Shown one piece after another: positions 1 to 64,000 of a stretch of DNA of 64,000 bases. The notes beneath the pieces are model-generated. The model was not told the origin of the DNA, did not search any database, and saw only the letters and a program-made list of their open reading frames with translations. The stretch covers positions 1 through 64,000 of the forward strand of contig JAAILG010000925.1 in assembly GCA_012026655.1 (NCBI GenBank), read 5' to 3'. The stretch comes from Hydrolagus affinis. Its lineage: Eukaryota. The number at the start of each line of letters is the position of its first letter. The stretch's first letter is position 1. The translations under genes were made by a program, and so were the position numbers.

Positions 1-331
1 GGGGTGGATGTGATAATATACAGATAGATAAAGATGGGGGGGATGTGAGAGAGGAGAGGGAGAGAGACACAGAGACACACAGACAGAAAAACACAGAGAT
101 GGAGAGGGTGAGAGACACAGAGAGAGAAAGATATTTACCTCCTGAGAAGATAGGCCCCGAATGCGCGCGCATCCGGGATGCACGCGCACATGGAATGCGC
201 GCGCAGCCCGAATGCGCGCGCAGTCTGAATGCGCGCGCATGCGCAGTACGAAAAAATCTATATTTCGGTATATCTCGATATGAACCCATCGATATATTTA
301 ATCGGGAAAATTTCCATATCGACGTTCCCTA
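1..331. mobile_element. Right end of an hAT-like DNA transposon with internal GA/CA microsatellite and (GAATGCGCGCGCA)n subterminal repeat
   Basis: Terminus reads TAGGGAACGTCGATATGG on the minus strand (ends at 331); a related terminus occurs at 48883; CpG-rich. Superfamily inferred from the TAGGG..CGATAT terminus. Confidence 0.5.
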
Positions 332-409
332 CTCCCAAGTACAATATATCTTTTTTTTTTTCTCTTTCTCAATGATTTTACTGCTCAAGACATCTGGCTC
401 CATAGTAAA

Positions 410-685
410 AGTCCTGTAGCTCAGCGGTTAGAGCCCTCGCCTTACAAGTGAGAAACCCGGGTTCAATTCGAGGCAGGGTGAATCCTTGGGCAAGTTTCCT
501 TACTCCACATGCCCAATAATAATCCCTCAAAAAAAAAAAAAAAAATTCGGTTATTTCAATCCAAGTCTGTGGGACAGTTCTGTGCACATTTGGCTGCTAG
601 TCAATTCACTTTCCAGTATATTCTATGAAGCACTATAGACATCTACATGACGTGAAAAGCACTATATCAAATGCAAGTATTATTA
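410..685 (+). mobile_element. tRNA-derived SINE (young family)
   Basis: A box TAGCTCAGCGG, B box GGTTCAATTC, CCTTGGGCAAGTTTCC, A-rich linker, L2-type tail ending AAATGCAAG(TAT)n; homologous to copies at 17210, 52047 and 59412. Confidence 0.85.
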
Positions 686-791
686 CTTTCCTAGTTCGTG
701 CAGCAGTGATTAACCCATTTTGCAATGTAATTCATACACACAAATAAAATGTGAAGCATAGCAGTAAGATAATTTCAGTGGACATTTATAT

Positions 792-797
792 TTTAAT
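792..797 (-). terminator. Distal polyadenylation signal ATTAAA
   Basis: Plus-strand tttaat; downstream on the minus strand is TTTTATTTGTGTGTATG, a GU-rich element. Confidence 0.6.
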
Positions 798-1408
798 TTA
801 CATTTTTTGGACATTTTGCACATAAATAACAATGTAAACCAGTATGTAAACATAAGATGCAGGTTTCTAATGGTTGAAAAGCAAAAGTCCGGATGCTGCA
901 AAATGACTGGTTGCTTTGGTCAAAGAGGAAATCTATAATGAAAAGTATAATGGAAAGATCCAACCATCGGTAAAGTTTCCAGACTGGCTTCAGCTACATT
1001 CACTAGAATGGAGTCTGCGAGCAAGACTTCAGTTTGGACGGGGCTGCCACTAGGTTCATGTAGCCAATGCAACATTAAAAACACCAACATAGAAACATTA
1101 CAGAGCAAAGAAATAAAGTGTGTTCAGTGATAAGAGTAGTGATGCTTTGGTTTGCATTAAACCGATCAGAAACAAGTCTAACTTCCTATTAAGTCAACCT
1201 CTCTGCACTGTTTCTGGCTTTAACTGAGAGCATCCCGATGGCCCAAATGTCCCTTTAAAAAGTCGATAAAAGTCCGTCTTTGTTTTACTCTGTAGTTCAC
1301 AACTTAGCAGGTTGTTTTCTTGGACTCTTATTATTAGATAAAATCAATTGCTGCTACATATCAATGACATTTTCTTGAAGCACAAGCCAGCAGAATTCCT
1401 GACTAGCA

Positions 1409-1414
1409 TTTATT
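1409..1414 (-). terminator. Possible proximal polyadenylation signal AATAAA
   Basis: Plus-strand tttatt inside the 3'UTR; usage unknown. Confidence 0.3.
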
Positions 1415-2188
1415 TCTAATCGGATCCTACTGTGAAGCAGCAAAACAATCATCAATAACGTCCCTACACCACTGGACAAGCAATGAGGTAACTGTTGTTC
1501 AGCTTTACAATCTCCTTCCTACCTCATCCGCCATTCAGTAAATAACACAATACTGAAACTATGATGGTCTCAACAGAGAAAAAAAGAAAAAAAAGAAAGG
1601 AGTAAAAGAGAATGAGAAAAAGAGGGAATGAGAGAAAGAGAGAAAGACAAAGACTACAAAAGGGCAAACGATCCAACGATTGAAAACTTCCTGTTTTGGC
1701 AAAACACCACCATATTGCAATAGTATTTTACAAAAACATTGCCTATTTCATTAACCTGTTCCCTTCTCTTCCTCCCTCCCTCCTTCCCGCCAATATTAAC
1801 TTACTTAAAAAAAAGACAGTGTTAAGTATCTACAAAGAATGGCAACAGAGAAGATAAAAATAAAACATTTTGATATTTGATTACAATGACAGATTGGGTC
1901 ATTGCAAACATTACTTCCGAATATTGCTTTAACAATCTAAATTGCATAATAAATTATCGAGTATTATTCTTGGAAAAATAATTATGTTTAAATGATTGTC
2001 TTTGTCAAGGCTTGTTATAAAGTCCTGCCAAATGTTTTGGAGATGCCCTGAGTCGAAAGAAGAGGTGCCCAGCAAAGGGCAGCTCTTATTATGTAGGCCA
2101 GGCTTATGCAGCACTGCAGAAATCCTATGTACATTCGAATGCTACAGGCACCCTGGCTGCTGAAGTCATAAACACACCACACCTCATC

Positions 2189-2764
2189 TCAAGGATCAAT
2201 AGGTTCAATCGCTTCTTGCTTGACTTTTATAGGTATGAGAGGTAGAGGACTACCGTGAGGCATTTTAAGGACTGAAGCTTCCAGGTTTTCGTACAGATTG
2301 CACTCCGAAGAGAGGAGACCACTCCCCAGGCTCCTTTGAAAAGTAGTTTTTAAGCTGGATTCTTCTGCCTCTCTCCTTAGCATGGTAATGATCTGCTTCT
2401 CAACCACCGACTCCACATCACCGCTGTGCTCCATATCGTCCAGCTTGTCTGCACTGTCACTGATGTCGAACTTATTGATTTCCTCATTGAAATGGTGCAA
2501 ATCTTCCAGGGACTTGCCAGCGCTTGGGGCAATGGGGCAGTTTCCCTTGAGGTGCACCTTCAGGCTACAGAGATGAATGTAGGTCTTGTGGCACTGGAGG
2601 CATTTGTGAGGGCGCTCCCTGGTGTGCAGGCGCTTGTGGAGCTTGAGGTGGACAAACTGTGTGAACTTAGCTGGACAGAGCTTACACTGGTAAGGCTTTT
2701 CTCCTGAGTGCAGCCTTAGGTGGGTCTTTAGATTGCTTGTGCTGCTGAACCGTTTGTGGCAAAC
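2189..2764 (-). CDS. prdm1: prdm1 last coding exon (fingers 3-5 and acidic C-terminus), 576 nt to TGA
   Basis: [76 protein letters not shown]...[10 protein letters not shown]...[13 protein letters not shown]; acceptor tcctgaccAG. Confidence 0.96.
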   Translation of the reverse strand, partial: VCHKRFSSTSNLKTHLRLHSGEKPYQCKLCPAKFTQFVHLKLHKRLHTRERPHKCLQCHKTYIHLCSLKVHLKGNCPIAPSAGKSLEDLHHFNEEINKFDISDSADKLDDMEHSGDVESVVEKQIITMLRREAEESSLKTTFQRSLGSGLLSSECNLYENLEASVLKMPHGSPLPLIPIKVKQEAIEPIDP

Positions 2765-5700
2765 CTGGTCAGGAGGAAAAGAAAGAAGTTATTAGGAGAC
2801 AGGTATTATTGGGACATCCTCACGACATTCCTCACCAATGTAAGACAAAAATTAATGCAATAAATTTGATATAGCACATATTTCTGGAGACGGGTATTTG
2901 AAAGGCACTCTGTAAATGTCATTTTGTTGTTGTTATGCTCCATTTGTAGTTTTGTAAGATTAAAAAAAAGGATTGAATTTTATATTTCAAACTCTCACAG
3001 GGTTTTAGGGTAATTATTGTCAACAACAGCTTGAATTTATATAGTGCCCTTCACATGGGGTAGCATCTTGGAGCGTTCAAATGTATTTGCTTTGTTGTGG
3101 AATTCTTAAATCTGCCTTTTTTTTGCTGGCGAACTTGCTTACGTACAAGATCAATGAAGCCTAAATCACCAATGGTGAGGAAGGAGAGAGAAGGGGGATA
3201 TTCCAATCACATTAGTCAGAGTTTCAGCTGGACTAACAAGGTTGTTGTAGTATTTCAGTTTACTTAGAAGAACAGTTTCTCAGCAATACAATTAGATTCT
3301 GAAAGGTCACCACCACTGTTGAACCTAATGTGTCTTATGTGAAGATGACAAGTGTTTGGGTAAGACTGCATCTCAGTATTACTAGGTGTCCACCATTGCC
3401 TGATCACTCCTCTGACAAACATGACACAAACTAGATCAGCACCAAACACATTGGTTTCAGTGATTCAATTCTATACTGAAAGGAGGCCTCGGGTTAATTC
3501 ACCTGTTATCTGTCAAAGCCTGTATCTAACACTATGGAACGACCTTTTGCAGGTGAATCACAGTCAAATTACTAAGAACAAGAAAGAGCGCAACAACCAT
3601 TGAGTGGGAGATCTCTAATGATCCGACAGACTTGTGGATTGCATTACCAGAAACCGAATCGGAACAAACGTTATTGCACTTTGAAAGGCGTTTGTGAAGT
3701 TTCACCATTTATAGTAGGCCACCAGTGTCTAAGAGATCCCCCTTTCTCACACTATTAATATTAGCTTGCATTAAACCATAGGTAGCTTAGAATAAATCAT
3801 GAGAAGTTCCCATGGTACAATTTACCACTGCTTTTACTGAATTAGAACTAAAGAGCTCAGTCCACCCACTGTTAGCTAAGACCATTCTGCTGTGAAACTT
3901 TATTGTTGCAAAGATGTGGAAAATGCTTAAAATTCAGTCTTCATTTGAAAGCTAGTTTTCAGCAGTTCTTAAAGCAGATCCAGCTTCCAAATTAAATCTA
4001 TGAATTTTCCAGAACTATGTGTTATATAAAATTTATTACATTAATTTTTTCTATGTTGGTGAGGAATGTGTAACACTATTACACAGTTATATTTTAGACA
4101 TTATGTTATTTAGATGTGTTATTTAAATTTTAAAAAGCTTAGTTTGTGATGCTCAGGTCAAAAAAAGTTAATAATATGATAATCCATGCATTTGATATAA
4201 TGCCTTATCACATCGTCAAAATATCTTAATACACTGAAAACTTGGATTTTCTGTGTGAATATGGCTGCCAAATTTATTTGGGAGCTTATTGCTGAGCACA
4301 CCAGGAGAAACTCCCCTCTCTTTTCAAGTAGTGCCACTGAATCATTCGCATCCATCTGAACAGGTAGATGTGACCTCAGTTTAACATCTTATCCGAAGGA
4401 CAACACTACCGACATCGCAGTGCCCCCCCACCCATTAGAGTGTCAGTACAGACTTCGGCTTACCTGACATTCATGTGGTTTTTCCCCAGTATGAACCAGA
4501 AAGTGCTTCTGTAGGTGTGCGAGCTGTGTAAAGCCTTTATTGCAGGTCTGACACTTGAAGGGTCTTTCCCCACTGTGTACCCTCAGGTGAACCTATGAGA
4601 AAATTAACAATTATTACAACACTAACAAATGGATCAAATTCCACTAGTCTTTTATTAAAACCAATTTTAAAACCAGTTGGTACTAAGATTGCACACAATT
4701 GTGGAAAACTATTCAACTCAGTCTTAAAATAGGAAGCCATTCGCTGCAGTTGTTGAAAAGAACCGGCTTCTGAATTAAGACTGAATTTTTCAGTACTTCA
4801 AATATTCTTAAATTTTACATGTTAAGACTCGGTGTAATTTTGAGCCCATTAGAGTTCAGTTTAGATACAATGCTAATTTTGTTAATGGAATTCATAGATC
4901 CCCATAGATGCTTCCAGTGTAAAAAATGATGTAATCGTTAAGTTCAATTATGAAGCGCGATATTAAATGTGTGTAATAGCTATGAGGGGAATTTACAAAA
5001 CTTGCTTTCTGTGACTTTCTCTACACAGAAATTTATGTTTTGTTCCTTACTAAAAGCTTCAAAATGAATCTTCAGCGTCTTTCACGTCAGGAGGACGTCA
5101 GGGACGTCCTCCTGACGTGAAAGGCGCTAAACAAGTGTAATTTTTTTTGTTTTGTTTTGTTGTTACTCCCCATCCCTTTCCAGTTCTCTTCTCTCATTGA
5201 CCTCCTACTGTAAGTAGATTCCACAAACCCTGATTTCTAACCTGTAAACCCACTGTGGTCTCTCTTCCCATATGAATTCTGACAATGTAGTCTAATACAC
5301 CCTCATCACTCAAAGGTTTCCCAACAAGTTTTCAGAATGAGAAGAATACTATATTTAGCATTTGCCGAGTTATACCTTGACAATTATTAACTGGCAAAAG
5401 GGGGAAGGGGTAAATAATGATAAAAATAGGTACCAATCCTTAAGACACTAAGCATGCATTTCACAGTAGGGCTTCTAGTTGCAATCAGGAGCGAAGGATC
5501 TCTGGCTAATTTTATTCCCCACTACAATCCCAAGCAGTGAACCCTGAGACCAATTAAAAAGTTCCATACTTTTATGCTTCTGAAATTATTTAAACCCCCT
5601 TCAAGCGCTGAAGGGGGCGGTGGGGAGGGGGGGAACGCAGCAGCAGCTTGAAATTTCAGGGCAACTATCTAGTAGTACCCAAACCACCCTCTGGGGTCCT

Positions 5701-8700
5701 CAAGCCTCCGCTCTCAACAACCTGCACCTAATAGTTCTAGGATTAGATGTGCAGGGTGCATTCATTTGGGGGTGGGGGAGGTGGAGGGGCAGGCAGGGGT
5801 GGACAAAAGAGAATACACACAGTCTGTGACAAACAGAGGGGACATTTCCATATACTTGGAAGTCTCAGTAGTTTAATTTGGATCCTCTTAAAGTTAGTGA
5901 TGTGTTTGAGTGCACGTCAGACACCATTCTGAACAAAATAATGACCGTGTTGGAAAAACTAAAAGTTACCTTGAGGTTCGACAATTGTCCAAAGGTCTTG
6001 AAGCAAATGTTGCACTCGTATTTGATCTTCCCATTCTGCTTCTTTAAGGGGTAAGGAAGTGTCTTGTAACCGGTGAGATTTCTCTTTGGCTTGCTCAGGT
6101 TACCAGCTTCTTCAATACTATTGACCAGCCCTGCTGAGGTAGGTTTGGGTTGCATTAAATGTTCAGAATATGATGCAGCTGTGCCGGCCGTCGGAGACGA
6201 CCCGTTGGCAGGGCTGGAAGTCCTGTCCTTCAGACTGGCCGCAGAGCCTATGATGGAGAAGGCACTGTTGGACGCTGGAATGCGAAAGTCTCTCGGCTGC
6301 TCAGGGAACAGCAGACTATGACCTCTCTCCAGGGGAAACTTGCTGGGCAGGACCATCTGACTGAATATGGGCTGGGGGATGTTCCCATTTCCGATGAGGC
6401 TGCTGTAAATTGGGTACATCCTGGGAAAGAGATTGAAGTTGTTCATGCCGTTTATACCACTGAGAGCACTGAAGCCATTGCTCACTGAGTAATGAGGTAA
6501 GAAGAACCTGGAGTACTGGGCATTAACTGAACCATAGGGTTGTAAGAGAGCTGGAGACAGCTGGCTGGGAGAGGGATAGGCTGGGAGGCACCCCAATCCT
6601 TCTCGGTTGTAGGGTCCACTTAAGTAAGGGAAGCCTTCTTTATGTTCCTGAGATGAAGGAGTTGGAGGGGAAACAAGAGGTTTGGGACTGCTGTACGGAG
6701 TTGAACTTTTCAAGCTTTGCTCTGGGCTGCTTCTAGCTGACAAGCTGGGGGTGACTGAGGACCGGATGGGGGAATGTAACTGCTTGATGTAACTGTGCCT
6801 CTCGGTCCTGTAAGGATTGGTCTTCAAGTAGTCATCTGAAACGTGAGGTCTGAGCGGGTACACAACACGGGGGAGGAAGGTCCGTTCTGGGCTGTGTCTT
6901 TGCCTGAACTCAATTTCCTTTCTGGGAGCCATTTGGGGTTGAATTGTTTGCACTGAGTTCCTTTCCTTCATTTGCTTCTTCTCAAAGCTGCGTACCACGT
7001 TCCTGCTCTCAGCTCCCTTCACTTCAACGAAATCGGAGCCATAGTGCGTTTCCTTATGATTTTGTTCTGTTTAGAGGGGAGAACGAAGAGGAGGAGGAGG
7101 AGGAGGAAGAAACAAAATACCATCAGGAAATGAGTCACTTAAGTACACCATTGCAAAGCATTTCCTTCTCAGTTTCATTTCACGGAGAGAACAGCACTGC
7201 GAGTTTATTACAGGAATTGGGAGCTAGGCTGCACTCTGACTCAGCAAATTGTGTATTATCAGGAAGTGGTCGCGCTCTTTACCAACATTGCGTAATACAT
7301 ACACTTTCACTGTATTTGCCTCAGAATGCAGCACTCACTTGCGATAACCGTGTATACAGATTAGCGCGGCGACAATGAAACATGACAGGTAAACCTGTGC
7401 CAAACCACAAATGCCAGCTCGCTTTCTGGCCGAGCCACTTTCCAAAAGTAAAAAAAACACAAGAGAGACTACTGTATTGTTAGTACAGCCCTTGTTGTCA
7501 TTAATAGAGGTAACTAATACCTGGGAGGGATTGCAAGGCAGCAACCTAATCGGAGGGTGTCACATAACGCTGAACCTGCCAAACTCAACCAGTTGGGAAC
7601 TGACATCCAAGAGCTGAGCGAACTTGGGCTTCAAATTCACAGGGTAGTATTTTTTTGTTTATTTAATAATAAAACAAATTCTGTCAAGTTTATGTCAAAA
7701 CACACACACATCCACAAGTTTTAGGTTCATTTTTGCTTTTATCGGCCTAAATTTTGTAATCATAATTACTACAGATTATGAAGGTCTATGAAACTATGTT
7801 AAATTCTAATGGATTATTTCCCCCCGGCTGTGAGATAGTAACATGATAGCTGATAATTATAATACTTTTGACTCAAAAATATTGGCCAAATTAGATTTGA
7901 ATAAATTAATTGATGAAGAACCTCAGTATGCTGTTTATCTGGATGATTTGCAGTTTGTGGAGGGAAGAGTTGGAAAAGTGACAAACAGGGCTTTGGCATA
8001 GTTGAGCCTGGTTGTAATGAAGGTATATGAGGGTTTCAGCGGCCTGAGAAGCGATGTAGTGGCGGAGTCGGGCAGTGTTGCGGAGGTGGGGGAAGGCAGA
8101 GCGGGTCATGGAACAGATGTGAGGGAGAAAGAACAGTTGAGGGTTGAACAAGACGCCCACGTTCCTGCCTGGTTTGGTGAGGGTGCATCCATGCTGGTGC
8201 TGTTAGTGTCTGAGGTGCGACTGCGCTGGCGCGAGACAATCAGGAGACTCATCTTGCAGTGTTAAGACCTCCTTGTGTACAGTGAGCATCCTCAGGCTAC
8301 TACAAAGGGACTGAACACAAGGAGAATGTGTCTAGATAAATGTTCTGGGATGCTATCCTGCATGAGGGGCGCAGTATAAACATTGGCATTGTCCTGATTA
8401 GATAACTAGGCCTTTACTGTACCATTGCCTTACTGATAATAAATGGAGTTTATTATCTCTGTGAGCTTGATTGTCTAGTGTCCGCCACCACTAGACTCAA
8501 TCTTTACAATCAACACTGCATGACCGATTTGACAAGAGTCTCTAACTATCTATACAAAACATTGTGCTGGAATAGCAATCGAACAATAGAAGGAGAAACG
8601 CAGCTGACAGAAGAACGCACCAGTCATCCATAACAACTATATTGTAGAGATGCCACTATTGGAGCTTCAAGTATAAACTTCTCTGTCACACACCCAGCAT

Positions 8701-11700
8701 CACAAAGTGCATTAGGCCTCCTTGAGTGTAGCCTGAGGCTGCGTACTCTACACAAGGAGTTCTTAACAAGGAATCTATAAACACAGCAAATGTTCACTCC
8801 ATGGTTCTTCACTAACTGTTTTACCTCACACACAGAAAACACACAAGAACATTTATTTCTGAGGTAAATAAAAACTGTAAAATAGGGTCCCAGGTTTCTG
8901 ATACATTTTAAAAAATTGTGTAAATGTGAATCCGTTCTGTACAATCCTTAGTTTTACTTACATCAATGTCGAGGCTGTCACAGTCACCTGTGGCACTAAA
9001 AAAAAAGGCTTGTGTCCTATCCCGACTGCCATTTAACTTGACATCCTGGAGCTGTCAAACAAAGTGCTCCTTAGAAGCCAAGACTGAGTGTGCTTGGATT
9101 TCAGGCCTCAGAGCTGCTGAACTATAGTCATCGAGGGTTTTGTGCATTGGCACGGTTAAACAAACAAGAGTGAGTGTATGCTGTAGGCAAGGTGCTGATA
9201 GCAAAGGCTGATAGCAGGATTTGGCTTCCTTGAGCCACGAGATGAAAATAAATATGAGGTTATCAGGGAGATATCAATCTCTCAACTGGGGCTTGGCAGG
9301 CAGGAAGTTCAAGTAGTCACTGGTGAATTCTTTCACAGTAATAGTACCAAAGGAAAAAAAAACAAGCAATGAACCCCTCATTGGCCGGGCTGAAGGTTGG
9401 GAAGGGGTGACAATTAGCATTGCTCGGGGGGTATGCAAGGCAGTACCATAGCATGCTGTTTGCCAGTTTGCCGACCTATTCATCTGAATTACCAATAGCT
9501 GACACGCAGCACTTCGAATGACTCTTTATTCTTAAAGGCACAGTGGGTTGCTTTCGAATACAGACAAGCCATGCTGGTGAAAATATTAATACGCTCTTCC
9601 GTTCAATACATTGTTTCCTTTTGTTTTGAAAATATGAAAACTTTGAAAATCGAAACATATGTTGCAGCGTCAGATCAACCTACTGCCCTAGACAGTCAGA
9701 AGCCAAAATTCTGACGAGTGTTAGCCACAAATTGCAGTAGTAAATCGCTGTATCATGCAGTTTGGGAAATTTCTTAAATTCGGTCTTAATTGGAAAGCTG
9801 GTTTTTACACAATCCTTAAAACCAATTTTCAGATGGGAATACTGCTAGTGTAGTGAATAGGGGGGCACTATATAAATGCAAGTTGTTGTTGTAGATCTGC
9901 AGCCTACCGACCAGAAACTGTTACTGGTTCAAATCCCAGAAATTGTTACTGGTTCAACTTTGTGCTGAGTTTGCTGGTATCAGCCTGACCTGTTTGGGAG
10001 GCTTAATTAACCCTAATTTTTCCTGGACAAGAGAGGAAAAAAGCAGCCAGGGATTCTGCATCTCGTCCCTTTACAGGTTTTGCATGTGTGGGGGTGGGTC
10101 AGATTGGTGAAGCTAGACTCAGTTGTTATGATCTGTACCATTGAGTGAACTGAACTGCGCTCACACATGAACGATGGGGCATTTGGACAAGGTACCAGAC
10201 GGCAACCAGAGGAGCTGAAACAAAGCCAGAGGTGGTAGGCCAGAAGCACAGAGCCTAGTATCAGTAGAGTGAAAAATTAGATGTTTCTAAAATCTTAAAT
10301 TTTGAAAAATTGATTTAAGACAAATAACACAAGGAATTTACAGACTGAACAGGCTGGAGTCATAAAAGATCTGAAATTCCACCTGGTCTCAGCTTGTCAG
10401 ACCATTTTGTGTTAAGGTTCAAGATCACACATAATTGTGAAAAATCCTTAAATATAGTCTTAATTTGGATGCTGGTTTTACGCAACTCTTAAAAAAGAAA
10501 ACAGGTTCAGAATTTATATTAAAAGTTAGATTTCTGCACAATTCTGACTAAGTTTAAGACTTGATGGTCTGCCAGACTAAGAGTAGGTGGAATTTCAGGC
10601 CCACTGAGCAGATGATTAGTTTTACACCTTCCTCCTCACTTTTCTAACTATCAGAAATCCCCCTTTTTATTAAATGCTGCTTTGACCCCAACGTGCGATT
10701 TCTTTGACATTCTCTTCTCGTGGCCACTCATCCCCTTTTACAATTTCTGTTATTAAGAAACTCGGTTGCTCTCATTTGTGCACATAGGAGGAGGCAGAGG
10801 GTTTGCTTATGATTTGAGTGCAGAGAAAAACATAGTATGTCGAGGGTCGACCTCCTGTCATAAAATCCACAACCAGGTCTAAATAGTGTAGCTCCTGTAG
10901 GCGGGGAATGCCTCTGGTTCTCTCTTCAAATCACACTGAATCTGTTGTATCACATTTGATACTAAAATAAAGAATGTCGCGGTTTGCGACTGACTCCATG
11001 TTCTGTTCAGAGGAACACATCAAATAAAAGGCAACCTACATTCAAAACTAGAGTAGACCAGTCAACAAGCAAATACAGAATACAACAGCAATAAAAAAAA
11101 GATGAATAGGAAATGCAACCACAGTGATCCTGTTATCGGATATTAACTGTTATCGGGAGTTAACTGACTGGTTCACCCTTGAAGACAAAAGTTACCACAA
11201 AGTGGTTGCTAAAGCTCCATTCCTATTTTGCATCCCATTTTATTTGGTATTTTTGGCCCAGGAGAAAAGGAAATACATTCCATTGCTCTTCCGACGTGAA
11301 GCCAATGTACTTTGCCAACTGGATCACCCATGCATGCGTTTATCACTACGTGCTCCAAATTACTCCAACACACTCCTTGCCGGTCTCCCCAGCTCCACCA
11401 TTCAAAAGATCCAGCTCATTCAAAACTCTGCCACCCACATACGACCTGGACCAAACCACTGTACCCACATTTCTCCAGTTCCCACCGGGCTCCACATCAT
11501 CGAACAGATCAACTTTAAGATCCTCACACTTGTGTTCAAATCCACTCACTTCCTGGCACTTCCCTACCTCTCCGACCTATTCACTCCCCAATCAATCACC
11601 AGGCACCTCCGCTCGACCCTCGCATTCTCCACCCCACTGTTGGAGGTCACACTTTCAGCCACTACTCCCCCAAACTCTGGAACACTCTCACTCAATCCCT

Positions 11701-14700
11701 CCGCCTTACCCCCTCTTCGAAGTCCTGCCTGAAAACTTTCCTCTTTAACTATACTTACAGCCACCTACCCTCTTCCACTGGTTCGGAGTTAGGCTATGAG
11801 TCAGCACTCCAGCGCCTTGGAGGGTCCTCCCAACGTGAAAGGTGCTATACAAATGTAATTTTGTTGTTGTTGTTACCCGCTCGGAGACACTACCTTGCAT
11901 GGAGGGCATTATATAGTGCAAGTTGTTGCCGTTGATTAAAACTGCTCATGGGGAACGGGTTTAAAATGTAAAGCTATGTTTACGACAAGATGAGTAAATA
12001 TTGAATCTTTACAGCTAACCAGTGGGTCGTTATTCACTCTGCCAAATCATAACCGCTACGAAGCATGACTGGTAAAGTATTGGGCATTGCCAAGCTGTCA
12101 GCAAACCTCAACCATTCACTTCCAGTTACTGGTCAATACACTGTTCAGGCCAGCTGGAGAGATTGCCACCTGCTAGCAAGCATTCGTCAGTAAAACACTA
12201 AACGTCAGCCAACAGCAAGTTAGTTAGTTTGTAACCGCCAATTCCCACAGCTAAGGGTTTGGCTTAGATGCAGAAACCACCAAAAAGTGGATTTAGAGTA
12301 AATTCTCACCAGGCTGAGAATTGTTCGTTTAATGAATTTGCCCATGTCAAATACTATCAACCAGTATTCTACTCCAGGATGATTATCATCCCTTGACCAT
12401 AGGAACAGGAGTCTGACAAGTGCTTAACATTATCCCAGCTTCCAAAAGCATTATCTTAAACATCTTGATTGTTAAACGATTGAACACGGAGAAATCCTCA
12501 CAGCCCTCTCTGAGCAATCTGTCATTGGGCCCGGCTTTTAATCACAATATTTATGGAAGCAAAAAAAAACCTCTATAATAAAATGCTGACAGCTATAAAC
12601 TCAAAAAGCCACTGCCCTCTTGTTAAACATAGGGCAGATACTCTACAAATTGTAATTACTTTTCAGAGCTGTATAAAGATGAGCGATATGAAAGGTTCTG
12701 TGACTAAAGAGCCTCAATGTTTAGAGAAATGACAGTGCCATATATTTGTAAATGTAGTTTAGGATTGCTTGAAGGAGCCTAGAGATTGATATCTATGCTT
12801 GCCAGACGGGTAAATTAAAGAGGAATTCATCAAAAAGGTTTAGAGTAATGAGAATGGAGGTGTCACACATTTAAGATAATGTGACTATTATTATACATTC
12901 AACAGACCAGACCTCCACTAAAACTAAACTGAGTAGAAAAGGCACTGCATTAAGTTACCCAAATGCCCCTCATTAAAGAAATACTCAAAACTTTGTTAAT
13001 AAAGTCGTATCCTTAGCTCACTTTGATGGTTTTAAATCGTTGCACATTCAATGTTTTGCTTTAATGTATGATTTAAGTGCAATCATTTGCACTCCTTCCT
13101 TACCGTTTGCTTGGCCTTCTGAACGGTTGTGCCACTTTTCCGGTGGTTCCCCACTTCGAGGTAGGCTGAGACACTCTGTGTGGAGCAAAAAGACATTTAA
13201 AGTCAGTCTAGTTGAGATAGTGGGGTGGAATTAGTTAATCACAACTACTCACAGTGTGATAAGGGTGGGGTGGGGGGGAGAGGTAGGAGCACTGTCCAGC
13301 CCTCCCCACTTAAACCTCATTCATTTTCATGTTTCCCCAGAGGCCACAACAAGGTGAGCTCCACAATGGTAAGATGTTGGCCACAACCCTTGCGATTTAT
13401 CTCATACGGATACTGTAGCTATCACATGCCAGCTGATGGAACACAACAAAATTGGGGGATGGGATGAGAGAGGGAGTCAAGAGTCTGACATCCCCGCACT
13501 GAGGCCTTATGAGAACAGTTATGACAGAGTTCCTAAATTTCCACTTTTTAAAACCACAATAAATAACTTTCCAAATGTACCAGTACCAAACAATTTAACA
13601 CAGAGCTACTGAACTATTAGTTCTGGGAATAAGACCTTCTTAGAGTAATTCTTAGATGGCTTCCCACCACAGGTGCAGAAATTAGTGCATCCACTGCGTT
13701 ACATTTTGAGCATTGGTCTGGACTAGAAAAGGAGGAAAATTTGTCCAGGTCTCCCGCTTTTGATGCGATAACCTCTCTGCTGGAGATGTAAAAATCCTTC
13801 TGTTTGATAAAGCATCATTCACATGGGGAGGACATAAATGTTCCTATGATGTCTCCAAATGCTTTACAGGATTTATAGAAATGTAGTGACTGCATTTTAT
13901 AGACGAACAGAGAAGTCTACTTTGCGCACAGCAATATTCTACACACAGGCATGATGTAATGAAGAAAAGAACCCCAAAACCTTGAAACTGCAAAACACAT
14001 ATATAGATGTACAAACTATTCTTAAACACATTTCATTCTTTACTTAAGGTGCAGTGTTGAAATCTCACTCAAGCTCTACTGTAAAGGCCCTGGGCATCCC
14101 ATGTTGTATTCCCACCAGGATTATTCAGAGCTCTGCAGCTCATGTCCTCTCCTGCATCAATTTCCAGGAACTCATTATCTCCTTCCTCACCCAGCTTGAT
14201 TGACTCCCCATCCCCCAGAGGGTTGAGTTTAACAAACACTACTTGGTCTCTCTTTTAAAGATGTCCACATTCTTGCTTCTCCCTATCTCTGCGACCTATT
14301 AGTGTAATACCAACCTGCCTACACCCTCCACCACAGCAACGTCCTTTGCCCTGCCCATTCCACCATTGGAGGTTGAGTCTTCAGCCTTTCTGCCCCCACC
14401 CCCTGGAACTCCATTCCTAAAAGCCTCTGTCTTTCTCCCTCCCTTGCCTTGTTCAAGGCCCATCTCAAAATCTTCTTGTTCGACTGTGCTTTCAGCTATC
14501 GTCTCACTTCCGACCCCACTTTCCCTCCACCCCTCTCGATTCCAACCCCACCTGTTTGGATGCAAACCCTTGCGGTCCTGCGCCCTGGGATGTCCTTCTG
14601 ACTTGAAAGGAACTATATAACTACAATTTGTTGCTGTTGTGTTGCTGCCTCTTTTCAATCCAATTCAAACATTCCAATATAACTCTTTGAATACAACAAC

Positions 14701-17700
14701 AAAATTATATTTGTAGTGCGCCTATCACGTCAGGAGGAATAAGGAATGAAATGCATTTAGGAATGCCTCAAACTAAGACTTTTTCAGAATTAATAATCGT
14801 TTTGTTTTGGACTCAGATCACCTCAGCTTTTGATACACTTACTCAGCTTAATCATCATAAGATCACCTGAAGGCGGGTAACACAGTCTTCGGGCAAACTC
14901 GCTGCTATACCAAACCAGCAACTCGCTGTTAGCGGGGATTGGCTTCACTGTATAGAAGTAGATGTTCATTCCGTTCTGACAAGCAGCCAAACATTGCTCT
15001 TGCTTCGAACGGGCCGGGTTCACAAATCGCATCCAGTTACTCTTGTTTTCGTTAAATCCATCAATAAAGTGGTGGAACTCACCATCTGAATACACCTGCA
15101 ACAGATGTCAAAGGCAAACAAAAACTCAGTTTGTTTCCTCTAAAGAGATAAACAGTAGAGAGCGAAACAAATACAAACAAATAATATATGAAAAAAAGGA
15201 TTGTAATGGGCAAAAGTCACAAATGTGGATTTGTAATTTAATCCTATTAAAGATCATTTTAACAGTTACCTGCGTTTGCTCTGGAGCAAATCTTATATCA
15301 TTAACCTCCAACACAGAGCCTCTTAACCCCCCAAGGTAAGAACAACCAGCAACTACATACATCTGCTGCAGTTCTGATTGTACTTATAGGCACAGGCAAT
15401 GTGTTGAGTCACCCTAGCCTTGACGTCAAACTGCACAAGGCTACTCAAATTGAATCTTTGGCCTCCAGAAGTTGCACTTTCCTACTACCCCCACCCCAGG
15501 GCCACAGCTATACAAATCTTCCTGCCTTCAGTACTGGGCTGCTGTTGATAAAATTACTTGGAATCCTGAAGCGGATGGGAGGGACTTGTGCAGGGATCAC
15601 CTGCCGTTAGCGGGGGTGTACAGCTGTTTGAAGCTAGATCAAAAAGCTCTTTGCTCAATGACATGTTTGGCTTCTGTTGCAAGGCACCAATTACTTATTG
15701 CTTTGCTGCAGGGCCTCTAGCAGCTTTTCCAAAGCAGCAATAGAAATACTCAAGTGTCAGAAAAATATTGTTTTCAAAACTAAAAAATAGACTCTCTCTC
15801 ACACACACACACCACATAGAAGCACACGCAATCAAACACCTACTCATTCACTCATTCAAAATACACACTTCCTGTAAAAATCAAAGAGGAAAAATATGCA
15901 TTTGGTTTCTTCAGAATATTGTGGTCCAAAGTTGTGTGGTGAGTCTGATATGAGAAAATGGAACAGTAGAAAAGGTGAAATGTGGCCAGGGAGGTTTTCA
16001 GGTTCTGTTTAGTGTGAAACATTATTCTTTTTCTCTCTTGAAAAACTTCCAGGAACTGGTGACTCTGTCACTTCCATTACAAGACACTGTATGTGTGTGT
16101 GTGTGTATTTGAAATCTTGATAAGACTTCCAATGATTTTCCACAGTCTCATTTACTGTACAACCTAACTGAAACATAACTGAAAACACAAGATCCCATGA
16201 CATCAGCAAAACCCAAATTTAAATCATATTTCCATGCCATAATGTACACAGGAAGAAGAACAAAATACAAAGTAGCATTCACATCATCATGTTGTAGTTT
16301 TTCTGGTAATTAGTAAGATATTTTGCATCTTGGATCAGCCTGCACTGCAGTATAGTATTGCAGTTTGAGAATCCAGGCCAGATGTAAGCCCTAAATGACT
16401 AAATGTAGGAAGCAGAGACCATATTCCATCTAACATCAATTGAAAAAAACACTTTTAAAATCTAAGAATACATAGAATTGTGAAAATTCTTCATTTCAGT
16501 CCTAAATTTGAAATTGGTTTCTCTAAGAACAGCTAAAGAGCTTGCTTTCAAATTAAAAGTGGATTTCAGAATTTTTCACAATCATGCACTGTCTTAAATT
16601 TTAGGACAAATCGGTCTTGCAGGTGAAAGACTGGGTGGAATTGTCTGCAACAAGTTTTTAATGAGTTTTAAAAATGATTTCATTGAGGGGGATACCACAG
16701 TACTGTATTTCATCAATGGTTGTGATGGCTATGAATGAGTGTCCTCCACACGACACTTTTGACATCTCTTACACTTTGCAACCACACATTCTGGAGCTAT
16801 TAAGTTTAAAACAATTTAACCCCCATCTCTCTCCCCCCCCCTCCCCACACACACACACACAGACTTTAATTAAGGTCAAATATCTTAAGAAACCCATAAA
16901 AAGTTAGCATCATGCATGCTGAACACCCTTCCTGCCAAAGTACATCAACGCATTATGATACAAAATAATTTACATTTATACAGTTCCTTTCATATCAGAA
17001 GGATGTCCCAAAGTGCTGACCTGAGGCTGGGAGTCAAGGACAGTGGGAAAACTAAACAAAAATGCGACTGTAGAGGTTTTGCAATGCGCTTTGAAGGAAG
17101 CGAGAGAACTAGTCAGAAGGATTCAGGGGTGGAGTTTGAGAGGGTGGGGATAAAATAGCTGATAGCCAGCCGGCTATTTGCTGCCCTGCATGTAGGGTGC
17201 TATATGGTGGAGCTCGGTAGCTTAGTGGTTAGAGCTCTCGCCTTGCAAGTGTGAAACTTGTGTTCGAATCCAGGTAGATCAGGAAGAAAACCTTGGGCAA
17301 GTTTCCTTACTCCACACGCCTAATAATAATCCCTCCAAAACAATCCACAATAATAAAATTGTTCATTTCAATCCACGAGTGTTTGTGGGACACTGCAATT
17401 GGCTGCCATGTTTCACCCACAAATATACAGTCAATTCACTTTACAATATATTCTGTGAAGCGCTTTGAGACGTCGATAAGATGTGGAAAGCGCAATATCA
17501 ACTGCAAGGATTATTATTATTAGATAAATGCAAGCTGTTGTTGCCATTGGTTGCTTGGATAGGGTTAGTCTAAAAGGTGTTGTATATGTAGTGGGGGTGA
17601 CAAGGTGTTAGTTTAAATCACGTTTCCAAGTCAAAAGCTTGTAAAGTTTGATATTTGTACCCCAACTGAGACTGTGAGGAGCACTGCTCTTACTAAATCC

Positions 17701-20700
17701 ATCACCGCTTTGTCCCTGCCCTGGATCATTTCTCTGCCATCAGAGGCAAGTCACGACCATGGTACAAATGGGCTCTAAAATACTTACTTATGCCTCAAAC
17801 CCTGAACTAAAATGCACTTTCTTTTCACATTGACCTTTGCCGAGTCACCAGTGGTTAAAGAGGAGGAAATAAAACCCAGGATTTTGCATCAACTGTTTCT
17901 AATTAGTCCCCTGTCAACATGCAAATGTAACTTGCCTCTGAGCAGAACTAAACCATTTCCTATTCCATAAGAAGCATTATGTTCTGACATACAGGGCCAA
18001 GAATAGCCAAGATCAATTCATTACGAACAAGAAGCCCTCCCTCGAGATTCCCCACTCAATGTGGCACAGACAGTTACTCAGCTAATTTACACTCCCACTT
18101 TGCTACATATATGGTGTGTCACAGGAACTTTGCCGCTACTGATGTAAAACAGGAAGTGACAAACTTTTTCAGTAGTATTCATTTAGTGAATTAGCAATCG
18201 CACCAACACAATTTGTTTTTCTTTTCCCTTTCCTCCAATCTCCCCAAACTTACCCTCCAAAAGTATTTTCTGTTTGTGTTCTTCGGCACAGTGTCGTTAG
18301 TATAGATTTCACCGATGAGTGGTCCGAATCGAGTTCCTTTCGGGATGTACTCAATGCTCAGAACTCCCAGTACCTGAGGAGAGAGTGTCAGAAGGTGTGA
18401 TAGGGTTCAAACTGAATATAGCCAAATAAGAATGGCCCAGGTAGCAAGCCCATATGGGCCCCATATGGGCTTGCTACCTGGGGGAGAGGGACAGACGCTG
18501 CCAAATCATGTAAGCACCTGAGGAAATGTGACACTTGTTGCAAAATTAGTTTCCTAAATAACTTCCTCAAATGATCCATGATATAACAGCACTGTTCCAG
18601 GACCAGTCTATTGATTGTTATGGAAGCGTTTTATTTTAGAACTTCTCATTAGGCTAATTTTCCCGATGTAGATAAGATAATATTCAAATCCTCATCGCAC
18701 ATATTAATCACGCAATCCACAGCACACTTCCTCACAGCAAGTGAGTCAGCTGTAAATCCAACTGGCACTATTGTGCTCTGGGATTTTGACTGCTGCCCGT
18801 TGCCACCTTTTCACAGTCGCTAAATACCACAATAGCAACACAATGCCTTATCCTGGAGATACTTGGTCACCCTGTGTCAAAACAACTTTCCAGCCCATCA
18901 ACATTTATTATACAACATCTGCCAACCTTCAATTTGCCTGCCCGCCACTCATATTCTTAGAATGGTCATTCAAGACCCTTACTCGAGTATTACGCAAAGT
19001 GAGCTTCTTCCATTGGCAGCTTTCAACTAGCTCCCAGGTGAAAGAAAGCCCAGCAGATTTGGCTGGCACCGAGTTGGGAGTGCAAGTGTCAGTGTAGAAT
19101 AGGAATTATCTGGTCAGGCACTCACTCGGCACTGAACAGCTGTTGCTGCCGAGTCACAGCACTGTGGTTGATGTTCATGGCGATTTGTTTAAAACCTAAT
19201 TTTGGAGAGCAAGACAGTTAGAATACCCAGACAGAGTGCTTGCACACAAACTAAAAGGAAACAAACTAAATAAATTCCTAGACAATTCCTGGATTAGTAC
19301 CTATACTCAGGAAGAAGAGGCGTTTGATTCCCTGCCGCACTCGCTGCAAATCCATTCATGAGTCACAAGTCAGGAAGCCAAGTATTTATCCAGGCATAAA
19401 ACTGCAGTCGTAATTAATATAATTTACCACCTCTCAGAAAACTAAGGAACAGTTTACATGCACGTACACATGTACACACACGCGCACACACCTCTATTTG
19501 TTGTGCTAGTTTGGGGCCTGGATTTCACATTTGGGTCTCTCTGACTTCCAAGAGCCAGGGGTAAGAATTTTGTTTGCTCAGGGTCATTCAGTGTAGCATT
19601 GTGATCTCATGTGCAGGACACACCTGCACTTCTCCCACTTGCGTTTCTAATCCCCCTTCAAATTTTCAAATTACTTTGCACTTTCGTTTCAAAAATAAAA
19701 AGTCTTGACATCTCTCGGGCCTTTTCTTACTTCTGTAAATAGCTAGCCGGTTGAAGTTTTACTTCCATGTTGTGGGTTTTCACTCATACATCTGTGCATC
19801 ATGATGCAGCACATCCCTATTGCCAACGAGGCTGGCTTAAACCACACAAAACGCTTAGTCAACCTTTCCTTCTCACAGATCAGTGGTGCCATTTAACCCC
19901 CTTATCCACTGAGTTATTTTTGTTCTGTCGCCAGTAATGAGTATTGTCAAAAAGGCACTTCACAATAGCTGTTTTTACTTTTGAGTATACTCATTTGTTT
20001 ACAGTTCTCACACCTGTATGCACAAGAGATAGTTATGAGAAAGAGCGATTCTAAAAATCACCTCGAGAACAGAAGCTGAAACCAACTTGTTTGACGGGTT
20101 ACTAAAAGGACAATCATAATTTAGAGAGAGCACTTGTCAAAAGCCTATCAGTGGCTCTGGACTGTACAATCTATTAGCTTGCTGCAACCTCACCACCTTG
20201 TACAGGTCTGGGAGAGCAGTTAGCCCTCTGCCACCTCCCTCTGCCCTCAGCAGGGAACAAGTAGTGTTTTCTCCAGGGCTGGGGTTAAGATGCCAAGTGT
20301 CTTCATAAGGTCAGTGTGTGTCCACCACTCAGTCTTTCCAGTAGCCACCAGCACCAACCCAGCAGCGAGAACACTGGCTGATATTTCCCTTCCCTGGCCC
20401 AAGAGACATTAGGGTCTGACCTACTTGTCTAATGACTAAAAACAACAATCTTTCCACCACGTCTCTTTAATGGGATTTCCCATTTTAAACCCAGAGAAAC
20501 AATTGCTTGTTTTTAAAGAAGACAGCCAAAAATAACCTTAGTTGAAGTCATCAATAGTATCCTCTTGTCCTGCATGGGTTAAACCAGTTAATAGAGCAGT
20601 ACAGCACCCAAGACCATTTGGCTAATCAACCCTATATAAACCAGGAATGGGTGGAATGGCTGGCCTCCTATTGTGCTGAAATTCCTATGATGCTCTGAGT

Positions 20701-23700
20701 CCTGTAGCTCAATGGTTAGAGCACCAGCCCCACTTGAGAGACCCGGATTCGCACCCTGGCAAGGCAAAATGTTGGGCAAGATACCTTACTCCACACACCT
20801 CTGTTTACTTAGCAAGAAGTGAGAACCCTGTTGTTAAGCCAGATTGCTTTTCGGTGGGTGGGTGGTGGTGGGGGGGGGCAGAGGCGGGGGAGAGGAGTTA
20901 ATAATTTCTTCCAAAATTGGTCACTCCATCCAAGGGTGTTTGTGGGACACTGCTGTGCACAATTGGCTGCCGTGTTTTGCCCACAAATAGTGTCAATTTA
21001 CTTAACAGTATATTCGGTGAAGTGCTTTGAGACATTTCGAAGACATGTAAGGCGCTATATCAAATTCAAGGATTATTATTATTATTATTATTATAATAAT
21101 CCCACTTCCCTGCTCACTCCATATACTTTAAATTGATTAATTTCAATTTCTTTCCAATTTCCTAATAAAATTTTCCCATAGTATTAGCTTGATGCACTTG
21201 TATCTGGGGACTCTCTCCTTTGGATAACTGAACAACACAATGTGCTACTAGGCACATTTGACCACTCGTCTAATCAAAATGGTTATGTTCTTTTTCTACT
21301 AAATACAAATTCATTGGCATAGCCGTGATTCACCAATGAAGGTGCACACAAAGTAGACTTAAAGCACATTGCTATAAATGGCCCCTTTTCCCTTTACCCA
21401 GTCACTCGGGCAGAACATTCATCCTCCATCCTATTCTAAACATTGGCCCAATCGCCCAGCAATAGATGTGCTACACTAAAAGGTGGCTGTTTAAAATCAA
21501 GTGTACAAAGCTTTCAGCTCTACATTAGCCTGTCCTAACAGTGATCCCAAAAGCCACTGTAACTGACCACCACCCTAATGAATCACACAGGAGGGCAGGG
21601 CTGATGTCTGGCAAGTATAAACACATGGCGGATAACAGGTAGAAAGCTTCAACACTTTCATGCTTGATATCCCCCTCAGAAGCCATTGCTCTCGATAGTT
21701 TATGGCAGTGTTGACCCTTCTAGCACTGAGGAACATCTATCCTTGTCAGTGGGCTAGGTCAATGAAGACATCCTGCCTATGTCTGTCTCCCAGACAAAAA
21801 ACAGCCAAGCACAGTCTTCATTAACTCAAATTACTTTAAGTATTTACATAGGAAACAACTGCAAGTTATTAATTAAATGTCTGAAAAGCAATGGTGATTA
21901 CAGCATGCATGTTGTGATAGTTAGGTGTGTTTAAAACAGCCCTTTAAAGAGTCTGTAATGTTTAATTACACAATGCTATTCAGAGATCTGAAACCTCAAT
22001 GCTTTGCTTTCTTCTTTTTTTTAACAACACCATCTCCACCCACCCTTTGGTAGTAGTAGTGGCGGCGTGGGGGGAGGAGGAGGAGAAATTCCCCTATTCT
22101 TGATAGAAAAGTCAGTTTGTAGTCATAACATAATGTGAAGATCCAGGAAAAACAGGTCTCAATGGTTTAAAGGAACGGTTGTTGCACGCCATCCAAGCTT
22201 GCCACTACAGCTCAGTGTTGAGCATAAGGGAGCTCCACCACTATCTCTCTTCCATAATAGGAACACACTGAACGAATTTTAAAGCCAAAAAACCTTCACC
22301 AAATTGTCATAGAGGCAATAGCCTTATATTTGATTTTCCTGCATCAAATCTACCAGTTAGAGGCTGGCAGGAGGCAGGTTCCATATGGAATTTCTCTCTT
22401 GGTGACATTGTGAATGGGATCACCGCCCACAGCTTGTTGGGAGTGAAGTTTATGCTGTTTCATAAGCAGTTCCTTATGTTAGTTAACACACACAATGCCA
22501 AAACTCTGCCTCATTTGCCTCTGTTTGTGAAATTACACGAGGGGAATTCCAAGTGGAGTTTTATGGCCAGTTTGCCTCTAATGAAACAAGGGGCAGTGAG
22601 TGCCCGTGACATACAAAGATGTCCCTCTATTACTGTATAATTCAACGTTACGTGTTTCCCCCTTAAACTGCCTATCACACCCAATCTGCAAATGGCACAA
22701 CCGTTTTCTTTTGGTCCTGGCGGGAAATTCCATGGTCAAAAGTATCTTATAGTAATAAATGAATAAGTGTCTTAGGACAACAGCAACTTGTACAGTCCAC
22801 TCACTCCGTGAAGGAACTTTTGTCAACGAATTATTTTATTGTGAAACTCAAAGCGATAAAACATGCTTAGCTATTCATAGATTAAACATAAATAACTGTG
22901 AGGTTGTGACAAATATTTTCAAGGAGGCCATATATATTATATATATATTATATTATACATGCAGAGTTTATTTCATGTCTGTGTTACACCAGTATCACTG
23001 CATTTCAGGGAATGTCAACTCTCTACCTGAAACAAGGCTCTATAGCTTCAAATGGTCAAATTTAACTGAGAATTCTTCCTAATTTTTCTTACTTCTATAG
23101 TTTTGAAACAGCTGCAATTTAAACTTCTAGCTGAACCTGATGTGGTGTGTGCTCTGGAGAGAATCCAGTTCAAACCTGGAGTGAAATCTCCACATCCTCC
23201 AGATGTGAAAGGCAGTACAATACATATAAATTTGTATTGTATACCGCAATAAGGATTGGCCTAAAGTATTCTTCCCACTGGTGTAATGCCATGTTTTTAG
23301 ACAATATGAGTAGGGGGATAGAATAATTCTGGAGCCTGGCATCAGGTCACTGGTGCTCAATTTACATTCCACATAACACGGCTATTTTGCTATACTCCTG
23401 CCCGAGTAGAGGTAAACAGCCATTTCAGCTACAAATACCAGCCACAAGCGATAGGTCTCAAATGTCTCTAATATCTCTAATATTATTATTATTATCATCT
23501 CCAGACACTTTGCTATAATGCTCGCTCATTAATAGGATCAGAAACAATGCAAGAAATTAAATCTCTGCCTTCCCCCATGGATTAGTCAATGAAGACACAA
23601 TGTGGTGCTGACTCAAACAGATGGGAAAGATCCCTAGTTCAATCCCCAGTCCTAGTTAGCTGATCCCTGTCAAGGCAGAGGGTACAGTATTAGGAGTTTG

Positions 23701-25426
23701 CTACTGTTTATCTCAACATCCCACATCCAGGCAGGGAAAGGGGGGGATGGTACAACCAGGGCTATTACTCTGTACTGCTGGTTAGTGCCCCCCAATCCCG
23801 AAAATGTGTATGGATGTCAGGTGAACGCAGCTAGGGATCATCTGTGCTCACAAACAGAACCTTGTGGGTGGGGGAAGAGGAAGAGAGAATGTTTTTTTTA
23901 AAAATCTTGAACTAATAGTGAGTAAACCTAAAACAGCTGAGAGAAGAACAAAGTAAAATTGTGAAAATCAGCTGGATAACGTCGGGAACAAGCCTGCACG
24001 CTATGTTTCTAGAGTCTAATGAAGAAGTCATAAAGTTTCAGTCATACCCACAGACAGACATTCACTCACTTCAGGAGCGATCTCGACTATTCAGAGTGAA
24101 AATCTGTGAAACTGATAAAGAAACTGGTCAAAGACGACCCCGCAGCTCTGACCTGCCGCTCTGTCTGATAAATGACCACAGTGTCATTTGTCTCCTCTGT
24201 CTCTACATTTCCTGTGAATGCTGAAAGGGCAGCACAGCCGCTTCTAAACTGTGGGAATAGGATGCTATTCAGCCTCTGTGACCAACGAGGAAAGGTGCCA
24301 TTAATACTAGTCATTAAGGTTCATATCTGTGTTAATCATGTGCCTTTCAATACACACACACACATCCATGGACAACAAAAACACATGCACGCTTGTTCAA
24401 CAAAAACACTTCACCCACTCTTATACAAATTAATGAGCCTTTCAGATCAAATATTTAAACCAAAATCTAACTATCACTCACAGCCTTGGGACTTCCTTTC
24501 CAAAACACGTAATTTTCTGCATTTGTCACTCTGGTTTTTATTGTACTTTGTAGCCAATGTATTGCTGAAATGTTTCTAAGTTCCCTCAGTTATGATGTAG
24601 ATACACTATATATAACTCTCGCTGCCTGCCAGATTAATGAGACAAAGCACTCACTGGCCACCCACAGACTCCTGGAGAGCACAACTTCTTTTTAACAAAA
24701 TAAATTGGACCACGTTAACATAGAAAGCCAGTAGAAGTGTGTCACTTTAGACTATTGTAAAATTGAAAGAGAGGAAGCTGGTGGCGTCTTTAAACAATAC
24801 ATTTCAAATCTGCTCTGAGTTAAAGTGTGTTCAGATTCTGCCACTCAGATTTACAGCAACATTTAAATACGGAGTATTTGGTCCAGTTCATTCATTCCTT
24901 CATTCATTCAATAAAGAAAGAACCATTCATCTGCAGCATTTTCAGAGATTGAGAAGTCGGAGAGACTATCTTTTCCCTCTCTATTCCTTAGCTAGGCTAA
25001 TGTCTAGAGTTGAATAGTGCCCAGTATGGGTGCCTATATTTAACGTTGCGCATCTGTCTATAAATAGTCATAGCAATTAACAGCAATAAGCTATAAAGCA
25101 CTTTGAGACATCGACATTATAGGTGCTAAATTAATTTTAAGTGTTATTATTTTATAATTATTTATAATAAGCTCAAAAAGTTTAACGCTCCCACCTCCCC
25201 CGGATCTATTGCTGCCTTAGAGGATCTGGATAGAGACATAACTCACCTCATTTGAATCGCGTGAGTACTTGAACTTCAAGTTCCGAGGCAGAGTTGCCTG
25301 TGCGTGCACAAGGCTAGTGTCGGCGCTTGGGTCCCATGACTGGTCGTTCACAATATATGTACAACTTTCCTCAAATTCGGACTCGGTCCACTGAGTCATA
25401 TCCACGTCCTCCACATCCATTTTCAT
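2189..25426 (-). CDS. prdm1: PR domain zinc finger protein 1 (Blimp-1) family gene; spliced CDS complement(join(2189..2764,4464..4592,5970..7066,14843..15095,18254..18373,25247..25426)), 784 aa
   Basis: Exon lengths 180+120+253+1097+129+576=2355 nt (785 codons including TGA), all GT-AG and phase-consistent. Translation gives [20 protein letters not shown], a PR/SET domain, a Pro/Ser-rich region, five C2H2 fingers and C-terminal [13 protein letters not shown], matching vertebrate PRDM1 architecture. Orthologue versus paralogue status is unresolved (see findings). Confidence 0.95.
4170..4455 (-). mobile_element. Old Deu-domain SINE (SacSINE1/AmnSINE1-like) fragment in intron 6
   Basis: Minus strand shows ...CTTCGGATAAGATGTTAAACTGAGG...CAGATGGATGCGAATGATTCAGTGGCACTACTTGAAAAGAGAGGGGAGTTTCTCCTGGTG, homologous to 45050-45275; family name from recalled consensus. 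Confidence 0.65.
4464..4592 (-). CDS. prdm1: prdm1 exon 6 (end of finger 1, finger 2, start of finger 3), 129 nt
   Basis: Read manually as [43 protein letters not shown]; acceptor tctcatAG, donor CAG|GTAAGC. Confidence 0.96.
4631..4847. mobile_element. Copy of the palindromic MITE family in intron 5
   Basis: Shares AAATTCCAC, AATTGTGGAAAA, CAGTCTTAA and TTAAGACT blocks; terminus AATTTTGAGCCC. Confidence 0.6.
5074..5128. repeat. 26-bp inverted repeat (1 mismatch, 3-nt loop) built from an L2 3' tail
   Basis: AGCGTCTTTCACGTCAGGAGGACGTC-AGG-GACGTCCTCCTGACGTGAAAGGCGCT, followed by a T/GTTTT tail to about 5165. Confidence 0.85.
5970..7066 (-). CDS. prdm1: prdm1 exon 5 (Pro/Ser-rich region and first half of zinc finger 1), 1097 nt
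   Basis: Overlaps ORF 5865..7022: [55 protein letters not shown]; acceptor after a (CCT)n pyrimidine tract ...ctctaaacAG (phase 1), donor AAG|GTAACT. Confidence 0.95.
7120..7410. promoter_or_regulatory. Candidate intronic enhancer/silencer at the 3' end of intron 4
   Basis: AICE2 GAAATGAGTCA 7127-7137, ISRE-like AGTTTCATTTC 7171-7181, MARE TGACTCAGCA 7237-7246, ETS CAGGAAGT 7260-7267, C/EBP-type ATTGCGTAAT 7287-7296, Blimp-1 consensus CAGTGAAAGTG (minus) 7302-7312, RUNX AACCACA 7403-7409. Confidence 0.6.
7995..8260 (-). mobile_element. L2-clade LINE reverse-transcriptase ORF fragment
   Basis: ORF 7906..8160: [44 protein letters not shown], resembling the L2 ORF2 C-terminal motif LGV.FD..L.F..HI.......F.HLRNI.RLR. 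Confidence 0.8.
9950..10210 (+). mobile_element. Ancient AmnSINE2-like SINE fragment (best of about ten copies in the window)
   Basis: TGTGCTGAGTTTGCTGGTATCAGCC...GGAAAAAAGCAGCCAGGG...GCTCACACATGAACGATGG...GGACAAGGTACC; the same blocks recur near 23590, 32690, 41540, 48630, 55100 (+) and 5465, 20320, 38770, 40860, 51600, 59090 (-). Family name from memory. Confidence 0.5.
10371..10602. mobile_element. Palindromic MITE (about 230 bp) in intron 4
   Basis: Left arm CTGAAATTCCACCTGGTCTCAGCTTGTCAGACCAT versus reverse complement of right arm CTGAAATTCCACCTACTCTTAGTCTGGCAGACCAT; right terminus reads GGGCCTGAAATT. Confidence 0.75.
11345..11875 (+). mobile_element. L2 LINE 3' fragment
   Basis: [25 protein letters not shown]...[14 protein letters not shown]...LPYLSDL in ORF 11124..11732, then tail GAAAGGTGCTATACAAATG(TTG)n. 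Confidence 0.85.
14085..14645 (+). mobile_element. L2 LINE 3' fragment
   Basis: Degenerate homolog of 11345-11875 (CCTTCAGC/TGGAACTCC blocks, TTG tail). Confidence 0.7.
14843..15095 (-). CDS. prdm1: prdm1 exon 4 (PR/SET domain core), 253 nt
   Basis: [63 protein letters not shown]...; acceptor ttgcAG, phase-1 donor A|GTAAGT. Confidence 0.96.
16415..16645. mobile_element. Copy of the palindromic MITE family in intron 3
   Basis: AATTGTGAAAATTC ... GAATTTTTCACAAT internal inverted blocks and GGTGGAATT end; partial copies also at about 3850-4015 and 9700-9840. Confidence 0.6.
17210..17521 (+). mobile_element. tRNA-derived SINE, full length, in intron 3
   Basis: Same head, body and tail as 59412-59730, ending in (TTA)n; appears to interrupt an older L2 tail. 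Confidence 0.88.
18254..18373 (-). CDS. prdm1: prdm1 exon 3 (PR/SET domain, N-terminal part), 120 nt
   Basis: Absent from the ORF track; read manually as [40 protein letters not shown]; acceptor ctcctcAG, donor AGG|GTAAGT. Confidence 0.96.
18436..18482. repeat. Perfect 23-bp inverted repeat with 1-nt spacer; probable minimal CCCAG-ended MITE
   Basis: CCCAGGTAGCAAGCCCATATGGG-C-CCCATATGGGCTTGCTACCTGGG, flanked by GG on both sides. Confidence 0.85.
20697..21099 (+). mobile_element. tRNA-derived SINE interrupted by about 100 bp of G-rich sequence
   Basis: Head 20697-20800; body and tail about 20900-21099 with (TTA)n. Confidence 0.8.
25247..25426 (-). CDS. prdm1: prdm1 first coding exon (human exon 2 equivalent); full exon 25501-25247 including 75 nt of 5'UTR
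   Basis: Acceptor ttttcttcttctctAG before 25501; ATG at 25426 (GGG ATG AAA ATG G); encodes [33 protein letters not shown]...[19 protein letters not shown]; donor GAG|GTGAGT at 25246. Confidence 0.93.
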
Positions 25427-26444
25427 CCCCGCGGCCTCTCTCCTCTCCACTCTCCCGTCAAGCTTCAGACACTAGAAACCAATTGGCTTTTCCCCCGGTG
25501 CCTAGAGAAGAAGAAAATCTTTGAAAATCTTGATTGTCCACATTCTGTGGTTTCCTTTAGAGACAGTGTGTGACTAATAGAGCAGACTGAGGCGCTTTTT
25601 ACTATGCAGCAAATTGCTCAAAGTGCTTGAGTAATCGACTGAGTAGTCTAACATGCATGTTTAGTCGATTCAGATATGGAATCTAGTCTAGAACAATTGA
25701 AACAATAGATAACATGGGGAGTTTTTTTGGGGGGTAGGGGGGAGGATGGGTCAGTGGGTGGGCGGGTGAAAGAAACAATACTTCAAATATAACATAAGTA
25801 CATGTCCGTTTCCTTCTACCATTCTGCCTCCTCTCCCTCTCCTCCCAACCACATTTGAAAAGGTTGCAGTCTGTATCACAGGAAGCCTTCCGCATGGCTC
25901 CAAGTGCACTTCAGGTCATGGCCGGGCATCCAGTACCCTGTGGAAAAGCTGCTTCAGAAAGTGACACAAACAACCAGAGGAAGAGGAAGGAGCTGTTGTC
26001 TGCGTTGTTGAGCTAAATCTGGAACAGCGTGCGGCAGCAGCGGAACTCGCTGGCCTTTCCAAATGGGGAAGCCTGACATTTTCCCACCGATTCCTGAGAC
26101 ACAAACAATATTCAAAACAAATGGCCCTGACGTCTCCTCATCCTTTGGAGCAGACTGAATGTCAAGTCCAACAGCATCACCACTGACTGCACCTCAAAAC
26201 ATTCCCAGAGCACAACAATGAACCCACCAGTATCCTGTACATTGAAAAATGCAAAACATCATACCAGATAATAAATAGGAGATCTATTCCTATGAGACGT
26301 CATCAAATCAGACACACAAAATAACATGTGTGTCTTTACTTTTATAAGATAGACTATTTTTTAAGATTGTATTTCTTACTAATTTTCCAAAAGAAACAAG
26401 CACTACGTTATCACAAAAATCACAGCAATTTAAATGTCAAATAC

Positions 26445-26650
26445 CCTAGGGAAAAAAAAGGAAAGGTAAAGAAGTGAGGAGAGGGGAAAAAGGAGTAATC
26501 AAAATAAAAGGAAAGATTAGAGGGAAAAGAGAAGAACAAGGGTAGGAAAATGAGGTGAAAAGGAAAAAGCGAGAGAAAGAGAACAAACCGGAGAGGAAAT
26601 GAGAAAAGGAACACAGAAGGTAATAAGGGAAAAGGAAGAAAAGAAAACAG
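26445..26650. repeat. Purine-rich low-complexity tract in probable intron 1
   Basis: About 200 bp almost entirely A/G on the plus strand. Confidence 0.8.
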
Positions 26651-27321
26651 CACAATATTAAGACAAATTAGATTTTTTTTTAAAAAGAGGAAATAAAAGA
26701 CATGGAGGGAGACCAAGAAAAAAACGTCAAAAAGCAATTTAAATTAAAGACACTGCTAAAATAGAGTGCAGTTGTTTACCATTAGTACTCACTGGTACTG
26801 TCAGCTTTGGCCTGGAAGATGAAGACACACACAGATAGCAAACTCCACTGTTACAGCAGGTGCTGAGCTCATGCCTCTCACACACTGGAGGGCTGAGTGG
26901 TTTATACGTACTGAAAGTTTCAGTGCAACAAACAGACTTTTCCTTTCTCCTCCCTCTTTCAGGTTTATTAATAGGAAACCTGACCTGATGATTCACTCCC
27001 CAAATGTTCTCTGGTGAGACCTGCTGGGGCGGGATCTTTACCTGTACATCAACAGTATAGCATCCAATGAATGTAGAAAGCATCCAAGGGCACCTTTCCT
27101 CAAGACTTGGCAACAAAGAACATTTCAAACCCAGTTTTATACATATATATATTTTTAAACTCCTGAGATTTGAGCTGTGACCAACTTAAACTGCCAAGAC
27201 TTTCCGAGATGTAATACCCCTTTTTAAAAAAAAGGAAGCCAATAAGTTCCTTAAATTGTACTTTTTAAAACAAAATCCTGCTCCTAACTGAAAAACACAC
27301 AAACAGCCTAAGTAAACTCAC

Positions 27322-27490
27322 GCAAGTCCTTTCCTTCTGTACAATTCCCTAGTCTTAACCCCATCAGTACCAGCACACGCTGAACTACTGCTCGGTGCTT
27401 CAATTATAATTACCAGGATGGTTTGCAAAGTACAAAGCAAAAACCTTCAGCTTTAGGAATCACTTCACACGCAGTCAAACCTTGTACTGA
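27322..27490 (-). other. Candidate non-coding first exon of prdm1 (5' limit uncertain)
   Basis: The first coding exon begins with an acceptor, so an upstream exon must exist. A donor TGC|GTGAGT at 27321-27316 would give a 1.8 kb intron; an alternative donor CAG|GTAAAG lies near 27041. Confidence 0.35.
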
Positions 27491-28199
27491 CTGACTAATG
27501 AGGGTTAATCCATGTTACTTGTCCAGTATAGCACAGAAACTAAACCTTGAGAAAAGGCTCATGACTAAATGGGTTATCTGGATAACCATATTAAGCTATT
27601 AAAAGCAAAAATAGAAGGCAAAACAAAAATAAAACACTGAACCACAAGAAGTACTCATTCTGAGAGAAATGAAAAGGTAACAAGAATGCTGATGTGATCA
27701 GATAACCGGTTCACAGCAGAACTGCTCCCGTGGGATGTGGAGAGCTATTAGTGATTTTACTCACTGTTGTGGAGACTCATGTCAATCTCTTCCTCCTATC
27801 TGCCTCTGTCAGTCGCTGAAGGAAGGACATCCTGTGATGAAGGGACACAATGCCCCCATTTGTTTACTATTGGGAATGTAGACCTACATTCCTGCCTCTT
27901 CTTACAAAACAAACCAGTCACTTCACTTCCTTCACTATCCTCATCCTCCAAACAGCGCTGAAAGTACTTTCACAGTTTCTTAGTCAGAAAAGCACAGGAC
28001 TTTAGGCAACAATTTAAACTTCCTTCTCCAAAGCTCATAGAAAAGCTCAATTAGCCCATCAATCAGCAGTTGTGAAGACCACTATTATTTCAGTAACACC
28101 AAATGTGAGTACTTTAGCAATTGCTGCATGGTCACAATTGTCTAGAGAAAACCCCAGTAGCTTCCTTTAGATGCTATCAACACGTTCAGCTACTGACAG

Positions 28200-28420
28200 A
28201 TGTCAACAGCCTTCAGCTGCTGAGTGCATGCTCTCAGCTCTCTCGCTCTCTCACACACACAGAGATTGTGCGCGTAGGAAAAAAAAGTAAAAGATGAAGC
28301 GGTGTGGGGGGGGAGGAAGGGAGTCCCTCTCAGAACCTGCTTATTTCACACACCAAGACTGTTGCACCACATCTCCGTTACGGCAAGTTCCTGGAACCGT
28401 GGTGACTCTACAGTAAATGC
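28200..28420 (-). promoter_or_regulatory. Candidate prdm1 promoter-proximal region
   Basis: Non-repetitive and locally CpG-containing; kappaB-like GGGAGTCCC 28319-28327, STAT site TTCCTGGAA 28388-28396, G-rich box near 28303-28320. Confidence 0.3.
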
Positions 28421-29199
28421 TGACTTAATATTACCAATACTTCGGAGACATCTACAAGTCATTGCTGAAAACTCAAGGTGTTAGATTCGGTTAAAAAAAC
28501 ACATGTTGGTTCAACATAACGCAGAATTTGTTTAAAGCGGGTCAAGCAATGGGACATCAAGTTTTTTTTTGAGTTTTTAAATATTCAAGCCTAGTGGGGT
28601 AGGTGGGTGGAGAGAAAGAAAATGAATGGAAGGGAGGAGCTTAATCTTACTGTGGTTGAAATTCTCACCAAATTCAAGACCCGTTAGCAAAGTTTTGGAG
28701 GTGTGTATTATAAATCGTTTGCAAGCTCATGGGGTTGTGTTTTAATTACAAACAAATGTAACTGAACTCCGCACTTCCTAAACAGAAGTGTTCAAGTGGC
28801 TGTCTTACCCCTCAGCGAGCTTTTAACTTGTCTCGGTGTTTATCCAGTGCTAAGTATGGAGATTAAGCTGGTCTGTACCAGAAAGTGCAGTTTAACCCTA
28901 TCAGGGTTGGATTTCATTTCCTCTCCTCCTTTCTGATTTAAAACCTTGCCCCTCCACATTCCTGCAAATTTGGACAGGCATTGGGGTAAAGGCTCCACAC
29001 ATGCACAAGTAGCCCTCTGGTATGTTACCCAAATGGCCCCATGTATGAGCCCACACAGAGAATGTCCGCAAGCTGTCTGTGAGGGGTATGACATCCCACC
29101 ATCCAAACATGTGAAATTTGTAGTAGTATTCACTGGATAGTGATTAGGAGCAGGCACACTGGATGATTATTTCCACTTAATAGAGGAAAACTGTACAGC

Positions 29200-29498
29200 C
29201 TGGTCATTACAAATGAGAGACCTTACAAACGAGAGACCTGGGTTCAATACCACTCAGGGCGAAACCATCAGGCATGTGGAGTAAGTTTCCTTACTCCACA
29301 TGCCTGATAATAATCGCTAAAAAAAAAAACAATAATAAATTGGTTATTTCAATCCACGACTGTTTGTGGGACACTGATGTACGCAATTGGCTGCCACGTT
29401 TCGCCCACATACAATCACTCTAAAGTATATTCTGTGAAGCGCTTTGAGGCATCTAGAAGATCTGAAAAGCGCTATATAAAATGCAAGGATTATTATTA
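29200..29498 (+). mobile_element. tRNA-derived SINE, rearranged at the 5' end
   Basis: B box GGTTCAATACC, AAGTTTCCTTACTCCAC, family body and tail; 16-bp tandem duplication in the head. Confidence 0.8.
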
Positions 29499-32400
29499 GT
29501 ACTCCAGCTGGAATGGCTACCTGGGTGCAATCTAACCTCCTCCTCATCTATCTGACTTTTGCCGTACCTTTACTCACTGACCTCGTATTTTGTAACCCCA
29601 CAAACAAATTTAGTGATAGTGCCTCATCACATTGCCAAAATGCCTTGAAGCGCTTCACAGATTTTCACTATAAAGTGTAGCGACTGCATATTTGCAGGTG
29701 AATGCTGTTATATGTAAGTCTGCTTGTAACAGATGGGATGGTTCAAATCCAATTTATATTCTCGGATACATGCTGCAAATTTCAGGTCTCGAAAGGGTTA
29801 CATCAGGATAGAGACATTTGTCTCAATGCACAGCTCGCTCATTTTACAGGACCACCCACACAACTGTATCAGGCATCCACTTCCTACCCCCTTTCCCCCA
29901 GACATGCAATTCAAGAATAAGACACACTGATATTACTTGAGAAACATATCACAATTACTGTATGGGTTCAGAATGTATAAAACAACTTGGAGTTCACATG
30001 AATATTTAAAAAGTACGTAGTATAATTTCTTGTCTGAGGAAAAGATAAACATAAACTAAAAGGGCATCTGGGGAAAGATTATTTTATTTGATTGCAGCTT
30101 TTATATTTTGCTACCAGGGGAAAGAAATTACAAGTTAGTTGGGTGCAGTAATGCTTTGAGCGCTCGGAGATGTTAGTCAGTGTGGAGGGCGCTATATAAA
30201 TGCAAGTTGTTGTTCTTGTAGTTGTGTGTGTCTATGTGGGAGGTGGGTAATGGGGAAATAAAGGCAATAGAGAGGATAAATAAAACTCTGAATACATAAA
30301 ACTCAGAATGTAATAAAGTTGCACGTTGGAAGATACAAGTTGTAGTGATGTACACCAGAGAGATAAGTTTGCAAAGGCTTTCTGAAATATTGTGTAGGAA
30401 AGAAATGGTAGTAGCAAGCATCAGGCAGCTAAGATCTTACTCCCAATCACAGAACATACCAAAGGCAGCAACATTTTTAAAAATTCTAATTCCCAATGAT
30501 TACACGCATGAGGTACTCTGCTTGAGATCATACCACCTACGGAAGAGGGATGAGGCTTGCCACTAATCCCCCACTTTTCGTGACCTACTTCCTATTAAAT
30601 CTTTGGCTGCGTTTTATGCCATCTGGACAATTACCACAGCAAGAGGCAGGGAGCAAGTGCATCGGAAACACTCGTAGATCAATATGCTCTGCAGACAGGG
30701 AACTAATCTGCAGTAAGAGCTAATCATGCTCAATTTAGCACACCAGTGATTAAATTGTATTTTTCATTAGGACCAATAAGTGGAACAGGCCAGCTTCACT
30801 GAACTCAATGCTCCATCAACAGCAACTTTCAGCTCCGAGAAAGACAACTTGAGGACGGTACCTATTTAAAGAAAATAAACTTATATCCAATTACTGCCAC
30901 CTCGATCTTGGCTTCCACTTTCCTCAAGTGATTTCCACACTTACGTATTGTTCTTCAACACATTAAACAAGAATCGTCCCCCAACCCCACCCAGCCAGAG
31001 CTACAAATGGTGTTACAAATCCATCTCTTCTCCACACCCAGCTACTTTTCCCCCTTCCTTATGGCCATGCAAAATACAATAGTAAGCTACTGACTATGTG
31101 ATTGTATCTTAGGCTATTTATTTCAACAACAACAAAATTACCTATGTATAGTGCCTTTCGTGTCAGGAAGATGTCCCAAGGCGCTAGACAGTCAGCATTC
31201 AATACAGGCAATTAAACAATACTTTCAAATATATACCAGCCTTTGTTTACTGCTATTACCACCAGGGCTGCAATTTTAAATCAATCAATGTAAATAATCA
31301 AATTAGTATTTCTGAGATTTTTTTATTCCCCCCAGGGTCCTTCTTGGAGAATTAATTGGATAAAGTGGAAATAAATGTAAGGTTGGTAAAATTATGAAGA
31401 AAACTGTACTTTTGCATTTATTTTCATATGCTTCGTATTACAATCATTTAATATTTCAGTCAATTTGCTGCTGTAACATTAGCTTACTTTTTCAGGGTCA
31501 TGGGGTATGAGCTGAAAACACAAGGGAACCTAGTATGACACTGAGGCAAGAGTCTCTGTACAGCACTGACATTCCAAGGGTTAATTAAGAGTGCGGCCTA
31601 TTTTGTGTGGTGTCTGAAGCATGAAAGTGTATGTGTGTGTGTGGGGGGGGGGGACGTTGGGTGGGTGGGTTTTGGCTCCAGACAGCTCCATGGCAGGTGA
31701 GAGGATTTTAAAGTTATTGCTCTTCAGCTATACTCTGAGCAGTGATTTGTCCCTAATAAGAGCAATTAACAGCACAACTCCATTGAGCTCCAAAGCCTCC
31801 CTAATTCTGTTTGCAATTCCTTTGTAAAGGCAGTCCACGTAGTTTGAGAGAGTAACAAAGCCTGTAGCATCAATACCTGCATCCTTTCACAGCAGAGTTT
31901 AGCACTACACAAGCATTCACCTACAAATATACAGTCACGGTGCTTCATAGTGAAATCTTGAAGTGCTTTACAACATCTCGGTAATGTGCTTAGATATTAT
32001 ATCAAATGTAAGGTTTATTCATTTAAATTATTATTAGATTACACATGGAAAATGCCACATCTTCGCAACAGGAAAACATCAAATCCCTTCTACCCTCACA
32101 ATACAAAATACTATCAAAGCAGATTAGCTCGATGCTTAGACCATGCTGCTGAACATTCAACTTAATCTCTTTGCTGAACAACAATTCTTTTTAAAATAGC
32201 AGATGGATTGCAATTCCCACAGAGTGCAGGATAGTTTCACTCGAGGATCTCTCTAGACCTGGTTACAATTGGTTGCCTGCTTGTAAACCACAGTCACCCA
32301 CTCTTCAATCTAAAGATCTAAGAGTCAAGCGAAGAACTTGTGAAGCTCGGCCAACCAGGGTTGTGGAGTTCGACTGACGGTCAAAGCCTTGTGCCTTGAA

Positions 32401-35089
32401 CTCAAGGGGGAAGGGATCATGGCCTCCAACACAGGAGCTTCTGGCCCACCCTTTAGATCATTCTTGATGTGAGGTCTTCCTTTCTTATCCCCAATAAGGA
32501 TCTTTCATAATAAACTTGAGAAGAACGTATAACAGCTGTGGACGAAGGCAGAGGTGCACAACACATAAGCCTCCAGTTCAGATATTTGTCAGCCAAGCAG
32601 AAGGCAAGCCAAGAAATATCAGATCAACAATTTACTCATTTTGCTTGTGTAGGAAGAGCTGAGTTAGTTGATTACCGAAAAGAAAAATGTTTACTCAGTT
32701 AGTAAATGCATCTCGAGTGTGCTATTGAGCCACACAGACCCAAAGTTCCCAGGTTCAATTCCCAGCCCATGTGGGTTGAATTAACTCATCTCCCCCAGGA
32801 TAGAATTGGAGCTGATATGATTCACTCATGATATTTGGGGGGGATAGGGTGTTCATGGTGGTGATGGGGAAGGAAACAGCTAAGTTGTGGGTCAGGGTTC
32901 CTAGAGACCTCTTCTGGATGTTGATTATAATACTAATAATCCTTGCATTTGATATAGCGCTTTTCACATCTTATCGACGTCTCAAAGCGCTTCACAGAAT
33001 ATACTGTATTGCTCATGGCCTGAATCAGGCTTGGCTGTACTGCACGCCCTGGTCAAATAGTGCTCTGACAATTAATACCTAGTCCGGTGAATGAAGAATT
33101 GCCACTTTTATAATTCCCCCATTCTTGCGGCGCTGTATGTTTTAACACAGCAGCAAATACTCTTGATGAGCTGGGTTTTCTCGCTGACATGACACCAGCA
33201 CAGATTGCTTATCCTTTTGATATTTTACAATCTCACTTCCACATCTTGTCGACAGAAAGTACAGTTTTAAATCAATTCCTTCTCCTTCTGAAAGTGTCAA
33301 CATTTGGTTCACTTTCCTCTGTGATTTCCTCCTCCCATTACATTCTCTAGAATCTCCAGTTGACTGGGGACAGGGCAGAGGGCAGGCAACGAGGGCCCAG
33401 ACCTCTGCCAATGCAGATCCGTAACTGGCCACTAGGTGGAGTGTGAGTGTCTTGGGATAATGGTGATTCTCTCTTGCTCTCTCTCAAACTCATAGTAGCA
33501 AGAGTCTGGGTCTTACTCTTACCACGCTTTTCGACAACCCATTGCGTCTTCAGTGATGTGCACTGCTAAGGTTTACATATTAACAGAAGCTAGGTTTAAA
33601 GAGAAAATGGTCTCCTACTAACAGAATGTGGCACTTCCATGTCAAAGATGAGAAGCAGGAAGGAGTACAGCTCCCACTGCTCATTCTCAACAATGTGCCT
33701 TAATCCCACCCTGAGAAAACACCCAATAAGGATCACTGCTGTTTGTAGGGTGATTCGGAGTAAGGTTGTTCATTACGGTCAATCTGTGCTAATTCATAAG
33801 ACAGGTGTGGGATGGAAATTCACTCCAATTGACTCAAGATTGCCCACTCATTTGATGTCAGACCCTTACAGTCAACATAGAGACCGTTGGACCAGCTATT
33901 GAAATGACTAAGCACTGAGCTTAATGTACCACCCAGAAGTGAATAAAGTAAATATTCACACCACTTTTCCCCCCACATATTAATGACAGGGTGACAATAT
34001 ATCTATAATCTATATATATATATATCTATATACAGTATCAAGGAGCAACAGAACTTTCAATCAAATGAGGTGCAGATTAACTGAGGTTCACCCACTGCAT
34101 GAAAAGTGAAATCCATGGCCCTGCAAATAGAATGTGCTTGAGATTTGTAGCCATTTGTCTCTTCAGCACAGAGACAAATCTTGCCGCCTGTGTCAGATCC
34201 TGCTCAGCTAGTAGATGTGTATCCATTAACTCTACTGTAAGTGGACAGGGTGGGATGTGGCTATGCTCGGTTCTTGCCAAGTCAAATCAAGTTAGTCAAG
34301 AGGTACAAGTTTAAAACAATACAAAGCTCCCAAACTCTGCGTTTCACCTGTACTCTTTGCAGCAGCACTAAATGGTCACAGAATGTGGGTGACTACAACG
34401 AAATCGGCGGCTGCAAACGTTTTGGGCCTTTAAGGGTGGAGTGACAGTTAACTCCCAACCATATCTTAAAGAGAGGTTTGAAGCACCCATTTGAATGAAA
34501 ATGATCACATCAAGTACCACATATTACCCTAATCCTAACCCAATAGATTCATTGCTGCAATTTACTTCAGAGGGTCCAACTCATGTGTCTGTCACATCAC
34601 TGTCACTGAATACAAACAGACTCAGGCACAGTGCACCTTAGAATTGCATCACATTGTGCTCCCTGTCCACATTTGTGTATGTTAGGGTATCTTTGTTCAA
34701 GCACCTGCAGCTCGCAGATACTAACGACAGCCAAAACAGTTCAGCCTTAAGTCGATGGAGCAAGTTCCAGCACCCATATGTTCAACCTTGTGCTTCTGGG
34801 TTGTACTCCAATTACCCAAATATTAAAGCCTTTATAATTGGTTTACCCAAGAGCAGTCACCAGAAGCAGGCTGGCAGACAGCCAGGAAATCCAAGAAGGG
34901 ATTTCAAACGCCACAAGCAACTCTCCTCCTCTAAGGTTCACTGAACTGCTTTAATCACAACACAAGTACGACTTTTCAACTGCTCCCCGCTGCACAGGCC
35001 ACCCCAACTCCGCACAGAGCAGGAGAAGCCTCCGCAACAACTTTCTGAATGGCTGTCAGGCTGAGCAGAGTGCCAGTAGTTTTTTTTTA

Positions 35090-35157
35090 ATATCTATCTA
35101 TCTATCTATCTATCTCTCTATCTCTCTATCTCTCTATCTATCTAGTATATATATATA
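35090..35157. repeat. (TATC)n/(TC)n/(TA)n compound microsatellite
   Basis: Direct reading. Confidence 0.9.
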
Positions 35158-35513
35158 AAATACAGTATAATAAAAAAACACACATCCAATAGAAATATTT
35201 AGCTTGGCCACTGGCCAGGGAATGCTGGAAGAATAGACTGAATTAGGGGATTTACCTGACATGTGTTTCACATGTGTCAGTTGGAGGAGCAACCTCTCTC
35301 TATGGTCAGGTTAGGCAACAGCAAAACACAACACATACAGTTTCATTAAAATCCTTCTCCCAAACCATTTCAACACTTCAGACAATTCAGTCTCTGATTC
35401 TATTTCAAAGACAGAATCCGTGTTGAGCAGTCAATGAATACTTTTGCTACAGCGGTGACATCATACAACGAGATGCAGGTTTTAGTCCATTTTAGTGTCC
35501 ATATGTTTAACTA

Positions 35514-35890
35514 AAAACAACAACTTGCATTTATACTAGCGTCCTTCATGTGGGGTAGCGTCACCGAGCGCTTTACAGTCGCAGAGTCTGAAGCCGAGCC
35601 AGGGGGAAAGGGAGGGGGGCGCCTGATCACAGGGAAAAGTCTTTGGGGGGAAATTTGAAAGTGGGGAGGGAGGCAGTAAGGTGGAGTGATTGAGGGAGAG
35701 AGTTCCAGAGTTTCGGGGCAAAGCGGCTGATGGCACGGAGCGGAGGGGATAGGGGTCAGCAAGAGGCTGGAGCGAGCTGAGTGGAGGCAGCAGATGGTGG
35801 AGTGGGGATGGGGTATGGTTAAGCAGGTTGGATAGGTAGAGAGGTGCAAGGACATGAAGGTATTTGAAAATGAGTGAGAGAATCTTGAAA
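35514..35890 (-). mobile_element. L2 LINE 3' fragment
   Basis: VVFKILSLIFKYLHVLAPLYLSNLL in ORF 35536..35919 plus tail caacaacttgcatttata. Confidence 0.8.
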
Positions 35891-38388
35891 ACAACTTTTA
35901 AATAAATCAAACATTTCACAGCTACCCTCGGAACAGATCAATTTTAAGATTCCCCCATCCCCCTGTCATTACAGTCAAATGTCTCCTTGCCCCACCCTAT
36001 TTCTGCCAACTCCTATAATGTCCTGTCCCCCCCACATATCAATTTCATGTCCCCAATCCATCTGTCCCACCAACAGTGGGCAAGCTTTCATCCACTTCAC
36101 CCCCAGTCAGTTGGGACTCTCTTCTGAAATCCCTCTGCCTCGCTCCCTCCTTCTGTTTTCCAAATTCGCCTAAAAACTTATCTCTTTGACCATGTCTTTA
36201 GCAACCCCCGTGCTTCCCCCTCCTGACTTATCTGCCTCCCAGTTTAGCTCCCAATCCTTCAAGGTAAGGTACTCAAGATATTCTCCTTATGTGAAGGCAC
36301 TGTATAAATACAAACTGTTGTTGTAATGTGCTTTTTGTTAAAACATAAAAAACACGGCAGAATCGTGTTACTTATTTAAGGTTATTGGTGATAAACGTGT
36401 CTTATTGTTCTATCAGTTTAGTATTCAAGAGAGGACAAACCAGACCACCTTAATGAACTGCAACAAAAGGTTGGTTTTCTACAGTGCCTGATGACGTCAA
36501 AACGCCTCAAAGCGCTTTGCAACTAATTGCTGTCAAATGTAATCAAACATAGTAACTGTTTTTGTTGGCACACAGTTGAGCTCAATGCCGTGCTCACACG
36601 GGCCCTATACTCTATACCAACACTGAGTTATAATCAGGAAAGAGACTCCTGATTTCCTCAAAACCAATATTTTCAGCACATCCCGAAAAACCAGGTCGAA
36701 TGAAAGATACTGATTAAGGAATGAAGTCCAGATTTAACCCTCTCGCATTCAATGGGAGTCAGTTCGAACAAAGGGTTTGCATAGTTTATACACACCAAAA
36801 AAAAATGCATGAGGAAAAAAAATAAAGCAGCTAATCATTTTCTACCTTCCTTCCTTTACTTAACGTGACCTCCAACTTCTTTGATCACTAATCTTATAAG
36901 AGGGATCCCCGATACCATCAACGTGGCTTTGAGCAAGAGTAGTGATGAATTAAACCTATGACAGATATGACAGGTGAGTACTACTTGAAACAGGCTTATA
37001 CAGCAAGGGGAAAACAAAGCTTCCATTTAAGATTAAAGCACGAACAGGCTTCTTAAGCACCAGTTACAAAATGGGAGCTTTATTCGAGCTGCCTGAGGAA
37101 AGGCAAGCTGATACCTCAGACTCAGCTTTGTTAGAGGTCCTCATCTCATCTGCTTATGAGGTTATCGATGTGTAACAGCAACAAATTAGCCCGTACCTCT
37201 GTCACTTGGATTGTGTTTGTTCTGTAGTGCTCGGCTTTACTTAATACACACTAACAGTGGGTACAGTTTGATTTTTTTTTAAGCCACCTGTCTGTCCACC
37301 ACTGTGTTCAACTACAGTTTCTGCCACCTTCCATCTGACCACAGTTCTACATTTGACTGCTAGGTACACTTCTCTTTTCCCCTCAGTAAAGTGTGACACC
37401 ACTGTATCCCCACCCTGCCTTCTTCCTCCTGAATTCACTACAGCATCTACTCATTGCTTTCCTCCCGTGTACAATCTATTGCAGTGAACTCTATCATACC
37501 ACAGAACCCTTTACATTCATACCAACGTGAGGTCTCCTTTTCCCAAATAACCCCCATTATACGTTTGTAGTGTCCTGCTGTAAAGATGACACCACTCTAC
37601 AGTACAATCCACTGGGGTCCTGTGCGCTCAGCTAGCCTTGTAAGTTGTAACTAAGTTCTGTATGCCACTCAATAAGGCTTGAATCTTTTATAGCACGGCT
37701 TTCAGTTTGATGCTGTTCTTCCAGATGGTTGTGTTCATCCCATTGTTCATACTAGTGACTGGCTCTCTGGCACTGCCACTAACACTGCCCCATTTATACG
37801 ATAAGTTGGGGGTGAGGTGCTGCTTCGTGGCCATGCAATCTTTCCATAGGTGATCACAGAAGAAAGGGTTAATTAAAAAGACTGAATAGGATGCAAACGG
37901 ACTGGTTGCTGACTGTTTGCACATATTCAAGGTAGGATATTTGAGCAAATCAGCATTTTCATCTAATGGCCTGCATTCAAAACTGGTTTCCCCCAAATTG
38001 TGCAGCGCTGATTCCAGCCACCAAAGAATCACTCAGGTCTTTGCCAGATCTCCAGGCAGCTTCTCCATCCAGACTTCAGCCAAGAGAGCCGGCAGCTAGT
38101 TTACTTTAACAGTAGGGCCTCGTCACTATCTTTTGCAGCCAGAAAGCTGTGGAATCTGGATAATGTCCATCCTCAGCTTGGTCACTAAGAGAGCAGAGTG
38201 CAGAAAGACTGGATGGGAGTTTAAGCAAAACTGTTTACAGGACATCATCTGAACGACACAACACTTAACTTTCACCACCTGTGCCTGACATCTGAAAGGA
38301 AGCAGCTACAATTAATTACAGCGTCTTCCTATTGCCGGGACAATGCTCTTTAAATCGAAGCTTTAGCCGGGAGCCCCTCGAGCGGTCG

Positions 38389-38412
38389 GTGTGTGTGTGT
38401 GTGTGTGTGTGT
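38389..38412. repeat. (GT)n microsatellite
   Basis: Direct reading. Confidence 0.9.
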
Positions 38413-38934
38413 CCATGTTGTGAGGTCTCACCTTTGCCTTATAATTTTGCACGATCCTCATAGTGTGTCTGTTTTACATTTTAAAGCATTGTCTCAAAGA
38501 AGGCTAATAACAGTTATTCCTAATAAAATCATATTTGACCACTAGAAACAATGTAATTCAGTGTTGATGTATTTTAAAGACTCTTGCCTCTCTTGCCTTT
38601 GACTTTATGGTTGTTGAGGAAACAATGAACAAATGGCCAATCCAAAACACTTCTCTCAATTTTTCTGTTTTGAAAGGCGCCACACCAAATGAAAGGAATT
38701 TTTTTTGTCAGCATTAAGTGTGACATGCGTCATGCCCAGAGCACCAAATATCAGTGGTATATTTGACCACAAGGGGCATTATAGCCAATCTTACTCCTGC
38801 CCTCACACTAATGACTTCCAGCAGGGATCACGAATAGCAAGCCTGAATTTATAATTTTTCCTCCGCAAATACTGAGGCAAATTCTACCTCTGTCCTGACA
38901 GATATCAGTTAATATTGTGTCTCAGAGACACAGG

Positions 38935-39170
38935 ATATCTGTAAGCACGGTTGAAAAGGAAGGTTTTCAGGCGGGACTTGAAAGAGCGTAGAGGGCCAAG
39001 GTGGAGGGATTGAGGAAGTGTTCCCAGAGTGTAGTGGCTGTAAGCGCAACCTCCAATGGTGCCAGGGTGGGAATGGATTGGAACACGAGTTGGGCTAACT
39101 CGGCCCAACTGCTCTTCCCTGCCTGTAAAGCTCCAAACCACTCTGGATGATGCATCTGCCAACAGAGCCA
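38935..39170 (-). mobile_element. L2 LINE 3' fragment
   Basis: GGCAYSHYTLGTLPQSLHL...SFKSRLKTFLFNRAY, the typical L2 ORF2 end. Confidence 0.75.
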
Positions 39171-42100
39171 GTGGAGTAAGGTGGCCTTTTTTCATTAAAA
39201 TTCACTTGGAATTTATGCCACACATTTCCCAGCTTTACATTGCCAGGCTGTGGGAGCTCCCAACACTCTCACAAACCTGCGATGCATTCAACAGCTAGAA
39301 ACAGACTATATTAACTTGAGCAGGTTAACTCCACTTCTCTGTTTTGGGGACATGACCTATTTCCATTTACCAGTTAATGTCATTTAATTTGCAGGGTTAA
39401 CAGGAGCTCAGTGGAATCTCTAACCTGCAGTTTACCTTCACCCTGCCAATAAGCCAGCGCCGCAGGTCTGCAAGCAGCAGTATGTGGAGTACTGTAGACT
39501 TGCCTGGCTCAGGCACTTTACTAACAAGACCAAGGCAGAAAGCTGCTGGAATCAGATATTCTGTTGCCAAGCATGCAATCTGGGAACTATTTTGTGCCCA
39601 ACTCATAAAGTTCCCAGATAAGATGAGGAACTCACTGAGAGATAACTTTCCCCCCTACCCCTCCATATTTACAGCAATAAAATGTCACAAATTTGGCTAG
39701 AGAAAAAAAAGTGACATTGCTCAACAACATTATTTCTAAATATCTTTTCATTAAATCAATCAATCAAAATTACATTTATATAACGCCTTTCACATCGGGA
39801 GGACGTCCGAAAGCGCTAAATGAGCTACCTTTACATTCAGCAATTCCTGACTTTGAGGTATGACTTTGTTACCAATGGCCTCATGCTGACCTGAAACTAG
39901 GACAGAGCGCAGCAGCGTGGTCATAATCAGGAAGTCCTCTGGTTGTAACTGGCCTTTGAAAGACTGCAGTGCTTTAAGGAAGCGACAGCTGAGAGTTGCC
40001 AGAAGTCTGCTGCCCATCCTTGCTGCTCCTGCCTGTGTCCCTCCTTCCTTTAGGGGACCATCAATCTTCATTTGTACTCGGCAGCTGCTACTTCCTTCCC
40101 CCGAGGTTTTACTGACCCGACACAGAAAGTGATCTCCAATCTACCTCGGCCCTCCATGGCGCAAGACCCACTGCCCAGTTTATAGGCAAGGTTACTCCAA
40201 TAAATCATCATGTCCATCAATGGTGGACATGTGGTTCTTATGGATTGCAATCCTTCCTCTTTTACCCTTCTCCTACAGAAACAAATTAATCATGGATGGC
40301 CCAATGTTAACTTAATTCCTTGCCGAGATATAAATTCTCAAAATTTGAGAATATTTTCATTGCTTCTCACCCTGATAAAACATTAACCCTTTGAGCCCCA
40401 AATGTCCACGACAATTCTCCCTTACTCGCCCACAAAATACATTTTCTTTTCTATTTCCGTTTTTCCCCCACCCCTTGGTACTAACTCTCCAACAGAAATG
40501 CAGCCCTGTCTCTTCTGTCCAGTTGGATGTTAAAGATCACAGGACACTAATGAAAAAGAGACGGGGGTTTCTCCCAGTCAATAATATGCCATTATAAATA
40601 GATCACTCACCTCATGACTATGAGTGCTTTCTAGTGTAAAATGTTCACCCCCATTTATCCTCAAAAACAGTTTTTACACTTGACAGTAATGCATTTGTGT
40701 GAATAATGCTAAGATACAATAACAACAACTAGAATTTTTATAGCATCCCTGTAGGTGTTTTAAAAAAATATTCCACAGATACTGGTAAATTTGCAATTCA
40801 CCTCTTACTTTGTTACCTTTGTGCGTGAGCCTGGATGGTAATAGATCATACCAAGCTTGATCCTACCCCTACCCAATAGTCACTTGCCCACTTACCAGTA
40901 GGGGTCACTGGATAGTTATCAGGCACCTTGGCTGATTGTTCCCCTCTCAGGGTCAAAGGGCGTGGATGTCAATCGTCTTCTTCTGTCCTGATTGATCAAC
41001 TGTTTCAACACAGACCTGAGATGTGTATCTCTGTAACTGTGCTGGTGAGATCCACGTCATTTACAAAACAAAACACTATCAACATAGTTTATGAATATCC
41101 TAACTTAGACTCCCAATATCATAAATTACTTTTCTTATCATCTCCCATATCATCTCCCTAAAGCCAACACTAAAAATACACTAAATAATTATTATACAGT
41201 ACTTTCCTGTGAAGAGAATTTTTCCCTTCCTTTTGTCATTTCCTTGCTCCTTAGCTATTTGACTGTCAGGAATGTAATACAACTCATATTCTCTGTTGGA
41301 CAGCTTTCAGCCCCCCATTTATCACCGAGGAGCAGCTCTGTTAATGAAGCCTGCCATTGTATGCTGATACAGCGCACATCATTACAACACAGACGAATGT
41401 GTGACAGACATCGGTATCTATCACACAAGTCTCAAAATACTTTGATTAAATTAGGTCGGGTGGCTTGACTTGCAGGGGAAAAAACCTCTACTAAGTCTCG
41501 ATTCCAGGCTACCACCTCACAGTTGATGAAGTCACTGCCTACCTACCAAGATCAGGAAAGTCCTTAAGTCAATCATTTGATCTCAGTTTACTGATTTCAG
41601 CCTTGGTGCACTAGAGGTGTTGCAATTGTCCTTACAGGAGGCGAACAAATGACTTCGGCTTCTGATCACTAAATAGCCACTCCTACTGGAATGTTTGTGT
41701 GCGTATGCATATCATGTGTTAACCTCCTTGGTTGAACAGTTTATACACAAACAATGGGAAAATTAGCACAGAAATGGAAGACAACTGATTCCCATGGAGC
41801 ACACCAGAGCACGAATCAGTAATTTCAGGGCAACAGAGAAGAAAATTCAAGATAGCACCAGGCAGTTCAAAAATCAGAAAGTCAAGAAAAAAAATCTGTT
41901 TAAGTCTAGAAAGCTTCTATAAAATGGTACCAAATGTGTTAGTCACCCTGTATTAGTCACCCTGCTCCACCCACCCATTTACACAAACATACACGTACAT
42001 ATACACACACACATGCTTTCACACACACACCCAAACATAGCCTGCCTTCCCATATAGTTACTACAAACCTGGCCACAATGCAGGAAACCAGACTTTGCTG

Positions 42101-45049
42101 TGGTCGGAAATCTCTTTTTTTTTAAAAAACGAGCTGTATTACATCAAGTAAGAAGACAAGCATTTTGAACTTGAGATGAATTTGTTCTGAGTATGGGACA
42201 TTTGAAGAACCCGAGGTTGATACGTTTAAGAACGAGAAATGTTCAACAGGAATCTGGAAACTAGTCACTTCTGTCCTGTGGCATTTGAGGTCTTGTGCAA
42301 TTTGAGTTTTGTGGCTGTTCTCGTACATTGGGCAATGGAAATCTAAGATCAGACCCAGAGTTCAGAGGAATCTGTGCTAAATGCGTCATTTTAAATCTAC
42401 AGGTATTCTTCACCAGAATTGAAAGTGATAAAAAAAAATTCAGAAGAGTCTCTTCTATTGCACAAGAGCCCAATTCAATACCAATCCAACCATTTTATAT
42501 TAAGTCAAAAGCAAGGATTATTATAAGTCGGGTCAGACAACTTTAGCCTTGTTCAGAAGCTGCTTATTGACAAGTATCCAATTCATGCACGTTTTAAAAA
42601 GGTTGTGCTGTTTCTAGCCATACGTTTGCTCAAAGGCTGGTAATACAGAGACCTTCATTGACACACAAGATTTGCTTTGACCCCAAGAATCCCAAGAACC
42701 ACACGGACTCCCAAGCTTTCAATGTTCACCCCCTTGCGCCTCTCTCCGTGACACAATTTACATTTATATGATGCCTTTCACATTGTGAGGATGTATCAAA
42801 GTGGGCAAGCAACGTAATAGGTTGGAAAGTCTATCACTTTGGAAATCAAGTAGCTCCCCTGGATTACTGATTACAAAAGACATCTCATCACGCCCAGCTC
42901 ATGTGAACACTTAAGGACTTAAGGAAATGATTCACCAAACTCAAAACCTTCTGACTTTATAACCCAGGTTCACGTATCGAATAACCTTTAAATCTCAGCT
43001 TTATCATACCACTCTTCTTCAGCAATGTTAGCAGACTTAAAATAGCAGCACAACCAGCTCAATCTTATCAACCATTGATAAAGTCTCATAATGGTCTCTG
43101 AGCAGCTCACCATCAATACTTTTTGTTAATGCTGTAAAATAGGAATTGAATTTGGACAAATATTCTTACAACCTCCCCCAATCCACCCCCCCACCCCAAC
43201 ATACACACACACACTCAGTGCAATAAACTCAATACCCCAGACACAAACCGCTTATTCCACAGGTGCTGATTCCAGACGTTTTGGGGCAGCTTATAAGACA
43301 ACAGAATGGCAGCCATCCACAGAAAAGTCACAGCCTTTGTTAAACATGGACAATGGAAACTGCCCAAAGGCATGCCATCCTCCCCACGGCATTAAGGTTT
43401 CACAGTCTGGGTTAATGCGATTTGTAATCCTGGAGTAGTTAAGAGTTTTTGAAACACACATATTCACATGCACACACACCGCAAACTAACACAGTGGCAT
43501 CATTGCTTCAAAACAACACTACTCTGGGAGGACTGCAATTGAAGCACACATTTATTGAGGGAGGTGGAGGGGGGGTAAAAGCGTGTGTTGCAAGCTCAAA
43601 AAATAGAGTCAATGTAGGCCATGCCTTAAAGTGAAAGACTAAATAAAACATACACAACTATGGATGGGCTTTTGTTCACATTTTGGTTTTTAAAAAAAAA
43701 ATAAGTTCCTTTTCCCCCAATGAACTTATCCCTCTCCCATCCAAGCCCATCCTTCTTGGCTATTTTTGCTGCTTTCTTTTTCCAGGGGCAAGAAAGGAAC
43801 GTTATTCCAAATATTTAAAGCAGTCGCTGGAATCTCAAGCACCTGTTAGAACAACAGCCAGAAAAATAAAGGAAGCGACAGCTGACTGGTTCAGGTCACA
43901 TCCCTGAAACCCACAAGACACTTCCAAAAGCCACCTACCACAATTAGGTAAACATGGTTTCTTGCTCTGGCAGCTAGTGAAAGCTTTGTCCGTACATCCG
44001 CAATGTTGATTTCTGGCCCGGCTTGAACGAGCAGCCTAGTTTCCCCCTCTCCACCTCAAACAGTGGTCGAAGCTCATCCTATGCAAACACTGTGTGTGTC
44101 TGAGCACAGGTACATCTTAAACAGTGTTAACCATTAACCAAAAGCATGGCAATTGAATCACGTTTATCTTGTACATTTGCTAGCACATTCTCAATTTTTC
44201 ATTGATATCCCTGGATCAATATTCTTTCTTTGGGTGGAAGAAAGAGAGGGGTTTGGAGGGGGAGTAAGCAGGGTGAAGGAAAAAGCTCAAAACATTTCCA
44301 ATGAACAGTTTGAAATATATCATCAAAGCATTGAAGCAAAGAAAAATCTGATTTATCTCTGGATAACTGAATTCCTGAGGTACATGCAAAGAACCTTCAT
44401 ACAGAGACTACATGGAATCTATCAGCAGCCAGATCGCTTTACATTTTCTGCTCTGTGGTATCACAAGCGCACAATTCCAACAAGCAGGTTTGATTTTCAC
44501 AAGGTGTTTACCAAAGTAAGGCTTTGAAGATCTCACTGCAGAAGAGAGACTTCAGAATAAGTCCCTACTTTATTGCCACTCTATCAGCTGAACCAATACA
44601 GGCTATTTAAATCATTTACAAAGTGGATCTGCTTAGAAACCATGCAAAAAAAAGCCAACTCCACAAAAGTGCTGAACTTTATCTAGTTTTGCAACTTTAA
44701 AAAATGTCTCATTACCTCGCAATTGTAAATATTTTACAGCAAGAGATTTTATGGCAGTAAGCGCGGCTCCAATGCAGTTTATTTTATATGGTTACTAACT
44801 GAACATTTATCCCAATTAAAACAAGATACTCCACAGGCTCACACTTTTTTTTACTATTTCTGAAAAGAGGTCCATTCTGCATATAAATCAACATTAATAC
44901 AATCAACATTTTAACGTGGCATTTTTATGTAATTTAGTCTTTATAGAATTGGTAAGCCTTTCCTTACTGCCAATCTGCAGTCTCTTTCTCTGCGACCCAT
45001 TGACATGCACATAAATGTGCATCCACGCACGCACACACACCATGCTTCG

Positions 45050-45275
45050 AATGAGACATTAAACTTGCCTGTTCAGGTGGATGTTAAAGATCCCATGGCA
45101 CTATTCGAAAAGAAGTGCGTTTCTCTCAATGTCCTAGCCAACAAACCCCCAAATAAAATTGATAATTCGCTTGCACACAGCGATGTATGTGGGACATTAC
45201 TGTGTTTAAATTGATGCCATGTTTGCCCATAAAATACAGTCTAGCATCAACTGTGAAATGCTGGTGCAATACCAA
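45050..45275 (+). mobile_element. Old Deu-domain SINE fragment
   Basis: GAGACATTAAAC...CAGGTGGATGTTAAAGATCCCATGGCACTATTCGAAAAGAAG...GTCCTAGCCAAC; related copies near 40500-40700 (+), 50380-50590 (-) and 58860-59070 (-). Confidence 0.7.
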
Positions 45276-48200
45276 ATGTTCGGATTATTATCATTGTTTT
45301 ATGCAAAATTGCAACTCATATGCACACACAGATCCACATGCACAAACACATGCATAATCATAAAACAAGCAGCCAGGTTAAACACTGTGTTATCAGGAAA
45401 AGTATCTGAATGTGAACGTACACACACGCATGTACAGCTTCAAAAGTTTTCAAAAGGCTCCTTCCTGATTACTGAGCAGGTAATGTGGCCTTATTCAGTC
45501 CTGAAGAGACATTCAGGGTTTTAAACCTAAATTGCTTCACATTTTATGGTCTGCGCACTTTTACTGACCTTCAGCTTGCAGTCTCCCCTGATGAACTGGG
45601 CTGTTTCATGTAATTTAGTGGGTGTCTGTACTTGAAAGCTGTGGTTGCCTTTACTTTTTTTTAAAAAACCAGCGCAGTGGTCACTCACAGCTTTACCACA
45701 TAAATGTTGACTCACAGCTCTTGTCAGACAACAAAATCATTGGGAGGAGGTCACGTGGGCTGCCCTTCGTCTCTCTCTCTCTCTCTCTCCCTCCTTTACC
45801 CTCCCCACCCTGAAAAAAATCTGCTGCGGTCACTGTTGATGAGGAGCATAGTTCATCAGGAGCTGAGAAATATTTAATCTGTATCCCACCCGTCAAAGCT
45901 GTCAAAGGGGTCAGAGGCTTCTTCCCTCAGAGTAATCATACTCCGGTATTTACTGCTACCTGGGACTGCAAGGTGGATGGGACTAAGGGCAGACCTGCCT
46001 CGTGACAGACTGTACACCACTATCTTACCCCGCGCCTACCCTCTCCCTCCCTCCCCCCCACCCCCCAATAGAGTGCATCCCAGTAGTAGTGAAAGACATA
46101 ACAAGAGAAGGCTTTGATCACCTTGGTGCCCATCCTGCTCTCAGCTAACAGCAGACAACACCTTCTCAGCCAGCTCCAGCTCCTCATCCCGGGGGCTGCA
46201 TGTCACTTAATCCATTTGATCTGACAGTTTCTAATTTGTTTAATAAGACAATCTCCGAACGGGTTTCCAAGCGGCAGCCGAGAGGGTCCCGTCGACAAAC
46301 ACAACTGACCACAGGGAGAAACGCGCCAATGTGAAAGTTTCACAGTTCCTAACTGACCTTCAGTCTCACTGTAGCCCTTCATTATGCACCCGCTGAGCAC
46401 TTTGTAAGGCACAAAACGGCCAATACAGAGCCTGTCAACGGATGGCAAGATGAATTACAGGTCGCTGCCACAAATGGCTTCCGTACAAGGCTATCCCTGA
46501 TTAAATTCTCTGGACAAGACAGCGATTTTGGCACATATCATTTTTTTCATTCTTCCACATTAATATGGGACAGGGAGAAAAAGAGTGGGGGAGGGGAGGA
46601 AAGAAAGGAATAGCAAGAGTACCTCTTATGACCAATGCTCTTTAATCTGAGTCTCTGCCGCTCCCACCCCATCGCTGCACACTGCCTGCAAACACCAGGA
46701 GTGTTTGATAATATGTAAATGATACATCTCTCTCTAGCCTAGAAACATGTCAATCATCATCGGCATCCTGAGAAGTGGAAATTCTAAAATTATCATATAA
46801 AATGATAATCTTTGCGTAGCTGCAGAATACATTTAAACTTAAGAGCTCTCCCCCACCCCTTCCCCCATTTATAATCATTAGGTGAGGACAACTGGACTTT
46901 CCTTTACCAACACAGAAGGGATTAATTTTAACAATAACAACAACTTACATTTATTTTGCTTCCTCCATGGCAGACGGCGTCCCAGAGAGTTTAAAACAAC
47001 ACTTGCATTTATATAATGCCTTTCAAGCAAGAGAGCATCTTGGAGCAGTCAATCCACATCATACAGGGCAACAATTTAAGATTGTTAGCAAGGGGGCAAA
47101 AGGGGGAGACAAGAAGGATTTTTACATTTATTTTTATTGACAAAGAAAGTTGTTAGGTAGGGAATGCCCTGTCTAGGAGCCATGGTCAAGCCGGAATCCA
47201 TATTAGCTTTTAGGAGAGGAGGATATGGCAGAGACACAAGCAAAAGGGGACTGAATGGATCACTCTTTATTGATAAGTTATATATGATGCTGTATATTTC
47301 TGTGGCTCTAAATCATCCTGTTCTCACTTTCCTCATGGACCAACACAAGTCACACTTACATATGAGCAAATACATCAACAACAAAATTACACCCATATAG
47401 CTCCTAATACAGAAACCAATTAGAAAAATTAAATGTAAAAGTAAAGAGAAAAAAAAATGGGGTGGGTGGGGGCTCTAGCTGGCTTAACATCTCACAGCGC
47501 AATGCACTTCCAGTTACAGAAAAGTCCTGAGTTACATGACTTGGGATTGCTTATTAAGGATTGTGGTAAGAAATATGGCAGAGATCATTCCCTGCAGTGT
47601 AAGAAATTATCTCTGTTCTTCACCTGCTGCCAGTGAGACTGAGCACCACAATTGTGGAAGCAAATTGCTATATCGCACATCATATATAATAATAGTTCAT
47701 AGATATATATATGACGAGGAGGAACTTACTGTTGAGAAGTGCTCCGAGTGCGGTATTGCTGCTTGCATTCACCTTTTCTTTTAGCCACAGAGCCGCACTT
47801 TGTTAAGTGAATAATTGATAATTAAGGCGCTAACAGACAGAGAGCGTTCCTGCTCTGATCTACCTGTCAGCACCCTCTGCCCTCTTTATCATGAGAAATC
47901 AGAGCACCATCCAACAGGCCATTTTCAAGCAGGATACTTTCAAGCCTCTCCAACCTTTTTATTAAGACCTTTATATGTGAACTTGCTCTGCCACCTTCCA
48001 TTTTTCAACGAAACCTTCTTGTGAGCGACTGACAAACAGCCCAGAGAGTTGGAAATTGCATGGCTCATTTTTTGTCATTAGACCATAAAGCTTGGTTCAC
48101 TTCAAATTAATACCTCCAAAAGCTGAAGACAATAGGTTGCTTTTAAGCCTCACAGTTAAAGATAAGGAAGCTTTAACAGATAGTAATCTGCGTATTTAGG

Positions 48201-48882
48201 TGGATTTTAAACATTTAACTTCTTATTTGTTTCTTCCTTGCTACTCTTGGCCCAATCAATTATTCATCTCTGAAGGCTCAGGTAATGCCTTTGGCATACA
48301 GGTCACTCCAGGAGAGGATTTTACAATCAATCCTCTTCTTGGTAAATGAAAATGTTCCTTAATGACCATTAGAGAAATAGGTTAAACACTGCCTCTAAGT
48401 AGCTAAGCAGCAACAGCAGGATTAAGCCAAGAATCACTGTTACAACATGAATATATTAAACACACACAAGCGCATTTGCAGCATATCCGATTATATAGAG
48501 ATAAGTATTTTGCCACATTTAATAATCCAAAAGCAACACCCGACTGCAACACTTGCGACGCCCAATTGAATTGAAATAAATCATCACAAATTTACAGGTT
48601 ACAGCTCCATCAGCTCTCTATATCTAATGCATTACTTGGTGTGCACTTGTATAGTCATATAGACTAGGAAAGTTCACTGGTTCAACTCCTGATCTGAACT
48701 CAGTTAGCTGATCTCAACCAGATGGTGCTGAATAAATTTCATTATAAATAAATCTTTACATTTGATCATGTCTGTTGCTACACGAGGATGCCAAAGTACT
48801 TCATATATAGTTACGATAAAGTGTATCAAATGTATTTTGTAGGCATTTTGTGCACAGCAATATCCCACAAATTAGTATGAAG

Positions 48883-48937
48883 TAGGGTCCGTCGATATGG
48901 CAATTTTCCGATTTAGATATATCGATGGGCTCACAGA
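48883..48937 (+). mobile_element. Left terminus of the same hAT-like family, running into the assembly gap
   Basis: TAGGGTCCGTCGATATGGCAATTTTCCGATTTAGATATATCGATGGG aligns with the reverse complement of about 282-331 (roughly 85% by eye). Confidence 0.55.
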
Positions 48938-49037
48938 NNNNNNNNNNNNNNNNNNNNNNNNNNNNNNNNNNNNNNNNNNNNNNNNNNNNNNNNNNNNNNN
49001 NNNNNNNNNNNNNNNNNNNNNNNNNNNNNNNNNNNNN
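48938..49037. other. Assembly gap (100 N)
   Basis: Run of exactly 100 n, a typical placeholder of unknown size. Confidence 0.99.
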
Positions 49038-51769
49038 CTCCCCTTCCATTCATTGTAGCCTCGGTGTCCCAGGAATAGGACAGAGGCCTCAGACTTTAAG
49101 CATTGTGTATGGACAGTGCGCAGTATGGGATCAAGCTGGGTTGTGGCACTTTTCATCAGTTGGACTGATTGCCAACACTGGCATCCATCACACACACACA
49201 CACACACAAAGCACAGACACTTTGGAAAGACATCAGACCGTCTTGTTGTCCCTGTAACTTGATCCTATTGTGAATCAGCATCTTGAGGAGAGGAGAGGTG
49301 TCCATACTGGCGCCTTTCATTAATGAGCTCCTGAGTAGGACACAAGCCTACCATGCAGATAGAAGCAAACACTGCGCACTGCAGGTTATGCAAGTAAATG
49401 GAGAGCGTGACATTAAGCCCAGCCTATATTTGTTATCATCAGAGCCATTGAAAGCTTTGGGCGGTCCAGGAAACAAATAAAATATCCTGTGGGATGAGAC
49501 GTGGACCTAGGCACACCAAGCACGCAGCAACCCGCACTACGTAACCGGTAGAGATCAAGATTGGAAAGATTTAGGTACCATTTGCTGCATGCGCTTACCA
49601 TGGCATAGCAACTCAATGGGTCTGATTGATCAGAACTACCTACTGGACTGTCAACAACTGGATAAAATAATGGAGAACACCCTGGCTCGTTATTTCAAGT
49701 AAATCAGGTTTAAAATGAGCACCTAATCTGTTTTCTCTCATTAGGCTGTAATGCCTGTTCTGTTTGCACAATCCCAATCACTTCCACAGTTCTCTTTGTA
49801 AACAAAGGACAAAATAAAAACACAAAAGTGTTCCAGACGAGCCCAGGACGATTCCATCAGGGCAAATTTATAGCCGCTGCTGGGTGAGTGTAAATCACTG
49901 TATTGTGGGGCCGGACTGCTACATGATGTTGGTACTGAAGATTTCCGAAGTGACTGGAAAGAGATTTTAGTCATGTTAAGTCTGACGCACATTTGGTAAT
50001 GTTGATAGAGGTGCATTGAGTGACTCCACATTCAATGGCAGCCACTGCATTGACTGGTTGTTTAGACTGGGCAGTGCATTTCCTGTTTGTGCTTCTTCTG
50101 AATGTTTTCCCACACTGCTATACAAGCTTCTGTTTACCGTCTTTATCAGCTCATCTCTTCTCTGCGTTGCTTTTGTTTCCTTGAACCTTGATACACCCGT
50201 CCTCCCCCAACCCCTCCTCCCATCCACCACCCCCCTTCCTCTTTTTCTCCTACAACCCAAAGAAATCACTGCAAGTATTACTACTTTGTATCTGCACTAA
50301 GCCCTGCTGAATGCATCACAGATCAGTCAGGAAGCCTGTAAATGCATTGATACTTAATAATAATCCTTGTATTTGGTATAGTGCCAATAATGGTTAAATG
50401 TCTTACTGGCTGCACTACCTGCTGTGAATTGCAGTGCAGCTAATTTGCACATAGCAGGACCCACAAATAGCCATGAAATGTACAACAAAATGATGTGGAG
50501 GGCTGTTGGCCAGGACACTGGGAAGAACTCCCTTTTCTTTTTGAATTCAACATTTGGATGCTATTGAACAGGCGGAGCCACAACCTGCCTTTTTGCATTG
50601 TTGGGTAGAACCAACACAACAAACCGATGTAGCCTCTTGAGAAAATAAAGTGCGTAACGAGGCGTTGTCCTCAACAGCCCTTCTTCATGAATTAATTAAA
50701 ATTACTGCTGGGTAGTGGATACCAAACAAATCCTTTAATAAAATTCCAGGAAGTGACCACACAAACCCAGGAAACAAAAACTACTGAGTTGTAAGGGAGG
50801 GAAGAGGCAGGGGCGGACAGAGAGGCACGAAAGAGACTCTCACTCTCTCATTCAGGATTAGATCTAATTTTAGACCAAACTATAAACATCAAGCTAATAG
50901 TATTAGTGAAAACAGGCAGCAAAGCAAAACAAGCTAGAAGACTGGATCAAAAGAGAAAATAGGTCTACACTGCTGTGACAGGAAAGCAAACCACCTCATG
51001 GAATCAGCCCCTCACAGTCTACAGAAGATACAATGAGAAATTGTTACATTCAAGACACAATTGCATTTTACAAACCAGGAAAAAGTAGCAAAAGGAAATA
51101 AAGTGCCAAAAATAGGAGATGCCTGTCAGGTGACCAGACTCCTGACCTTTGGGGGTTTGCGTTGAGGAGAAAAAGGTGTGACTTTAACCCCAAGAATTTG
51201 ACATCCGCTAAGATGCTTAGCATCAACCCTTTCACTCACGTGGGCATAAGATTGCTGGGAGAACTGCAATTTTACATAAATGATGTACCTGGAGATGTTT
51301 GCAGGCACATCAAGTGGTTGGCATGCTCTCCTCGAAAGCAAGAGAACCGGGGTTCAATTCCCGGGCAGGTGAAAACTTAGTCAATTCATTTTACAGTATA
51401 TTCTGCGAAGCACTTTAACCATTGATATGGTTACAAAATTGTCAGTTGCTCTCCAATAACTCACCTAAGTGGTCAACCTTCAATTGCAGGTCTAAAGAGT
51501 CAGCAAGCAATGGAACACTGTTTATATTTAAATATGTTTGTATGAGCATGTGATTGGAGTTGATCAGCTGGGGGAGCAGTGGAGAAAGAAGGAAGGAGTG
51601 TCCAATCTCATCCTCACCTCAAATCCACACTTTACACTTTCCAGCAGGGGTCACTGGAGAGGTCCTTTTTTCTAGAAGATCAAAAGCTTTGATATTACTT
51701 GCAGCGCACTTTTTTTTGGAGCTTCAGTCACAGAATAGCACAGGTGAAATTATATTCATTTAGTATAAA

Positions 51770-52010
51770 AATAATCCTTGCATTTGATATAGCGTTTCAT
51801 GTCTTCTAGATGTCTCAAAGCACTGCACAGTAAAGTACTGTAAAGTAAGTTGACTGAATAATTGTGGACGAAACGAGGCAGCCCATTGTACACAGCCGTG
51901 TCCCACAAACAGTCGTGGATTGAGTAACCAATTTATTACTGTTTTTTTCTTGAGGGATTATTATTAGGGTGTGGAGTGAGTAAAGTTGCCCAAGGTTTCA
52001 CCCTGACCTG
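51770..52010 (-). mobile_element. tRNA-derived SINE, 5'-truncated
   Basis: Reverse complement of the family body and tail (ataatccttgcatttgatatagcg ... ttgcccaaggtttc). Confidence 0.82.
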
Positions 52011-52046
52011 CTAACTTTTTCTGCTCTAGAAATTTAAGATCAAGTT

Positions 52047-52333
52047 ATAATAATAATATAATCCTTGCATTTGATATAGTGCTTTTCACATTTTATCAAC
52101 GTCTTATATATTTGTGGGCAAATCGCGGCAGCCAATTGCGCACAGCAGTGTCCCACAAACAGTCATGGATTGAAAGTGCCCAATTTTTATTGTTAAGTTT
52201 TTTTTGGATGGATTATTATTAGGCGCGTGGAGTAAGGAAACTTGCCCAAGGTTTCTCCCTGATCTGGCTGGATTCAAACACAGGTCTCACGCTTGTACAG
52301 CGAATGCTCAAACCACTGAGCTACAAGAGCTCC
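52047..52333 (-). mobile_element. tRNA-derived SINE, near full length, in tandem with the previous copy
   Basis: Includes the head (aaccactgagctacaagagctcc) and (TAA)n tail; small internal deletion. Confidence 0.88.
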
Positions 52334-53879
52334 ATGTGTAAAGTTACACATTAAGTCAATGAAGATTGAAGTGCATGGGTGGTGTATGTTTGAGAGCTGG
52401 TGTACACCATTCAGTTAAAGAAACCACCATCTTTCACAAGCATTGGATATCAGATCTGGGTTTGGAGCAGGAGCACAATTTCCACCCTCGTGAGTCCTGA
52501 GGATCCCTCGATTATGATGAAAATCATGATGAAAAGACGCAAGAGAGCATTCGCACAGATCAGCACGTCGTAAAGCATACTTCCACTTTGAGTTCACATT
52601 TCCTTCCCGTCCTTTGTCAACACAAGTTTGAATCAAAATAAAATCAAGGGGATTTTTTTTAAGTTAGATATATTAGTCCACCTCACTCATATGCTATCAG
52701 CCTGTCATTTATCTAAGAGCACGGATGGCTTCGTTAGGATATCCGTATAGGTTCCAACACCACAGATTGGCTCAGTTTATTATTATTTCATAATGATAAT
52801 ACTTGCATTTGGCAGAGAGCTTTAAGTCAAGAGGACATCTCAAAGTGCTTCACAAGATAAGATTTACTCACTAGTCCAATTAATTAATAGTAACCCTAAC
52901 ATTTGATGTAGCACTTCATGGGAATTTACCATAAATTGTGGTGGCTGTGTATTTTATCTGTAGACTATATTTTGGGGATATCATTGATTAAATAATAAGA
53001 TTCTGAAACTGTAACAATCGCTGCCTCTCTCTGATCAGTTCTTTGCAGATGACCCAAAGACCAACCATCCCCACAGGGTTTCCCCCGAAAAGAAAACTTC
53101 CGCAGCTGACCTTCAGTCTACACAAGCGTTCAGCACTTGGCTGCACAATCCATCATTGCAAAGAGGGAACAGTTGTATAGGTCACGAATGGCAGGGCTGC
53201 CATGAACTCTTGCACAACAGCTAAAAATAAAAGGCTTTTTGCAAATGGCTTTAGGAGGGGAAAAAGCCATAAGACACACGAGTGCATAATGCCGGGTTCA
53301 ACTGGGGTACTAACAGGTCATATATACACACACACAGAACCTTTAAATACATGACACTAGGATAACATAATCTACAAAAATGGGAATTTCAGTGTTCCCA
53401 CTCAAATCCAGTTAACTATTTACAGAATAAAACACATTAGAAGGTCTAAATCGGCAGTATTTCGTAATTAGGTTACATCACGTTGAATAATAGTACAATT
53501 CCCAATCACCTGCTTTCCAGTTGTGGTGGGAGAGGGGAGGTCCAGCTTGATGTTCAGTATGTTGTTATATATTCAATGTGATCATCACATATTGTGAAAA
53601 TTAATATTTGTCATCTTCTTGTATAATATTGCTATCTATCATTGTCTAACTGCTGAGTCAGTGTTTATATACAACCACCCTAGTGTTGCACACAAACAGT
53701 GATTCACTGTAACAGTGTAAGTGGAACCACTCCTAAAAGAATAATCCTAATACTCCTTACATTTGGTATAATGTCTTTCAGGTCAGCAGGGCATCTACAC
53801 AGGATATAACGAAAATTGTACTGACTGTGTACACACACCCAAGTCACCCACCCAAACACCATTATACCAATTCACTGCT

Positions 53880-54625
53880 AGATCCAGAGCAGATCAACTT
53901 CAAGATCCTCACTCTAATGTTTAAATCCCTCCACGCCTTGGCAGCCCCCTCCACACCCCCCCACTACCCCCGTCTCTTCAACCTCCTCACAGCACTACTC
54001 ACTGCCTCTGCTCCATGGGCTCCAACATTGTTAGGTGCTCTGGGGCGCTGTCCGGTGTGGAGGGCGCTATACAAATGCAAGTTGTTATGTGGAATCACTC
54101 CTATTATCACATTTACATATGCATACAACAATTATTCTGATTCGCTATTAGATCCAGCCAGGAATAAAATTGAATTAAGAGTTTCTTATGATGTGTGAGG
54201 GATATTTCAATGCACAAATTGCCTGCTATTGTCCCTGATAGAATTCAAGATCCTCACTCTTGTGTTTAAATCCCTCCACTTTTCTGCACCCCACACACCT
54301 CTATACCCTCTCCTCACAGCAGTACCTGCTGCCCCTGCTCTTCTGGGTCTGGCCTCCTCCTTGTCTCCCGAATCCCCCACTCCACTATTGGCGGGCGGCT
54401 ATGCTTTCCATCAGTACACCTGAAACTGTGGAATTCCCTCCCTCAATCTCTCTGCTTCACACCCTCCTTTTGTATTTTCAAGTTGCGCCTGAACACCTTT
54501 CTGTTCGACTGCGCTACATTCACCTTGTCCCTTCCCCTTGGCTCGGTCTCAGGCTCTGCTATTGTAAAGTGCTCTGAGACGCCATCTGGCATGGAGGGCG
54601 CTATATAAATCCAAGTTGTTGTTGC
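53880..54625 (+). mobile_element. Two tandem L2 3' fragments (about 53880-54090 and 54235-54625)
   Basis: Both start with an (EQ)[13 protein letters not shown]-type motif and end GGAGGGCGCTATA.AAAT.CAAGTTGTT. Confidence 0.8.
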
Positions 54626-56309
54626 GCTATGTTAACCCTTGAACACTGATACTCTATAGAAATTTCATTGAAGTGCTTTGTTAATGTTACACTTAATGTT
54701 ACAGGCATTTCATCATTTTTTGTATCAATGAAACAAAAACTGAAGCCAGGGAAATATTTTAGAAAAGTTTGTGAAGGAGAAAGGTTTTACTTTTTAAAAT
54801 AATAATTATTTTATTGTAGAGAAAGATAGATGAATGCCTGGGGTAGGTGCTGAGCTACAGAACCCCCTCTGTAGGACAGGAGAAACACGCATTAGGAAGA
54901 AGTTAGAAAATGATGACATCAGGAGGTTGCTTGATGGGGTATTAACAACTGGTGAAGTGCTGTGAATGGGAGGTTTTACAAAACAAAACAAAAGAGACAG
55001 CTGAAAGAAGGTGTGAAATTCCACTAGAGCTCGTTTAAAGAAAGAGGAAAATCTAAACTGGAGGCTGCAGAGTGCAGAACACAACTCAGGTCTGAAGAAG
55101 TTAAAAAGTCAATATTGAGCCTTAGGGGATTACTGATCCTGTGCTGAAATAACTGATCTCAAGATAATACTTGATGTCCACCTTTCACATCACAGGAACA
55201 TGTCATAGGAAGTGTATTTTGTAGGTAAAGAGGGAGAGGTACTAGGACTCTCAACAATCAGTCTCTGTGGCCCTGGGTTAAAAAGGAGAAAATGAGTGAG
55301 GAAGCGGAGAAGGGGAGAAAACAGAGCTTACAGTTTGCTGGATTTAAAAAAAAACTAGAATGATCTTGCATTTGTATACCACTTTCAAACCGCCTCAATG
55401 TATTTTACAATAATTGACGAGTGTAGCTGATTATTTTTTGTAGGCATTTCAGTCGCTGTTCATGGGATTTTTTTTAAAACATGAAGTGTAATTTGTTATT
55501 GTTGCTGCAAGCAGAGTGACTTCTTGAAGTCAAGCTTGTGTCTGAATGCATGAACAGAGGACATGAAGGCTGATGAGGAAAAGTGTTTTTTTTACAAAGA
55601 GAGAGACAGCAAACACTGCACAGCTACATGAAAGAATGTTTTATCATCTGGTATCTTAGCAAATGAAACTACTGAATAATGCACTAAACCCTGGCTAGCC
55701 AGACTAATGTGGGGGGGTGGGGGTGATCCAGATAAGTGAGCCGAAATTTCCGCCTAAGTGCAATTACAATACTAGTATTTAACATCTCTTTCCAGCGCCT
55801 GCTTTCCTCAATGTTGAAAAATGGTGATAACTGTAATGGTTTGAATGATGGGAGCAGAAGATAGTGAAGAAGGTATCTTCTGCTTGAGGGATTCAAAGTC
55901 GATATCCCTGGCCACTGAAGGTCAGCAAGAACAGTGAGTTGTGGGGTGTGATAGGGGTGGACAGGTAGGAATAGAAATGCACATGGCCTAGTGGAATTAT
56001 TTACTTATTTTAAATTTCACTTTCATGCCTGGTCCAGATAGGTACAAATTCCAGATTCCTAGGGTCTAGCAAGGCAGGGGTTTACTGCTGGCACTGACAT
56101 ACTGCATCATCAAGTCGAAACACCTCAGAACACTTCAATATTTTACTTGTTGCTGCAGGTATGCTTGTCCCACTTGCAGTAACAGCAGCTGAACTGTGGA
56201 CAGAAAAACAGTAACTACACATGGCAAATATGTTGAAATTTAGACTTTCAGCATACATTTTCAGGCAAATGCAGCGGTCCAGTTACACAAACAATAATGT
56301 CCCACAAAC

Positions 56310-56640
56310 AAGCACAACAACAACTTTGATTTATTTAGCGCCCCCCACGCCGGATGACGTCTCAGAGATAAATGACCAATTGTTTATAACTGGCGGACTG
56401 TTGGTCAAGACATCGGAAGAAACTCTGTCCACTTTTTTGAATGTCATTAGCTCTTTAACATCCACCTAAGCAAGCATGCATGCAAGACACCTTAAGCAGG
56501 ACCAAACAATATAGGTTCCCCCAGGTCTTCATTGCAGTATCAGCATAGAATATAAACTCAAACTCTCAATGTGGAGTTTGGACCCAGAACCTCTTGGCTA
56601 GGAGTTTTAGAGTACTACCAAATGAGCCAAGATGACCCCC
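56310..56640 (-). mobile_element. Old Deu-domain SINE retaining a degenerate tRNA-like head
   Basis: Minus strand begins TTGGCTCATTTGGTAGTACTCT...GAGGTTCTGGGTCCAAACTCCAC and includes GGTGGATGTTAAAGAG; L2-type tail at about 56310-56360. Confidence 0.55.
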
Positions 56641-59411
56641 AACAGAACAGAAAGCAAAATATGGGAACTGCAGATCAGCTAGCAACAACATACATTATTG
56701 TTCAGGATCATAATCCTTGCCTTTGACAAAGCAAATATCATGTGAAAATATCTCAAAGTGCTTCACAGATAATAACTGTAGAGTGTAATGACTGTACATT
56801 TGTAGGTAAACACAATTTGTGTCCAGCCAAAGCAGGAATGAAGACTAGGCCCCACCCCCCCCTCCCTTCCCTAACAAGACTCATAGACCCCAATTTTGAG
56901 CCCAAGGCTTGAGGTGGGTCCCGAGGGCTCATCTACAAAGCCTTGGCTCGACACAATGGCCGTCAGATTGCACAGAACGTGCACTGAAAGCTGGTGTCTC
57001 TGTTGGTAAAAGAGGGTAACGAAGAGCAAACAGAAACCCTTATTTTTCCATCAAAAAGGAAAAAAGGATGCCAGAGATTGATCACAAGTCAAACAGTGGG
57101 TTTGATAGTTCTTGTAATTACAGGACATAGTTGCTCCTGCTGGGCAGCTGAAGCCGGAGGCCTGCTGACTGCAGACAGATTAGCCACCACTTCCATTCAG
57201 ACCACCATTTGGGTGTAGACAGATCCATGCAGGGACAGACAAGACACAAAAAGGCACTGCATAATCAAACTGCCCTCAAGAGTGAAAAGAACTCCCTGAA
57301 TCCAAATTCATTAACACGTGAATATAGGATAATTGGACCCATTCTCCACCCTAGCCTAAAGAGAAAGCTATTTCAGGAAAGGCCATCATTTATACACTGC
57401 TCTACCCCACAAGTTGGAAACAATGCTGCGCAATATCTTTCACAAATCCCAAACTTGTGGCAGGGGCTCGGGAGCCATTTATGACCTACGAGCAGGGAGA
57501 AAACAACCTGCATCTTTATAACACCTATGAACGCTGACATGCCTCAAAACACCTCACAGAATTTCCGTTACATACAATGACAAGGAATGACGACGTTGAG
57601 TAGGTACGCCAAATTGGTAACAAACTAACTACATTGATGTAGACTCCTTCATGTGGAATAATTTCTCAGAGTGCTGTAAGTGTGTGTGTGTGTGGGGGGT
57701 GGTGGGGGGAAGGGGAGGGGGGGCTGCGGGGGGTGTTGTTGCAGTAACTATAAGGGAGGTTCAAGTCCAGTTGTGACTTGAATGAGGTGGACGGAGTGGT
57801 GACTTGAGTGAGACACATGGAATAGGTATCTGGAGCCCCAATATAAAAGCGGCATTAAAGAAGCAAAGTGTCTCTCAAGTTTATTTCTATGGCCTGCACT
57901 TAGGGTAAAAAAGGTAAACAGGTATCAATGCTTTCTCACATCATCTGCTTTCTGCCCTGCTACTGAACAAAGCTGTTTAAGCAAAAGGACCAGGCGATTG
58001 ATTAATGAAGTAACCTATACAGCCAGCACTAGTCGATCTTGCTCCCTCTTTTTGTGTCCTCATCAACAGCTCAGGAAGAAACTGATACCATGTTGTGTTC
58101 ACACGGGCTGTTCAAAAGCAATTTGCGAATTAAAGACATGCTGACTACTTCCCTTGCATTCCTCTTCCCATCCTCATATAAATATTTATCAACCATTAAA
58201 GAGGCTTCCTCTTGTTAGACTTTGCAACTTACCTATTCTGAGCTGAACCCCATCTTTTAACAGCTCAAGTCTCCTAGAATCACACATCACCCTCCACAAT
58301 GGGTGCTAAGCCCTGAACAATAATGCAGAGACGGCAGAATGAAAGATTAGGAGCCAGTATCAATATTTGCCATTTACTGAGCTTGTTGATTGTTTAGTTA
58401 ATTTAGAAGTACATCAAACCAGTAAACTCTGAATACGTTAACACATGCGCTCTGAATATGGTCACACTTGCACCCAGTAGGTTCCACAATATGGAAAGTG
58501 CTAAGGTTTTCATTTATGCTCTATTCGTGTCCGTGAGTTGAAAGATTGGTATGGATACATGACTCATTGCCTTTCCCTTTCTCATTGTCGGGTGGTTCTT
58601 GTGACGGACTTCTGATGCTACATTTGCACAGAGATGTGCGCTACCCGTAGAGGCCTCGGCCAGGACGAAAAGCACAGAATTTCTGAGATAACTATGTAAA
58701 CAATACTAACTGGCAATTGTGACTTACTCTCTCTGAAAGTGCTGCCGCATGCTGAGGGTATTGTTCCACAAGCTCCAGGCACTCTCCAATATGTTATCTT
58801 CTCCCTTACCCCCCCCAACCCCAAATACCTATTCTCCTTCCATTTGTATTTGTTGCAGTGCCTGTAATGCTCATGTGTCTCAAAGGCTTTGCAGGTAATT
58901 GCTGAGCAGACATCAATGTCCCATAAACAGTGGTGTAATGAATGACCAATTTATCTGGGTGATTGTTGGCCTGAACATTGGGAGAAACTCCCATTTTCTT
59001 TTAAAATCGTGTCACAAGATTTTTAACGTCCATCTGAACAGGCAGATTGATTTTGGTTTCATCATTCAAATGACAGTATTATCTCTGATACTTTTGACTG
59101 ACCCAGGGCTCACAAAAGTAATTTTGTTGTTGTTGCTGCTGCGCTGGTGTGTTAGCTGTCTGAGATTTGAACCTGGTATATTCCTGTACTGTATAACTCA
59201 GTTTTACACAAGGCAACACTTTACTAAATGTACCAGTAGAGACGAGTTATGTAGATAATTTTAGAATAGGGCATGGTCTCTTGCTGTTTAAAACAAGATT
59301 CTGAATGTGTAAATACATTTGATGCAGTGCAACACCAAAACAAAATCTAATTATCTACTGAGAAATTAAATTGTATTTGGTAGCTTCTACTTACAACACG
59401 GACAATAGATT

Positions 59412-59730
59412 GGAGCTCCTGTAGCTCAGTGGTTAGAGCACTTGTCTTGCAACCCGGGGAGATCTGTGTTCGAATCCAGGCAGGTCAGGGCGAAACCTTG
59501 GGCAAGTTTCCTTACTCCACACGCCTAATAATAATCCGTCCAAAAAAAACCACAATAATAAAATTGGTCATTTCAATCCACGACTTTGTGGGACACTGCT
59601 GTGCGCAATTGGCTGCCGCAATTCGCCCACAAATATACAGTCAATTCACTTTACAGTATATTCTGTGAAGCGCTTTGGGACATCGATAAGATGTGGAAAG
59701 CGCTATATCAAATGCAAGGATTATTATATT
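59412..59730 (+). mobile_element. tRNA-derived SINE, full length
   Basis: GGAGCTCCTGTAGCTCAGTGGTTAGAGC...GTTCGAATCC...CCTTGGGCAAGTTTCC...TGTGAAGCGCTTTGGGACATC...AAATGCAAGGATTATT. Confidence 0.9.
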
Positions 59731-61273
59731 ATATAGAATTATTCTAATAATCAGAACATCTCAGTTGTGGGGACATGGAGGACAGTTTGACCCCACAGAT
59801 CAGTTCTCGTCATTGCCATGAACTACAGTTCGTAAAACTTCCTAAATGTTTCAAAAAAAAAGGCAAATAAAAAAAACTTTGAAGCTATTAATTTAGGTTT
59901 GTTTTAAAAACATCATTAGAATGCCACTCTTGCAAACTGAAAGTTAAAGTAAAATGTGCAATAAGGATGTAAAACTAGATATGGCTACCAAGCAGCAAGT
60001 ATCTTTGCAGATAATGAAAGGTTTCAGGCTTCAGTGTGGCGAGAGATGGGCATCATTATTTGGCTGCAGCAGAGGAAGGATGGGTGACCTCTCAGGGAAA
60101 TCTTGAAGGTTAACTCTGGGGGTGATGAAAGAGTTATCCCAGAGTGCACCCCGCTCTCTGCTCCCCTAGGATCAAAATGCCACTTTTAACATCCACTGAC
60201 CTGCAGGCATTTTGGGATCAGCAAAGGTTAGAAGGTCAGATACTCACACCAAATAGTATCCATTGTCCCCTTTCGCTTTGAATAACAAAGGAAACAAAAG
60301 CTGCTACCTGTGCTTACCACAGGAGATTCGGGGTTTAAATGCTATTTACAGCCACTTCTGCTGGTGACGATGGGCTATTTTCTAAGCAAAATAAAACTGC
60401 ATAGAAATAATGGAAAACAGGTGATGATATCAGTATCCTCTGTCACTTACAGTAACAAGTCCTCTGTCTGAAGTTATTGCAACAGCTTTCAACTTCCTGG
60501 AATAGCTCAGTACTACTTGCTTTCAAATTCTCCAACAGCCACAACCAGATTTACACACATTGCCAGCCCAGGAACAGACAAGTGTTGCCAAAGATAAACT
60601 GTTAAACTCCCCACACTGGGCTGCTCGGTTAAACCATTGCTCGAAACTGAACCAATTGAAGACCTGCAGCTCAGTGGTTACAGCAATCACCTCACAAGCA
60701 AGAGACCGGGATATGATTCCCACAGGGCAAAACGTTGAGCTAGTTTTCTTCCCAGTCTCAAGTCTCTGTTTGTGTTGTTCACTGATGGTAAGGGCTGCCA
60801 GATATCAATAAAAGAACAAGAGCAAGAACACTGACCAATATGTTTGGTGATACTCAAACATATTGATACTCAATGTTATTGAGAATGTTATTTATTACAA
60901 GCATTTACAACATTATACGTCGTGCATCTTGGGATGTTCTGCTGACGGGATAGATGCTCTACAAATGTAAATGTTAGAGTTGTGGGATAGAAGGAATGAG
61001 GCTGGAATTGAGGTTGGCAATAGTGTTGGCATCCATGCACTGCTATCCACATCAGCAACAACTCAAATCAGGGGGCTTGCAGTCGCCACAGCTTAGGGAA
61101 TAATTTGTAGAAATAGTTTCAGTCACAAAATGTAGTTAAATGTGTTCCAGTATCTGACCTCCATTTACCAGTATAAATTAGGTCATGTTTGATTGGCACA
61201 AGATTTGGGGGTTTATGGCAAAATCGGAACACACAACTTCAACATACATCTCCCTGGCCAGTGGAGTAATATG

Positions 61274-61575
61274 ACAACAACAACTTGGATTTATATAGCG
61301 CCCTCCACGCGTCTCACAACGCTTCCCAATAACGGATCCCAAGGCCGAGCCAGGGGGAGGGGGAAAAACAGGTGACCAAAAGCGCGGTTGAAAATAAAGA
61401 TCTTTAGCCGAGACCTGAAAATAGGAAGAGGGGGTGAGGCAAAGGGAGTGAGGAAGGGAGTTCCAGAGCTTCGGGACGTAGTGGCTGAAGGCATGGCCGC
61501 CGATGGTGGTGTTGAGGATTCAGGGGACAAGGAGGAGGCCAGCCCCGGTAAAGCGAAAGCAACGGGTGCTGTTCT
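61274..61575 (-). mobile_element. L2 LINE 3' fragment
   Basis: FRSRLKIFIFNRAF and tail acaacaacaacttggatttatatagcgccctccac. Confidence 0.8.
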
Positions 61576-62016
61576 CTTAAAAACAATACAAACAGGAGCT
61601 TTAAGCCTGAGAGATTAAAGAAACAAAAGTGAGGTGCTTGGCAGCCGATCAAAGTGAAAATATTTGCCTGCCAATCACAAAATGCTAAAATCAACCACAG
61701 GTTGTGAAACACCGTTGCATTTACATACAACAAAAACACATGATACAGCTCCCTTCACACAGGGTAGCATACAAGACCGCTTACCAAGTGAAAATCCTTC
61801 ATGCTCCATCTAGGCTAAATGATTTTTTTTTTAGGGAATTTAAATAAAAACTCCAGTCTCACAAATCAGTCATCATTTTAAATGTGTAAAAAAGTTTTAC
61901 AGCAAAATGCAAAATAACACTTGGGAATAGGTTAAAACTATGAATACCTCTCATCAGATAAGGTTTCTACAACACCCAGCATTTTGCATTCAGTTTTCCT
62001 AATCCTCCTTCTACAG

Positions 62017-63418
62017 TTTCGCCCACAAAATACACAGTAAATTCACCTCACTGTATGTTCTGTGAAACACTTTGAGGCGTCACGAAGATGTGATAAAGGC
62101 ACTACATCAAATGTAAGAATTATTATTATATAAAAAGAGCAATTCATGGGGTAAGAAAGAGAGAGAAATCCTTCAACTACTGTCTATTTGAAGAGAAACA
62201 TATCTTCTACAGGTTTAGAGAGGCAGGGAATTTTATTCCACGTTTAACTGGCAGAAGAACAGGTTGGACTAAACCAGCGCAGATAAAGAGGTGCTGTACT
62301 GTTGGATGATAAATATTTTCACCCTTCTCTTTTGTTATTGATGCTTTGCTGCTGTACAGTTCTACAATGGCCAGTGATAAAATTCCCTCAAGAAAAAAAA
62401 TGGTCACTTCAATCCTTCACTGTTTGTAGGACACTGTTGTGCGCAATTCGCTGCTGCATTTCACCTAGAAATATACAGTCAATTCACTTTACAGCATATT
62501 CTTTGAAGTGCTTTGAGATGTCTAAAATGTATGAAAGTGCTTTATCAAATGCAAGGATTATTATTAATTATTATAAAGTGGCATCACTGCTGGAAGCAAT
62601 CCAGCTTGCCTACAAAATGCCCACACTACACCTTGCAGCAAGAGTGACCAGCTGATTATTTTTTCGTCCTGAACTTTTGGACCCCGATTGCAACCCTCCA
62701 CCACCCCACAGGTTCTAACTAGCTGATGCATTCCTGCTTTGCATGGCAAATGTGTTTCAAATAGAACAGTTCTAGTTCCTGATCACTTATCTTCTGCTTG
62801 AAAAGCACGCATATGTGAGTCCTGGTTTGGATACAAAACCATGTATCGCCCCCTCCCCCCCGCCACTCCCCCACATGGTTCAATAGACTCATCTTTCAAG
62901 ATCACACATAAAGACTTGGGACAGGTATCAGGTGGGTGGCAGCACCCATGCCCGAGAAGAAGTTAGTGCCTTCAGAGAGGTAGAGAGAATACTTTAGGAG
63001 GAATACCTTTTCCTGCTGTGTTAAGGCACTTTGCTGACCAGTGGTTCGGTAACTCGTGCTCGCCAGAAGGACACAGAGACCTAGCAGTGATGGGGCAGGA
63101 CCTGCTACCCTGCTGCTCAAGGTGCTGAGAATTCACACAAGGCGGCAGCAGTGTTAACTTTGATGGCAGTATTGTACTACCATTCAGAGGAAATTTGATA
63201 GTTATTTGATAAAGAAATTGAGTGCGAAGTTGGAGAGGATGACACTGTAATGTAATGAGATAGACCACAATGATCCTTTTCCAGCCATGTACATTTACAT
63301 TCGCCCACAAATATACAGTCAATTCACTTTACGGTATAACCTGTGAAGCACTTTGAGGCATCTAGAAGACATGAAAAAGCTCTATATCAAATGGAAGGAT
63401 TATTATGTTTATTATCAT
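62017..63418 (+). mobile_element. Three 5'-truncated SINE 3' fragments (about 62017-62130, 62380-62573, 63298-63418)
   Basis: Each matches the family 3' part CCCACAAATATACAGTCAATTCACTTTAC...TGTGAAGCACTTTGAG...ATCAAATG. Confidence 0.75.
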
Positions 63419-64000
63419 CAATAGCAGCACTACAAAATATATGATAGCAGCAGCTTTACTTTAGAACTAAGTTCTGATTACGCTGAAACCAAAATGCAAG
63501 TGCAATATTCTGTTTTTCTCTCGGTCTCTCTATGTCCCACCACAAACTATTCTGAAGGCAAATATTACACATCTGTGTGAGCTCCAGCCACATATTCTGC
63601 GTCATGATCCTTAAACAAACCGGAACATTAACAGTTCATTACTGCTTGGAGCAGCAGCCTAGCTCTTGTTTGGTTAGCTACACTTGAAAAGTAAGAGGGC
63701 ATACGGTTTTGTCAAACAAGCTGAAGAGAGAATAAATGAAGCTCCACCTTTCGCTCACAGTGACGAGCCTCTCCTGCCAAGTTTGGAAACGATACAAGCA
63801 GTTGCTGTAACAGGGGGTGCTCAGTTGTGGATGTCTGAAGGGGGAAGAAACCTCTCAGAGTGGGTTTACCATTAAGTACGTGGTTAATGTGGGCTAGGAT
63901 GTTGTGGACACAGTTCCAGTTCTTAAAGAAAAGTGAGAGACATTGCACCATCAGGGAAATGATTAGTCTATCGCTCGACTCGTGACTCTAATGACAATAA

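Follow-up and report, generated by a model that had tools for sequence, protein, structure and literature searches.

In the mouse, IRF4 occupies an element of the Prdm1 gene known as CNS9, placed between exons 5 and 6 in an older numbering, both in effector Treg cells and as plasma cells differentiate (PMC5520377). One IRF4 peak, +14,048 from the transcription start site, is annotated to intron 4 of 6 (PMC11099079). A MARE in intron 5 (CNS+14), to which c-Maf binds in Th1 cells, has been tied to repression by Bcl6 and Bach2 (PMC4144744). The letters of the 19-nt CNS9 ISRE, a probe for IRF4 homodimers, are printed in PMC7913761. In the structure given there, the half-site contacted by the second IRF4, two bases past the first, departs from the consensus, and an upstream GA is called essential for dimerisation. 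Reverse-complemented, the forward ChIP primer for the intron-5 MARE (supplement of PMC4144744) equals the 3' part of this probe; therefore, CNS9, CNS+14 and the MARE amplicon refer to a single place in the mouse gene. BACH2 is described as binding these genes at sites apart from the IRF4 regions (PMC11099079). The underlying work on CNS9 is that of Sciammas 2006 and Ochiai 2013 (as cited in PMC7913761 and PMC11099079), and that on the intron-5 MARE, with Bach2-MafK and Bcl6, is that of Ochiai 2008 (as cited in PMC4144744).

The mouse MARE is juxtaposed with a Bcl6 response element. From exon order and general knowledge, we take the large exon of mouse Prdm1 to be exon 5 of 7, and CNS9 presumably lies roughly 2 kb from it, not 0.1 kb.

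The genes of the plasma-cell network are already known in sharks. In nurse shark cell clusters, Irf4 is up-regulated in plasmablasts and plasma cells and Prdm1 in plasma cells (PMC10529500); the available text of that study makes no mention of Bach2. For teleosts, a 2026 review treats the use of the mammalian BCL6/BACH2/IRF4 module as unresolved (PMC13670022). Were chimaera and mouse to share a cis-element, the wiring, and not only the genes, would date to the split between cartilaginous and bony vertebrates. In the following, we describe a cluster of transcription-factor motifs in an intron of a chimaera PRDM1 gene, which we studied within a stretch of 64 kb (the window). While the mouse element is well known, its chimaera counterpart is probably new: our search, thin on subscription journals, found no cartilaginous-fish counterpart of CNS9 in print, and neither 'intron' nor 'binding site' occurs in the available text of a paper on prdm1 evolution (PMC7662092). 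The block may, however, already be visible in the conservation tracks of genome browsers.

The PRDM1 gene of the window

A first-pass annotation had assigned the locus to PRDM1 of a cartilaginous fish, and protein comparison agrees on both counts. The PR-domain exon matches the PR domain of PRDM1 (E 3e-41), and the large exon has its best protein match in PRDM1 of Callorhinchus milii, at 92% identity; among the matches listed, it is 62–70% identical to eight sharks and rays and 51–61% identical to bony vertebrates. Given this best match, the source of the DNA is a holocephalan. The gene lies on the minus strand, with exons at 25247-25501, 18254-18373, 14843-15095, 13104-13175, 5970-7066 and 4464-4592 and a last one from 2764; no first exon was located in the 64-kb window. 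Three of the exons frame the element:

14843..15095, minus strand: PR-domain exon (mammalian exon 4), with an alternative donor after 14867
13104..13175, minus strand: 72-nt coding cassette exon of phase 1-1, which splits mammalian intron 4 in two
5970..7066, minus strand: large exon (exon 5 of the seven-exon mammalian model), with its 3' splice site at 7067-7068

Of 120 proteins, 116 could be scored for the cassette peptide, which is present in eight of nine cartilaginous-fish PRDM1 proteins and absent from all 107 others; the sole cartilaginous-fish exception is the Narcine PRDM1 model, which skips the exon. This distribution may reflect either a gain in cartilaginous fishes or a loss in bony vertebrates. 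Because of this 72-nt exon, mammalian intron 4 is divided here and, by the gene model of the window, the motif element lies in the downstream part (7067-13103), at its 3' end. The earlier placement in intron 4 is therefore right in naming the intron before the large exon, but needs amending for cartilaginous fishes, in which the extra exon splits that intron.

Two further observations concern the gene itself. The end of the PR-domain exon (14843-14867, minus strand) holds two 5' splice donors, 24 nt apart, of which the upstream one is used by three database proteins and the downstream one by five, ahead of the cassette exon. Furthermore, a 15-codon stretch at 44471-44515 (minus strand) matches the N-terminal extension of the Heterodontus PRDM1 model (E 5e-4) and is possibly a distant upstream exon or a conserved element.

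Motif words in the element

Seven motif words had been read from the DNA between 7120 and 7410, and a string check found every one of them exactly in place, 60–340 bp upstream of the large exon. They had also been said to lie in non-repetitive DNA, and contig depth bears this out: it is 2–28 over 7105-7508 in the three public runs that cover this stretch, as expected of single-copy DNA, versus hundreds to over 100,000 on a high-copy interspersed repeat at 7913-8215. With one word added to the earlier list and one re-registered, the element comprises:

7127..7137, plus strand: AICE2 word, an IRF half-site abutting AP-1 with 0-nt spacing; candidate BATF/JUN-IRF4 site
7163..7181, minus strand: extended ISRE like the mouse Prdm1 CNS9 probe, with its core pair at 7167-7176 and a 2-nt spacer
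7208..7216, minus strand: STAT (GAS)/Bcl6-like word between ISRE and MARE, absent from the earlier list
7237..7250, minus strand: CNC/Bach-small Maf MARE, a motif word with an AT-rich flank on the Maf side
7260..7267, plus strand: ETS core word, nine copies in the window; not part of an EICE
7287..7296, no strand assigned: near-palindromic C/EBP word, one copy in 64 kb
7302..7312, minus strand: Blimp-1-type word of the class without IRF overlap, lacking an upstream AA doublet; candidate self-repression site
7403..7409, plus strand: RUNX word AACCACA, 17 copies in the window

The AICE2 word, of which 64 kb hold a single copy (0.12 expected), immediately precedes the polypyrimidine tract. AICEs are IRF/AP-1 composites with 0- or 4-nt spacing (PMC11717359), and at 7127-7137 the IRF half-site is directly joined to the AP-1 site, an exact 0-nt composite as in the AICE2 of BATF-IRF4 targets. 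It may be lineage-specific; the available literature yielded no AICE2 in mouse CNS9.

The ISRE had been described with a 1-nt spacer at 7171-7181, which is the wrong register: the mouse-like pair is 7167-7176 on the minus strand, with a 2-nt spacer, and the word at 7171-7181, which occurs once in 64 kb, is the upstream extension of the ISRE and not its core. By the flank rules that separate BLIMP1-type from IRF-type words (PMC2938208, PMC13307996), the flanks of 7163-7181 are of the IRF4-biased type, and 7302-7312 has the core and the G flanks of a BLIMP1-biased word. Together, these flanks fit an IRF4 on-site plus a separate Blimp-1 feedback site.

The Blimp-1 word occurs once in 64 kb (0.45 expected) and resembles, in its core and G flanks, the BLIMP1 sites without IRF overlap of PMC2938208, with the difference that it lies inside PRDM1 itself. 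As for the Blimp-1 self-site proposed earlier, a BLIMP1-biased word is indeed present, but the literature search found no report of self-repression through this intron.

The STAT/Bcl6-like word has seven copies in 64 kb, counted with a pattern that was picked after 7208-7216 had been sighted, and is a putative Bcl6 site. The MARE lies about 55 bp from the ISRE, and its core is that of a Bach2-bound probe from Slc48a1 (PMC11699347); its 10-nt word occurs twice in 64 kb, with the AT-rich flank only at 7237-7250. Further MARE-like words are found at 11797 (adjoining repeat-derived DNA), 23606 and 53651, which makes four in the window versus 0.38 expected.

No EICE, i.e. an ETS core two bases from an IRF half-site, was matched in 7068-7600, and mouse cns9 serves as a PU.1-negative control region (PMC11099079). 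With nine and 17 copies, respectively, the ETS and RUNX words are weak evidence when taken alone, and the RUNX word may be there by chance. For C/EBP, ETS and RUNX, the available literature holds no support from the mouse. These three, the AICE2 and Blimp-1 self-repression are motif matches and should be regarded as candidates. The AICE2, Blimp-1 and STAT/Bcl6 words are worth seeking in mouse and human CNS9.

A motif cluster above the shuffled background

To score clustering, we used 23 lymphoid consensus motifs from general knowledge, weighted by rarity, in 300-bp windows. The stretch 7121-7421 scores 15.2, and the next best 300-bp window in 64 kb 6.4. In 60 dinucleotide shuffles of the whole window, the best score averaged 5.7, with a maximum of 7.6, and none reached 15.2; likewise, none of 2,000 local shuffles did. 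Motif density is therefore above the shuffled background (15.2 vs at most 7.6) for a panel that included the claimed motifs. The panel was not blind: besides those motifs, it holds an ISRE variant that was added after the mouse site was known (worth 1.9 points), and therefore the significance of the score is overstated by an undefined amount. The element is also less depleted in CpG (observed/expected 0.70), a level that nine of 202 blocks reach.

The sceptical reading is that of a chance set of short words, with any constraint coming from the nearby 3' splice site. In its favour, the motifs were chosen after the sequence had been read and scored with this panel, ETS and RUNX words are common, and the AICE2 overlaps branch-point-like words about 55–65 nt from the acceptor. 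It is at odds with a score of 15.2 against a shuffle maximum of 7.6, with the position of most sites at 100–250 nt from the acceptor, and with the finding that a functional site of the mouse independently matches at a place named beforehand (see below), and we hold it to be very unlikely. The motif cluster is real, and it is very probably regulatory. As a fragment of 200–300 bp with named sites, it is well suited to reporter and EMSA work.

Weaker groups of motifs, with scores of 4.7–6.4 that fall inside the shuffle range, are found at 18041-18341 (NF-kB, ETS, EICE and ISRE words), 18721-19021 (ETS, AP-1, STAT and C/EBP words), 15861-16161 (ETS, RUNX and Bcl6-STAT words) and 50741-51041 (STAT-Bcl6, ETS, RUNX and MEF2 words).

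Comparison with mouse CNS9

The 19-nt mouse probe was slid along both strands of the window, i.e. over about 128,000 places. On the gene strand, 7163-7181 agrees with it in 14 of 19 letters and in 11 of 12 in the core; 14/19 is reached at three of these places, among which 7163-7181 ranks first on local score and falls inside the interval named in advance. The core pair reads GAAA-CT-GAGA in the chimaera and GAAA-CC-GAGA in the mouse, and the upstream AA, the consensus half-site and the upstream GA are all kept. Among the 15 ISRE-like sites of the window, it agrees best with the probe, against which the others score 8–13. Shuffling 7120-7410 gave 14/19 in 61 of 20,000 cases on the same strand and in 138 of 20,000 on either strand. 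For the whole 7.8-kb intron, 87 of 1,000 shuffles attained it, and the strength of the match is therefore its place inside the motif cluster.

The two elements share the gene, the intron and an ISRE with a non-consensus second half-site. They differ in that the chimaera element carries an additional IRF half-site upstream and departs from the mouse 3' of the core, where the mouse letters disagree (CNS+14 forward primer, 12/22); also, the chimaera ISRE, itself a candidate site, lies about 95 bp from the acceptor. Likewise, the same intron of the chimaera holds a full Bach/Maf MARE, the proposed counterpart of the intron-5 MARE, accompanied by a STAT/Bcl6-like word. Set on the chimaera ISRE, the mouse MARE primer is directed at higher window coordinates, and it is there that the chimaera MARE is found. 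With respect to the mouse MARE and Bcl6 site, this likeness is one of position only.

Beyond the ISRE, the mouse primers add little. Within 7068-7500, none of the four cns9 and CNS+14 primers exceeds the three control primers, which reach 12–13 matches, save for the CNS+14 forward primer, which attains 15/22 in the wrong orientation; the CNS+14 reverse and cns9 reverse primers find at most 12 matches. We discarded two other placements as evidence, both within the control range: the cns9 forward primer over the chimaera MARE (13/20) and the CNS+14 reverse primer at 9017-9038 (14/22). The anchor for orthology is one 19-nt stretch, and any ISRE partly matches the probe. Also counting against orthology are the statement that BACH2 and IRF4 occupy different sites in these genes and the lack of PU.1 binding at mouse cns9 (PMC11099079), as well as the greater distance of mouse CNS9 from the large exon.

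Judging from these letters, the shared intron, the cluster score and the expression of Irf4 and Prdm1 in nurse shark plasma cells, we lean towards regarding the element as the holocephalan orthologue of mouse Prdm1 CNS9/CNS+14/intron-5 MARE. One alternative is that a functional IRF4/Bach2 element was built independently in holocephalans, by turnover or convergence, in which case it would work like CNS9 and the module would be undated. That one short anchor alone matches the mouse, that the four other mouse primers do not exceed controls, and that the position in the intron probably differs from that of mouse CNS9 would all suit independent assembly. Yet the match reaches past the half-sites and includes the unusual second one, and the direction from ISRE to MARE agrees with the mouse amplicon. 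We consider independent assembly improbable.

Divergence among relatives

We compared contigs of four of the 22 listed public runs over 6600-9600. Organism C is identical over 7156-7688, and organism B, over 7239-7537, shows three substitutions (7367, 7371, 7498) and a 3-nt insertion behind 7312, none of them in a motif; contigs of organism E cover no part of the element. Organism D differs over 7039-7753 (715 bp) by 61 substitutions and 34 gap letters, or about 8.7%, a count that is not split by motif. Its exon differs at 32 of 414 positions (7.7%), two other intron pieces at 28 of 184 (15%) and 28 of 194 (14%), and a third, 8963-9360, at 23 of 398 (5.8%), below the exon. As this third piece is even less diverged, constraint at the element is not specific, and the relatives' divergence lends weak support at best to its conservation. 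The piece 8963-9360, which contains a second ETS word at 9301, is possibly a second conserved element.

Proposed working and age

By analogy with the mouse, the element is best read as a lymphocyte element that IRF4 would switch on and Bach2 switch off, with use in T cells as well. The earlier label of a 'plasma-cell-type' switch is too narrow, because IRF4 in effector Treg cells and c-Maf in Th1 cells also occupy the mouse region; the accompanying claim, that mouse Prdm1 is under IRF4 (CNS9) and Bach2/Maf (MARE) control in the equivalent intron, is borne out by the literature (PMC5520377, PMC11099079, PMC4144744).

In resting and activated lymphocytes, Bach2 and a small Maf would sit on the MARE at 7237-7250 and keep PRDM1 low, perhaps assisted by Bcl6 on 7208-7216. 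The AICE2 at 7127-7137 could let BATF-IRF4 prime the element while IRF4 is low. As Bach2 falls and IRF4 accumulates, an IRF4 homodimer would occupy the low-affinity ISRE at 7163-7181 and turn PRDM1 on, which would lead to plasma-cell and effector T-cell differentiation, and Blimp-1 on 7302-7312 may then feed back on PRDM1. We infer all of these binding events in the fish, including the roles of Bcl6, AICE2 and self-repression, by analogy.

The same words would also allow another use. C/EBP, ETS, AP-1, GAS-like and CNC-MARE words, all of which are present in the element, suit myeloid and stress programmes. The element could accordingly be an inducible innate, myeloid or epithelial enhancer, in which AP-1, C/EBP, ETS, an NRF2/Bach1-type MARE and IRF1/STAT drive PRDM1 after infection or stress and Blimp-1 dampens the response. 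In line with this, nurse shark myeloid clusters express Irf4, Irf8 and Batf3 (PMC10529500), and Blimp-1 was, according to the available literature, isolated as a post-induction repressor of IFN-beta. However, the ISRE shares with the mouse IRF4 site a second half-site that departs from the consensus, and its flanks are IRF4-biased, the MARE is without the 5' purine of an NRF2-type word, and the AICE2 indicates BATF-IRF4/8. An innate enhancer seems unlikely to us.

As to its age, a date in the jawed-vertebrate ancestor, as proposed by the first-pass annotation, is plausible for the IRF4 site; for the MARE the case is positional, and for the remaining words it is unproven. A bolder proposal is that the entire bistable logic by which lymphocytes differentiate terminally, comprising BATF-IRF4 priming while IRF4 is low, IRF4-homodimer commitment once it is high, Bach2-Maf/Bcl6 repression and Blimp-1 self-limitation, was already hard-wired in less than 200 bp (7127-7312) of PRDM1 in the last common jawed-vertebrate ancestor. 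The chimaera would then retain the compact ancestral form, and mouse CNS9 and the intron MARE would be its descendants. We regard this as speculative and on the doubtful side; if true, that logic predates true germinal centres and class switching.

Other matches and features of the window

Searches beyond PRDM1 returned matches that we attribute to chance. Probing JGI metagenomes with mouse CNS9 gave nine loci, which are chance microbial matches: they show no PRDM1 (tblastn E at least 2.9), no similarity to the element (blastn E at least 1.4) and no MARE. A MARE-gap-ISRE pattern in GTDB gave eight prokaryote loci, taken as chance from their titles.

An open frame of 156 codons at 6908-7378 (plus strand) runs antisense to the large exon and crosses the element. 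We rejected it as a gene, as the 87-aa part searched has no meaningful protein relatives; its three weak matches (E 4e-6 to 8e-4) are to a cadherin-repeat, a TPR and an unannotated protein.

An Rfam scan of the window found only two tRNA-like SINE heads. A tRNA-headed SINE family is present at 410-481 and 52260-52330, with copies near 17211, 20698 and 59415. Lastly, the window contains an assembly gap of 100 N at 48938-49037.
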